Shown here: one piece after another, positions 1 through 64,000 of the stretch
Position numbering within the stretch: the stretch's first letter is position 1
Layout: each line of letters opens with the position of its first letter
From: Isurus oxyrinchus
Taxonomy: Eukaryota
Length of the DNA stretch: 64,000 nucleotides
Assembly (NCBI GenBank): GCA_026770705.1
Contig: JANJGN010000017.1
Location: 12,338,001-12,402,000, forward strand
Direction: 5' to 3'
The notes under the pieces: model-generated
Told to the model about the DNA's origin: nothing
The model's database searches: none
Seen by the model: only the letters and a program-made list of their open reading frames with translations
Made by a program: the position numbers and the translations under genes

Positions 1-128
1 GGGGATCAAAGGTTATGGGGAGAAGGCGGGAGAATGGGGTTGAGAAACTTATCAGCCATGATTGAATGGCGGAGCAGACTCGATGGGCCGAATGGCCTAA
101 TTTCTGCTCCTATGTCTTATGGTCTTAT
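1..128 (+). mobile_element. CR1 (HER1-type) LINE 3' tail, truncated by window edge
   Basis: ATCAGCCATGATTGAATGGCGGAGCAGACTCGATGGGCCGAATGGCCTA...CTCCTATGTCTTATGGTCTTA; same tail type as the other CR1 copies in the window. Confidence 0.8.
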
Positions 129-304
129 AAACAGGAAGCTATGAATAGAACCAAAGTATTGTATGCCTGATCTCACATTAAATACATCAGCTGACTGAGG
201 CTGCCAAAGTGTTCATCAGCCATTCAGATGGTGAACAGTTGGAAAGTGGAGACTTTGGGGAGCTTCAGGCAGCTGACACAGTTAAAATGTTCAGATCAGC
301 CTCT

Positions 305-480
305 ACAACAGCACCATCAATATGTTAAAATGTCCCAAGGCACTCCGCAGGAGTCACATTAGGAGATATTTGGTGTCAAAGTGATAGGTTTTAAGGAACA
401 TCTTAAAGGAGAGAGGGTGGGAGAGGTGGAGAGGGTTAGGGGGGCAATTGCAGAGCTTAGGACCTGGTGTGTAGCATCTA
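305..480 (-). mobile_element. Degenerate L2-type LINE 3' fragment
   Basis: GGTTTTAAGGAACATCTTAAAGGAGAGAGGG...GAGGGTTAGGGGG...CAGAGCTTAGG pattern recurs at 24400, 28470 and 43460. Confidence 0.5.
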
Positions 481-519
481 AGCTCTGCAATTGCCTCCCT
501 AAGTTTGTTTTATAGTGAT

Positions 520-910
520 GTGAGATGAGGGGTAAATGTTAACCAGGTCACAAGGGCCATCATGCTCTTCTTTGAAAAAGTGCCTTGGGATCTTTTACAT
601 TGAGCTGGGAGATCAGACTTGGTTTAACTTCTCATCCAAAAGATGTCACCTCTAACATTACAGCACTCCCTCAGTACTGCACAGGAGTGTCAGCCTGGAT
701 CCCATGCTCAAGTCTTTGGATCGAGAATGAAACCACAACTTTCTGAATCACTGAGCTATGCAAGTCTTTACTTTAAAATGCAGTGTTGGGATTAAAAAGA
801 AAGAACCAGCATTTATGTAGCACCTTTCACAGTCTCAGGACATCCCAAAACACTTTAAAGCCAATGAAGTACTTTTGAACTCTAGTTACTGTTATGATGC
901 AGGAAATGCT
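520..910 (-). mobile_element. DeuSINE (SacSINE1/AmnSINE1-like) fragments: body 520-760, tail 795-910
   Basis: CAGCACTCCCTCAGTACTGCAC..GTGTCAGCCT and TCTCATCCAAAAGA Deu-domain motifs; AGCCAATGAAGTACTTTTGAA tail motif. Confidence 0.7.
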
Positions 911-1419
911 GTATCTTTCATAATGTTCTTTTTGCTCACCAGACCTTAGAGACCTCAATATGTACAGATATGTAACATTTCTACTACTAATTGAAAATCT
1001 TCAACATCAATCAAATATCAGAAGATACATGGAAAAGATTTATCAAGATCTGGCAAGGCCTTAATCATTTGCCATGTGCCAGTCCTTTTCGATTGCCCTG
1101 TTTATACTGTTATCCAGTCCAGGTTTTTCTATTTACTGTTCTCACTTGTGCAGAAGTTTCTTGAAATGTGTTTTATTTTAATGAAAAAAGGATAGTTAGC
1201 TGGTTAATCTCCCCATCTCCTTTGAAATTCAGACATAAATACTGATGTCAAGCCCAGTCAATCAGAACCATGCATTCCAAGTATCAGACACGAATCTTAT
1301 TTTTACTTTAAGATTACATATTTTGACAGTAGTCATGCATGCCCAACAGTGACATTCCATTATGAGGATAAAGGCATGATGGAACCTCTACTGACATTGT
1401 GGTTGTCAAAAGTAAAAGA

Positions 1420-1810
1420 AAATATGTTACCTTAAAACTACATGATGCTTACATTTATTATGACATTCAACATTTCACAAAATGACTCCCTTATGGACTG
1501 CAAACTTGGCAGTCATCGACACCAGTACCACCCCATAAACAGTATTAAGATCAATGGCCAATGAAGCTGTTTTAGTGGTGTTGGTCGGGTGAGGGGGGAA
1601 TTGGCCAAGACACCAGGGGAACTCCTTTCTGTTAGAACTGCTGTGAAGTCCTTAATGTCACCTTCGTCAGCTCAATAACCAGACCTTGGTTCAATATCTC
1701 ATCTGATGAGGGGCACCTCTAATGTTGCAGCAGTCCTTCAGCATTGCACTGGAATGTCAACTTAGATCATGCAGTAAAACCTGACATAGCAAGTCAGAAT
1801 GCTCCCAACT
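1420..1810 (-). mobile_element. Degenerate DeuSINE
   Basis: TTGGCCAAGACACCAGGGGAACTCC, TCTCATCTGA..GCACCTCT, CAGCATTGCACTGGAATGTCAAC match other copies. Confidence 0.6.
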
Positions 1811-1922
1811 AAACCAGGCCATCACCTCATTTTCAATTATTATATGAATTTTACTAGTAAATAATATATATAAATTTTAATTATAAAATATGATTTAAAA
1901 AATAACTATTCTTAATTTAGGA

Positions 1923-2940
1923 TCATAGAAAGTTTACAACAAAGAAAGAGGCCACTTGACCCATTGTGCTGCACCAGTTGCTAAATGAGCCACCCAGTCT
2001 AATCCCACTTTCCAGCATTTGGTCCGTGACTCTGCAGGTTCCGGCACTTGAGGGTCCATATCCAGACGCCTTTTAAATGAGTTGAGGGTTTCTGCCTCTA
2101 CAACCCTTTCAGGCAGTGAGTTCCAGGCCCCCACAACCCTCTGGGTGAAAAACCTTTTCATCTCCCCTCTAACTATTCTACCAATCACTTTAAATCTATA
2201 TCCCCTCGTCACTGACCTCTCTGCTAAAGTAAATAGGCCTTTCCCATCCACTCTATCCAGGCCCCTCACAATTTTGTGCATCTCAATCAACTCTCCCCTC
2301 AGCCTCCTCTGTGCCAAGGAGAATAATCCCAGACTATCCAATCTTTCCCCATAGCTCAATTTTCCAGTCCTGACAACATCCTCATAAATCTCCCCTGTAC
2401 CCTCTCTAGTGCAATTACATACTTTCTGTAATGAGGTAACCAGAACTGCACACAGAACTCTAGTTGTGGCCTAACCAATGTTTTATATAGTTCCAGTATA
2501 ATCTTCCTGCTCTTATATTCAATGCCTCAGCTAATAAATGAAAGTATTTCATATGCCTTCTTAACCACCTGGTCAACCTGTCCTGCTACTTTTAGGGATC
2601 TATGGACATTACTCCAGGGTTTCTCACTTCCTCCACACCTCTCAGTATCCTCCCATTTATTGTGTGATCCTTTGCCTTGTTTGATCTCCCCAAATTCATC
2701 ATCTCACACTTCTCTGGGTTGAATTCCATTTGCCACTCTTCTGCCCATCTCACCAGTCTGTTGATATCTTCCTGCAGTCTAGAGCATCCTCCTCACTATA
2801 AACTGCGCAGCCAATTTTTGTGTCATCTGCAAACTTCTTGATCATTCCCCCTACATTTATGTCCAAATCATGAGCCCTGTGCAGCCCCACTGGAAAAAAG
2901 CCTTCCAGTCACAAAAAACATCCATCACCAATTACCCTTT
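1923..2940 (-). mobile_element. CR1 LINE 3' part (ORF2 C-terminus plus tail), with internal deletions
   Basis: ORF 1934-2359 reads YGERLDSLGLFSLAQRRLRGELIE...FFTQRVVGAWNSLPERVVEA, the canonical vertebrate CR1 ORF2 C-terminus. Confidence 0.9.
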
Positions 2941-3170
2941 GTGAATGTACCATGAATCTTTGGAATGCTCTACCCTAGAGGGTTGTGGATGCTCTTTTGC
3001 TGAATATATTTAAGGCTGGGATAGACAGATTTTTTTGTTCCTCAGGAAATGAAGGGATATGGGGAGCAGTTGGGTAAGCGGAGTTGAAGCCCAAGATCAG
3101 CCATGATCATATTGAATGGTGGACCAGGCTCTATGGGCCATTTAGTTACTCCTGCTCCTATCTCTTGTGT
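2941..3170 (+). mobile_element. CR1 LINE 3' end
   Basis: GAATCTTTGGAATGCTCTACCC..TGAATATATTTAAGGCTGGGATAGACAGATT...GATCAGCCATGATCATATTGAATGG. Confidence 0.8.
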
Positions 3171-4009
3171 ACAGTTTGCTTGAAGTTCCTCGAAGACTCA
3201 GTAGGTAAATAACACTTAGGGAGAGGTTTTGATTTGGGCACCAAAATGGGCATGATAAGGGTAACATGCTAATGGTGCCCACTCAACATGATAGTTGGGA
3301 GAACTGAACCACTTTTAAGTTCAGGTCCTTTAATACTTTCTTGGCGAGCTGCCAGGGGTGGGGCAAGAACAGGTCGGCAGCAGGCCAGAAGATTTTTGTG
3401 CAGAACTGCTCCTTACCCCACAAAAAATCTGAATAGAAACCCCCCCCCAAAAAATCTTATCTTTTGGGACAGGTGTCCAACAGTCCCTTTAAGATCGCTG
3501 GTCAGGTGCCCCATTGCCTGGAGAAATTAGATTGACTTGGGCTATTTGTGTTTCACCCATTTCTCCTTGAAAGCTGTAATCAGGGTCTTACCACAGGTAT
3601 TAAGCCTTTATGTGTATATCGAAACAGTCTCTCACCTACTTTAGGCGGAGTGTTGGAACCCATTTAAAGCCCTGCCTGATGGTTGCTATAGACAAGCCAA
3701 TAGATACACAAGGTCCCCGCCCAGGCTCTCAAATGCTGATTGCCTGTTGCTTGGGTGCATTGCCAAAGGTGTCATCATTCAGATGATCTCAGCTAGGACT
3801 GTGCCATGATTGGGTTCGGCATTGTTGGGCTACTTGTGGCTTGGGTAACAGAGAAGAGGATTGCCATTTCTGATCATTGTACAATTATCACTACTGGAAA
3901 GGTGTGAGTACGTGGATGTTGGGCAGAACAGGAATGACCTGCCATCACTGGCTAATTTTCACCATCAGGGTGAGTGCAAAACTGCCTGTTATACACCCTA
4001 CCAGTGTTT

Positions 4010-4865
4010 CTCCCTTCCAGTGACTCCTAAACCGAAAACGTTACATCCTTATTCGAAAAAAAAGGGGGGGTGAGGACAAATCCAGCAGCTCTAGGCCTAT
4101 CAGTTTAACCTCAGCGATGGGAAAACTCTTCCAAAAGATAATCAGTGACAAACTTAACAGTAACTTGGACAAGTGCAGATTAATTAAGGAAAACCCAGCA
4201 CAGATTAGACAAAGGCAAATCATATTTAACTAACTTGTTGAGTGTTTTTTAATGAGGTAATTAGAGTGTTGATGAGGTTAATGCAGCTGATGGAAATATT
4301 TCTCCACCCAGAGGGTTGTTAAGGTCTCAAACCCACTCCATGAAAATGCGCTGGGAATCAGATTCCATAGAAACTTTCACAAGGTTAGATTTGAAGTGGA
4401 CTAACTTGAAGGGTTTGTTGGGGTGGGTGGAGAGGGTGGGGGGGAGCTGAAGGGTGAGACGAAACTGGACAGCTTTTTCAAAGGTCTGACACCGGCAGGA
4501 TGGGCCAAATGGCCTCCTTCAAGGCTTCTATAAACCCTAAACACTAATCCTAATCTCTAACTCTAAATCATGTGGTGTCAATAGCAGCTCGCACTGCTGA
4601 CTGCAATGTCAATGGTCACTGTGTTGCCTCCAATGGGGCAGGTAGGCTGTATTGTCAATAGTCTGCCCATCTTCTGAAATGGAAGTCAAAGACACTGTAA
4701 ATGTGTTCCTATGACAACATTTAAAGATGAATTGAATAAGTATTTGTGAAAGAAGAGTATGAGAAGAGATTACAGGGAAATGGCAGGGAAGTACAATTAG
4801 ACTTGAAGAAGAACCGACATGGGCACAGGAACGATGGACTGGATGGCTTCCTATGCTGTATATTT
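4010..4865 (+). mobile_element. Fragmented CR1 LINE pieces (RT region 4010-4290; tails about 4295-4530 and 4705-4865)
   Basis: Degenerate RPISLTS-like (AGGCCTATCAGTTTAACCTCAG) and LTNL-like segments; GATGGGCCAAATGGCCTCCTTC tail. Confidence 0.65.
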
Positions 4866-5334
4866 TACGCAGGAAACTTGAAAGATCAAGTCAGTTGCCA
4901 GTTTTACAACTCTGCCTGACTTTACTTGCCACTAAAGCCAATGGTAAAACCAACCACAGAGTAAAACAGGTGGACAACCCAGTGTAATCGTGCCAGGCAT
5001 GTTAGGCTCAAATGGCCTCTGCAGGTTCAGTATCTTGAGGGCAGGAGGGAGGACAATGGGGGTAGGGAGGGGTAAAAGAACAGTATTGTGTACAAAATGG
5101 TTGATAGTGACTCAGCAAAGCAACCCTCTTTTGGGTTCCGCCAATTTCGTTTTCCTCGCTACCATCCACTTTGCACAGCGCCCAAGGCGAATTTCACCCA
5201 CAATGAATTTTTCATTAAGTTACAAAAGTTGGGATTCGCCAGTCCTTCCCCTTTCGTGAGTCAGGCTTTTTCTTTCTAGTTTTGAGTTTACACAAACATT
5301 GAGGAACTAACTGGGTTTTCACTTTGCTGTTCAG

Positions 5335-5848
5335 GTGTCATTTCTGGTGCGTATAATTCCCAGTCCAGATTGGTTTCTTGGTGCTAACAGTATCAACCTG
5401 TGTGAGAATGATAATTGGAAAAAATCCTACACCTTGGATCTATTCCCTTGGGATGCTGGGACAGACAGTGGATTTACATTTTCGTCTCCAAACTTTGCCA
5501 CCAACCCTCAGGAGACAATATTCCAAATAACCGCCAAGTACCCGTCCCATCCAGCCAATTCCTTCTACTATCCACGTCTGGAAGCATTGCCCAGAATGGG
5601 CCACTCAGAGTTCACTCTGCTCTCCGCAACCTCGCCCAGTCAGGCATCGAGCGAGGAACCTGAGAAAACGCAAACAACCCAAGGACAGAAACAAAACTTG
5701 ACAGAGCTTCCACAGGTTATCCGGTTGCTGACTGAGAATGGGACGAAGACTGAAGCCGAACTCTTCAAAGTCGACGATGGTTTCAACGATGTGCTTGAAA
5801 AGCTGTTGAAAAAGGAGCCTGGAAGTAGGTTCAACACAAACGGAAAGA
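5335..5848 (+). CDS. spon2: Spondin-2/mindin-like gene, internal coding exon (C-terminal half of Spondin_N domain plus long linker); upstream exons lie outside the window
   Basis: Acceptor TTTCACTTTGCTGTTCAG|GTG; translation [16 protein letters not shown]...[26 protein letters not shown]...[13 protein letters not shown] closely matches SPON2; donor A|GTAAGT at 5849 (phase 1). Ortholog versus paralog not resolved. Confidence 0.93.
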
Positions 5849-5874
5849 GTAAGTGATAACCTGAGCTGGACCAT

Positions 5875-6330
5875 ATATTCACAGGGATAGGATCAGTAAT
5901 AGGCCTTTCAGTCCTCTGAGCCCCTTCTGGCATTCCATTAGATCATGGTGGATCTGAACCTTAACTCCACTGACCTGCCTTAGTTTCATATCCCTGAATA
6001 TCCTTGCCCAAGCAAAAATCTATTGATCTCAATCTTGAAAGCTCCAATGATCCAGTATCCACAGCCTACTGTGAGTAGAGAATCACACATTTCTTAGTCA
6101 CGCTCTGTGTGAAAATGTACTTCCTGATTTTGCTCCTGAACAGCCTGGCTCTAATTTTAAAATTAAATCCCGTCGCTCTTTATTCCCCACCAGAGGAAAT
6201 TGTTTCTCCATATCGCCCCTAATGAATCCATTTAACAGTCTGAACACCTCAATCAGATCACCCCCTAAATGTAGGAGTACAAGACAAGTTTATGTAACTC
6301 CTCCTTATAAGTTACCCTCTAAGCCCTGAC
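5875..6330 (-). mobile_element. CR1 LINE 3' fragment (intronic)
   Basis: CCATTAGATCATGG, AAAAATCTATTGATCTC, GGCTCTAATTTTAA, CTCAATCAGATCACCCC. Confidence 0.7.
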
Positions 6331-6834
6331 TCCAATTTCCTCAATTAGTGGTAGTTGGTTAGGAACTTTTCTGGATCTTCACCTGCCATCACTTTGCTGG
6401 GTTTCCACTGCACTTTCAGTGAAGTAACAAGAAGGAGCAGCTCCAAGGAATTCTCCGGCCATTGTGACAGGCAAAACTTAAAAGAATGGTTGGTACATAA
6501 ATCGACTCATAACGTTTAATATTGATAAGTAGTTTGAGGCATCTGCACTATGGTGCAGAACTTATCTACTGGGATCACATGTAGAAACTCAGACACACGA
6601 TTCCCATAGTTTTCCATCCATTAAACTTTGCACCAGGAATGTCAATTCATGAGATTACTCATTTCACCATTGAAGGTAATCGGACCTGATGTTGTGACCC
6701 ATGTTCCTCGACAGAGAGCCACAATAATGTTGCTGCTCCCCCTCTGATTTGTACTCCCTTCAAAAGTGGCTTCCATGCTGGAAGTGCACAATTGTGGAAT
6801 TGACCCTCGGGTTTTTTTTTCTGTATTTTCTTCC

Positions 6835-7210
6835 ACTGCGGAGACTTGACCACAAAGTCTAAGCTGAGACTCCGCAGCGTTGTACTGAGAAAGTGCTGAA
6901 CTGTCAGAGGTTCTGTTCCTTCAGATTGGGCATTAAACTGAGACCCCAGCTGCCATCTCAGTTAGCTGAAAAAAAAAGCATTATTTTGATGAAAGGCTGG
7001 AGAGGTATCCCCAGTGTCCTGCCCAACATTTATCCCTCAACCAATATCACGAAAGGCAGATAATCTGATATTGACACCTTGCTGTTTGTTGTGTGCAAAT
7101 TGGCTTCTGTGTTTCCTACATTACAGTACTTCATTGATTGTAAAGCACTTTGAGACATCCTGATGCTGTGAAAAGTGATATAGAAATGCAAGTTCTCTTT
7201 TTTCCTTTTG
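6835..7210 (+). mobile_element. DeuSINE
   Basis: GTACTGAGAAAGTGCTG..GTGTCCTGCCCAACATTTATCCCTCAACC..GTGCAAATTGGCT..AGAAATGCAAGTTCT. Confidence 0.75.
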
Positions 7211-8326
7211 CTGCTAAACACAGTAAATCGAGGAACTTCCCGCTGTTGTTCCTCTTAAGATGTTAATACACCATCCTACATAGGCTGACTTCTCGCTGCA
7301 TCCAAAAACTGAGATTCGTCAACTTTCCTGTGGCTAACCATAAAGATAAGTCTATACAGGATTGCTGTGTTGTGATGGGAAATATAGCATTGTGGAAATC
7401 ATCAAAGTGAAGGGCCAAGACCCATTGTGCAGGATACCATTAGGGATATAAACAGTTAAAGGGGAAACAAGGTAAATTGGCTATTTGTGTTTGGATTTTA
7501 AAAGTCTGAAGATTGTAGAATGAAGGAAAATGACTCAGGGATCCAGAAGGATAGACTTCACTGGGTTGCTTTTTCCAGCCCTGTACATTCCAATGTGCAT
7601 AGCACTGACGCTGGACTGAATTTTAAAAACTGCAGAGAAGATCTGCTGGTGCCAAAACAAAAAATTCCTCAGCAATTCCCACTGTTACTTTCTAGAGCTA
7701 AAAGAAACCAGAGATTTACTGGCTTCTATTGTTGGCGCAAGTATGTTTTTTTTCCTCTTCTTCGGCTCACATTATCATCTTCAACATCGCTGGTGCAGAG
7801 CTGCACAGGCTAAGGGGCAGCCATTGGGAATGCAGGCCTGTGTTTTCTGCTGGAGATTGAGAATGCCACAATGCCATTTCCTGAAGCAGACTCCCACCAA
7901 GTGAAGCTCGATGGCAGGGGGACTATGGTTTAAAAATTCACCCACCCCGAAGGGTGAGTGACACTAAAAAGAGTTGCCTGACTAGTGCTTTGACAAGAGA
8001 CTCTGGGCGCAAATCTGGTTGCCTTCACCCAGTATTAATGGGGCAGTAACGACTTCAATTTGGGGTCAGTAGCTTTACGATCCTGTTAAGAACCGCAACG
8101 TGGCTGCCCCAATTTTAAAAATGGACCCGGGTTTGGGTTATCCAAACTGCCCACCTGATTCAGACAATGGTCCCCTTTCAATATGGTAATAGGACCCCGA
8201 TTGCCATTTTAAGTCAGTCTGCTCCACCGAAGCTGCAACTTGTTCCAAGATTTGGCGGTGGGGATCGAGGAGAGTTCACCTCGAGATCGGATGGCCGTAA
8301 ATCCAAATTAATGCCTCTATGCCTGA

Positions 8327-8674
8327 TAGGGTTGCCAAATCTGGCAGGTCACATTCCTGGATGTTTCATCACATGATCTTGCGCTTCCCAGCTACCTTTC
8401 ACCCCCCACCCCAAAGCTCCCACCTGATACACCTCAATCCTCGGGGCACCCCACGTTCCCACACCAATTGGGAGAACAGGCCTTACATGACCGGACAATT
8501 CTCGACTGAGTCCAAACACTCTTTCTCCCCATCCATCTCCGATATTTTTTGAATTAATACACAAAACCGTTCAAATAAAATGAAAACATCTTTCCTCCTG
8601 GCTGCTTGCCGTAGTGTCCTGGAGATTAATCTTCAATTCCTGGAGACTCCGATCCTGCTGGATTGCTAACCCTA
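8327..8674. mobile_element. Non-autonomous hAT element nested in a GC-rich MITE-like repeat (about 8005-8720)
   Basis: Imperfect TIRs TAGGGTTGCCAA / TTGCTAACCCTA; flanking 8-mers ATGCCTGA and ATAGCTGA (6/8 identical) fit a decayed 8-bp TSD. Confidence 0.65.
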
Positions 8675-9124
8675 ATAGCTGACCTGGGCCCATTCCAGGC
8701 TGAATGCAAAAACTTGTGATAGTGTTTCCAATCTTAGCATTTGAAAACTGACGAGTACAAATTTCACCAAAAAAAAAACAAGCACTTTTTCCCTCTGACA
8801 AGTGTTATCTCTTCATTGACGTTGGGCAGCTTTACATGCTTTCTGCTGTACTAGTATTTGTACTGCACCACTAATGGTGGGCTGTCTAAAGCCAGGGATT
8901 ATCGGACAACCTGCATAAACCAATACATTAACACAAGGTTATCAGCGAGCAGCCTCAGCAGGCAATTAATCCACCAGCAACAACCTCCAGGAGAACCAAA
9001 TGATTTCTTTTCTCAGTCCCTATTATTTGATTTATATTAGGTCTCCCACCCCAAGCATCTTGTGAGAAAAGATGTGGGCAAGTGATTTATCATCTCCTGT
9101 CAGCTCGCCCCTCAGCACTGACAC

Positions 9125-9410
9125 AGATACAGGAGCAACCCATTTAACTCCTATAGTCTGTTCCACCCTGCCATTCAACGAGATCATGGCTGATCTGCCT
9201 TCTAACTCCATACACTAACCTTTGCCCCATCTCCTTAATATCCATAGTGAACAAAAATCTATCAATCTCAAACTTAGGAACATACGGAATTAACAATTGA
9301 CCTAGCATTAACAGTTTTTGCAGAAGAGAGTTCCATCCTTTGCTTGTAGAAGGTATGTTAACCACTTCTGAAAGACCTGGCTCTAATTTTTAGGCTTTTC
9401 CCCCTAGAGA
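9125..9410 (-). mobile_element. CR1 LINE 3' fragment
   Basis: GCCATTCAACGAGATCATGGCTGATCTG, AAAAATCTATCAATCTC. Confidence 0.7.
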
Positions 9411-10791
9411 TTGGGCACTTGAACCTTTTGGAAAGTCACAGCTAGAGACAGATGCCTCCCTATTCCATGGATCTACATGTTGCTATTCTAATATGCTTTG
9501 ACACTCCGCTGCCTTGAGTCAGCAACAATTCTAACAAGGTCAAATATAAATCCGCCTAATTAACATTGATAATCTCTCTGCTCAACCCTAGCCCCAGAAC
9601 CCAAGCTCCCTGATCCCGCCTAACCTGGCTCCCACTTATTTCCTTATACTGTGGGAATGTTGTTGAGATGGCAACAGGAGAAGCTAAGCAGTTGCCAATC
9701 TAGAGAAACATCCAACAACAACAATAATGATTAACCTCTAATTGGCCTCATGACCTCTTCAGATCATCACCCTATGATGAGTATTGGACTAGTGGGCTTT
9801 AAAGAATAGACCAATAATTAAATATGACAAACATGCTCAACACCTCAGACTACCCCCAAGCAACAGGACAAGAGATTGGCTAGTATAATCTAATGTAAAA
9901 TACCACTTATTGGAACCTCCAATACCATATACTTGTGTATCTGTTTCTATAAAACATATAATAGGCTATTTGATACAGAACTGTGACACATATATATTCA
10001 TAATATAACAATTGTAGGTAGACTAAATAAATATAATAGCTGAATTGTTCCAGTGTCACACACATGCATAGTATAATGCATACAAATATCAGTAAGTGTA
10101 ACACTTTGACAGCAACATTATCCAGGAGTTACAAGAGTACTGCGAACACGGAATGGAGTAAATTTCATATATTAGCATTAAATCAAGATGCAACTTGTAT
10201 TGTCCAATAAAAAAGACAGATGTGACTACAGCAACACTGTTATAGCCTCGTGCAATAATTTTAGTAGAACATAATCTTTACACACTCTAGTAGGAAATTA
10301 CATACTCTCATGCAATACAGGTAAAGGTAGTTCACATTACTTCCTTGCTCACTGAATAGTGGTAGATGTTAAAGCACTCACACTGATTTTAAAAAAACAG
10401 GTTCTTTTTGTCTTTTTACAAACAGTTACACAAAGGTTAAAGTTCACATGCAAAAGACATTCAAATGAATGTCAAGATCAAAAGCCCAACTGCAGTGTCT
10501 AATACGTATTTTTTTTTATTTACTTACCAGAAATCCAATTAGCCACACCTGGATTCTCAATTAGTTGCACGTGGTTCATGGCTAATGTATTGAACAACAC
10601 TGGGTTAAACCATGTGATGTGGATTAGGAATTTAAGTGATAATTCCAGGTATCAAAGTAGTATTTCAGCATTCATTGGCAACAAATTAGCAGCTTGTTGG
10701 GAAGTGAAGTCAAAATGCACACCCATGCATGGAACACTAATGACTGACATTGTAAGGTAGAATTAACAAGGTTTTTTCTGTTACCCTTCAG

Positions 10792-11208
10792 ACTCCCAAG
10801 AAAGTGATTTCACCAGCACACCTCTGGACTGTGAAGTCTCTGTCTGGTCTTTATGGGGTCTCTGCAGCCACAGCTGTGGGATTGGCATCCGAGAGAGGAC
10901 GCGGTTCATCTTGCAGCATCCCGCCAACGATGGGGAGACCTGCCCAACCTTGCTGATCCAGGAAGAGTGCGAGGAATCCCCTTGTCCGACACCCGTGACA
11001 GACAGCAATGTCACTGTTTTAGACCCAGCAGAAGGAACTGCAAAGACACACTTTGAGGCAAACCTGAATGAAAGCATAGACTCTGATTTACTGGAAGAGC
11101 CCCTGTCACAGCACAACGAAACAGGAGGTGAACCAGAGAATACCACCGCATTAGCTCATCCTGACACAATGCGAGTCCAAGAAAGCAACCAGCTTCTGAA
11201 ATTCACAA
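10792..11208 (+). CDS. spon2: Spondin-2-like gene, exon with thrombospondin type-1 repeat and start of an acidic C-terminal extension
   Basis: Acceptor TTTTTTCTGTTACCCTTCAG; phase 1 joins the previous exon in frame; TPLDCEVSVWSLWGLCSHSCGIGIRERTRFILQHPANDGETCPTLLIQEECEESPC; donor A|GTAAGT at 11209 (phase 1). Confidence 0.92.
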
Positions 11209-11349
11209 GTAAGTTACTTTTGTCCTTCTTTCCTGGAGCAAATGCAGCAGGTTTTCTTGTTTCTGTACCTGCTGAAAGGGCACCAGCAAATATGAGAATG
11301 TGCATACCAAAAGGTTCAAACAGTGGCAAATTAGCTAACCCCCTACTAG

Positions 11350-11622
11350 ATTAAATTTGCAGGCAATTTGCACACAGCAAAGTCCCAGCAATGTGATAAT
11401 AACCAGATCATCATGGTTGAGGGATCCATATTGGCTAGGACTCGAGGGAAAATTCCCCCTGCCAATAACATATATCTGAGAGGACAGACAAGTCCCCACT
11501 TAATGTCTCATCTGAGAGGCAGCACCTCTGACTGTGCAGCACTGGAGTGTCAGCCTAAGTCTTATACTCAAGTCTCTGGAGCCACAGCCTTCTGAATCAA
11601 ATGTGAGAGTGCTGCTTATTGA
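11350..11622 (-). mobile_element. DeuSINE, directly abutting the LINE at 11629
   Basis: AATTTGCACACAGCAA, ATATTGGCTAGGAC, CAGCACCTCTGACTGTGCAGCACTGGAGTGTCAGCCTA. Confidence 0.7.
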
Positions 11623-11628
11623 ATCACA

Positions 11629-13975
11629 GGAACCAAGAAGAGGCAAAAACATACTTGGCCCCATCCTCATCAACCTGCCTGTCGCAGATGAATCTGTCCA
11701 TGACAGTATCGGTAGGAGTGACCACCGCTCAGTCCTTGTGGAGACGAAGTCCCAGCTTCACACTGAGAATACCCTCCTTCGTGTTGTGTGGCACTACCAC
11801 CATGCTAAATGGGATAGATTTCGAACAGATCTAGCAACTCATGATTGGGCATCATCAGGCACTGTTGACCATCAGCAGCAGCAGAATTGTACTCGAACAC
11901 AATCTGTAACCTCATGGCCTGGTATATCCACCACTCTACCATAACCATCAAGCCAGGGGATCAACCCTGGTTCAATGAAGAGTGCAGGAGGGCATGCCAG
12001 GAGCAGCACCAGGGATACCTAAAAATGAGGTGTCAACCTGGTAAATCTATAACACAGGACTATTTGCATGCCAAACAGCATAAGCAGCAAGCGATAGACG
12101 GAACTAAGTGATCCCACAACCAATGGATCAGATCTAAGCTCTGCAGACTTACCACATCTAGTTGTGAATGTTGGTGGATAATTAAACAACTCACTGGAGA
12201 AAGAGGCTCCACAAATATCCCCATCCTCAATGATGGAGAAGCCCAGCACATCAATGCAAAAGATAAGGCTGAAGCATTCGCAACAATCTTCAGCCAGAAG
12301 TGCCGAGTGGATGAGCCATCTCAGACTCCTCCAGAAGCCCCCAGCATCGCAGATGCCAGTCTTCAGCCAATTCGATTCATTCCATGTGATATCAAGAAAT
12401 GGCTGAAGGCACTGGATAGGGCGAAGGCCATGGGCCCTGACAATATTCTGGCAATAGTACTGAAGACTTGTGCTCCAGAACGTGCCAGGCCCCTAGCTAA
12501 GCTGTTCCAGTACAGCTACAACAGTGGCATCTACCTGGCTATGTGGAAAATTGCCCAGGTATGTCCTGTACACAAAAAGCAGGACAAATCCAACCCAGCC
12601 AATTACCACCCCATCGCTCTACTCTCGCTCATCAGTAAAGTTATGGAAGGGGTCATCAACAGTGCTATCAAGTGACTCAAGCTTAGCAATATCCCGCTCA
12701 CTGATGCCCAGTTTGGTTTCCGCCAGGGCCACTCAGCTCCTGACCTCATTACAGCCTGGGTTCTAACATGGGCAAAACAGCTGAACTCCAGAGGTGAGGT
12801 GAGTGTGACTGCCCTTGACATCAAGGCAGCATTTGACCGAGTGTGGCATCAAGGAGCTCTAGCAAAACTGAAGTCAATGGGAATCAGGGGGAAATCTCTC
12901 TGCTGGCTGGAGTCATACCTAGCACAAAGGAAAATGGTTGTGGTTGTTGGAGGTCAGACCTCTCAGCTCCAGGACATCATTACAGGACTTCCTCAGGGAC
13001 GTGTCCTCGGTCCAACCATCTTCAGCTGCTTCATCAATGACCTTCCTTCCATCATAAGGTCAGAAGTGGGGATGTTCACTGATATTTGCACAATGTTCAG
13101 CACCATTCACAACTCCTCAGATACTGAAGCTATCCATGTCCAAATGTAGCAAGACCTGGACAATATCCAGGCTTGGGCTGACAAGTGCCAAGTAACATTT
13201 GCGCCACACAGGTGCCAGGCAATGACCATCTCCAAAAAGAGAGAATACAACCATCGCCCCTTGATGTTCAATGGCATTACCATCACTGAATCCCCCACTA
13301 TCAACATCCTGGGGTTACCATTGACCAGAAACTGAACTGGACAAGCCATATAAATACTGTGGCTACAAGAGCAGGTCAGATGCTAGGAATCCTGTGACGA
13401 GTAACTTACTTCCTGACTCCCCAAAGCCTGTCCACCATCTACAAGGCACAAGTCAGGAGTGTGATGGAATATTCTCCACTTGCCTGGATGAGTGCAGCTC
13501 CAACAACACTCAAGAAGCTTGACACCATCCAGGACAAAGCAGCCCACTTGATTGGCATCACATTCACAAACATTCACTCCCTCCACCACCGATGCACAGT
13601 AGCAGCAGTGTGTACCATCTACAAGTTGCACTGCAGGAATTCACCAAGGCTCCTTCAACCTGCGACCACTACCATCTAGAAGGACAAGGACAGCAGATAG
13701 AAGGGCAGCAGATAGATGGGAACACCACCACCTGGAAGTTCCCCTCCAAGTCACTCACCATCCTGACTTGGAAATATTTCACCGTTCCTTCACTGTCGCT
13801 GGGTCAAAATCCTGGAACTCCCTCCCTTACAGCACTGTGGGTGAACCTTTACCACATAGACTGCAGCGGTTCAAGAAGGCAGCTCATCACCACCTTCTCA
13901 AGAACAACTAGAGATGGGCAATAAATGCTGGCCCAACCAGCGAAGTCCACATACCGTAAATGAATTAAAAAAAAC
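11629..13975 (+). mobile_element. 5'-truncated APE-RT LINE (CR1/Jockey group, possibly Zenon-like), sense orientation in a spondin intron; disrupted ORF
   Basis: Translated pieces VWHYHHAKWDRFRTDL, MGPDNI..VLKTCAPE, WKIAQVCPVHKKQDKSNPANY, QFGFR, ALDIKAAFDRVWH, PQG.VLGP..F..FINDL, IYKAQVRSVMEYS; 3' tail GGGCAATAAATGCTGGCC...A-run. Confidence 0.92.
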
Positions 13976-14577
13976 ATTCGCCTGAGTGCATCTTATATCA
14001 GTCTAGAGGTTAGCTTCTACTACCCTGCCAAATTCTGATTCGACCAATCTCATCAACTTTAACCATGTAGCCATTCTTCGTGCACAAGTTTTGCCAGGAG
14101 TGAAATCAAGCTACTAAACCGCTGGGGGGGTGCAGCCAATTCTGAATTTGTCCTCAGCCGATATCTGTAAAATTACGCTTTCAGCAGGAGTCACTTAATA
14201 ATAATGGAGAGTAGGAACCACAGGGGTCTGAAACCAATTATTAGCACACCCAAGCCTGGGTTGGCTCACTCATCAGGGATTGAAATTGAAACAGGAAGAC
14301 TCTGGTTTTCAGGGTTGGCTTCTACACTGGGCAACGTATTAACCTATTGAGCTTTCAGGGGAAGCAAAGTAGAGTTTTTAACAAACATTTATCTTTTACT
14401 ATAGTGACTGCTGATCTAGAGTCTTGTTGACTTTAGGCCCTGGGAACTGAATAGTCAGATTTTAGCTTGATAAGCAAGGACAATCAAAGCTAAAAATATT
14501 AAAAATGTAAAGAAAAACTGTAACTCTGAAATAAGTTTGTAGAAATGCACAGCGAATCCACCAGCACCTGAAAAGGG

Positions 14578-14975
14578 CACAGAATCACAGAATTGTTACA
14601 GCTCAGAAGAAGGCCATTCAGCCCATCATGTCAGCACCAGCTCTCTGAATGGGCGACTGACCTGGTACCATTCCCCTGCCTTCTCCCCATAACCCTGTAC
14701 ATTCTTCCTTTTTAGCTAACAGTCTAATACAAGGGCAGATGAGGAAAATATTGTTATGTAACAAGTAGTTAGGATTTAGAGAGCAATGACTGATAGGCCG
14801 GTGGAAACATCGTTAATAGAAGCCTACAAACGGGAATTGGATAAATACTTGAAGGAGAAAAAGTTGCAGGGATATGGGGGAAGGAATGGGTCTAATTGGA
14901 TTACTCTTAGTAAAATCTGGCATAGACTGGATGGGCTGACTGGCCTCCTTCTGCACTGTGTTCTGATTCTGTGAA
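14578..14975. mobile_element. Two CR1 3' tails in opposite orientation (- 14578-14725; + 14730-14975)
   Basis: ACAGAATCACAGAATT..GGCCATTCAGCCCATC and GGGAATTGGATAAATACTTGAAGG..GATGGGCTGACTGGCCTCCTTCTG. Confidence 0.7.
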
Positions 14976-15294
14976 ACATATTCTGTAAAATTCAGTTCTT
15001 AATGCATCTGAACTTGTGCAAGTCATGTCAACAATGGTCTGGGATAATTTTTGCTGACAGTTATAAGTCCATCTGAAATTGTGACACGGTGCAGATTCAG
15101 ATAGATCTAGGGAGAAGTAATTTTGACTATGACAAATATCCAATCAGCCACTGTACATCTCATTGAAAGCAGTGCCTGAAAGTGACTTTTTCCCTCATTA
15201 TATCTGTAAAGGCCAGTTCCAAACTAGAAGGTACTTTCACCATGGATACCAGCAACAGATTACCAGAATTTTGGAGCTGCTTATAGCTTTAAGG

Positions 15295-15617
15295 TTTCTT
15301 ATTCTTTCATGGGATGAGAGCGGCTCTGGCAAGGTCAGCATTTGTTGCTGCCCATCTTAATTGCCTCCATGAACTGAGTGCTATTGCATAAAGCAGTTAA
15401 GAATAAGCCACATCACCAAAGGCTAGCAGATTTCCTTCCCTAAAGGGCATAAATGAACCAGTGACATGGTCACCATTACTGAAAGCAGCTTAATATTCCG
15501 GATTTATTAATTGAATTTAAATTCCATCAGCTGCCATGATGAGATCTGAATCCAAGCATTAGCCTGGGCTACTGGATTACTAGCCCAGTGACATGACCAT
15601 TACACCACGATCTTCCC
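15295..15617 (-). mobile_element. tRNA-derived SINE (MetaSINE/SlmI-like) with the APE-RT LINE tail
   Basis: Reverse complement reads GTGGTGTAATGG..CTAGTAATCCAG..GATGGAATTTAAATTCAAT..CTGGTTCATTTATGCCCTTTAGGGAAGGAAATCTGC..GATGGGCAGCAACAAATGCTG; same structure as 55313-55640. Family name is from recall only. Confidence 0.7.
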
Positions 15618-15678
15618 TGAGGTTATTCCAGCTCAGGTGGCAACTGATTCTATTTATATTTCTCCCTCTCACCTGCAG

Positions 15679-15812
15679 ATGAAAGCCAGGGGATCCCAGA
15701 GGCTGGAGTTCAAGCCATTGAGAGTCTGCTGGCACTTCAAAATGCTTCTGCTTCTACTGATCAGTCCTTCACTAACCTAACCTCAACTACCGCATTAGAA
15801 GGGGATGCATAG
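15679..15812 (+). CDS. spon2: Spondin-2-like gene, probable terminal coding exon (NESQGIPEAGVQ...TTALEGDA*)
   Basis: Strong acceptor TTTCTCCCTCTCACCTGCAG; phase 1 gives an open 44-codon frame with the same S/T/E-rich, sequon-containing composition as the preceding tail; TAG 15810-15812; AATAAA about 70 nt downstream. Confidence 0.68.
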
Positions 15813-15879
15813 GAAGCATCCCAATCTGCTAATGTCACCGGACCCCATACTGGTTCTGATTAGCTATATGGTGAAAAAG

Positions 15880-15885
15880 AATAAA
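15880..15885 (+). terminator. Polyadenylation signal of the spondin-2-like gene
   Basis: AATAAA followed by a GT-rich tract (TTTGTGTGTGTG, 15901-15912). Confidence 0.6.
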
Positions 15886-16029
15886 ATTGTTTATAAAGCA
15901 TTTGTGTGTGTGAGGTTGGTTAACTGAGAAATGTAGGGCATTTGTAAAGGATAATATCAGAGACCCGGGCATTGGACACATCATAGAGATAACTTATGAG
16001 TTTGTACTCTCATGGTGTGGCTTTTCTCA

Positions 16030-16375
16030 ACAAAAGTCAGCTGAGTACTACACCCAATTCTAGACACTGATGTAGGTCAGGCAAGAGCTATGAAGTTGTA
16101 CCCTCATCTCGGAGGTTTCAGTTATAAGGAGGAATCTCTGCCCTTTGGCCTTGAAAGGATGCACCTGAGCGGCAAATGGAGGTATACAAATGGTTATCAA
16201 GTGGAAAAGATAAATCCAGAACAATGCTTTAAACTAAATTGCCAGCATAGGACAATGGGTCACAGGGCAAAGTGCTAAATGTAGGACTGAGAACAGCAGC
16301 TCCTTCACACAAAGGCAAAAAAAAAACACAATCATTTAACAGCTGAGCCTTCAAGTGATTCTGGATGAATGGGCC
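16030..16375 (+). mobile_element. Old, highly degenerate CR1/L2-type 3' fragment
   Basis: Residual SYKE.L....LER..L.G-like translation in ORF 16090-16278. Confidence 0.4.
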
Positions 16376-17099
16376 ATTCCTCATTTGTAATTCACTTACA
16401 ATGTTGGGAAATTTGGGCATGGGGACAGTGTGCCTGGTTGAAACTAGAGTTAGTAGTCTACTGGTTCCACTGATAATTATTACAATTTGGTAGCAAAAGC
16501 AGCCTACTTAAAGTTTAAAAAAAATATGGATTACCTAAATAATGGGAAGACTATCACGCCAGCATCAGTTTTGTCATTACAGCAAAGGTTGTACTGGAAC
16601 GAGAGCACTGATAAGATGCTTACTGAAAGAAATGGAAAATACCGCATGTCAGAATTAAGCATGGTCCGCCTGACCCTTTGTCCTCCAGCAATCGATCGGC
16701 TGCTCCAGGCAAAGAGCCTCTCCTACAAGTTCAGTTTCAGGATACCAAACACCTGAAATTCATGATGAATTGAAGAACACTTCGGTAATGATCGGCCTCC
16801 AAGCCCTGGGTTGCCGTGCCCATCGACTGGGGAGAAAGTGGAACTTTCTCCGGCCTGAATGGGGGGGGGGGGGACCTCACGCCAGAGGAAAAGGATGGGG
16901 TGAACTCCAGGCGCACTCAACTGTTCATTTGAATCATATTGAGCAAAGGCATTGGGCTGGGGGATGCTGCAGAGGCAGGAATGTGCGAGAACCATTGGGT
17001 GGGGTGAGGCCATTGTACAGAGGTTGGGTGAGTTGAAGGCAGGGCAGGCAGTTCGAGAATGGGAATGAAAGGGAGGTTGAAGCCATTTACACACCACAG

Positions 17100-17560
17100 T
17101 GAGGATTTTACACCCGCAAAAACTAGACGAGCGCAGTACAACTGTGCTCTAATGAATCCTCTGCCTCGACTTGGTTGTCAAGTGTGCATCAATGTTACTG
17201 TGAGGTTGCATGGCTTCGTTCTGGTGCCCTCTATACTCGAGCGCTGTGTAAAAACAGTTAAGCTATTAAAAACCGTAGCAACTGCTATTCCGAATAAAAC
17301 CTTCTTTGTTCCAATGCAGTGTGAAGAAACTCGAACTCCCCCTGTGCTCCGGGAGCAGGCTGGCGAACGGAGTTAATTTGTCTCCAATATTCCAACGTGC
17401 AACTGCTCCCAATCATGTTACAGATCCCAGAGTGCCGGACCCCGAGTGCAGCCAACCAGCCGGGAGCTTAGCAGCGTTGTGATACTGGAGCCGAGCTGCT
17501 CTTCGGTGAACCGTGTCACCGAATTGATATTAATCATTAAGATGCAGCACATACCATGAA
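17100..17560. promoter_or_regulatory. CpG-enriched non-repetitive island (candidate promoter or enhancer)
   Basis: About 20 CpGs counted by eye in ~460 bp against a CpG-depleted background; no recognisable repeat. Confidence 0.4.
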
Positions 17561-18404
17561 AATCAACTGGTAATGTCCACAGGAGGGATTGACTGATCTC
17601 ATGGACTATCCGTTCACCTGTGGGGCCTCCGGGGGGTGGTGGGGGTGGGTGGGTGGGTGGGTGGGGGGAGCTTATGGGGCAATTAATTCACTCTCAAGCA
17701 GAACGGTTCCAGTTAGGGCAGCTTGGGCCCAGTTTCTGGTGAGGGACAGAGAGAGGCCCTTCTGTCATCCTTCGTTCAATCTTTTCCTGATTTGTGTCTG
17801 TCCCATGATCGGTTAATTGTTCAGGCAAAACAAGTGGTTAACTGCCCTGTTCGGTGTAGCTCAGTCGATAGGACCCTGGCCTCTGGCCAGAAGATTGAAG
17901 GACTTGAACTACATGCATGTGGCTGACACAATAGGGGCTTAATTAAGCCCCGGTTTTAACCGGGAGGGGAGGGTTCAGATTGACTCCCTACCTGCATTGA
18001 CGCTCCATTGGCTTCAGTTTGTACGAAATGTTCAACGCAGCTCATGTTGACATTGAAAGAGAGTAAGTGCGGTGGGAACATCTGGAGTTCTGACTGTACT
18101 TTTAAATGCAAGAGGCTTCATTCTTCACGGGTTAGCAGTTATCCCTCAGCCGTGGAGTAGATGACGTTATTTTTTCTGTGATCGTCTCAAGCAGCCCCCA
18201 CTCATAATTCCAACCACATGAACGGTCACAGACAAAGAGTTGAGCGAATTCACTCTCACACGCACAGGGCGAGGGAAGGAGAGGGCTTGCAGTTGTTTGG
18301 AAGATGCAGAATTCCACTACTTCTGGCCCACGTCGTTTCTGAGCAAAGTCCTTACAGGTTAGCAAGCAGAAACCTCACAGACACACAAAATGGCCACCAC
18401 CAGA

Positions 18405-18830
18405 CCCAAAGAAAGAACTTGCATTTATATAGCGTCTTTCACAAAATGCAGGACCCCCCAAAGCGCTCAACAGTTACTGAAGTACTATTACAGTGTAGGA
18501 GGGAAGTACTGTTGCAGTGCAGCAGTTCATTTGCACTCAGCAACCACATCATCTGCTTTTTGCTGCTGTTGATTGAGGGATAAATATTGGTCCAGGACAC
18601 CAGGTAAGACTTACCTGCTCTTCTTGAGAAAGGTTTCCACCCGGAGGAGTAGATCAAGGCCTTGGTTTAACACTCCAACTGGGGGGAATAAAAACACCTC
18701 TGACAGTGCAGCATTCCCTCAGTACTGCAATGGAGTGTCAGCCTAGATTTAATCTTCAGGTTCCTGGGGTGGGGCATGAATCCACAACCTTCTGAGGCAG
18801 AGACCAGAGTGTTTGCCACTGAACCATGAC
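18405..18830 (-). mobile_element. DeuSINE, near full length
   Basis: AAAGAAAGAACTTGCATTTATATAGCG tail; GAGGGATAAATATTGGTCCAGGACACC; CAGCATTCCCTCAGTACTGCAATGGAGTGTCAGCCTAGATT. Confidence 0.8.
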
Positions 18831-19387
18831 CAACTGCATGACATTATCATAACATAACCAGGTTCCAAGCACTTGCTTCCTCACTTATATACACAGTCCT
18901 GCCATTGAAGTTACATCTACCCATTACTAGCCCAGGAAATGCAGGATGAAATATCCTGCTGTGCTGTATGATGGATATTGTGCAAAGAGGGTTATGACTG
19001 TATAGTGTTTGACAGGTTATTAAGTACTCAACAGGTGAGGTTTGTCCATTTAGTTAACTAGTGTTGAGCGATTTTAATTAGGACTATTGTTCACCTTTCA
19101 AACTGACCCTGCAGTGAGGCGAGAATGGAATAATTACACCTTTCAAATGGAAAATGCGCCCCAATCAATATTAGTCAGATAAATGAACACCATGGCATCC
19201 AGCACTGAATAGAGAATTGTGCGTTTTCACGGGCAATAGCCCTCAAATAGTGAGAAGCTTGCAGCAGCTTGTGATTGAAATGCCTGAAATCAAATCTGTC
19301 TGTAAAATGTTGGATCGTGATTTGTTTGTCTTACAGCCCAGCGTTTAATGAGTTGCTTGTAATATGATGAGTAATAGATTCACTATT

Positions 19388-20855
19388 CACAAATGCCCTT
19401 CAAGGAAAAACATTTTCTGCCTACACTTGGTCTGGCTTCCATGTGACTCCAGACCCCCAGCAATGCAGTTTACTCTTAACGGCCCTCTGAAATGACCTAG
19501 CAAGCCACTCAATTGTATTGACCCGCTGCGAAGACAAGAACAATAAACTCTGACTGACCACCTGGCTTGACCTCTGCACTGGGAACAACAAAGCCACATT
19601 CAGTCCAGTCAACCCTGCAACACACATCTCACTAACATCTAGGGACTTGTGCCAAAATTGGGAGAGCTGCACCTCACATTAGTCAAGCAACAGCCTGGTA
19701 TAGTCATAATGATAGAATCATACTTTTCAGTCAATGTCCCAGACTCCTCCATCACCATCCCTGGCTATGTCTTGTTCTACTGGCAGGACAGACCCATCAG
19801 AGGTGGTAGCACAGTCCAGAGGGTGTGGCCCTGGGTGTCTTCGGCATTGACTTTGGACTCCATGAAGTCTCATGGCATCAGGTCAAACAATTCTTCTGAT
19901 TACCATCTACCATCTTCCCGTAGCTGATGAACTAGTACTCCTTTATGTTGAACACCACTTGGAAGAAGCACTGAAGTGCCTAGAATCTCCTCTAGATAAA
20001 GGACTTCAATGGTCATCAACAACAGTGGCTTGGTAGCACCACTGTTGACTAAGCTGGCCGATTCCTGAAGGACGTGATCACTAGACTGGGCCTGCAGCAG
20101 GAGGTGAGGGTACCAACAAGAAGGAAAAAGCTATTTGACATTGTCCTCACCAATCTACCTGTCACAGATGTACCTGTCCATGACAGTGTTTGTAGGAGTG
20201 ACCACCGCACAGTCCTTGTGGAGATAAAGTCCTGGCTTCACAATGAAGACACCCTCCATCATATTGTGGACACTAGCATTATATTGAAAGATTCAGAACA
20301 AATCTAGAAGCTCTAAATTGGGCATCCATGAGGCACTGTGGGCCATCAGCAACGACAGAATTGTATTCTACCACAATCTATAACTTCATAGCCAGACAAA
20401 TCTTTCATTCTAACATTAGCATCAGGCCAGGGACCAACCCTGGTTCAATGAAGAGCTCAGAGGACAATGTCAGGAGCAGCACTACAGTACCTGAAAATGA
20501 GGTGTCTACCTGGTGAATCTGTAACATGGGATTACACACATGTTACTCAGCAGAAGCGGAATGTAACAGGCAGCCAATTGATTAGGTAAAAGCTCAGCAG
20601 CCCTATGACATCCATTTGTGGCGTGGACAATTAAACAACTAACAGGAGGAGGAGGCTCCATGAACATCCCATCTTCAATGATAGTGTGTGAGGCATGTGA
20701 GTTTGCAGCCATCTTCAGCCAGAAGCTCCGACTGGTGGTCCATCTCAGCTTCCCACTGAGGTTCCCACCATCACAGAAGACAGTCTTCATCTAATTTGAT
20801 TCATTCCACCTGGTATAAAATGCCTGAGTGCACTTTGATATAGCAAAGGCTACGG
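19388..20855 (+). mobile_element. 5' portion of the SINE-headed APE-RT LINE (SINE body, endonuclease, linker); 3'-truncated
   Basis: Begins with SINE-body ATGTGACTCCAGACCCCCAGCAATG..CCCTCTGAAATGACCTAGCAAGCCACTC, then PKLGEL..VKQQPGIVIMIESY (APE). Confidence 0.85.
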
Positions 20856-20857
20856 TG

Positions 20858-23745
20858 TTTTTTAATTCATTCACAGGATGTGGCTGTCGCTGGCTAGGCC
20901 AGGAATTATCGCCCATCCCTAGTTGCCCTTGAGAAGGTAATCGTGAGCTGCCCTCTTGAACCGCTGCAGTCCATGTGGTGTAGGTACAGTGCTGTTAGGG
21001 AGGGAGGGAGTTCCAGGATTTTGACCCAGTGACAGTGAAGGAACGGCGATATATTTCCAAGACAGGGTGATGAGCGGCTTGGAGGGGAACTTCCAGGTGG
21101 TGGTGTTCCCATTTATCTGCTGCCTTTGTTCTTTTAGATGGTAGCAGTCCTGGATTTGGAAAGTGCTGTCTATTGGGCCTTGGTGAGTTCCTGCAGTGAT
21201 ACAAACTGCTGCCACTGTGCGTCAGTGGTGGAGGGAGTGAATGTTTGTGGATGGGGGGGCCAATCAAGTGGCTGCTCTGTCCTGGATGGTGTTGAGCTTC
21301 TTAAGTGTAGCAGCTGCACTCATCCAGGCAAGTGGAGAGTATTCCATCGCACTCTTCACTTGTGCCTTGTAGATGGTGGACAGGCTTTGGGGAGTCAGGA
21401 AACGAGTTATTCGCTGCAGGATTCCTAGGCTCTGACCTGCTCTCGTAGCCACAATATTTATATGGCTTGTCTAGCTCAGTTTCTGGTCAATGGTAACCCC
21501 AGGAAGTTGATAGTGGGGGATTTGGCAATGGTAATGCCATTGAATGTCAAGGGGCAACAATTAGAATCTCTCTTTTTGGAGATAGTCATTGCCTGGCACT
21601 TGAGTGGCACGAATGTTACTTGCCACTTGTCAGCCCAATCCTGGATATTGTCCAGGTTTTGATGCACTGGGACATGGACTGCTTCAGTATCTGAGCAGAC
21701 ATGAATGTCGCTGAACATATGAATAAGGGGGAGGAGTGGGTTATTCGGCCCCTTGACCTTACTCTGCCATTTAATAAGATAATGGCTGATCTGATAGTAA
21801 CCTCAAATCTGCATCCCGCCTACCCCAGATAACCTATCACCCCCCTTGATTACCAAGATTCTATTCACCCCTGCCTTAAAAATATTCAAAGACTCTGCTT
21901 CCACTGACTTTTCAGGAAGAGAGTCCCAAAGACTCATGACCTTCTGCATGAAGAAATTTCACCTTATCTCCATGTTAAACAGGCGACCCCTTATTTTTAA
22001 ACAGTGAACCCTAGTTCTAGATTCTAGAACATTGTGCAATCATCAGTGAACATCTTCACTTCTGACATTATGGAAGGTCATTGATGAATCAGCTGAAGAT
22101 GGTTGGGCCTGGGACACCACCCTGAGGAACTCCTGCAGTGTCCTGGAACTGAGATAATTGATCTCCAATGACCACAACCATCTTCCTTTGTGCTAGGTAT
22201 GACTCTGACTAGCGGAGAGTTTTCCCCCAGACTCCAGTTTTCCTCGGGCTCCTTGATGCCACATTCGGTCAAATGCTGCCTTGATGCCAAGGGCAGTCAC
22301 TTTCACCTCACCTCTTGAGTTCAGTTCTTTTGTCCATGTTTGAACCAAGGCTGTAATGAGGTCAGGAGCTGAGGAGCCCTGGTGGAACCCAAACTGGGTG
22401 TCAGTGAGCAGGTTATTGCTGATAAGTGCCGCTTGATGGCACTGCCGATGACACCTTCCATCACTTTGCTGATGATCGAGACTAGAATGATGGGGTGGTA
22501 ATTAGCTGGATTGGATTTGTCCTGCTTTTCATGTATAGGACATACCTGGCAATTTTCCACATCGTCAAATAGATGCTAGTGTTGCGGCTGTACTGGAACA
22601 TATTGGCTAGGGGTGCAAATTTTCAGTACTGTTGCTGGAATGTTGTCAGGGTTCATAGCCTTTGCAATATCCAGTGGCTTTAGCCGTTACTTGGTATCAC
22701 ATGGAGTGAATCGAATTGGCATTCACGGCTGGATGTACCAGGACTGCAGAGCTTAGACCTGATTCATTGTTTGTGGGATCGCTTAGCTCTATCTATCACT
22801 TGCTGCTTACGCTGTTTGGCATGCAACTAGTCCTGTGTTCACCAGGGTGACACCTCATTTTTAGGTATGCCTGCTGCTACTCCTGGCATGCCCTCCTGCA
22901 CTCTTCATTGAAGCAGGGTTGATCCCCCAGCTTGATGGTAATGGTGGAGTGGGGCATATGCCTGGCCGTGAGGTTACAGATGATGATTGTATATAATTCT
23001 GCTGCTAGTGCCACACAACACAATGGCGGGTACCCTCAATTTGTAAACGAGGCTTTGTATGGACAAGGACTGTGCGGTGGTCATTCCTACTGATACTGTC
23101 ATGGACAGATGCATCTGCAACAGGTAGATTGGTGACAACGAGGTCAAGTAGGTTTCCCCCTCTTATTGGCTCCCTCACCATCTGCTACCGACCCACTCTG
23201 GCAGCTATATACTTTAGGACTCGGCCAGCTTGGTCAGTAGTGATGCTACCAAGGCACTCTTGGTGATGGACATTGAAGTCCCCCACCCAGAGTACAACCT
23301 GTGCCCTTGCCACCCTCAGTGCTTCCTCCAAGTGGCGTTTAACTTGGAGGAGCACTGATTCATCAGCTGAGGTGTGGCAGTAGGTTTCCTTGCCTGTGTT
23401 TGGCCTGATGCCATGAGGCAATGTTGAGGACTTCTAGGACTATTCTCTCATGACTGTATATCATTATGCCTTTACCTCTGGTGTCTCACCAGCAGGACAT
23501 ACCCAGGGATGGTGATGGTGGAACTTGAGACATTGCCTGTCAGGTATGATTTCATGAGTATGCCTATGTCAGGCTGTTGCTTGACTAGCCTGTGAGACAA
23601 CTCTCCCAATTTTGGCACAAACCCACAGAGGTCTGTGGGACTGTAAGGAGGACTTTACAGGGTCGACAGGGCTGGGTGTGGCCTAGGTCAATGCAAGATG
23701 CTCTGTCCAGCTTCATTTCTTTTATTAGACTTTGTCACTGTTTGA
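20858..23745 (-). mobile_element. APE-RT LINE of the same family, near full length with deletions; interrupted by a CR1 insert
   Basis: Tail ATTCATTCACAGGATGTGG at 20865; RT pieces QVCPIHEKQDKSNPANY and STIYKAQVKSAMEYS; EN piece VLWVGDFNVHHQE. Confidence 0.9.
21719..22026 (-). mobile_element. CR1 3' tail inserted into the LINE
   Basis: Flanked by duplicated GAACAT (21713-21718 and 22027-22032); host LINE sequence is continuous across the insert. Confidence 0.8.
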
Positions 23746-23749
23746 TACA

Positions 23750-23920
23750 ATTATCACAATGCTGTTTGTGGGAGCCTGCTGTGCACAAATTGGTTGCCAT
23801 GTTTTGCACATTACAACAGTGACTACACTTTAAAAAAACTTCATTTGCTGTAAAGTGCTTTGGGACATTCTGGGGCCATGAAAGGCACTACAGAAATGCA
23901 AGTTCTTTCTTTTTCTTTGC
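23750..23920 (+). mobile_element. DeuSINE 3' tail
   Basis: GCTGTTTGTGGGAGCCTGCTGTGCACAAATTGG..AAAGGCACTACAGAAATGCAAGTTCTTTC. Confidence 0.7.
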
Positions 23921-24299
23921 TTTTAACGAATTGGCCAAGTGTAGTAATCTGTAGTGCTGTGTACTCTCCACTTGGCATTGTCCAAACAAATCATAGAGCT
24001 AGCTAATGGTGCAGCTGCACTGACATCTGGGCGTCAAGCCTCGAGGATTCCTTGAACCAAACATTAGGACTCATCTTAACATCTACAGTTTCTCAGAGGA
24101 TTAAACAGCTGAGTATATTAACCTGGATGGCCCATACCTTGATTTCTCCACACCATTAATTCATCTTTCTTGGCTAATGCCTTCTAATAAATAGAGCTGG
24201 GAATGATGAGTGATATAATTCTATTAAACTGTTGCTATTACTAACTTATTACTGCCTCTAATTTTAGTAAAAAACTATGATACAAATTGTAAATGGTTA

Positions 24300-24970
24300 C
24301 ACACCATTTGCATTTATATACTGCCGCTTATGTAGAAAGAGGACCCAAGACATATCACAGAGGCATTATCAGAAAAAAACCAACACTGAGATGAATGAAA
24401 TATTGGAAGAGAGTATCAAAAGCTTTGTCAAAAGAGGTGGGTTTTATGGACGGCCTTAAAGAAGGAGAGGGAATTGGAGGGGTTTGGGAAGAATATCCCA
24501 GAGCATTGGTCCTAGGCAACTGAATGCACAGTTGCCAATGGTGAGATGAAGGGAGGAGGGAGGATCTACAAAAGCCCACAGTCAAAGGATTACACAGTTT
24601 GGGGTGGATTAGAATCATACAATAAGAGGCCATTCAGCCCATCAAGCCTGTGGCAGATCTTTGAAAGAGCTATCCAATTATTTCAACTACCCCTTCTCTT
24701 CCCCATAGCCCAGCAAATTTTTCTTTTTCAAGTATTTATCCAATTCCATTTCGAAAGCTACCATTGAATTTACTTCCACCAAACTCAAGGGCACTGCATT
24801 CCAGATCACAACAACTCGCTGAATGAGAAAGTTCCCCTGATCTCCCACCTGGACTTGGGCCAGAATGCTGTAGGGCTGGAGGAGGGGCTACAGGTATAGA
24901 GAGGGGCGAAGCCATGAAGAATTTTAAACATCTGGATGAGAATTTCAAGTTAAAGGCATAGGGCAACCAT
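24300..24970 (-). mobile_element. L2-type LINE 3' fragment interrupted by a CR1 tail (about 24610-24845)
   Basis: AGCTTTGTCAAAAGAGGTGGGTTTTA..GGGAAGAATATCCCAGAGC; insert starts AGAATCATACAATAAGAGGCCATTCAGCCC. Confidence 0.6.
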
Positions 24971-25319
24971 GTTGGTGTTCTAACACACACAACAGGCCCA
25001 TCATTCTGATCATATGCTCCTGTCTGTCAAGACATGGATAATTAAAATCTCGCTGAATGATAATTTTGGTATTGTTACTTACCTCTGAAATTTGAATAAG
25101 GATTTCCTCCTCTTAAAAAAAAAATCCTTTCCACAACTTGAAAATCTTGTAATAGTGATGGAACAAACCCTTTTTGTATTCCAACCATATTGACTCTGTT
25201 TACATCTCCTCCGTGTATGCTCCAATTCTCCCTACAGCATCTATTGCCTCTTTTACTGATGTTACCTCTCCACCTCCACACCAATTTTTTTCCATTTCTC
25301 TGAAATATATTACATGCCT

Positions 25320-26400
25320 TCCTCAGGCATGGTCACAACAACTAAATGCCAGAGAGATGAGAATTGTTGCCTTTGACTTCAAAGGCAGCATTCAATCATG
25401 GAACAAAACTAAGGTCAATGAGGTGAGGTGAAACAGAAAATCCTCCTTTTTTTGGAGCCATACCTGACACAGAAAGAGATGGTTGTGGTTGTCAGATGTC
25501 AATCATCAAAAGATCAAAACATCATTGAAGGAATTCTTCAGTGAAGTGCCTTTGGTTCAATCATCTTCACTGATTCATCAATAATTTTTCATCTATTATA
25601 ACTTCAGGACGAGGGCTGTTCACTATTGATTTCACAGTGTCAAGCTCCATTCACAATTCTTTCATTAATGCAGTACTGCAGTCCATAACAGCTTACAGCA
25701 TGATTTGACAACATCCAGTCTAAATCTGACAAATAACATGGAAGATTCCTGCAACATAAGTACCAGGTAACGAGCATCACAAACAGGAAAAAGTCTCTTC
25801 ACTTCCCTTTATCTTCAACAGTACCACCATCAACACATTGTGGGTTGGCATTTACTGGAAGCTTAACTGGACCAGCGTTGTAACGTTGTAACTACAATCA
25901 TGCAACAGAGACTAGGTACCCAGCAATGAATGGCTCGCATTTTGACCCCATAAGACCTGTCCACTATCTTCAAAACTCAAGTAAGAAGCGTGATGAAATA
26001 TTTACCACCTGTCTAACTAGTGCTGCCAGTATAACACTCAAACTGTCCAGGAAAAGCACTCCATTTGATCAGTGTCCCCGACATTGGACTCCGTATCCAC
26101 CACCTCCATCACTGGCACACTGTAGGTACAATGTGCACCAATTACAGTTTCCAATGCAGTAACTCACTCAGCTTACTTTGATCACCCAGTCTTGCAACCT
26201 CTATTGCTATGAACAACAAGGGCAACAATAATGTGGAAATACCTGAATTCTCCTCCAATTCACAGGCCATCCTAACTTAGTTAGATATCACTCTTCCACC
26301 ATTGTCACTGAGTCAAAATCCTGGAATATTTGCCTTAACAGCTGAGTTGGGAGTACCACAAGACAAGCAGCAGTTCAAGGAGGAGTCCCATCACCATTCT
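25320..26400 (+). mobile_element. Old, heavily diverged copy of the APE-RT LINE (RT domain to 3' region)
   Basis: Colinear remnants: WSQQLNAREMRIVAFDFK, GATGGTTGTGGTTGTC, AACTGGACCAG, CTGTCCACTATCTTCAA, GAGTCAAAATCCTGGAA. Confidence 0.7.
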
Positions 26401-26754
26401 CCACCTCTCTCTCCTCCTTTAAGATCTTCCTTAAAACTGACCTATTCAAGCTTTAGGTCATCGGCTCCAATATCCCCTTCCTTGGCACAGTGCTATATTG
26501 TCTTGCTCTGCAGTTTGCACAGTATCTTGCATCTTGCCTATATTCTCAAGTTCGTACACAGTTGCTTCCTCAATCTCCAAGAAAGTTGGATTGGCCAGTT
26601 CATACAATAAGTACAATCCAACCCCACCCATTCACAGAGTCACTTGCTCCATTTTTGGGTGGGTGATGGGCGAGCTGTTCACATTAATCATGCTACTTAT
26701 AAACAGCTAGTCATTGGGGAGAGTGGAAAACTTGGCATTTGGGGCAGAAATTGG

Positions 26755-27165
26755 TAATGCAATGACATCAGTAACACAATAGTGTATTTGACAATGCAAT
26801 GACATGTTTCAGTGACAGCATGATGTGTTTTAGTAATACCATGTCATATTTCAATATTGCAACTTGCTTTATGGGTGCAATTTGTTAGGAATAAAATAGC
26901 ATGTTTCAGGAAGCAAACAATGTGTTTTGCTTAACACAATAATGTGCTTTGATATTTTAATGACATGTCTTGGTAATGCTATGGCACACTTCAGTAACAT
27001 AATTACATGTTTTATTCAACACAATAATGTATTTTAATAACTCTTGACGCACTTTGGTGACTCAATGGCATGCTTTAGTAACACAATTATATGTTTTATT
27101 TAAAGCACTAATTTCTTTGGTAACTACATGACATGTCTTAGTAGCCCTATGACATATATTAATAT
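26755..27165. repeat. Degenerate ~21-bp minisatellite, roughly 19-20 units, consensus about AACACAATGACATGTTTTAGT
   Basis: Units such as AATGCAATGACATGTTTCAGT, GACAGCATGATGTGTTTTAGT, AATGCTATGGCACACTTCAGT, GACTCAATGGCATGCTTTAGT. Confidence 0.75.
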
Positions 27166-27519
27166 GCTTTCCCCATACTTCAAATCCCAGAATTCCCCCT
27201 GATGTACCCACTCCCTAACCCTTTATTGGTACTTTTGCTTAGACAGAGGCCTTTCTAATCCCCACACTCCCAGCACTGTGTTAGGCACCAGTTGGTGATA
27301 TCACAGCTATTCACCAAATACACACTGAACTTACATCTGTACCACCAAAATGCAAACTACACCCTCAAAGCAAACACTGCATTCCCTTGGCTAATTGTGG
27401 GAGACAGAGAAAGAGAAAGATCAGATATAAGTTTTAGAAAGGAACTTGGGGAGGTACCTAATGAACCATTAAGATCACCTGCACAGATGTTAACAACAAC
27501 AATTTTCACTTACATAACC

Positions 27520-28340
27520 TGGTTCTGAAGAAGAGTCATTTGACATGAAACATTAACTCTGTTTCTCTCTCCACAGATGCTGTCAGACCTGCTGGGCAGA
27601 ATTTTGCCCTTGGTGGGCGGGGCTCAGTAGAGGTGGGCGGGAAGTCGCCCACTGCCCGCGATTGGCACCCGCACCACGATTTCATGCAGGCAGGCCAATT
27701 AAGGCCCACCCAGCGTGAAACATGAGCGGCAGTGCTCAGCGCTGCCTGAGTGGGTGGGGGGAGGGGGAGCAAGCGGGCCGAGTGCGAACTTTGCGCATGC
27801 GCGCAAGTGAGCGCTTCAGAATCTCCCTGAGGCACAGAGCCGCCTTGGGGGGGGGGGGGGGGAGTTGTGGTGAAGTGATATAACAAAAATTAATAAAGAA
27901 AATAAAAATGTAATAAAACATGTACCATCATGTGACTCTGTCACATGAGCAGGGACATGTTATTAATTCAACTGCAAGACTTTTATTTTTATTTGCTTTT
28001 AGAAACCACATCCCATCCGAATGCCAAGGTCGCTTGGCCTTTTCGCCCACCTGCCAATGGGCAGCGCAAAATTTAGCTTAACTGATTAGTTAATGGCCTT
28101 AACAGGCCTTTTCATTGTCGGCGGCTCCGACTCTGACTTGGGCGCGCACCCGCCAGCCGAATTATTGCAGGACCCGTGCATTGATGTTGGCACGCTCGGC
28201 TGAGATCAACACGCATCATTTCACGTTCGAGCAGGTTGGGCGCGCGCCCACCCGCCGAGTGAAATGTTCTGCCCGCTGAGCTTTCCCAGCACTTCCTGTT
28301 TTTATTTCAGATCCCCATTATCCGCAGTATTTTGATTTTA
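27520..28340 (+). mobile_element. Penelope-type short repeat with decayed minimal hammerhead motif, split by a MITE
   Basis: GTTCTGAAGAAGAGTCATTTGACATGAAACATTAACTC..CACAGATGCTGTCAGACCTGCT[MITE]GAGCTTTCCCAGCAC..TTTCAGAT. Confidence 0.6.
27594..28274. mobile_element. GC-rich PIF/Harbinger-type MITE
   Basis: TIRs GGGCAGAA / TTCTGCCC with exact 3-bp TSD GCT (27591-27593 and 28275-28277). Confidence 0.8.
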
Positions 28341-28344
28341 TTCA

Positions 28345-28830
28345 CTTATATAGTGTCTCTAATGCAGTAAAACATAACAAAGTACTTCACAGAAATGACA
28401 AACAGACAAAAACTGATGCCTAGCCACGTAAAGGGATATTAGGCCAAGTGATCAAAAACTTGGTCAAAGCTGTAGAGAGGTTTAAGGAGGGTCTTAAAAG
28501 AGGAGAGAGATATAGAGTTGGGGAGAGGTTTAGGGAGGGAATTTCAGCATAAACAGCTGAGAGCACAGACACCAGTGATATGGCAGAAGAGGCAGGGAAT
28601 GCACAAGAGGCCAAAGTTGGAGGAGTGCTGAATATTTGGAGGGCTGACGAGCTGGAGGATGTTACAGAAATAGGGAGGGTTGAGGCCATGATGAATTTGA
28701 ATACAGGGAAAAGAATTTTAAAATTAAGTTGTTGCCAGACCAAGAGCCTATGAAGGTCAGAGAGCACAGGAGTGATGGGCTAATGGGACTCGGTGAATTA
28801 GGATCTCTTTCTTGTGTTAGCAGGCTTTCA
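28345..28830 (-). mobile_element. L2 LINE 3' fragment
   Basis: ORF 28420-28767 starts LSDLHRLLVWQQLNFKIL.PVFK, similar to the L2 ORF2 motif L..LHWLPV..RI.FKIL. Confidence 0.75.
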
Positions 28831-28857
28831 GATGAGATGTTAATAATAAATACAATA

Positions 28858-29150
28858 AATGTTGGCCCAGCAGCAAAGCCCACATCCCATGAATGAATAA
28901 AAAAAAAGAGCAGGGAAATCATCCTTGCTGTCCTGGCCAATATTTATCCGTCAATCGCCATCACAGGTTATCCGGCCATCATCACATTGCTGTCTGTGGG
29001 AGCTTGCTGTGTGCAAACTGACTGCTAAATTTCCTACGTTACAACAATATGACTACACTTCAAAAGTACTTCATTGGCTGTAAAGCGTGTAGGGATGTCC
29101 CGATGTTGTGAAAGGTGCCAGCTGAATTAATGCAAGTCTTTATTTCTTTC
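28858..29150 (+). mobile_element. LINE/SINE tail (28858-28907) followed by the 3' half of a DeuSINE
   Basis: AATAAATGTTGGCCCAGCAGCAAAGCCCACATCCCATGAATGAATAAAAAAAA, then TGTCCTGGCCAATATTTATCC... Confidence 0.7.
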
Positions 29151-29636
29151 ACATGACGTAGCACTAACCTGTGTGGCTCAGGATTTGTTTGCCCGACCTG
29201 TGCTTGGTTAGCTGAACTTGACAAGGGCAGGATTTGCATTGTTACAGTTGGATTCACTGAGGTTAAATTTCCTTGGGGATTGGGGACTGGTGGTGTGACT
29301 TCAGTGGAAACTCTTGGATAAGTGACATAATCTCCTGCCAAAGTTTGAGTAGACAATCAGGAGAAACCCTGTGGAAATTCAAACTCTAAGTCTCTAGGCT
29401 ACAGAGGGTGGAAATTGTCCAAAGCTCTTGCTCCTGATCACTTTCTAGTTGCTGTAAATTGGGCGAAAGCAGCATTAGGCTTGATTGTGATTCACCTCAT
29501 GAGTAAATGGTTTGCTAACATTCATTGATTAGGCCCACAAATGAAGAATTTTATAGTCCAGAAGAAAGCAATTAGGCATATCATGCCTGCACCAGCTCTC
29601 TGAAAGAGATATTGCCTTAGATCAGTCTTGTTCAAC

Positions 29637-30575
29637 CAGTGGCTCCCAAAGCCATTCTATGTGGCCCCCGCAACCACTGCTCAAATTGCCAGTAAGACAG
29701 ATGAGTGGAGTTGAAGATTCTACAGTGGTTGCTCCTCCAACGACAGGCCCGTTCTTCGCCCGCATTTGGTAGGAGAGAAACAGGCTGTGATTGGAGGAAC
29801 AGCGAATACCAGCAGCAGTGAGTATGCTGGGAAAAGCAGGTTTTCAAGGGGGTTGAGAGAGAGGCAGAGCGAGAGAGAGACACTGCCAGGACCACGAGGG
29901 AAGGTGAGAGTGTGGGGGTCAGGATTGAGACGCTGATCAGCCTGGGGTCAAGGGGTGGGGGAAGAGGCTGACTGGTGTGTGTGTGAGAGAGTGAGTGTGA
30001 GAGAAAGAGAGAGTGAGTGTGTGAGAGAGTATGTGTGTGAACGAGTGTGAGTGTGTGAGAGAGAAAGAAAGAGAATGAATGTATGTGAAAGACAGAGAAT
30101 GTGTGAGACAGATAGGGAGAGTGAGTGAGTGAGAGAGAGAGAGACACAGAGTATATGTGTGCGCGTGTATGTGTGTGCGTGTATGCATGTGTACGTACGT
30201 GCTTGTGTGTGTCTGACTCAGTCCCAGACTCAGGATTCTCACTCACTCTCATCCCCGCACTCCAATAGATATTCATGCCCACTCACACAGTGGGTGAGAG
30301 TGAGTGAGTGAGCTCCCTGAGACTGGCAGTGAGCCGGGCACACACACTCTGACCCTCTCACGCTATTTTGGTCATCTTCATTAATTACCCTATTTAAAAT
30401 ATTATCAATTCCTTGCTTTGACATTGCTTCATTTTTGCTCAGCAAGTTGTTTCTTTTCTTCATACCCAACCTTTTTTTGAAATTCATGTATCTTTCTGAA
30501 ATTTGCTGATTGGTTCCTTGAGTGAGAAAAAAATGGAAACGTGGTCCTTCATGCAAAAATGTTGGACCATCTCGC
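29637..30575. mobile_element. Probable decayed non-autonomous hAT (Charlie-like) element enclosing a microsatellite
   Basis: Left end CAGTGGCTCCCAAA..ATGTGGCCCCC; right end GTGGTCCTTCATGCAAAAATGTTGGACCATCTC resembles Charlie-type termini. Confidence 0.45.
29860..30310. repeat. Compound (GA)n/(GT)n/(GAGT)n low-complexity microsatellite
   Basis: Directly visible dinucleotide runs. Confidence 0.9.
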
Positions 30576-31984
30576 CTTAAATCCATCCACCCCTTCTTCA
30601 AATATTGATCCTTCTCCATGTTACAAAAATCTAATATGGACTCTGCACCAATCAATGTAGGGCACCCAAATAACCCTTTGGTGATATTACAACTATATAC
30701 TGGCTTACGGAGGCTGCATTGGTATAAGTTGAAGTCCTCAGAATTGGAGGGGAATACGTTGGTTACAAAAAAATCGCTTCCTGGATTTCAGTGTCTGCTT
30801 TCTTTGTTCCGTGATGTCATGTAAAGCATCTTTGACCGTGCATATTTTTCTCAGGCAAGCTGTAAACAATGTTGAAGAGATAAGATTATCAGCTGATTAT
30901 ATTGAATTTGGTGTGACTAACAAGGGATATACGCTCACAACATAGCCTCCACATCCCTACCAGTATAAGAATCCACCCAGGTGAAGCCTTATCACTTAGT
31001 TACTTGATACAGGGCAGAAGCCTGAGGCCTACAGGCAGTCAGATATTTAACAAGGATTAAACCCAGTACAGATTAATCTGATAATTCATCTGACGTTAGC
31101 CAGCACACGGTTTGAAGCAACAGAGACTGGAAGAGATAGGGAGATGTCATCTGTCAGTAAAACTATGGCCTGCACGCACAGTCTTTCGGCCTGGTTTTGT
31201 GAAGACAAGGTTGCCTTTAGTGTCTTGATGGGAATTCGATGGGTCAGAAGTCAAAGGTCAGTTTATGAATGCTTATCCGTTTGATAAAGCAGCAGGGGAG
31301 TGTATGGTGGAGGGGCACAGAGCGAAGGGAAGCAATTTAGATTTTGTCTACCAAATTCTCATCATCAGGAGATGGAGAAATTGAAAAATAGTGTCTGCTG
31401 TTTACACTGCTTGACATTAGAAATTAATCAAGGAGAGGTCATCATAATCTGGAGTGCAGAAATCTGTCTCTGCTTCTCCAGAAATTGTGTGTTATTAGTA
31501 CGCCTGTGTAAACCATAAAGCTTTAAAACGATTCTAAATACATGTAAGCAATAACATTCCCCTGCCTTTGAGGCCCCAAGTTTAAAACATGGACAGAGCT
31601 ATAATGTGTTTGTTCATGAGACACTTAACACACATTTCTTAGAACTGACCCTTTATGATTAAAAACTGAGATAAAAAAATCAAACATTTCAGGAAATTTT
31701 AACTTTTCCCTTTCCTGATATTCTTATATTCTTGTTGCTGCTAACGTATATTCATTTTTTACATGTTTTTTTTCTCTGTGCCATGCAGAGCTGGAGCATT
31801 AGCCTGGATTTTCCTGACCTTTGCCCCCAGGAAGCGGCTATTTACCCAGGCACAGAAGTCAGGAAAGGGGCGGAGACTTAAATTGCCACGATGGCAAATA
31901 CCAATGTTTCTGGGTCTAGAAAGGAGCTGCGCTCCAATCCTGCACCAGAGAGGGGCGGGATCAGGAAAATTGCCTATGATGTAT

Positions 31985-32470
31985 TGTAGAAATATTAGGA
32001 ACAGGGGTAGGCCATTCAGCCCCTCTCTTGAAAGCTCCAATTTCCCAGCATCCCTAGCCTTCTGAGGAGCATTCCAGATTTCCACCAACCTTTGTGTGAA
32101 AAGACGTTTCTGGATATCCCCCCTATAATGGCCTAACTTTAATTTTAAAATTACATCCCCTTTGACTCCCTCATCAGATGAAATAGTTTTCCTATATCTA
32201 TCCTATTAAATCCACCCCCCCCTTTTAATTCTTTAAACACATTGATCAGATCGTCCCTCAGTTCCCTGTACTCAAGACAATGCAAGGGAAGTTTATGCCA
32301 CTTGTCCTCACAATCCAATCTGCTAAGCCCCGGTATTATTCTGGTGAATATGTGTTGCATCTGCTGCAAGGCCAAAAAATCCTTCCTGAGGTGCGGTGCC
32401 CAGAATCGAATGACATTTGATGAGGGCTCTATACAATTGAAGCATAACTTCCTCCCCACACTTGCAACCC
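31985..32470 (-). mobile_element. CR1 LINE 3' fragment
   Basis: ORF 32151-32459 reads FWAPHLRKDFLALQQMQHIFTRIIPGL...LEYRELRDDLINVFK. Confidence 0.8.
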
Positions 32471-33587
32471 CCTTAAATTCACTGTTCCACTAGCTCTGAT
32501 ATTCATATATCCATGACCTGTTATAACTCTGACAATATGCTGGCCTAATTATTAATCTCATAACTATTGGCCTGATTATGACAGCTCTTTCATGGGTTAA
32601 GCAGCAGATACATTTGCCTTATTTGCCATACATTGACATTACAAACAAATGGTCATGATATCACTCTCACAGTATGCATAACAATACATATAAATACATA
32701 GAGGTTATTAAGTGGCAAAAAGCCATTTAGCCCAATCATTAGCCCTCCTTGTTAGAAAATAGTTCCAGGCCACCATCCAATCTCATTTCAATGATTCCAG
32801 TTTCTGTCTCAACTACTATCCATAGAAGTGCATTCCACAGTCTCACAACTCACTTTGTGAAGATGTTTATCCTGCTCTCTGCCCCAAATCTGTTACATGT
32901 ATTCAAGATACAACCTAAAATATAAAAGACAATTGCAACTTCCTCAATAGCTCAGTGGGCAATGGAACCATAATGCCAATCAAACCGACCTCCCTGACCC
33001 TTGGCCTCCCATTGGATTGCCAATTCACCTTGCACACAGACATAGTTCATTGGATCGCCACCCCTTCTGCACTGGTCTGGGATTACCAGGACTTTTCTGA
33101 AGGTTGGGGGTGAATATAGAACTTGGCCTGTGCTCACAGTAGGTGCAGCCCAGTCGATGACACTCAATTGAGACTGGTTGTGGCAATTCCAGCCTTCTGT
33201 CCAATTTTCCTGTTGGCTGGGCATCACCACCTTGGGAGCACCCAGTATGCATGGCACTATGGTCTGCTTCCAACCCATTGTGGACAGAGTTTTTAATAAT
33301 TTTAAGCTCTTAACCACCTCCTCACAAGGATGTTGAAGTCACAACCAGACCTCCTGGCAGGCAATCACTGCCAGCAAACACTTCATTGTCCCTGCCACCA
33401 ATGCTAGGTCCAGTAGAAGCAAAGGAGAACCCAGATCATGCAAGTGGCCCAGGTTAGGAAATCTCAATACTGCTGGACTGGACTGGAGCAAAGCAGTTTA
33501 AGGTGCCATATTTATCTAGTGCAGGGGCTGAAACATATTCTTTGATAAAGGCCCCAAGTTCAATTCCCTGTCTGTGACGAGAAAACT

Positions 33588-34223
33588 GGAGCAGAATTTT
33601 GCTTTGGAGTCGGAAACCTGAAGCCAGGATCAAATGTGGATCTCACAGTGCAAATTAGTCATCCAATATGATTTCCCAAGAAATGGTCAGTTGATGACCA
33701 GGGGGCATGCTCACCAGTTAAGGACTGAGGGTGGGCTCCTGATGCTGGAGGGCCAACAAGATACCCTCCAGCGCTGAGAGACCGGCAATCTGCGGATACA
33801 GGTAAAGGAGAGAGAGGGTACCTCAAAATGGACTCACTCTCTCAGCACTTTTAAATGTTTTGAAAATAATAATGGCCACACCGCCATTGTGAAGGGTTTA
33901 ATTATTCTGCAATGCTGCCTTTCCCAGCCCCTCCTGATCTGCTGCCAGGAGGCTGCCTGCATTCACTGACCATGATGCAGCCACCATGAGGGGTTGTGGG
34001 GCTGGGGGTGGGGTGTGTGAGGGCCACCTGTCGATGGTATAATTCCAGTCAGTTTGGGAGAGGGGCTTTAATAGGCCCCTTAATCACTCCAGTTGACTAC
34101 CAACACCTTACACAGTCTTTGAATCTCTGGTCCAGCCTCCTTGGAAACCAGCACATCACTCTCCCAGGGTGATTTATTTTTTGGTCCAGTTCCTTGCCCA
34201 TAGCCATTGTAGAATCTGGCCCC
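33588..34223. mobile_element. Diverged Harbinger-type MITE
   Basis: Ends GGAGCAGAATTTT and AGAATCTGGCCCC; internal organisation resembles 27594-28274. Confidence 0.45.
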
Positions 34224-35009
34224 TGATTTCAGTAAGGGATGTTACAACTGGCCTGTCCAAACGCCAAATGAGCAGGCTGAGTTTGAAGACTGTTGCTGAC
34301 ATGGTTACATCATGTACACTGAGACTTCAGTTCAACACTTAGTGAATGCCATATTAAACAAAGGCCAATATTTTCCGGCCCCATCTTGGGGGGACCTGCC
34401 GTGGGAGACTCGCTGGCCCAGCCAAACGTCCGTTGACTTTCGGTGGGACTGGACCATCCCGTTAGCGGGCAGGGGCCGGAAAGTCCCACCCAAAGGCTCT
34501 AAACAACCTCTTCACGTGTATGTGAATGATCATCAAGGTGCTACTTAAAGAAGGGCAGGGGAGTTCTGGCCGAACATGCCCAGCACTCACTTAAAAATGA
34601 AATGAAATACCTTGCCTGCGATGTACTTTGCCCTCTTCTTAGAATGTGAAAAGTATTTGATAAATTCAAAGCCTTTTAATTGCAGAGAGAAAAAGTGCAG
34701 CTTAAAAATTACTTTAAACAATTGTACTGGGCAATGTTACATGGTTGCAAGTCAAACAATGAAAGCTCCAAAGCAGAAAAGAATGTTGAACAGACGCAAT
34801 GACTTTTTTCTCTATGTGAAGTGTTTTCAGAAGTTAGGAATTTTCATTAAATTTGCACAAAAGGGGATATTGATGATAATCACGTTTAACTGGTGCCTAT
34901 GGAATGTGTCTAACCCGCCTTGTGTTTGAGTCTGCAGCCGATTCTACAGATTGATGTTATATTGGGTTATATTGTCTACTTTCCCTTCCATTGTCTGCTC
35001 TGGTTCATT

Positions 35010-35432
35010 GGGCAGACCTCTCAGCCTCTCTGTCAGAAGATTGTGGGTTCAAGTCCCACCCCAGCAACTTAAATACAAAACCTGGACTTAGGCTCGCAGG
35101 GGAGTGCTGCACTGTGAGAGGTGCAGTTTTTCAGGTGATGCATTAAACTGAGGCCCTCTTAGGCATGATAACAGAGATCCTGTGGCACTATTTTGGGGCA
35201 GAGCAGAGCAGCTCTCCAAAATGTCCCGGTCAATATTTATCTGTCAATCAACATCACTGACAAGTACTTATGAGGTCATTATCACACGGCTGTTTGTGGG
35301 ATCTAGCTGTGCACAATTTGGCTGCCACATTTCCCACAATATAACAGTGACAAAAGGAGCATTTTTTTCTTCTGTGAAGTATTTTAGGATGTCATGTAAT
35401 TGTAAAAAGCATTGTATAAATGCAAGTTGTTT
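35010..35432 (+). mobile_element. DeuSINE, near full length
   Basis: B-box GTGGGTTCAAGTCCCAC; GGAGTGCTGCACTGT; tail ATAAATGCAAGTTG. Confidence 0.75.
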
Positions 35433-36269
35433 TTGTAGCAGTCTGAAGAAATAAACAGCAATTGAGCCAACACTTACTGCTGCCAAAGATGCCACCATCT
35501 TATTTATATTACAGCACCACCCCTGAAGTCAGGGCTACGTTTGGCATCAATTACATACACTTCATCACCCGACTCCGCAACCTGCCTAGCCTGCCTTCCA
35601 TCATTCACATTCTACATTCACTTCAATTTTTTGCATCTGATAAAAGCTGTTTGCTGGTTGCTGCAGGTGAAAATAATGTAGAAAGGTGTTAGTATATGTG
35701 TAAGTGAAAACAAGAGATAGATGCTCACTGATTAGACGTATGAGGGTGATGACAGGACGGTTTTGGCACTGCACCTTTTCAGTTATGTAACAGCACTTTA
35801 CCTTGTCGACTGTTGACACCTTCTGTTCACCTACTGACAGCCTAAGGGTGAGATTTCTGAATTATCCTGGTTTCATGGCATGAGTCTAGCATGGTGGACA
35901 CAAAATCTATCCGAAAACTATTCCACCAACTCCTCCTTCCAGGTTCCCCGAGTGGAAGTGGCAGTGACCCAGAAATATAGGGCAGGTGTACTCAGGTTAG
36001 GCATTGGTTTCTCCGCTTTCTCCCAGTACTGATTCTTGCTGAGAAATGGGTCCTTTTGGCTCAGTTGGTAGCACTCTCACCTCCAGCTCTGACAGCCTTG
36101 GGTTCAACATACATCTCAGGACTGAAGCCACAAGTTAGGCTGATAGCTTGCCAGCAATGTTACATTGACCACCCATCCTTGGCTCTGAGAAGATCATGGT
36201 GAGACTCCCAACTTCATAGTGATTGCTTTTACAAGCTGGTCACTTCAGAAGGTATTAAGAATCAAATAA

Positions 36270-36770
36270 ATAAATATCCTGCATTTATATGTGAACATAC
36301 GAACATACAAATTAGGAGTAGGAATAGGTCATTCAGCCCCTCTAGCCTGCTCTGCTATTTGATAAGACCATCAGCAAGATGTCCCAAAGCACTTTACGGC
36401 CAGTGAAGTACTTTTGAAGTGCACTCACCGTTGTAATTTAAGAAACAAGGCAGTCAATTGACACACAGGAAGCTCCTATAAGCAGCAATTAGATAATGGC
36501 CTGCTAATCTATTTTTGTAATGTTGGTTTAGGGACAAATATTGACTTTGATACCAGGCAGAACTCACCTGCTTTTCTTCTGAATAGTGCCACAGAATATT
36601 TTACATCTATCCAAGTGGGAAAACGGAGCCTTGGTTTAATGCCTCATCCAAAAGACAGCACCTCTGACAAAGCAGCACTCCCTCAGTACTGCACTGAAGT
36701 GCCAGCCTAGATTTTGGGCTCAAGTCTCTGGAGTGAGACTTGATATCTCAATCTTCTGACTCAGAGGCAA
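36270..36770 (-). mobile_element. DeuSINE with a short CR1 tail (about 36293-36370) inserted near its 3' end
   Basis: GCAGCACTCCCTCAGTACTGCACTGAAGTGCCAGCCTAGATT; insert GAACATACGAACATACAAATTAGGAG. Confidence 0.75.
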
Positions 36771-36797
36771 ACGCAGTATAGGTCAGGTGAAATTTTA

Positions 36798-37040
36798 TAA
36801 CATAACATAGGAAATAGGAGCAGGAGTAGGCCATTCGAGGCCACAAGCTTGCTTTGCCAATCAGCAAGATCACGGTTGACCTTCCACCTCAACTCCACTT
36901 TCCCACCATATCCCACATCCCTCTATTCCCTTAGTCTCCAAAAACCTAGCAATCTCAGTCTTGGATAGACTCACTGATTGAGCTGCCACAACTCCCCAGG
37001 ACAGAGATTCACAATCCACTGAGTGAAGAAATCTCACCCC
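36798..37040 (-). mobile_element. CR1 3' tail
   Basis: CATAGGAAATAGGAGCAGGAGTAGGCCATTCG. Confidence 0.7.
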
Positions 37041-37934
37041 ATTAAAACAGGCTAGACATGTTCCGGATCATTCCTTCTTCCTCTCTGGCATCAGCCTTTG
37101 AAAATCTATAATGCTATGATGCAAACTGAACCTTGGGGCTACATAACCACCACCTGTACACCCAGTTTTGCAGCTGCAAACAGGAAGACGTGACAATAAG
37201 TAGAATACCTCACTTCCTGTGTTGCATTACCAAACGGATTTCACTTCCAAAACTGACCTCAGAATTTGTTTGTGTGTGCAATGCAGGTGAATTCTGGATT
37301 GTTCAGGCTCTGTGAAAGAAAAACTTTTAAAAATGTGCTGACACTGACACAATATCCTCCATCTGTGCAGATTCCTAATGGATTACTTCAACCATCCACA
37401 CAGATTGCCAGTTACTGTACATTATCTTCATTCAGGCCAGAGATATTTGACCTGGAGAACCCTTGTCATTTTATCTCATTGTTTACAGTGTTAACAAAGA
37501 GCTCAGTATTTTACCTTGTACTCTCTGAGGGAATCTCCGTTATTTATCTGAGATTTATAAGCTCCGTATGTTATCTGCAGCCTTCCCTGCCTGGCTACCG
37601 CCTCATAAATTTTAAACAACATTAGAGCAACTTTGGGTGGTCCAGAATATATGAATATCTATAGCAGATACCAGCTCATCCCTGCAATCTCCTCTTTCAA
37701 ATAGTTGCATCTGCCAGGGTAATGAAATCTCTTTCACTTCAGTTGCTTTGTTACTTAAAATTTTAGCTTCATGCTCCATTCCAAGTGCTGCTTTACCTTT
37801 CCATGTTATTCCCTCACACTGCTGAGTAATAAGACAGTGTCAGTTATATTTCCTGATCTCTGTTTGACCAGTAGCTCCCATGAGCTTCCCTCATGGCTTT
37901 GTAGGTGATTTGCTTTTCACTGTTTTTGTTGGGT

Positions 37935-38437
37935 TAATGTGCCAAGGGATATGGCGCTAATGTGGATAAATGGAGTTGGAGGACAGACTTTTAAAAATTC
38001 TTTCATGGGTTCCGGGCATCATTGGCTAGGCCAGCATTTATTGCCCATCTCTAATTGCCCTCGAGAAGATGATGGTGAGACGCCTGCAGTCCATGTGGTG
38101 TGGGTACACCCACAGTACTGCTAGGGAGGGAGTTCCAGGATTTTGACTGAAATCAGATATGACCTAATTCACGGAATCACAGAGTAGTTACAACACAGAA
38201 GGAGGCTATTCAGCCCGTCCTGTCAGTGCTGGCTCTCAAACAATTCACCTAGGGCCACTCTCTTGCCTTCTCTCCTTAATTGAATGGTGGAGCACGATTG
38301 GGGGAATGAATGGCCAACTCCTGTTCCTATGAATGATGGAGAAAGCTCAGGAGCTGACTGACCTACTTCTGTTCCTATGAATAGTGGAGCAGGCCCAAGG
38401 AGCTGAATGTCCTACTCCTAACCCTATGTTCCTATAA
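37935..38437. mobile_element. Nested cluster: + CR1 tail interrupted by a - APE-RT LINE tail (37990-38148) and a - CR1 tail (38170-38278), ending in a triplicated tail unit
   Basis: CCAGCATTTATTGCCCATCTCTAATTGCCC; three GAAT..TGGAG..TGA.TG.CC.ACT.CT..T.CCTAT units at 38281-38435. Confidence 0.7.
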
Positions 38438-39054
38438 GCAGTAGAGATAAATGGTTCCAGGCTTGATTCCATGTTTGGTCTATTCCAGGTTAGATGTGGC
38501 AATTGTAGGAGTAGTCCAATTCGTTTTGATAATCTTAGCTATAGAGACAAGGAGAAAAAGCTTAGTCAGTGTTCCCAGTCCTGATCTCTCGTCAGCATCA
38601 TCATCAGCTGTCCTTCAATTCGAGAGCGACATCTACCCAGGCATGTGACTCAACAAGGCCAATTCTCAACTCGCATATCTTTGGGCACATGAGGCAAGAC
38701 ATACCATGAGGTAGTGGGATCCAGAGTGTAGGATTTGCTTCCTTTTTTGCCCTCTCTGCTGCCTGGCCTCCATGGCTGTGGATTGGAACAACAGTAGGCC
38801 ATTCAGCCCCTCAAGCCTGTTCTGCCATTTCATTAGATCTGTACCTCAACCCTATTTGTCTACAGATGTCAAATGACATCAGGCTAGAACTCAGTTGTCT
38901 TGTCTTCCATTGTTGAATAGCCTATTGATGGTCAGGCTTTTGAAAGCATCATGAAAAATAACTTGCTGAGCAAACTGTCAGAACACTGCCAAACTGAGGA
39001 AAACACAGATATCACCTGTGCCTTTGCTGTTGCTTCAATTATTGCAACTGAAAA

Positions 39055-39700
39055 AAAAAATCCTTTTGCATTTACAAAGCATTTTTTACAACTCAGAATG
39101 TCCCAAAGTGCTTTACAGCCAATTAATTACTTTTTCAAGCTTAATAACTGTTCTTCTGCAGGCAACCATGGCAGCCAGACTGTGCACAGCAGACATACAG
39201 CAGAATAATAAATGGTCAGTGATTATCCAGTTTTTGGGATGTTGATTGATGAATGAACATCGGCCAGAACATAAAAAAAGAGAGCCACAAGACCTTTCAG
39301 GAAATATTTTAACCTATCCCTCAATTTGGAAAACTGACAGAGTTGGATACAATGCCAGAATTTACTCTTCAATGAATTCAGTGGGAATAATATTGAGTGG
39401 AGTATAAAATTGATGCTCTATCCAATCTCGTCAGCTTTCCAACAGGCAAGTTAGGTTAGAATGTGCACCTCCCCCACCACCGCCACCCCCCCCCCCCCCC
39501 CCCCCACCCCCTCCATTTATATCCATCTGAACAGATGAGCAGGTTTACCATCACATCCTCCAGGCAGCTCCTCCCACAATACAGCACTCCCTCAATACTG
39601 CACTGAAGTGTCAAACAGACTCACACACTCAAGCCCTGGAATTGGTTTGCAATCTACAGCCTTATATTGACACGTCAAGAGTTCTACCAATTGAGCCAAG
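39055..39700 (-). mobile_element. Split DeuSINE with an internal MITE-like insert and poly-C tract (39470-39512)
   Basis: Tail at 39055-39270; CAGCACTCCCTCAATACTGCACTGAAGTGTCA at 39582. Confidence 0.6.
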
Positions 39701-40625
39701 CTGACACTTGATACCTTTAACTTTACAAATATTAATTTCTGTGGGAAAACCTTCTTGGATTATTAACATTTCCTCCACTTTTAAAGATAGACACTTGTCG
39801 AGAACTAATCTTAATGGTTTCCTCCATTGACATTTCTCTTTAGGATTCACTCAGAATGTGCCTATTGCAAAATAAGGCACCCATCTATATTAAGATATAT
39901 CAATCATTCTTTAGTTTGTACACTGAATTGGTTCTGATGGTTTAGATTGGTTTTTCCCCTTTATACTTCATTAAACAGCAAAATTCTTCAGAGATCACTC
40001 TTTGGATTCTTGCTGTTCATATTATACTTAAAAGATGCTGAACTAAGAACGTCTTTCCCTGTTCAGAAGTTAATGTAAAGGACCAAAGCATATTGTGCAA
40101 GGCACCAAAATCGAAAAGAATAAATAAATCAGCAAGAAAACTCAGAAAGTAACAATTATATGACACCAAGCTTGAGTTTTAAAATACTTTAGGAGGAAGA
40201 AGAAATGGATGGACATGAGGAGTGTAGCAAAATACAAGGTTTGGTATACAAGGCTTGATTCCCCTATAGGGGAACTCCTGGGCAATATCATGGAACTCTA
40301 CATCACAGAGGTCTACACCCTGGAAGTCTACATTGTAGTAGCAACACCAACAACTTCCATTTACACAGTGCCTTTAATCTAATAACAATAATCCCAAGCC
40401 ACTTCACAGTAACATTACAGAACAAAATTTGACACCGAGTTACATAAATATATTGTCATAATTATGGTTTTATTAGTGTGCAGTATGCCTAAAATAGAGT
40501 TGGAGTTGAAAGCACAGATGTAGTTGTTTCTGAGTATATTGCAAATAAACCTAATGTTTCCATCCAAGAAGTTTCTGCTGATCAACTCCATCACTAAAAT
40601 CACAACTCAGCTGCCCTGCATGAGA

Positions 40626-43425
40626 TTTTTTAAAAAATTCATTCACAGGATGTGGGCTTTGCTGGCTGGGCCAGCATTTATTGCCCATCCCTAGTTGCCC
40701 TTGAGAAGGTGGTGGTGAGCTGCCTTCTTGAACCACTGCAGTCCATGTGGTGTAGGTACACCCACAGTGCTGTTAGGGAGGGAGTTCCAGGATTTTGACC
40801 CAGCGACAGTGAAGGAACGGCAATACATTTCCAAGTCAGGATGGTGAGTGACTTGGAGGGGAACTTCCAGCTGGTGGTGTTCCCATCTATCTGCTGCCCT
40901 TGTCCTTCTAGGTGGTAGTGGTTGTGGGTTTGGAAGGTGTTGTCTAAGGAGCCTTGGTGAATTCCTGCAGTGCAAGTTGTAGATGGTACACATTGCTGTT
41001 ACAGTGCATCGGTATGGAGGGAGTTAATGTTTGTGGATCTGGTGCCAATCAAGTGGGCTGCTTTGTCCTGAATGGTGTCAAGCTTCTTGGGAGCTGCACT
41101 CATCCAGGCAAGTGGGAAGTATTCCATCACACTTCTGACTTGTGCCTTGTAGATGGTGGACAGGCATTGGGGAGTCAGGAGGTGAGTTACTCGTTGCAGG
41201 ATCATTAGCCTCTGACCTAATCTTGTAGCCATAGTATTTATATAGATAGTCCAGTTCAGTTTCTGGTCAATGGTAACCCCAGGATGTTGATAGTGAGAGA
41301 TTCAGTAATGGAAATGTCATTGAACATCAAGGGGCGATGGTTGGATTCTCTCTTGTTGGAGATGGTCATTGTCTGACACTTGTGTGGCACAAATGTTACT
41401 TGTCACTTGTCAGCCCAAGCTTGGATATTGTCCAGGTCTTACTGCATTTGGATATGGACTGCTTCAGTACCTGAGGAGTCGCAAATGGTGCTGAACATTA
41501 TGCAATCATCAGCGAACATCCCCACTTCTGACCTTATGATAGAAGGAAGGTCATTGATGAAACGGCTGAAGGTAGTTGGGCCAAGGACACTACCTTGAGG
41601 AAATCCTGCAGTGATGTCCTGGAGCTGAGATGACTGACCTCCAACAACCACAACCATCTTCCTTTGTGCTAGGTATGACTCCAACCAGCAAAGAATCTTC
41701 CCCCTGATTCCCATTGACTTCAGTTTTGCTCAGGCTCCTTGATGCCACACTCGGTCAAGGGCAGTCAGTCTCACCTCACCTCAGGAGTTCAGCTCTTTGG
41801 TCCATGTTTGAACCAAGGCTATAATGAGGTCAGGAGCTGAGTGACCCTGGCAGATCCCAAACTGGGTGTCAGTGAGCAGGTTATTGCTAAGCAAGTGCCA
41901 CTTGATAGCATTGTTGATGACCCCTTCCATTACTGATGATCAAGAGTAGACTGATGAGGCAGTAATTGGCCGGGTTGGATTTGTCCTGCTTTTTGTGTAC
42001 AGGACATACCTGGGCAATTTTCCACATAGCTGGATAGATGCCAGTGTTGTAGCTGTACAGGAACAGCTTGGCTAGGGGTGTGGCAAGTTCTGGAGCACAA
42101 GTCTTCAGTACTATTGCCGGAATATTGTCAGGGCCCATAGCCTTTGCACTATCCAATGTCTTCAGCCGTTTCTTGATATCAAGTGGAGCGTATCAAATTG
42201 GCTAAAGACTGGCATCTGTGATGCTGAGGACCTCCGGAGGAGGCCGAGATGGATTGTCCACTCGGCACTTCTGGCTGAAGATTGTAGCAAATGCTTCAGC
42301 CTTACCTTTTGCACTGATGTGCTAGGCTCCTCCATCATTGAGGATGGGGATATTTGTGGAGCCTCCTTTTCCAGTGAGTTGTTTCATTGTCCACCACCAA
42401 TCACGACAGGATGTGGCAGGACTGCAGAGCTTAGATATGATCCATTGGTTGTGGGATCGCTTAGCTCTGTCTATCACTTGCTGCTTATGCTGTTTGGCAT
42501 GCAGATAGTCCTGTGTTATAGCTCAACCAGGTTGACACCTCATTTTTAGGTATGCCCACAGCGCCAGTCTTGAGATGCTAGATCTGTTTAAAATCTATCC
42601 CACTTAGCATAGTGGTAGTGCCACACAACATGATGGAGGGTATCCTCAATGAAGGTGGAACTTCGTCTCCTATTGGTACTGTCCTGAACAGATGCATCTG
42701 TGGCAAGCAGGTTGGTGAGGACGTGGTCAAGTATGTTTTTCCCTCTTGTTGGTTCCCTCACCACCTGCTGGAGACCTAGTCCTTTAGGAATCGGCCAGCT
42801 TGTTCAGTAGTGGTGTTACCGAGCCACTCTTGGTGATGGACATTGAAGTCCTCCACATTCTGCACCCTTGCCACCCTCAGTGCTTCCTCCAAGTGATGTT
42901 CAACATGGGGGAGCACTGATTCATCAGCTGAGGGAGGGCGGTACATGGTAATCAGCAGAAGATTTCCTTGCCCATGTTTGACCTGACACTATGAGACTTC
43001 ATGGGGTCCGGAGTTGATGTTGAGGACTCCCAGAGCAACTCCCTCCTGGCTGTATACCACTGTGCCACCATCTCTGCTGATGGGATGTTGATGGTGGTGT
43101 TTGAGATATTATCTGTAAGGTATGATTCTGTGAGGATGACTATGTCAGGCTGTTGCTTGACTAGTCTGTGAGACAGCTCTCCCAATTTTGGCACTAGCAC
43201 CCAGATGTTAGTAAAGGAGGACTGTGCAGGGTTGACAGGGCTGAATTTTCCGTTGTTGTTTCTGGTGCCTAGGTCAATGCCTGGTCGTCCGTCCAGTTTC
43301 ATCCCTTTTTTGCGACTTTGTAGCGGTTTGTTACAACTGAATTCGAATTCCACCATCTGCCATGGCGGAATTTGAATTGGATTCCCAGAGCATTACCCTG
43401 GGTCTCTGGATTATTACTCCAGAGA
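40626..43425 (-). mobile_element. Near full-length SINE-headed APE-RT LINE (internal deletions, disrupted ORF)
   Basis: ATG at 43302: MKLDGRPGIDLG..TNIWVLVPKLGELSHRLVKQQPDIVILTESYL (APE); RT FPQGSVLGP..MFADD; tRNA-like head remnant at 43345-43425; complete 3' tail. Confidence 0.93.
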
Positions 43426-43429
43426 TACA

Positions 43430-44080
43430 TTAGTGCAGGTGACTAAAGGTTTGGTCAAATGGGTGAGTTTTAAGGAGATATTAAAGGTGGGGAGCGAGGT
43501 AGAGAGTCAGAGAGATTTAGAGAGGGAATTCTGGAGTTTAGGGCTTTGGTAGCTGAAGGTAACCAGTAGTGGACAGATTAAAATCTGGGAGGCCAGAATT
43601 AGAAAAGTGCAGATATCTCAGAGGGTTAAGGGGCCAAAGGAGACTACAGAGATAGGGAGGGTCGAGACCATAGGGGGATTTGAAAACTAGTATGTGAGTT
43701 CGAAAATCGAGGTGTTGCTTAACTGGGAGCCAATATAGGGCAGAGAGCACAGAGGTGAATGGGAGGCGGTCCGAGTTGGGAATGGGCAGCAGAGCTTTGG
43801 ATGTCCTCAAATTTACTGAGGGTAGAATGTGGGAATCTAGCCAGGAGTGCATTGGAAGTCAAGTCTAAAGGTAACAAAGTATTTCAGCAGCATATGAACC
43901 CAGACGGGCATGACAGGCAAGGTGGAAACAGGTGGCTTTAGTGATGGTGCAGGTATGGGGTTTGGAAACTTACCTTAGGGTCAATTTTGATGGTTGCTGA
44001 GGCAGAGGCGAGAACCAGATTGGAGTGATTAGGAAAGATAAACATGGATTTGGGAGGTGACAACACACTCAAAGGTTCGG
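43430..44080 (-). mobile_element. L2 LINE 3' fragment
   Basis: ORF 43538-43852 contains TSVLSALYWLPVKQHLDFRTHILVFKSPYGLDPPYLCSLL. Confidence 0.8.
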
Positions 44081-45384
44081 AAAGGGCCAGCCCCGAAATT
44101 CAATGCCGCGCCCATTTTTCAGGCGCAAAATTAACACAATATGGCAGTGGGGCCTTAGCCACACGTTGCGTACTGGATTTGGTAACCCCCACCTCCCCCA
44201 CCACACCAATCACTACCCCCCCAATCCCTGCTTCAGCAGTGAGTTGCCTGGGGATGCACAGCAGCCATCTAAACCTCGCTGGGCTCTTGTAAATGACACC
44301 CAAATATCGCTTAGTGCGACCAGTTAGTGTTGGCCTTCCAATTTCTAAGCCATCATGTCAGATCAGATTCATCAAGGTTCTGCGACAGTGGGCTATTGCT
44401 GCCGCAGTCTCTGTTTAGTTCACATAATCAGTTAGCTTCTTGTGTCGGACTTTGACTTTCTCAAGGCATGTTTCACTTCATTTTTCAAGGAATAGTTTAC
44501 CGCTCCTTGTTGATAAGCTGCAGGATTTTTTTCCATTTCTTGTGACGATGCTATTAATCGCCAATTACAGTGATTTACAGCAATACAGTGCACACACAAT
44601 TAATCCTGCTGGCAGTCACAAGCCAAAGATCATTTCCCAAGACAAAACGGAGCAGAATACGTAGCTGGCAGCAATCATTTCTGTACTTAAGCACATCTCT
44701 GTGTTATATAAATGTCTCCGAGTGCCATTCAGTGGGAGACAGGATGGAAAATTGCTGAGCAACGTCGTGGAGAGTCAAAACTCACTTTACAACCAAACAT
44801 TTCCCTCTTGGGCACTGATTGTGGGAAAAATACCATTCTAGGAAATGTGCTGTGGTTGACCCTTTCCCTGCTTAATAAGCCAGGTCCCAGCATTGCACAT
44901 AATGGACTAATGATTTAAAAATACACCTGTGTATGAGAGCCTTCTAGCAACCTCACTGCCTTCTTTTCCTACCAATTATCTGTGCTCTACTCCTGAGGGC
45001 TGGAATGTGGTTCCATGGGACACTGCAATCATTCTTTATATGTGAGAATAAAGAATTACTCATTCATTCAACCATAGGGTGCATCGCTGGGCCATTGGAG
45101 GAATTGCCTTTTATAAATTTTCACGTAGGAATGCATTCTGCCCGAAAGGGATGATGTCTTGATGCTTCTATTATCACATCCTTAAGTGTGGAAATCAGAA
45201 AACTTTTTATCTGCTACTTATCACATACAGAGACTCTTATAACTGGTCAAGATTTTCATTATGCTGGATGACTGAGATGCACTAAGCAACCTTTTGGATA
45301 TGAAAGTCCAGTCAGTGGGTAAGACACAAGCCACACAGAAGTGGGTGGATTTATAATGTTAGACTACCAAACTTTGAACATGCC

Positions 45385-45775
45385 CTTGATTTAAGCACAA
45401 AATCCAGGTTGACAATCCCAATGCAGTGCTGCACTGACAGAAGGGCAGTACTAAGGGAGTGCTGCTTTATTGGAAGTGATGTATTTTGGATGTAATGTTA
45501 AACCGTCTGCCTTTCAGATGAACACATAAGATCCCATAACACTAAAAGAAGAGGAAGGGAGTTCTTCCTTGTGTCCTGGCCAATATTTTCATTGAACATT
45601 ACCTGAAAAAGAAACTATCTGGTCATTATCACATTATTTTCTGTGGGAACTTGCTGTGCGCAAATTGGTTGCCTCATTTCTACATTAACTATACTTCAAA
45701 ATTACTGCATTGGCTGCATTAGGCCATCCTGGCGTTGTGAAAGGCACTACAGAAATGCAAGTTTCCCTTTCTTGC
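45385..45775 (+). mobile_element. DeuSINE
   Basis: CAGTACTAAGGGAGTGCTGC..GTGTCCTGGCCAATATT..GTGAAAGGCACTACAGAAATGCAAG. Confidence 0.75.
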
Positions 45776-46124
45776 TTTGACATATTCCCCAACCAATTGT
45801 TTCTCTATCCCTCAAAGCTGCTGACCCTTTGCTGGGCTTTAGCTCCAAGGGTACCAGCAACCCTCCCATTCTTCACCCAGTAATGAGTCCAGACTAAGAG
45901 ATATTTGACTGCAGGGTATCATAACCCAGCATGGCCCTGTCCAAACCTGCGCTCTACATATATTCACTTTCCCACAGTCACTGCCTAATAGCAGGGCTAG
46001 AACCCTGGAGGCAGTACCCCATCCAAGTAGCCATCCTGTATGTGTGTGCCTACGTGCTGCTAGTTGGAACATTATTTGGCAGCAGAGGAAAATTGCAGTT
46101 ATGCTCTAACCATGTCTTCACTCA

Positions 46125-46762
46125 AAGAGTATTGTGTCCAATTCTGGACACCATATTTGAGGAAGGATGTCAAGGCCTTGAAGAGGGTGCAGAGGAGATT
46201 TACTAGAAGGGTATCAGGGTGAATGACTTTAGTCATGTGGAGAGAGTAGGGAAGCTGGGATTGTTTTCATTTGGGGAGAAAATATTAAGCATGTTAAGAG
46301 GAGATTGAATAGAGGTATTCAAAGTTGTGAGGGATTTTAATAAAGTAAATAGAAAACCAAATCAGTAACCAGATTTTACATATTTCATTGATAAAGGAAC
46401 CAAAAGGGAGACAAGAAGAATGCTTTTAAAACACAGGGGGCGGAATTTTACACTGGTGGGAATTTATGGTCCTGTTGAAGTCAATTGAATTTTGAATAGC
46501 TCAACTCACTACATTTGCCGGCCCTGCCTGTGCCGCAATGGGGCCCTAAAATTCTGCCCAGTGAGTTGTTACGACCTTGGTGGAAGTAGATTCAATAGTA
46601 GCTTTCAAAGGGGAATTGGATAAATACTTGGAAAAGAGCACTTTGCAGGGCTGTGGAGAAAGGGCAGGGGAGTAGGGCTAATTGGCTAGCTCTTTCAAAG
46701 AGCCAGCATGGGCACCGTGGACTGAATGGCCTTTTTCTGTGCTGTATAACTTCATGATTCTA
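46125..46762 (+). mobile_element. CR1 3' fragment containing a ~120-bp Harbinger-type MITE (46437-46558)
   Basis: VQFW.P...KDVKALE.VQRRFTR-like translation; MITE ends GGGGCGGAATTTT / AAAATTCTGCC with probable CAG duplication. Confidence 0.75.
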
Positions 46763-48724
46763 AGTGTGTACACTCTTTCCAGTGTGTGTGACTGAGAATC
46801 TTGTTTTACTTACACCCCCTCCCAGCCCTAGTCTAGTGGCACTATGATAAATGGTAGCATCCCCACTGCGACATTGACAAAAGGCTATCGTTATCTCAGC
46901 ACTGACAAGGGATTGTTCTGGGTATCAGAGACTTGTGTATTGCCTCCCTTATAGCCCAGAGCTATCCCTGAAGCCTTGAATATAAAAGGAAATTAATCTA
47001 GTGCCTCACTACAGCAGTAAAGCATCTCAATGCATTTCACATGGTGAGCTAAAAGCTACTGAAAATTATAAATGGCATAAAGATTAATACATCAGCTATA
47101 AGTTATTCATGGACAGCCTTTGAAAAAGAGCAGTTTGATTGTTAAAGTAAATGGCATCAATGTGTAGTAAGTGCCCTTGTATCTAAAGTTATGATGATTA
47201 GTCTATTACAACAGTGACCCCACTTCAAAAATGCTTAATTGGTTGCAAAGCGCATTGAGATGTCCTGAGGTCACTATATAAATGCCAAGTTCTTTGTTGG
47301 TAATAATGACTGACCCCTGGTGGCTCAATGACAAAGTACTCTGTGTGGTTTGATAGTGTGCCAGATTTCAGTTTCAATTGCTCATTGGCCTGGGTTAGCT
47401 AAACTCCAGGGCAGCCTTACAGTTATCCATGGTGTCAGACAGAGAGCAAAGGTCACTGGGCCAATTTCAAAGCAAACCATTCCAGATACTCCTTTATCCA
47501 CAATCACACCATCTGGCCTTTGCCCGATCAACTGGGTTTCCAGCTGCTCACCACTGTTCGGACATTTTTTACTGGAACGTGAGAGTGAGTGGCTGCGAGG
47601 GGGATAGATGGGGCCTAGTTGTGATTCCTCCATGATCAAATTCCATCACGTTGGGGCCTAGATTTTCAGATTGGCGCTACCTTAAGCTCAGTCCTTTGAT
47701 GCTGATGTTAAAATATCGCCAATCAGGAAACCTAGGCTACGCTCGCAAAAGAAAAACGGTCATTAGAGTAAGGTAGTGGATTGCTGCTGTGGGCCTGTAT
47801 CGTGTCAGCTCATTTAGAAAGGGGAGAAACTGGTAAAGAAATAAAAAATATGTGATCGTCCTAGTTGTTTTCCTATGGGATATGTACTCTCTCACTGATT
47901 AAAGCGCTCAATAATGCCTCAAGATTTTACCAAACAGCTGTCTCAGCTTGAAGCCAGCATCAACATTCATTACTATTTCATTTGGTACTGAGATAGATTT
48001 GGGCATCTGACCTTTTTTTCTCCCCTTCTCTCCAATTTGGAGTCACACACTCTGCTGGAATCTACTCTGCGGGAAAAGCATGTTGAAGTGGTTCTGCTGC
48101 CAGAGCCTGAGTGATTATCGTGGAATGTACGCTGAACATTCTCCTCGCTCCTCACCCCACCCCCAACCACCCCTCTCCGATCATTGCCACGGCCTTGACA
48201 ACAATGAAAGTGCCACATTGTACCTGCAGGTTCCCACCGAGCTGGGTGGGGTTGCAGGGAATCAGCCACACACTCCACAAAAGGGAGTCACATTCCTCTC
48301 TGCATTCAGTACTAAATGTTCCAAATGGACAAGGACAACAGCTCAGGCAAAGCAAGCACGGTAAGTGCTAGACAATGAGTGCCAATCAGCTCCTGTAGTC
48401 TCTCCAAAGAGGCTTAAGTGCTGGGCCTATCATTAGTAGATAAAATTGAGGGGTGGAAAGAAATGCTGGGAGGTTTACTCTCAATGTGCTATTTTATACT
48501 TTATCTCTTTCTAAGAAAAAATATTTCCTTACTGCAGAAAGTTTGTGAAAAATGCTTGCCCTTAAAGCGACATTGTTTTATATAAATCACAGAATTAACA
48601 GCACAGAAACAGGCCATTTGACCCAACAGGTCTGTTATGTTTATGTTTCACATGAGCCTCCTTGCACCTGTCTTCATCTAACTCAATCAACATATCCTTC
48701 TATTTCTTTCTCCTTCTGTTATGC

Positions 48725-48738
48725 CCACTAGAGGTGAC
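48725..48738 (+). promoter_or_regulatory. Near-consensus CTCF-like motif
   Basis: CCACTAGAGGTGAC versus CCASYAGRKGGC; motif match only. Confidence 0.2.
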
Positions 48739-49621
48739 AGGCCTCATCCTAGTTCAACCTCTCATCTACCACAATGGAGTGTCAGCCTCCATTACTTAAC
48801 AAAGTCTCTGCATGGGGCTTGATCTCATAACTTTTTAACTCAGAAACAAGAGAGCTGCCATTGTGGGAGATGTGACTCCAAAGCCTTACAACAGAGGTTT
48901 TTAAAGTTTCTAGTATGGGATTCACATTCACCTCTGACAAATGTGACAAGTTTATGATCTTCGTTGTCACCGAGATTGAGACATCCACTCAGTTGCCTCT
49001 GCTCGTTTCCCAATTCCCCAGTTTAAAATTCCTCATGCTTCATGACTTTACCTCTCCCTATCTCTGTAAGCTTCCTGAACTCTACAATCCCTCAGAGCTC
49101 TTCATTCCTTCTGTGTACCTTTCCGACTTGGCTCACCCCCCCATTATTGGCGGTGCCTAAGGCCAGCCAAGCCCTCTGTCTAAATTTTACCATCAACTGT
49201 TGTCCTCCCCTTAAAACCTGCCAAGTTTGAAAACCTATGGTTTAGCTGTGAGTAGATGTGTATAAAATTGTATGTCCTAGTAGTACCAGGAGGGGAGAAG
49301 GCACTTATATAATTTTGGAGCCTCTCTTGCTGACAGCAGATATCAGGAATCAGCACACCCGGAAATATCCAACAGGTGGGTTGGCATAAATTTGGAAAAT
49401 TATCTTGCCAAAAACAGAAATGCGCCTTTGATGTAAAGAATTAGTTGCAGCTTCGTGTCATGGAGCTGAAATATGGATTCATCCCCTGGAACAAGAAGGG
49501 TGACAGGTGGGAATTCATCTATCAAAAAGGGACTGATTAAAATTGTCCATTCCAGCATCCCCATGGACTGGGCACGCGGAGTTCCCTCCTGATCCACACT
49601 GGAAGCAGTTAATCCTGGCAT

Positions 49622-49905
49622 TTCTTTTTTAATTGACTCTCAGATGTGGACGTTGCTGGCAAGTCCGGTATTTATTACAATCACTAGTTGCCCTTGAGAA
49701 GGTGATGACAGGCCTTCTTCTGACAATGCTGTTGGGTTGGGAGTTCCAGGGTTTAGATCCAGTGACAATGAAGAAAAATCAATATATGTCCAAGTCAGGG
49801 TGATGTGTGATTTTGAAGAGAACTTGGAGGTAATGGTGTGTTCCCATGCTTTTGTTGCCCTTGTCTTTCTAGATGGCAGAGTTTGCGTGTTTGAAAAGTG
49901 CTATC
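49622..49905 (-). mobile_element. APE-RT LINE 3' tail fragment
   Basis: GATGTGGACGTTGCTGGC..CTAGTTGCCCTTGAGAAGGTG..CCAAGTCAGGGTG. Confidence 0.75.
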
Positions 49906-50734
49906 ATAGAAAATTGCACCTTATGACCTTTCCTGCTCTGAAATACTTCTTTTTGCATAACTGTGTCAAAGAGAACAGGTTACTTCTGGTATCACGTCAA
50001 AGGAAAACTGACAACCATACATTATTTAATTTCCTGTTGCTTTTAATCAATGAAGAGTCTTAATTACCTATGGTGGAAAATTTGCTTCATTGCTTAGTGA
50101 AGCTTTGGGCCAGATTGATCCAGTCAGTGAGACTGTTATAATCTCTGATTCCTGCATTCTCTGGCTCTGAGACCAATGAATGCACAAAGCACACTTCTGT
50201 TTGAGTTTGAAAGTACAAAGATAAAAAAAAAAATATAAAAAGAAATGACTTGGAACCTTCATATCTGCCAAGGCAGCAAACCGCACTGGTGGTAGGTACT
50301 TGTGGTGGCAATGAAATTCTTCTTCCTCCCTAGTCCAAGGTCTACAGCTGGCTTCAATTGACCTTATTGTATAAAGCCAGTCGCTGTGCAGCATAATTGC
50401 TGTTGACTATTTTCTCATCTCACACCCATCCACCCCCATACCCTGATCTGATTCCCTATCCTTCTGAAGTTAGTAATTCAGGCTGGGGATAGGAGAGGAC
50501 TCTTGGGCCTTGCTTTCACGGTCACTCTTCAAGCATAGGCAAGGCCGTGGGTGTCAGCAGACCATTTAACACTGGAGGACATTACATCCAGGCCTGATCC
50601 AGTGATGAGGCTCAACTCCTTAGTGCAAGTATTGGGATCCTCCCGGTTTGTTTTTTAATCAGCTCTTTGAATGACTCCACTTAGTCATTGCGATAAGTAA
50701 CTTAATAAATAATGCTTGCGTTTATATGGAGGCA

Positions 50735-51150
50735 GTTGTCTCAATACTATCCCCTCTGAATCAGAGGTTTGTGGGTTCAAGTCCCACTACAGCGGCTTGA
50801 ACACCTTAATACAGGCTGATGCCTCAGTGCAGTACTGAGGGAACACTGCAGTGTTGGAGGCAATGTCTCCCAAATGTGATGTTTTGCCAAAGCCCCATGT
50901 CCTATTCAGGTGGATGGAAAAGATCCCATGGCACTACTTGAAGGCCAGGGAGTTCTCTTGGTGTCCTGGCCAATGTTTATCACACAACTAAACAGCAGAT
51001 TTTCAGGCCATTTATCATACAGCTGATTGTTGGGCCTTTTGCCTGCAAAACAAGCAGTGACTGCACTTCAAAAGCAATTCATTGGCTGTAAAGCGCTTTT
51101 GGCCGACCGGATGATGTGAGAGGTTCTATATGAATGAAAGCCCTTTCTTA
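50735..51150 (+). mobile_element. DeuSINE, near full length
   Basis: GTGGGTTCAAGTCCCAC B-box; CAGTGCAGTACTGAGGGAAC; AAAGATCCCATGGCACTA. Confidence 0.8.
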
Positions 51151-51302
51151 TACAGTTGCTTTTCATGTCCAAACACCTCAAAGCGTTTCAGACAGAATAA
51201 GTTACTCTTGGACTGCAGTGAGTTATGCTGTGTGGGCCAATTCAGAACCCATTCTGTGCCAGTAATGTCCCAACCAGCCATGACATGAATGACCAATTTA
51301 GA

Positions 51303-52015
51303 AAAAGGAAAAAGAAAGACTTGCTTTTAAACAGCGCCTTTCATAACTTCAGGACATCCCAAAGCGGTTTACCGTCACTGAAGTGCTTTTGAAGTGTAGT
51401 CACTGTTGTAATGTCGGAAACGCAGCAGACAATTTGTACACAGCAAGGTCCAACAATCTCATGACCTCTGCCACCTAAAAGGTCAAGGGCAACAAGCATA
51501 TCGAAGCCCCACCACCTCCAAGCTCTACTCCAAGTCACACACCATCCTGACTTGGAAATAAATCGGTTGTTTCTTCATCATCGTTGGGTCTAATGGAACT
51601 TCCTATCTAAAGTCATTGTGAGTGTACCTACACCACATGGACCACAGTGTAGCAAGAAGGTGGTTCACCACCATCTTCTCAAGGGTAATTGGGGATGGAC
51701 AATAAATACTGGTCTTGCCAGCGATGCCCACATCCCGAGAATTAATAAATAAAAAAGAAAACTGCAATGCAGTAATGTTGGTTGAGGGATAAACTTTGGC
51801 CCGGGCATCAGGGAGAACTCTCCTGCTCATCTTCGAAATAGTGCCACGGGATCATTACATCCACCTGAAAGGACAGAAGCAGCCATTGTTTAATACCTCA
51901 TCTGAAAATCAGCACCTCCAACAGTGCAGCACTGAAGTGTTGGCCTAGATTTTGTGCTCAAGTCCCTGGAGTGGGAATTGAACCTTTGACCTTGTGAGTC
52001 AGAGCCACGGCTGAT
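51303..52015 (-). mobile_element. DeuSINE interrupted by a + strand APE-RT LINE tail (about 51457-51760)
   Basis: SINE halves are colinear around an insert ending GCCAGCGATGCCCACATCCCGAGAATTAATAAATAAAAAA. Confidence 0.8.
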
Positions 52016-52407
52016 AAAACTGAAGCTTGGCAGCCTGATCGACTTCATACATAAAGCTGAACGCAGTCTCACCGTTGAAACAGGGCCTCCTGAAGCAACC
52101 TCCCTCTGCCATATTGAAGCTTGATCACCTCACTTGATAAAAATGGCTCGGAGGGTTTTTGGTTATTGGTCGCACTTCAATGACATCTGAGGTGTAACCG
52201 AATCTGTTGGACATTTTTCTTCTTCTTATTCTCCCTGGGAATATACATACAGCAGAATTCCCATGGGGAATGTCATGCACCTTCAAAGTAAGACCAAGGA
52301 AAAGACTATAAACTGCATAGCAGTTCTGCAGGGAAAAACAACAAAAAAACCCCCAACCCTTTCCTAACAAGACTCTTCAGACCTGCCAGAGTTTAACTTG
52401 AGTTTGC

Positions 52408-52725
52408 ATTTTTTTTTTATTCTTTCATGGGGTCTGAGCATCATTGGCAAGACCAGCGTTTATTGCCCATCTCTAGTTACCCTTGAGAAGGTGGCAATGA
52501 GCTGCCTTCTTGAACTGCTGCAGTCCATGTGGTGTAGGTACAGCCACAGTGCTGTTAGGGAGGGAGTTCCAGGATTTTGACCCAGCGACAGTGAAGGAAT
52601 GGTGATATATTTCCAAGTCAGGCTGGTGAGTGGCTTGGAGGGGAACTTGCAGGTGGTGGTGTTCCTGTGTACCTGCTGCCCTTGTCCTTCTAGGTGGTGG
52701 AGGTTGCGGGTTCAGAAGGTGTCGT
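52408..52725 (-). mobile_element. APE-RT LINE 3' tail fragment
   Basis: Poly-T, then ATTCTTTCATGGG..CCCTTGAGAAGGTGG..GGAGTTCCAGGATTTTGACCCAGCGACAGTGAAGGAA. Confidence 0.85.
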
Positions 52726-53008
52726 CAAAAGGTACTGTTTATTCCTTCCCAAATTGGACTTCTGTTTGCAATAGATGTCACTCGTACTGCGCATGTACCT
52801 GGTACAAAAACAGTCAATGTGCTGCCCTCAAGAATTACAATGTCTTGTTAGGCATCACTGCAGTTTTCATTTAGTCCGATGAGCTTCACATTTGAACAGA
52901 AGTTTACGAAGCTGCAGGCAGTGAGTGGAGAATCAGCATTGCTACTCTCAACCCACATTTCCAGATGCTATCTCTAACTCAATGATACTATGACTACTGT
53001 AAAGTAGC

Positions 53009-53110
53009 AGAAGAGTTCTGTGGAAGGGTCGTGAGGACTCGAAACGTCAACTCTTCTTCTGCGCCGATGCTGCCAGACCTGCTGAGTTTTTCCAGGTAAT
53101 TCTGTTTTTG
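53009..53110 (+). mobile_element. Penelope-type repeat with minimal type I hammerhead ribozyme fold (one core mismatch)
   Basis: Stem I AGAAGAGTT/AACTCTTCT, core CTGTGGA, stem II GGGTC/GACTC, then GAAAC-GTC. Confidence 0.65.
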
Positions 53111-53154
53111 GTGTAGAAGATTTATTCTCATGGATATCAAGCAGATAGGACCAT

Positions 53155-53310
53155 TGGACAGAATTTTACGCCGGCTGGATTTTACAGTTCCACCGAAGTG
53201 AATGGGCTTTTTGATGGCTTGCCGCATTTTACAGCCTCGCCCCCTCCTGCCCCCCTCTTCCATTCCCCCCCCCCCCCACCGCACTGTACTAGGGATGTAA
53301 AATCCCTCCA
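53155..53310. mobile_element. Short Harbinger-type MITE related to 46437-46558
   Basis: GGACAGAATTTTAC..GAAGTGAATGG..GTAAAATCCCTCC. Confidence 0.5.
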
Positions 53311-53894
53311 CAGGAATATAACAAGCGAGACAACCAGGTAGAAGATCATCTTGGGAAACTGTTTGCACGACTTGCTGAGTACTTCCAGCATTTTCTATTT
53401 TTAATTTCAGATTTCCAACATTCACAGTATTTCGCTTTTGGTTTAGGTGTTGCATGGGCACCTGCTGTATGACCTGCACAATATCTCGATCCACCCTAGT
53501 CAATCAAACTCAATATCGGGCAGGATGTAATACAGGTGGCTGCGCGATATCGCCAGAGGCACGTTGCTACCCAAACTTGTTAACAATGGACGTTTTTAGG
53601 TTCTATAAGGATTCTGGTGTCTTGCTTGAGTTACCTTTGTAAATCAGGGAGAAACTTCCAGAACGTCACTTGAAGGTTTAGTGCATTGAGCAGGTTCCCC
53701 AAAAGTTTGGATTGCACACAGCTTATGGAAGGAACAGACTTGATGAGACTGATGGGTCTTTCTCTGTCCCTTATCAAATAAGTCCGAACATCACTAGCTT
53801 TATTTTGTCATGGGGCATTTAAACCATATATCTGATTATACATTTTCATGAATAGCTTTGTCTCAACAACAGGTTGAGACCCTGTACTCCAGAA

Positions 53895-54272
53895 ATAAAG
53901 GCTGAGAGGTGACCCGATTGAGATCTTCAAAATGATGAAGGGTTTTGATAGGGTGGATGTAGAAAAAGATATTTCTACTTCTGGGGAGTACAAAACTAGA
54001 GGCAATAAGGATTTTTTTAAAAAGCCATTAATAAATCCAATAAGCCATTCAGGAAAAATGTCATTACCCAGAGAATGTGGAACTTGTTACCACAAGGAGT
54101 ACAGTAGTTGATGCAAATAGTATTGACGCATTACACATGAGGGAGAAAAGAATAAAAGGATACTCAGATAGGGTTGGATGAAGCAGGGCGAGAGGAGGCT
54201 CATGTGGAGTGCAAGCACCTGGATGGACCAGTTGGGCTGAGTGGGCAATTTCTGTACTGTAAATACTCTGTA
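53895..54272 (+). mobile_element. CR1 3' fragment
   Basis: RLRGDPIEIFKMMKGFDRVDVEK translation, then tail. Confidence 0.75.
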
Positions 54273-55312
54273 TGCAGAATAACCAAGTCTTGAACGTTGA
54301 TCTCTTAACTTAAACTTGAAATGGATGAGGAGATGTCCTGCCACTGGCAGAAGATGCATTGCAACTCCAGAAGATTAGGCATGAAGCTCAGCTTGTGATC
54401 TAAGATGAACATCACTTGGAAAAGAATTGTGAAAGAGGATGAGGTATTTTCTTAATGCCTGTTTGTAGAGCTATCAGAAACAGGGGATGATGTCCAATAC
54501 TGGCTGTTTGAACTAAAGGCCATTTAAGGATTTATTAAGTAGCGCAATCATCTTCAATTAAGTATATGTTCATTAGAAAGGAAAATGGCAAATATGTCAG
54601 CACTTTATTGAACAAATAAAGCTGGTTGCACCATAGTCATATGGACATGAAAGCCAAATAAACAAGCCATTGAATTAGGGGCTTACACAGTCTGTACCCA
54701 TTAGTTAGACACTATAGACTTTGTGAGCCATGAAATGGTGATGCTTCAAGTCCCCTTTCCTCCTCACTATTCCACTTCTGTAATCCGCTTGGGAGGTACA
54801 AGCCAACTCTTATAAGCAGAAAATGATAAGAAGACACTGATGATGGATGGTTAGTTTAGGTTGTGTGCTAATACTCTTCAGGTTGTAACCCGAGTGTATT
54901 GCTTTGGGTTCCCCACCAATAAAAGCCAAGAAAGCTACTTTAAACATCATTTAATGCAAAAGAGTTCAGACAGATAACTTTGTTATCTTTGGAAATCAGG
55001 GAATATTTGTGTCAAACTTTCCCTCAAAAGTTTAAGTGGGTGGGCTAGAGCCTATAATAGGCTAGATTGTGAATGAAGGGCTTGATGGGCTTTGACCACA
55101 TTTGGCCTCTGTCTCATTATTTTTACAGGGCCAATACCTCAAGCAGGGGGAAAAAACTCACACTACCTGTTAGGAGCCAATGCAGACTAACTAGAACAGG
55201 GGTAATGGACAAGCAGGACTTGGGGTAGGATAAGATTTCAGGTTTGGGGAGGAAACATTCTGACAGTGGTTAAAAATAATGTTCCCTTTTAACTTGTAGA
55301 ACATTATCACCT

Positions 55313-55640
55313 GGGGAGGTGATGGCATAGTCATATTGTTGTTAGACTAGTAATCCAGAAACCCAGGGTAATGCTTAACCAGGTCAACTGGGTTTGAATC
55401 TGACCACAGCAGATGGTGGAATTTGAATTCAATAAAAATCTAGAAAAGCCTATGATGACCATGAAACCATTGCCGTAAAAACCCATCTGGTTCTCTAATG
55501 TCCCTTAAGGGAAGGAAATCTGCTGGCCTACATGTGATGCCAGACCTATGGTAATATAGTTGACTCTTAACTGCCTCTGAACAAGGACAATTAGGGATGG
55601 GCAATAAGTGCTGGCCTAGCCAGCGATGTCCACATTGCTG
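55313..55640 (+). mobile_element. Complete tRNA-derived SINE (MetaSINE/SlmI-like) ending in the APE-RT LINE tail
   Basis: A-box-like TGGCATAGTCA, B-box-like GGTTTGAATC; body GTAAAAACCCATCTGGTTCTCTAATGTCCCTTAAGGGAAGGAAATCTGC; tail AATTAGGGATGGGCAATAAGTGCTGGCCTAGCCAGCGA. Confidence 0.8.
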
Positions 55641-55971
55641 ACCATCCCAACACTGAGCCTTTATCCAGTCTTGGCAAAGACCCCATTCTGTGCCAGTGAC
55701 CATATTCCACTTGCTGTACAAGTTATCTCCCCTGAATAATAATGGCAATTTATTGCGAACAAGAACCATTGTTATACTAATGTCTACCATACACAGGATT
55801 ACAACACACTGGGGGAAATTTTAAACACACGCTCAAAAAAAAACACAAATGGATTTGGTTTGGATGGGAGGTTAAAAACTTAAAATCTTGAACCCACCCA
55901 CTTCTGATTTTAATGGGGTTGGCACTAAGGCCGAGTGTCCAATCTTCTTGCAGGAGGCAGTTTGGAAAACC

Positions 55972-58900
55972 TGACAGTGAAGGAACGGTGATATATTTCC
56001 AAGTCAGGATGGTGAGTGGCTTGGAGGGGAACTTCCAGGTGGTGGTGTTCCCATTTATCTGCTGCCCTTGTCCTTCTAGTTGGTAGCGATCTTCGGTTTA
56101 AAAGGTGCTGCCTATGGGGCCTTGATGAATTTCTGCAGTGCACCTTGTAGATGATACACACTGTTGTCACTGTGCATTGGTGTTGGAGGGAGTTTGTGGA
56201 AGGGGTGCCAATCAAGTGGGCTGCTTTGTTCTGGACGGTGTCAAGCTTCTTCAGTGTTGTGGGAGCTGCACTCATTCAGGCAAGTGGAGAGTATTCCATC
56301 ACACTCCTGACTTGTGCCTTGTAGATGATGGACAGGCTTTGGGGAGTCAGGAGGTGAGTTACTCATCGCACGATTCCTAGCCTCTGATCTGCCCTTGTAC
56401 ATGGCTAGTCCAGTTCAGTTTCTGGTCAATGGTAACTCACAGGGTGTTGCTAGTGGGGGTTTCAGTGGTGGTAATGCCATTGAACATTAAGGGGCGATGG
56501 TTTGATTCTCCCGTGTTGGAGATGGTCATTGCCTGGTATTCGTTTGGTTGAATGTTACTTGCCACTTTTCAGCCCAAGCCTGGATATCATCTGGGTGTTG
56601 TATTTGGACATGAACTGCTTCAGTATCTGAGGAGTCGTGAATGGTGCTGAACATTGTGCAATCATAGCAAACATCCCCACTTCCGATCTTACGATGGAGG
56701 GAAGGTCATTGATGGAGCAGCTGAAGATGGTTGGGCTGAGGATATTACCCGAAGGAACTCCTGCAGTGATGTCTTGGAACTGAGATGATTGACCTCCAAC
56801 AACCACAACCATCTTCCTTTGTGCTAGGTATGGCTCCAACCAGTGGAGAGTTTTCCCCCTGATTCCCATAGACTCCAGTTTTGTGAGGGCTCCTTGAAGC
56901 CACTCTTGGTCAAATCTGCCTCGATGTCAAGGACAGTCACTCTCAACTCATCTCTGGAATTCAGCTCTTTTGTCCATGTTTGAACCAAGGCCGTAATGAG
57001 GTCAGAAGCTGAGTGACCCTGGCAGAACACAAACTGAGAGTTAGTGAGCAGGTTGTTGCTAAGCAAGTGCCGCTTGATAGCGCTGTTGATGGCCCCTTCC
57101 ATCACTTTACTGATGATCGAGAGTAGACTGATGAGGCAGTAATTGGCTGGGTTAGATTTGTCCTGCTTTTTGAGTACAGGACATAACTGGACAATTTTTG
57201 ACATTGTCGCTAGATGCCAGTGTTGTAGCTGTACTGGAACCGCTTGGCTCGGGGCATTGCAGGTTCTGGAATACAGGTCCTTGGTACTATTGCCGGAATA
57301 ATGTAAGGGCCCGTAGCCTTTGCACTAGTCAGTGCTTTCAGTCATTGCTTGATATCATGTGGAGTGAATTGAATTCGCTGAAGACTGGCATCTGTTTTGC
57401 TGGGGACCTCCAGAGGAGGCCGAGATGGATCATCCACTCGGCACTTCTGGCTGAAAATTGCAGCAAATGCTTCAGTCTTATCTTTTGCAATGATGTGTTG
57501 GGCACCTCCATCATTAAGAATGGGGATATTTGTGGAGCATCCTCCTCTTGTGAGTTGTTTAATTATCCACTACCATTCATGACTGGATGTGGCAGGACTG
57601 CAGAGCTTAGATATGATCCGTTGGTTGTGGGATTGCTTAGCTCTGTCTATCACTTGCTGCTTATGGTGTTTGGCACACAAGTAGTCCTGTGTTATAGCTT
57701 CACCAGGTTGACACCTCATTTTTAGGTATGCCTGGTGCTGCTCCTGGCATGCCCTCCTGCACTCTTCATTGAACCAGGGTTGAACCCCTGGCTTGATGGT
57801 AATGGTAGAGTGGGGGATATGCCGGGACATGAGGTTATAGATTGTGTTGAGTACAATTCTGCTGCTGCTGATGGCCCACAGCGCCTCATTGATGCCCAGT
57901 CTTGAGTTGCTAGATCTGTTCGAAATCTATCCCATTTAGCACCATGGTAGTGCTACACAACACGATGGAGGGTATCCTCAATGTGAAGGTGGGACTTCGT
58001 CTCCACAAGGAATGTGCGGTGTCACTCCTACCGATACTGTCATGTACAGATGCATCGCTGCAGGCAGGTTGGTGAGGATGAGGTCAAGTATGTTTTTCCC
58101 TCTTTTGGTTCCCTCACCGTCTGCCACAGACCCAATCTAGCAGCTATGTCCTTTAGGACTCGGCCAGCTCCGTCTGTGGTGGTGCTACCAAGCCACTCTT
58201 GGTGATGGACATTGAAGTCCCCCACCCAAAGTACATTCTGCACCCTTGTCACCCTCAGTGCTTCTTCCAAGTGGTGTTCAACATGGAGGAGCACTGATTC
58301 ATTAGCTGATTCATCATTCATCGGTAGGTGGTAATCAGCAGGAGGTTTCCTTGCCCACGTTTGACCTGATGCCATGACACTTCATGGGGGCTGGAGGTAA
58401 TGTTGAGGACTCCCAGGGCAACTCCCGCCCGAATGTATACCACTGTCCCGCCACCTTTGCTGGGTCTGTCCTGCCGGTGGGACAGGACTTATCCAGGGAT
58501 GGTGATGGTGGTGTCTGGGTCATGATCTGTAAGATATGAATCCGTGAGGATGACTAGTCTAAAATACAGCTGTCCCAATATTGGCACTAGCCTCCAGATG
58601 TTAGTAAGGAGGACTTTACAGGGTCGACAGGGTCAAGTTTGCTGGTGTCATTTCTGGTACCTAGGTCGACATCTGTAGTCTGTCCAGTTTCATTCCTTTT
58701 TATAGCTTGCTAGGCCATTTCAGAGGGCATTTAAGAGTCAACCACATTGCTGTGGGTCTGGAGTCACATGTGGGCCAGACCAGGTAAGGACTGCAGATTT
58801 CCTTCTCTAAAGGGCACTAGTGAACCAGATGGGTTTTTATGACAATCCAGATTCTGGATTTTTATTGAATTCAAATTCCACCATATGCCGTGGTGGGATT

Positions 58901-58979
58901 TGAACCCAGATCCCCAGAGGTATTACCCTGGGTCTCTGGATTACCAGCCCACTGACAATACCACTACACCACCGCCTCC
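55972..58979 (-). mobile_element. SINE-headed APE-RT LINE with intact 5' head; about the last 170 bp of the tail missing; disrupted ORF
   Basis: Head 58979-58705 (A-box TGGTGTAGTGG 58971-58961, B-box GGTTCAAATCC 58906-58896); ATG at 58693; EN VLWVGDFNVHHQEWLGS; RT motifs. Confidence 0.93.
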
Positions 58980-58984
58980 TGCAG

Positions 58985-61028
58985 TTCGCTGGAATCATAC
59001 CCCATGCCAAACTTAAAATACACATCTGTGGGAAAATATGCTGGTGCACCACACAATTTGACAAGTGTGTTGTGCAGAAGTCAGGACTTACCGTCAGGGC
59101 CTTGCTCACATCACGGACATCTGAGGAGCAGAAGGTGCTGGAGGAGCGTCCATTGCATGCTGGGTGGATTCTCATGGATATGTTTCCACCACGAAGCAGC
59201 TCACGGAAGGTGGAAGGTCACTGTTAAGGGTCTGCTTCGGGACGTCAGTGTCTTGGCCATGGTCTGCAACGGATGATCGTCGAGGGGGTGTAGAGGAAGG
59301 TCAAGGGTTGACTGGGAAAGGAAGATGTGTCGGTGGGGGGAGGGGGGTGAATTTGGGAGAGGGGATGGATAGTGTTGGGGGGGGGTGAGGTTGGGGGGAG
59401 GGGTACAGGGGGAGGAGGGCGTAAAGGGGAGAATACAGCAACTGGAGAGATAGGTGTAAAGGGGGAGGAAGTTGTAATGGAAGGAGTTCAGAGGGGGGAA
59501 CGGAGTTCAGATGGGGGAAAGACTTTGGGTGGAGGAAGGAGTTCGATGGGGGCAGGACTTTGTGGGGAGCAAGGAATTCCGAGAGGCACTCCTCCAACTC
59601 CTCTTGTTGAGGACTTGCAACAGCTCTGTGTGATGTTCTCCCGCCTTCTACTGACTCTCCACAATGAGTTGGAAGGCCGACTCCAGAGGCTCGTCATCTG
59701 ACTCGGACCTCACAGATGCTCTTCCCCAGCAGTCCTCCGAATGCTGAGGAGCTCAGCTCAACCTGCCTCTTCCAGCTGCGGACACATGTCCGTGCAGTGA
59801 CTACCAGATTGTGGACCCAAGCCTGCTGTGTATCTGGGTCCCACCGAGGTGTGTGTCCCTGCGCTGGTGGAGGCTGTGGGTAAGCATTGTGACAGATCTT
59901 CCAGGCTGCTTATTTCCAGCTCTTTGATGGAGGAGGTGTCTTCTTGGCTGGAGGTGAGGATCTGGCAGGAGCTGGAGCTGGAGCTGGATCTGAGGGACTG
60001 GCTGGCTGAGGGTGTCAGTCGCTTGGCAGAGCTCTCTGTGAACCAAAGTAGAGATAAGTAGTGCATGGCATAAGAGTCAAAAGCAGGAGAGAGAGCACTC
60101 ACATTTGCGTTGAGAGAGGGATGACGTAGTGCAGGATCCTCACATGGGTGTTTGCCACCGACCTCATCGTCACCGCAGGCAGGGTCCATGTCCTCACCAG
60201 TTAGTGTGATGGCTCATTCCTCAAAGTGACCTAATGTGGGCAAATCCACGCCCGGTCTGGAACCTCTCCCTGCTGTTGTCAGCCAGCTTCTTCTGCATTA
60301 AAACAGATGGAGAGAGTGTGAGCAGGACACGTGGCACTGCGTGGAATGTTTGTGTGGTGAGCGGAGCCATGGACAGGATGAGGACGCGAGCTCCAGAGGG
60401 TATGGGCCTGATGGAGATGTGAGGGTGTGTGTGAGAGTTAGTGGTCTTGACCTTTGAGGTGTGAGATCCCTGTGGATGAGTAATGGGTTTGTGAGCGTGT
60501 GAGTTGACAGTGATGAGAAGAGTGACTTACCAAGGTGGAATGGATGAGAGCATTCATCCTCTTTTGGCACTGGATGGCTATCCTTTTTTGCAGGGTACTA
60601 GCCCTCACCACTGCTGCCACCGCCTCCCCTGCTGGATTTGCCACCTTTCTTGCTGGTCTTTGCCCAGAACGAGGGTAGAGGACATCATGGCGGGCCTCCA
60701 CGGCATCCAAAAAGCGTTCCAGGGGATGTGTCACTGAATCGGGGGGCCTTTTAGGGCACGTCTTCATGCAGCAGCCCTGGGTTGGAAGCACTGACAGGTG
60801 TGTGCGCACTGCTGCACATTAAATATGGTGCCCAGTGTGAACAAGCGGCAAGATGACTGTGTGACTAGCCAATCAGAGACCTCCCGCCAGCAAAATGGTT
60901 TATTGCCAGGAATGCATGTTTAATGAGGTGGGATTGGGCATGAAAAGCCGCCATTGCAGCTGGTGGGTAAAATGCTCTTTTTCCAGCCCACTGCCACACT
61001 TAGTGCAAATCTGGGACGATTCTGCCCA
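58985..61028 (-). mobile_element. PIF/Harbinger transposon remnant carrying a multi-exon Myb/SANT-like gene (disrupted)
   Basis: Terminus GGGCAGAATC at 61027; exon 1 LERFLDAVEARHDVLYP..AVAAVV..RIAIQCQKRMNAL|GTAAGT (60530); exon 2 from 60292 KKLADNSRERFQTGRG; exon 3 from 60035. Confidence 0.75.
59330..59575. repeat. G-rich purine low-complexity tract (G-quadruplex potential)
   Basis: Many G4-G10 runs. Confidence 0.7.
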
Positions 61029-64000
61029 TAGTCTTTGTGATCCATTTGATTTTGGCACCATTACAGTGGGTGAACCCCAATTACTGTGACTGCACTCTAT
61101 GTTGTCATTTTCAAACATAATTTCAATTTCTTTCCGCACTTGAGCCAATTTTACTGGATTTAACCTATATGGGTGTTGCCTTATTGAAACTGAATTCCCC
61201 ACATTAATATCATGCAAAGCCAAATTTGCTTCCCCTGATCTATTTCTGCAAATTGCTTTGTGTGACTGCAACAGCTCTTGTAAGTCACTTCAGCAGTTTT
61301 CTAGAAGGTAACAATGTCACATTTAGATTCTTAAGTACTTCCTCATTGTCCAATTTAATCTGAGGAAGGTCAATTTCAGAATCTTTAATTTCTGTTTCCT
61401 CCTCCTTACCTACCACCACCAGTATCTCCTTCTGTTTATCCTCTCACATTTTCTCCAGCCACAAAACCAAGAGCCTTTACCCTTTTATCTGCATTTGCCT
61501 TCATCACTTGCTGTGTATCGTTAAACGTTTCCTGGCCAGCTCGCATGCCCTACTCAATCTTTCTCTGAATTTCATCACATAATCTATGAGAGTAGTTTCA
61601 GAACTTTGACTCACTAATTTTTCTTGAATTGATTTGAGTGGTCCCCTTATTTGATTACCATAAATTATCTCGAAAGGACTGAACACTGTTGACTTATTAG
61701 GGGTGACCCTAATAGCAAACAGTAAGAATGGAATCCCTCAATCTCAATCATGTGGATAGTCTTGACTATATGCTCTAATCACAGTCTTTAAAATTTCTAA
61801 GGCACTTTGTGATTCAGGGTGATCAGTTGACAGCCTAAATTTCTTTATTGCTAGACTGCTCATTACTTCTTTAAACAGCTGTGACATGAAATTTGAATCC
61901 TGATCTGACTCTATTTCTTTCGGTAATCCATATCTTGTAAAGAATTTGGTCAAATCTTTTACAATCACCTTTGCTGTGATTTTCCTTGAAGGTATTGCTT
62001 CTGGAAATTTCATGGATACATCCCTGGTTGTCAGTAAATATTGATTTCCATTTTTAGCCTTAGGGAGGGGTCCTACACAATCAGTCAGGACCCTGTTAAA
62101 AGGTTCCTCAAATGCTGGAATTGAAATTAAAGGTGCAGCTTAAATTACTGCTATAGGTTTTCCTATCATTTGACATGTGTAGCATGTTTAACAGAATTTA
62201 ACTACTTCCTTATGTAGTCCAGGCCAATAGAAATGTTTTTGTATGTTATCTTGAGTTTTCCTGATTCCCAAATGTCCAGCCGTTGTAATTTCATGAGCCT
62301 CTCTCAAATTTCATTCTGGTACCCAGGTGGTATCACTACTCGGTGCACTATCGTCCACTTCTCATCTGTTGGGACATGATGTGGTCTCCATTTCATTATT
62401 AATACATTGTTTCCAAGGTAATAACATTCTTCAATATATTCTGCTTCAGTTTCAGAATAAGCTGTCTGGTATAACTACTTTAAGTCTGGATCCTGCTGCT
62501 GTAAATCCACTAACTTCAAGGAACTAAACACCTCAGCCTCACCCTCTCCAACCTTCTCCTTCTGAGTAATCTCTTCAAAGATAGATCCAGCCAACTGAGG
62601 TTCAATATCCTCCCCCTGTCTTTTAGATTATTTTTTTTCCTGCTTAAGTTCATGTGTCTATGACCTCATCACCATACAATCTGGAAGCATTCCAGTTTGC
62701 TCCTTCTATAAATCCTCTGTTGATTGCATCTCAACAGGTTCCTCTATTGCAGTAGGCGTAGTCATTATTTGCGATTTAGCTATATTATTTCCTAGAATAA
62801 AATGAACCCCGCCCATAGGCAATTTCTTCATAACTCAAATAATTACCCTCTCCTGCTTCCAAATCACTTTTTAAATTTAGTTTATATAACAAAAAAGGCT
62901 TGAACACCCCATGAATTCCACTAACACTTTCTCCTGCAATAACCCTTCTGGACAGCATATATCATATCAGACTATCCCATTACATTAAAGACTATCTCTT
63001 ACAGGAACACATGGGCATACTTTGCCCTCACATATAAAATCTTTAAACATCTATGTAACTTGCTCTTCAGAAGTTCCTTGGGTAAGTTGCGAATACATTC
63101 CCACCTCTCTGGCTAACACCGACTCTTTTTTTCACATTTACAAAGGCTACTGGCCTGTCTTGATTTTGGGCCTCAGAGACCACAGCACTTCTTCTGAGTT
63201 CCTATCACTGCAATCGGTTTCCCATTTAACCTCCAACAATTTAATCTTGTATGTCCAGCCTTGTTACAATGGTAACATACTGCCTTCACCTTTGCCTTCT
63301 ACGTTCCCATATTTAATAGACTGGTATCCTTCACTTGGCTCCTTGTTACTAACACTTTTACCATCGCTAGGTTTTCTATACCTCCAATTTCCTTACTGAG
63401 CCCTACACGATCCTTTTCCTAAGCCCAACTGTCTGTGTGAGCTATCATAAGTATCAGTTAAAACAGCAGCTTCCCTGATCTGTCTACTTCGTCTTTCATT
63501 TAAATATGTGTTGATAGTTACTGGAATACTATCTCTAGATTCTTCAATAATTATAATCTCTCTTACATTTTCAAAAGTCTTGTCTAACTTGCCCTAAACC
63601 ATTGATCCCAGACAGTTTCTTTCTCTCTTACAAATTCTACAAATGTCTGAATAGGTCTCTTTTTTTCGGTCCTCAACTTCAACTGATAAGCTTCAGGGAC
63701 AAGCTCAGAAGCATTTAGTATTGTCTTTTTAAACTAACTCACAGTCTGCAGATTACTCCTCTGATAAGCTAGCATACACATTCATTGCTGTAACTGACAA
63801 AACACTCTGTAAAATTATAGTCCGAGCATCTCTTGGCCAATTCAATCTCATAGCTAACCTTTCAAATGAGGTGAAATATCTTTCAAACCCATCCTCTGTA
63901 AATTTAGGCACTATCCAAAGATTTTTTTATTTAAATCAAATTCCTCAAAAGAATCAAAGTCACCAACCGAATCACTATCTCTCCTTTCTTCCTTTATTCT
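61029..64000 (-). mobile_element. Decayed Gmr1-like Ty3/Gypsy LTR retrotransposon internal region (gag, protease, integrase, start of RT); continues beyond the window
   Basis: gag PKFTEDGFERYFTSFERLA..NWP (about 63910); IN zinc finger HE...GHLGIRKT...FYWPGL...C..C (about 62295-62170); IN core FPEAIP..FTRYGLPKEIESDQDSNFMS; RT PYRLNP..WGSPTVMVPKSNGSQRL (61175-61030). Confidence 0.88.

Follow-up and report, generated by a model that had tools for sequence, protein, structure and literature searches.

Depletion of sense-strand T-runs in an elasmobranch Zenon LINE with a tRNA-like head

The lack of T-runs in the sense strand of the LINE family described here is real, family-wide and specific. The family was encountered in a window of 64,000 nucleotides of Isurus oxyrinchus DNA (contig JANJGN010000017.1, positions 12,338,001 to 12,402,000 of the forward strand), in which a first-pass annotation had flagged a copy at 11629-13975 (+ strand). 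Sequence comparison identifies it as an abundant elasmobranch Zenon LINE of the CR1 group, present here as a decayed copy. Full-length transcription by Pol III is the simplest single cause of two features of the family, a sense strand purged of T-runs and a candidate promoter of tRNA type lying exactly at the 5' end, and Pol III probably makes the full-length element RNA. That the same RNA would also serve as message has about an even chance.

Family architecture and copies in the window

The 4.98-Gb genome was searched with the 5' end of the copy residing at 55972-58979, and many collinear copies were returned; 39 were fetched, and most of these are bounded by one common head and one common tail. 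Majority sequences were built from 23 full-length copies and from a pile about 45 deep. Sequences w20, w40, L039, L057 and L068 were dropped from the first alignment as misjoined or duplicate, and L043, L057, L070, L220, L280, L320, L333 and L001-L030 from later piles as duplicates; only segments of at least 500 nt that reached an identity of 74-80% were kept. The family majority measures 3270 nt and features an A box (12-22), a B box (75-87), a leader extending to about 292, and a single stop-to-stop frame of about 974 codons with endonuclease (APE) and RT catalytic motifs, the RT domain matching PF00078. At the 3' end AATAAA precedes a GAAT repeat, after which a short A-tract closes the element. 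No upstream ORF (ORF1) was found in 29 loci retrieved with an endonuclease piece. Neither an intact nor a very young copy is present among those fetched, the best being 96.6% identical to the majority, and target-site duplications are not convincing in any of 10 full-length copies. Searches for diverged sister families in the same genome, made with old copies and a distant protein, only found the same family again. In an RT tree of 119 mostly unnamed entries, none a named Zenon, the family is placed near proteins of 930-970 aa, at 37-38% identity.

The 5' sequence of the family matches the first 400 nt of published elasmobranch Zenon consensus sequences (CarCar_, ScyCan_, RhiTyp_, SquAca_ and HypSab_Zenon; PMC13343379), this portion including the same head, leader and ORF start. 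Since consensus sequences from five elasmobranch species share head and leader with it, the family is already known. As described in the same source, the elasmobranch elements are 2.9-3.3 kb long, lack ORF1 and end in an A-tail, as here, and all Zenons surveyed lack ORF1 and carry a poly-A tail. Old L2 and Zenon fragments also reside inside duplicated C2H2 zinc-finger gene clusters (L380-L409). The public RNA runs are assembled contigs, in which depth tracks copy number; 0.31 of the words of the family are found in one run (X10) annotated as a coral metatranscriptome, a sample which probably included fish material.

The flagged copy is 5'-truncated, spans family positions 934-3270 plus the A-tail, contains the RT domain, and is 92% identical to the family majority. 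Its terminal part (13909-13975, +) is made up by a stop codon (13909-13911), AATAAA near 13920, a GAAT-type repeat and the A-tail. The copy sits in an intron, just downstream of, and on the same strand as, an exon (10767-11354, +) coding for a thrombospondin type-1/spondin-like domain (PF19028, PF00090). A near full-length, head-bearing copy at 55972-58979 (- strand) covers family positions 4-3103, the final ~165 nt being absent, with the A box of the tRNA-like head at 58961-58971 and the B box at 58895-58907 (both -). A copy with a partial head and internal deletions is found at 40626-43425 (-), and a 5'-truncated one at 20858-23753 (-), split by a CR1 3' fragment (21718-22027). In an older copy, 74% identical (19386-20855, +), the endonuclease is attached to the same 5' body, and a very old fragment (66%; 25436-26401, +) belongs to the Zenon family or to a sister family. 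A 3' fragment of the family lies at 52395-52729 (-), and 3' fragments resembling it at 37996-38147 (-), 49620-49905 (-) and 51454-51756 (+).

Sense-strand T-runs in the family and in other LINEs

No run of four or more T (T4+) is found over the 2.35 kb of the flagged copy, exactly as the first-pass annotation had counted, and internal A4+ runs are 10, plus an A8 tail. Its counts for the sister copies were reproduced as well. In the 20858-23745 copy the sole sense-strand T4 (21878) falls within the CR1 insert; in the 40626-43425 copy a single internal run, at 42590, is accompanied by a T6 (40632) immediately before the A-tail; the 55972-58979 copy has three (56100, 57454 and 58561), all private. 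The longest T4-free interval on the + strand of the window (11252-14088, 2837 nt) contains the flagged copy, and window DNA outside the family has 5.9 T4 per kb. The second-longest T4-free stretch (58859-60561, 1.7 kb) is C-rich, and is located outside the family.

The family majority (~45 deep) has no T4 run, and only six T3 runs, in 3270 nt. The absence of T4 departs from mononucleotide shuffles (expected 4.3, p 0.011-0.017), is borderline against own-codon shuffles (expected 2.4, p 0.05-0.07), and is unremarkable against dinucleotide shuffles (expected 1.5-1.6, p 0.17-0.20). T3 runs are depleted under all three nulls, being 6 vs. 21.9 expected (mononucleotide), 6 vs. 11.5 (dinucleotide) and 4 vs. 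12.5 (own-codon), with p values of 0.017-0.028 when dinucleotides, and <0.004 when codons, are kept fixed. The absence of TTTT by itself is weak to modest evidence; the avoidance of T-runs at the TT and TTT level is the stronger signal, and a strong one. The stricter shuffles absorb the very effect under test. The observed/expected ratio (o/e) of TT is 0.70 in the family majority, and that of TTT, 0.22, is the lowest of 56 non-CpG trinucleotides. TAT is also low (2/15), as is TA (o/e 0.62), the latter being equally low in Tx1. Windows with 4 T in 5 nt occur 0.6 times per kb in the family vs. 5.9-11.8 in controls. On the antisense strand T4 runs are about as frequent as expected (14 vs. 15.3). 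Phe codons always contribute TT; Phe makes up 2.1% of the ORF protein, the lowest value among 19 related proteins (2.6-5.4% in the others), conserved Phe residues being kept at 12 of 15 positions. The count of TTT vs. TTC among Phe codons, which had been suggested as a check, is 4/15.

Majority sequences of six families of the same genome were used as controls. Tx1A (5.2 kb, T fraction 0.211) has 10 T4 and a TTT o/e of 1.37, Tx1B (7.0 kb) 29 and 1.62, a young CR1 (2.2 kb) 6 and 1.38, an older CR1 (2.0 kb) 10 and 1.28. The L2 family, usable only as a 685-nt 3' end, since the first piles had caught segmental duplicates and the Tx1 tail and were discarded, has 6 T4 and an o/e of 0.98. The least favourable control is a Penelope-like RT fragment (L203:100-1900; 1.3 kb, depth 4), with 3 T4 and an o/e of 0.56. 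A search for a Rex1 control with Pfam PF09004 gave no match. All six controls carry TTTT (1.9-8.8 per kb; TTT o/e 0.56-1.62), and depletion comparable to that of Zenon is seen in none of the Tx1, CR1, L2 and Penelope-like sequences. If the ratio is pooled over all controls except L2, the chance of finding no T4 in the family amounts to 0.0016; with the Penelope-like ratio it is 0.13. The first-pass annotation had cautioned that A-rich sense strands have fewer T-runs anyway; A-richness does not account for the depletion, because the T fraction of Tx1A (0.211) is close to that of the family (0.203), yet Tx1A has 10 T4 in 5.2 kb. T-run depletion is strand-specific and family-specific. The spacer immediately preceding tRNA-Lys(TTT) genes is matched by the 3' sequence of Tx1B, whose copies are in tandem (L351 and L352 arrays; L187-L198), as in target-specific Tx1 elements.

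LINE stretches of at least 1 kb from metagenomes were also monitored, 10 of 80 loci being left out (under 1 kb matched). The TTT o/e of the Zenon ORF (0.17) is below that of all 70 distant stretches (minimum 0.46, median 1.13). Three of the 70 also have no T4 (1.1-1.5 kb, low T). Among the closest database proteins, surrounding DNA was available for P0015 (L100); the closest relative with DNA in the set has 14 T4 vs. 14.3 expected. Two T-rich metagenome stretches have T4 far below expectation (L138, 1 vs. 11.6; L165, 8 vs. 27.5); a tRNA-like head was not found in either. A compositional accident, by which a lineage historically low in T and TT would lack TTTT by chance, is very unlikely. It is in line with the dinucleotide-preserving shuffles, 17-20% of which have no T4, and with the lower TTT of GC-richer distant LINEs (o/e 0.46-0.77 in four of the seven with T at most 0.24). 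Against it stand the depletion of T3 with dinucleotides or codons fixed, the position of TTT as the single rarest non-CpG word, and the recovery of T4 runs as copies age.

This recovery was followed over 136 aligned segments. T4 runs per kb are 0.11, 0.38, 0.40, 0.47 and 0.80 in segments of falling identity to the majority (from 94-100% to 74-80%), and nearly all are private. T4 density climbs with copy age, indicating that the T4 runs of the copies arose after insertion; the majority is T4-free in each of four age bands (58, 73, 41 and 25 segments). The suggestion that runs in the sister copies are post-insertion mutations is borne out in general, with one reservation. The site at 42590, where CpG decay of TTTCG makes T4 and breaks the frame, is the only strongly recurrent internal T4 of the family (19 of 77 copies), and gives no independent test, since the same decay also ends the frame. 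A weaker recurrent site is found in the head (6/45). Rare synonymous C>T changes making a T3+ run have a rate of 0.040 vs. 0.045 elsewhere, so that the mutation process poses no barrier to T-runs. Variants present in at least 15% of copies create T3+ at 0 of 53 sites, compared with 11 of 471, a difference in the expected direction but on too few sites for significance. For shared variants the pN/pS ratio is 0.20, for rare variants 0.71, and the frame is under purifying selection in source lineages. The earlier claim that a coding sequence was selected for Pol III read-through is supported in part. The family-specific purge of T-runs speaks for it, and neither of the two outcomes that the first-pass annotation had named as refuting was obtained; the zero count of T4 alone, from which the claim had started, is not significant once TT depletion is fixed.

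T-runs may also be avoided for a reason acting on an ordinary Pol II mRNA, such as cryptic splice acceptors, U-rich 3'-processing elements or a nuclease cutting at UU and UA, of which RNase L is an example; the head would then be a captured SINE piece acting as Pol II promoter, insulator or 5' RNA structure. This alternative is rather unlikely. The low level of both UA and UU is in line with it, and translation would be easier with a capped RNA, but the six other intron-less retroelement families, exposed to the same pressures in the same genome, keep T4.

The head, the SINE partner and the ends of the element

The head was tested by searching the genome with a 421-nt endonuclease piece only. 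Twenty-nine loci were found, two being mutual duplicates. Twenty-two continue collinearly into the 5' region shared with a SINE, and 9 get to positions 1-12; the other 7 end at 339-491, with unrelated or rearranged flanks. An alternative shared 5' sequence is found at none of the 29 loci. Among LINE-linked heads, a sample enriched for heads, 34 of 56 begin at positions 1-3, and the 5' end is fixed about 11 nt upstream of the A box. Loci found by their endonuclease, and fixed 5' ends, mark the head as part of the source element rather than as a repeated chance fusion; the SINE-type head proposed by the first-pass annotation is present and integral to the LINE. The spacing of the A and B boxes is workable for a Pol III type-2 promoter, with the start just before the A box. 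That the 5' end lies where transcription from such a promoter would start speaks against a Pol II mRNA.

The likeness of the head to a tRNA resides in its two boxes and hairpins. Neither ARAGORN nor Rfam calls the head as a tRNA, and alignment to three host isotypes (tRNA-Cys, -Lys and -Val) is weak (p 0.01-0.016). Folding of the head gives z of -0.39 to 0.76, that of the whole leader z of -2.45, the latter from a majority that is deletion-biased. Two hairpins lie between the boxes (family head 30-72), the second resembling a duplicate of the first; judged by eye on the published SquAca and RhiTyp starts, the pairing of the second seems to be preserved between species although its letters differ. 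By-eye inspection of the first 400 nt of published sequences reveals the same head, and no T4, in seven Zenons of five elasmobranch species; three hagfish/coelacanth Zenons have no such head, and T4 is present. In the heads of the five species both A and B boxes are kept and the spacer is variable, a further point against a Pol II role of the head. Among the metagenome relatives, ARAGORN, applied to 36 of the 80 loci, detected no tRNA head, and no pair of boxes was found by A/B box pattern in the 80, most of which are incomplete at the 5' end. The head body was also compared with the core part of the Deu domain of SacSINE1, and does not match it.

The ~330-nt SINE found at 55313-55635 (+), and at 29 further loci, is the entire 5' region of the LINE (1-292) fused to its final ~65 nt. 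The left break falls just ahead of the ATG-GCC-TAG of the leader, the right one about ten bases before the stop, and the positions of both breaks define the SINE as the LINE minus its ORF. In contigs of public runs (L348:1186-1310) the depth of the leader body exceeds that of the head and of the ORF several times, and its flanks differ, which suggests that more SINE families share it; either the SINE or the LINE may have come first.

The SINE-shared 5' region is closed by a conserved ATG-GCC-TAG (58710-58718, -) within ATG-GCC-TAG-CAA (58718-58702, -; family 294-310), in the majority in frame with the long ORF. Its ATG is the only in-frame one before the endonuclease and has a strong context; of the 52 copies that could be classified, 28 have TAG as the third codon and 5 have GAG. 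The leader has about ten other short ATG frames, and a later ATG opens a frame of 35 codons which overlaps the endonuclease start out of frame. ATG-GCC-TAG is found by eye in six of the seven published elasmobranch starts, its frame to the ORF not being kept in all. The CAA after the stop is readthrough-like, and the GAG allele belongs to a subfamily; the motif also matches at 12 of 13 positions a motif in the SINE-type 3' tail, and fits the A-box pattern. An in-frame ATG in a second majority, seeded from L327, was discarded as an artefact of the deletions of that copy.

AATAAA is retained in 47 of 61 tails. Together with the A-tail common to Zenons, it fits a Pol II mRNA equally well, and a further AATAAA at family position 116 might favour losing U-rich downstream elements if Pol II were at work. 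Of 45 LINE-length copies with a classifiable tail, 10 bear a T4+ run there; the nine youngest bear none. The tail T-run was rejected as a built-in terminator, and is at most a later gain, because the youngest copies lack it.

Transcription by Pol III, known systems and meaning

If Pol III, whose usual products are short non-coding RNAs, makes the element RNA, it would transcribe all 3.3 kb from the internal A/B-box promoter, and the RNA would be both message and template. TFIIIC and TFIIIB would load the enzyme on the head. Source copies gaining an internal TTTT would give truncated RNAs, devoid of the 3' tail needed for reverse transcription, and would leave no descendants. Pol III would terminate at whichever T-run it meets first beyond the tail, be it one of the flank or one growing at the T/A junction, and AATAAA may permit polyadenylation, as in mammalian T+ SINEs. 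In the weakest of these steps, the uncapped RNA would be translated by a non-standard start, either by readthrough of ATG-GCC-TAG, from a non-AUG codon, or by a shift from the 35-codon overlapping frame. R2 elements also feature a LINE RNA not made by Pol II and translated without a cap, as proposed here for Zenon; their RNA results from Pol I co-transcription inside rDNA and ribozyme release, and has no tRNA head.

For human Pol III, termination is most efficient at 4 T, and internal U-runs modulate the process (10.1101/2025.10.17.683076), results obtained with the human, not the shark, enzyme. According to a review-type statement, SINE length is limited to 100-700 bp by Pol III processivity (PMC10886601), and this counts against a 3.3-kb Pol III product. 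Missing ORF1 was considered as support for Pol III (after PMC2666806) and dropped; it carries no weight, because ORF1 is missing from all the Zenons surveyed in PMC13343379.

Pol III might make the copied RNA, which would explain the purge, and the protein come from separate Pol II transcripts reading through copies that reside in host genes; relatives of the element would then mobilise it in the manner of a giant SINE. Such a division of labour is improbable. It accounts for the missing clean start codon as well as for the T-run data, and Pol III RNAs are reported to retrotranspose with ORF2p in trans, without ORF1p (PMC2666806); yet the purifying selection in source lineages (pN/pS 0.20) is easiest to understand if the copied RNA is the translated RNA. 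With Pol III transcription from end to end, elasmobranch Zenon would be a self-sufficient coding retrotransposon, an "autonomous SINE" with a T-run purge reaching amino-acid choice, an uncapped RNA, a non-standard start, and a SINE made by ORF deletion. Chances for and against this whole picture seem evenly balanced.

LINEs and other non-LTR elements are stated to use Pol II, SINEs Pol III (PMC10886601, PMC5786205). In the literature searched no Pol III-transcribed coding LINE was found; Repbase/Dfam entries and subscription papers may already note the head. The main text of PMC13343379 contains neither "tRNA" nor "polymerase", and head, SINE partner and T-run purge are undiscussed there. The LINE family is known; its head and its T-run purge were not found remarked in the literature searched.

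Several known elements share single features with it, as far as the published descriptions go. TRNA-derived SINEs (SINE2), notably the mammalian T+ SINEs B2, Dip and Ves, have in common with Zenon an A/B-box head, AATAAA near the end and an A-tail, and in both, older copies show a growing T-run where the A-tail begins (PMC8466645). The Pol III RNAs of T+ SINEs are polyadenylated, and their terminators lengthen while the A-tail shortens. Unlike them, Zenon is ten times longer, codes for protein, and lacks a terminator of its own in the youngest copies. RTE-1_DAn and relatives are also LINEs reported with a tRNA-like sequence, but of the RTE clade, a comparison made by description rather than by sequence (PMC5786205). 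Cassandra, Helenus and Ajax (TRIMp3; PMC10886601) are likewise non-SINE retroelements with a Pol III promoter derived from a small RNA; they differ in being LTR-type, non-coding and at most 1.3 kb long. Bipartite non-autonomous derivatives of RTE and Vingi LINEs (PMC5786205) consist, like the SINE described here, of a 5' part and a 3' end; the published model adds the tRNA head after deletion, whereas here the coding LINE is already headed. The SacSINE1/DeuSINEs of sharks are tRNA-headed with a tail of the CR1 group, as here, but the short published Deu, Meta and UCON3 motifs, compared in place of the SacSINE1 sequence, have 5-8 mismatches at best in the head (PMC5499810).

The T-run purge provides a cheap sequence test to find similar elements in repeat libraries. 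If the Pol III reading holds true, the Pol III products of a vertebrate would include a natural mRNA of 3.3 kb, beyond the length and coding range known for this polymerase, and there would be a natural example of such an RNA being translated independently of a cap. LINEs and SINEs would no longer be set apart by their use of Pol II and Pol III, and an origin of SINEs in one step, by deletion of the ORF from a headed LINE, would replace the addition of a head by template switching.

Follow-up and report, generated by a model that had tools for sequence, protein, structure and literature searches.

The window analysed here, a stretch of 64,000 bases, holds on its minus strand an element that runs from 58979 to 55972, with a tRNA-Thr-derived head at its 5' end, a 5' UTR body and the decayed open reading frame (ORF) of an apurinic-type endonuclease (APE) and reverse transcriptase (RT) (Table 1). 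The A box (TGGTGTAGTGG, 58971-58961, minus strand) is separated by a gap of 54 from the B box (GGTTCAAATCC, 58906-58896, minus strand), and no other pair with at most one mismatch in each box occurs on either strand of the 64 kb. These boxes and the ATG at 58693, which a sequence-only reading of this DNA had assigned to its best copy, were all located. At default settings ARAGORN found no tRNA in the window; relaxed to 95% it called a tRNA-Thr at 58975-58886, in the focal head, and at 85% another in the free copy at 15.6 kb, that is, in two of four heads tested. Rfam likewise found no tRNA in a scan of the whole window and gave a weak match to the tRNA clan (E 0.096) on 221 nt. The consensus fold of four heads has 16 pairs and one two-sided change, at minimal covariation power, and fold z-scores are modest (-2.6 for the focal head plus UTR, about -0.3 for two SINE heads). 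The T-arm hairpin might, speculatively, protect the head from tRNA-processing nucleases.

Table 1. Features of the tRNA-headed family in the 64-kb window
Feature	Positions	Strand	Evidence
tRNA-Thr-derived head, 5' end of focal element	58886-58979	-	Box search, relaxed ARAGORN, starts of published consensuses
Hairpin, B-box/T-arm pairing with an inverted copy just downstream	58866-58906	-	Consensus fold, 4 heads
5' UTR body, common to free SINEs; two private deletions	58694-58885	-	
MKLD ATG	58691-58693	-	Start at 58693
Decayed apurinic-type endonuclease domain	58040-58640	-	Pfam PF14529 (Exo_endo_phos_2) 1e-7; tblastn
Decayed reverse transcriptase domain	56550-57324	-	Pfam PF00078 (RVT_1) 1e-6; tblastn
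RT end and C-terminal ORF region; copy cut at 55972	55972-56549	-	
Sister copy: partial head, deleted body, ORF with internal deletion, full tail (T6 before A run)	40629-43421	-	
Sister copy, interrupted at 21719-22026, full tail	20847-23750	-	
Older sister copy, 74% to focal: 3' half of body and 5' ORF, cut by the 23-kb copy	19386-20855	+	
5'-truncated sister copy, best-kept RT, full tail	11629-13983	+	
Free SINE: head and body joined without filler to LINE tail	55315-55635	+	
Free SINE, second subtype: head (tRNA-Thr AGT), body, LINE tail	15300-15617	-	
Old RT-region fragment of Zenon family, 65% to focal	25436-26330	+	
3'-end fragment with tail	52401-52729	-	
Similar 3'-end fragment	51464-51763	+	
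Similar 3'-end fragment	49621-49905	-	
Similar 3'-end fragment	37989-38147	-	
Similar 3'-end fragment	28853-28907	+	

Many stops and 13 indels private to this copy, 10 of which shift the frame, mark the focal ORF as dead; full-length relatives span 58629-55958 by tblastn, and the last ~180 nt, the 3' UTR and the tail are absent. Its UTR contains five upstream ATGs and an AATAAA at nt 114 and carries a private deletion of ~30 nt directly before the ATG. The ATG lies 286 nt and the endonuclease ~340 nt from the element start, and the sequences that flank six 5' ends on the upstream side bear no relation to one another (0 of 15 pairs outscore shuffled sequence); there is indeed no room for an ORF1. 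The focal copy is a dead, 3'-truncated fossil of an elasmobranch Zenon LINE (CR1 group). Around it lies vertebrate DNA rich in repeats, and the window includes spondin exons at 5311-5856 and 10767-11354.

The family occupies 14,877 of the 64,000 bases in 15 listed pieces, and its copies in the window are without exception old (65-90% identity, depleted in CpG). Three copies had been described as carrying SINE head or body directly before the APE-RT ORF, which stands for the focal copy and only in part for the others. The copy at 43 kb starts at ~43421, past the A box, where the preceding bases continue an L2-like remnant; its B box has decayed and ~200 nt of the body are deleted. The copy at 19 kb keeps the 3' half of the body, without head and without ATG. 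In a fourth copy, at 23750, truncation ~35 nt before the ATG has left only the UTR end. Across these copies the head-ORF junctions go back to one ancestral layout and differ from one another by private deletions. Longest common words at eight pairs of ends, in copies none of which has both true ends, were 4-6 nt, the chance level for target site duplications. The evidence supports head and ORF as a single retroposed unit, one half of the proposed autonomous SINE-LINE chimera; the focal copy itself, with its dead ORF, is not autonomous.

The reported hosts of Zenon LINEs are five elasmobranchs, hagfish and coelacanth; each of these LINEs ends in a poly-A tail and none has an ORF1 (PMC13343379). 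The missing ORF1 is a general Zenon trait and not due to the head. We compared the 10 Zenon rows in Table S2 of that paper over the first 400 nt of each. The head stands at the 5' end of all seven elasmobranch consensuses, from five species (CarCar_Zenon-1, RhiTyp_Zenon-1, ScyCan_Zenon-1, HypSab_Zenon-1 and SquAca_Zenon-1/2/3), followed by the body and the ATG region, and is absent from the same 400 nt of the two hagfish rows and the coelacanth row. By eye, the A box starts at nt 6-11 and is kept in 7/7, the B-box core GTTCRAATC is intact in 6/7 with a variable spacer, and the ATG is present in 6/7; one ray consensus lacks the B-box C. Over the first 400 nt, the core is present seven times among all consensus rows, six of them in elasmobranch Zenons, and a 17-nt focal motif was found in seven Table S2 rows over the same length, all elasmobranch Zenon. 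The focal copy is collinear with these consensuses over the 5' 400 nt and, by eye, ~90% identical to CarCar over the first ~125 nt. As in the published elasmobranch Zenon, the window family has a single APE-RT ORF, no ORF1, an A tail and a length of ~3.3 kb.

As to the CR1/Zenon placement that had been considered, membership in Zenon rests on identity to the elasmobranch consensuses of Table S2, sequences that their authors assigned to Zenon. The closest named proteins are from Heptranchias, Heterodontus, Rhincodon and Mobula (55-78%), followed by lancelet and moth (~39-44%), which makes a shark or ray the almost certain host. In an RT tree of 68 of the 88 matching rows among 171, with no named Zenon, CR1 or L2 reference, the RT falls together with those of lancelet and moth in a 99/90 clade. 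According to PMC13343379, Zenon makes up between 0.7% (Hypanus) and 6.8% (Carcharodon, Rhincodon) of the genome, with 0.02% in Callorhinchus; the elasmobranch consensuses of the five species share >84% identity, near-full copies number hundreds to thousands, and intact ORFs are nearly absent (0/2313, 1/1419, and 3/612 in Hypanus), so that present activity is at most putative. As the head is found in all seven elasmobranch Zenon consensuses, it is ancestral to sharks and rays.

Human Pol III is taken to terminate at four or more T (PMC3141230), so a Pol III RNA of 3.3 kb should be free of such runs. Twelve window pieces contain nine runs of T>=4 against 17.9 in dinucleotide shuffles (2/300 as low), and none of the nine T>=4 sites is common to several copies, compared with 6/9 G, 11/17 C and 15/32 A sites. 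In the column majority of the LINE copies (3,182 nt), T>=4 is found 0 times against 4.7 expected (14/3000 shuffles have none) and T>=3 five times against 22.8, while G, C and A runs are near expectation. These counts ended before the tails, so that two tail T-runs (T6, T5) lie outside them. A codon-aware null is weaker, with 0 against 3.7 (P 0.012) for pooled, non-independent ORF pieces and 0 against 1.3 (P 0.23) for one copy. The ORF pieces are Phe-poor (2.3% vs a mean of 4.1%, range 1.5-5.7%, in 22 relatives), and Phe/FF usage is not decisive.

Controls, which are few, short and T-richer than the family (0.22-0.36 vs 0.21-0.22), show no such loss: seven other window repeat remnants (5,967 nt) contain 26 runs of T>=4 against 22.8 expected, and the related LINEs in the loci L001 and L002 contain 15 against 11.1 and 24 against 20.3. 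The seven remnants are presumably CR1 and L2 elements, judging by their motifs. The two related LINEs come from a protein scan of bacterial and archaeal contigs with 14 loci, of which these two were LINE-like and 12 weak bacterial RT matches remained unused. No tRNA-type head was found on either, nor any tRNA upstream of the ORF of L002, where one overlapping short ORF was left out; a 21-nt body motif had no match in the bacterial and archaeal genome contigs. Among the Table S2 rows, TTTT is by eye absent from the first 400 nt of the seven elasmobranch Zenons and present there in the three headless ones, and it occurs 2,750 times in the whole supplement of PMC13343379. The T-run loss is specific to the tRNA-headed family and gives independent support to the Pol III drive that the sequence-only reading had offered as a candidate.

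The tails point in a similar direction. An AATAAA-like word is followed by T1-6 and then by A(n), with T6 or T5 directly before the A run in two of eight complete tails and T1-2 in the others. A-rich tails are present in 8/9 listed family tails, plus the copy at 49 kb (a tenth row is a chance match). T+ SINEs give rise to Pol III RNAs that receive a poly-A tail, and their terminators shorten and lengthen again from one generation to the next (PMC8466645). The tail layout fits T+ SINEs, though short A tails could arrive at it through generic decay as well.

Translation is less straightforward. The sequence-only reading took the MKLD ATG as the start of the APE-RT protein, which is not clearly so. 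This ATG lies 58 nt (focal copy) or 59 nt (43-kb copy) before the codon that opens a conserved Q-P-C stretch leading into the endonuclease, and by eye the spacing is also 59 nt in the Hypanus consensus of Table S2; at these distances the main variant has ATG and endonuclease in different frames. The 43-kb copy regains the frame only through one extra T further on. A shorter spacer brings the ATG into frame with the endonuclease in the 23-kb copy and in SquAca_Zenon-2. Upstream, the endonuclease frame of the main variant is rich in Arg and Lys, resembling the N-terminus of some relatives, and the first common in-frame Met is near 57889, past the endonuclease. The UTR of the published white-shark consensus contains, by eye, about eleven upstream ATGs; together with the AATAAA at nt 114, a UTR with many such ATGs is a poor fit to a capped Pol II mRNA. 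RNAs made by Pol III lack a cap and are as a rule not translated. R2 and ribozyme-headed LINEs are translated from uncapped RNA. Judging from these few sequences, translation of elasmobranch Zenon may start by non-AUG or internal initiation or involve a frameshift.

We propose that Pol III probably transcribes the whole element and that the uncapped, A-tailed RNA serves as both message and template. Before the lineages of sharks and rays parted, an elasmobranch Zenon would have swapped its 5' end for a type-2 promoter derived from tRNA-Thr. On the anatomy seen, TFIIIC would bind the internal A and B boxes and Pol III would produce an RNA of ~3.3 kb from the first base of the head; with the RNA beginning there, the promoter would be carried in every full-length copy. 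Selection may have cleared T>=4 and most TTT from the sense strand, allowing Pol III to read through the ORF. The RNA could end at a T-run by the tail or in the flank, and the A tail would perhaps be added at AATAAA in the manner of T+ SINEs. Weakest is the step to the single APE-RT protein, for which the uncapped RNA would be translated with no scanning from its 5' end, through a frameshift or through initiation at an internal or non-AUG site. Target-primed reverse transcription is established for LINEs; by this route the APE-RT protein would begin copying at the 3' stem-loop and A tail of the RNA. Short SINEs, consisting of head and UTR joined to the tail, would use the same protein. In a human system, Pol III RNAs retrotranspose without ORF1 and are mobilised in trans by L1 ORF2 (PMC2666806), which fits a LINE without ORF1 but does not discriminate, because all Zenons lack ORF1. 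For the fuller picture we have a milder preference: an autonomous coding retrotransposon with a 3.3-kb Pol III RNA, T+ SINE-like polyadenylation and cap-free, possibly non-AUG translation, which would make up as much as ~7% of shark genomes and give rise to SINEs by internal deletion.

The captured head could instead act as the LINE's internal Pol II promoter and 5' UTR, yielding a capped mRNA, with the boxes kept by exchange with SINEs or by TFIIIC aiding Pol II. LINEs are regarded as Pol II units (PMC5786205), the translation problem would disappear, and exchange is plausible given that the SINE subtypes in the window mirror the LINE 5' subtypes. We nonetheless consider this unlikely: Pol II transcription does not predict the loss of T>=4 and TTT over the full 3.2 kb, a UTR with about ten upstream ATGs and an early AATAAA is at odds with it, and the consensus 5' ends lie at the expected Pol III start, with the A box at nt 6-11. 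Next in plausibility, and doubtful as well, is a division of labour in which Pol III makes the template and the protein is supplied in trans by Pol II read-through of copies in host genes, the element being in effect a giant SINE with an ORF. Boxes and T-run loss would then be explained without translating uncapped RNA, and human L1 ORF2 sets a precedent for mobilising Pol III RNAs in trans without ORF1 (PMC2666806). An ORF that is not translated from the copied RNA should, however, decay and lose out to short SINEs, yet the consensuses have stayed >84% identical in five species with hundreds to thousands of near-full copies (PMC13343379).

The head might also be the relic of an ancestral Pol III phase, or the poverty in T-runs might stem from splicing, RNA decay or small-RNA avoidance and match Pol III incidentally. 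The age of the window copies (65-90% identity, CpG-depleted), the weak codon-aware test on a single copy and the Phe-poor ORF pieces are in line with such explanations. We judge them improbable, as the boxes are intact in separate lineage consensuses of Table S2 although the spacer has diverged, and headless relatives are not poor in T-runs. Chance adjacency, or repeated insertion of a SINE before a LINE, would agree with the complete head being on one window copy only and with the deletion-altered junctions elsewhere, but can be practically dismissed: as the sequence-only reading had argued from recurrence, the same layout is present in 7/7 genome-wide elasmobranch consensuses of Table S2, from five orders, the upstream flanks are unrelated, and independent window copies argue against consensus-extension artefacts.

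The two free SINEs in the window consist of Zenon head and body plus the last ~55-70 nt of the LINE, and in the SINE at 55 kb the match to the LINE 5' part stops where the match to the tail starts. By eye, its head resembles the white-shark-type consensus, and that of the SINE at 15 kb the dogfish type, among the published rows. Because the free SINEs are a LINE 5' part joined to the tail, the SINE may be the offspring of the LINE, and the direction implied by the term SINE-LINE chimera may be reversed, since they look like internal LINE deletions. Had a SINE jumped onto a LINE, a match to the exact 5'/tail boundary would be a coincidence. The boundary follows directly if a LINE that already had the head underwent internal deletion; it follows equally if a bipartite SINE returned its head to the LINE through the common UTR. 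The Deu domain, or SacSINE1, was considered as the source of the body and withdrawn, a different, abundant SINE family of the window carrying the L2-like tail reported for SacSINE1; on this indirect evidence the UTR body is probably not a Deu domain. The tail of the Zenon family is Zenon-type, not L2-type. That second SINE family, which we take to be of Deu identity, has only a 23-nt B-box stretch in common with the Zenon head (E 0.77).

Elasmobranch Zenon combines features of several known systems. T+ SINEs (B2, Dip, Ves) share with it the tRNA head with A and B boxes and the order of AATAAA, variable T run and A tail, but are short and non-coding, whereas Zenon has 3.3 kb and an APE-RT (PMC8466645). 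Of the traits of tRNA-derived SINEs (SINE2), it has the 5' tRNA-like A/B head but is not short and non-coding; the short copies are just the two at 55315 and 15617, and the long form has ~3.3 kb with the ORF. Bipartite SINEs of RTE, Ingi, Vingi and R2 are, like the free SINEs of the window, built of a LINE 5' part and 3' tail; in those systems no part but the SINE has the tRNA head, while in Zenon it is on the full LINE too, and Zenon/CR1 is not among these four clades, the only ones for which the available text of PMC5786205 lists bipartite derivatives. SacSINE1 and the Deu-SINEs are, like the free SINEs, tRNA-headed shark SINEs with a LINE-derived tail; going by its description, SacSINE1 is set apart by a length of 463 bp and an L2-type tail unlike that of Zenon (PMC5499810). 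ZenoSINE of Heliconius has a Zenon tail like the window SINEs, but its head is of unknown origin and, in the available text, unreported on the LINE itself (PMC6685494). In R2 and ribozyme-headed LINEs the RNA begins elsewhere than at a normal Pol II start (PMC5786205), as it would in Zenon. These elements rely on host co-transcription and ribozyme cleavage and have no internal A/B-box promoter.

The family is catalogued as Zenon, and its tRNA-type promoter is undescribed in the literature found. The main text of PMC13343379 has no match for tRNA, polymerase III or promoter, and what we saw of that paper does not describe the head, the T-run loss, the ATG phase or the derived SINE for Zenon. 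No tRNA-headed LINE is described in the available text of PMC7245038, PMC11481361, PMC4824008, PMC3747384, PMC2746220, PMC10468316, PMC6685494, bioRxiv 443036 or bioRxiv 2021.11.26.470093. In the search, with Repbase, Dfam and subscription journals outside its scope, no publication came up on a Zenon with a tRNA head or on an autonomous LINE driven by Pol III.

We therefore have a family-wide feature of a catalogued LINE and good sequence evidence for what may be an undescribed, Pol III-based mode of life. The element begins with a tRNA-type promoter yet encodes its own copying enzyme, which suggests a coding element copied through Pol III. By the usual divide, LINEs are transcribed by Pol II and SINEs "cannot encode a protein" (PMC5786205); Zenon, at 0.7-6.8% of five shark and ray genomes, appears to cross this polymerase-based line. 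The T-run signature offers a sequence-only screen for further Pol III-driven LINEs. If the proposal is true, elasmobranch Zenon would provide a natural kilobase-long coding Pol III transcript, a vertebrate model for cap-independent translation and a simple origin of SINEs by a direct route from LINE to SINE. Pol III normally makes only short non-coding RNAs, and a coding mobile element in sharks and rays that depends on it would, if confirmed, be a departure from this rule.

Beyond the Zenon LINE copies, the window holds exons of a spondin-family host gene and remnants of several other repeats (table below). Besides the Zenon-related SINEs, a further SINE family is abundant here; its tail is L2-like, and it is probably the Deu-type SacSINE1. 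The five LINE 3' fragments are taken to be CR1-type, going by their motifs, and two of them were included in the control set of non-Zenon repeats for T-runs (at least four T). A long CA/CT microsatellite-like tract (29900-30250) was the source of the only Rfam matches in the window, which were rejected as spurious.

Host gene exons and other repeats in the window
Feature	Position	Strand	Evidence
Spondin-family gene exons	5311-5856, 10767-11354	+	Spond_N 1.6e-38; TSP1_spondin 3.3e-17
Second abundant SINE family, L2-like tail	563-909, 28900-29145, 35001-35351, 36379-36769, 45442-45773, 51770-52007		
LINE 3' fragments	1934-2470, 31759-32489, 14815-14959, 24624-24782, 46577-46745		motifs
Decayed LTR-retrotransposon remnant	60900-62139	-	integrase core match, rve 5e-6

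The LINE-type ORFs used as further T-run controls (L001:3-2174 and L002:1970-7001, the latter interrupted by an insertion of ~1.4 kb) both lie within bacterial MAG contigs, and probably represent non-bacterial DNA in those assemblies. The sister Zenon copy near 23 kb is divided by an insertion of ~310 nt (21719-22026), and its two halves overlap by ~5 nt in element coordinates.

The focal Zenon copy adjoins, or lies within, a second decayed element (58980-60818, minus strand). The neighbouring ORF at 60441-60818 (minus strand) resembles Myb/SANT-like proteins (ESM Atlas, 0.87) and gave no match in Pfam; this likeness is put forward as a lead only. Myb/SANT-like proteins are present in PIF/Harbinger transposons. 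The 5' junction of the focal copy (58972-58984) and the flank immediately beyond its truncated 3' end (55949-55961) have in common a 13-nt word in inverted orientation, matching at 12 of 13 positions, which may be the trace of a rearrangement that removed the tail.
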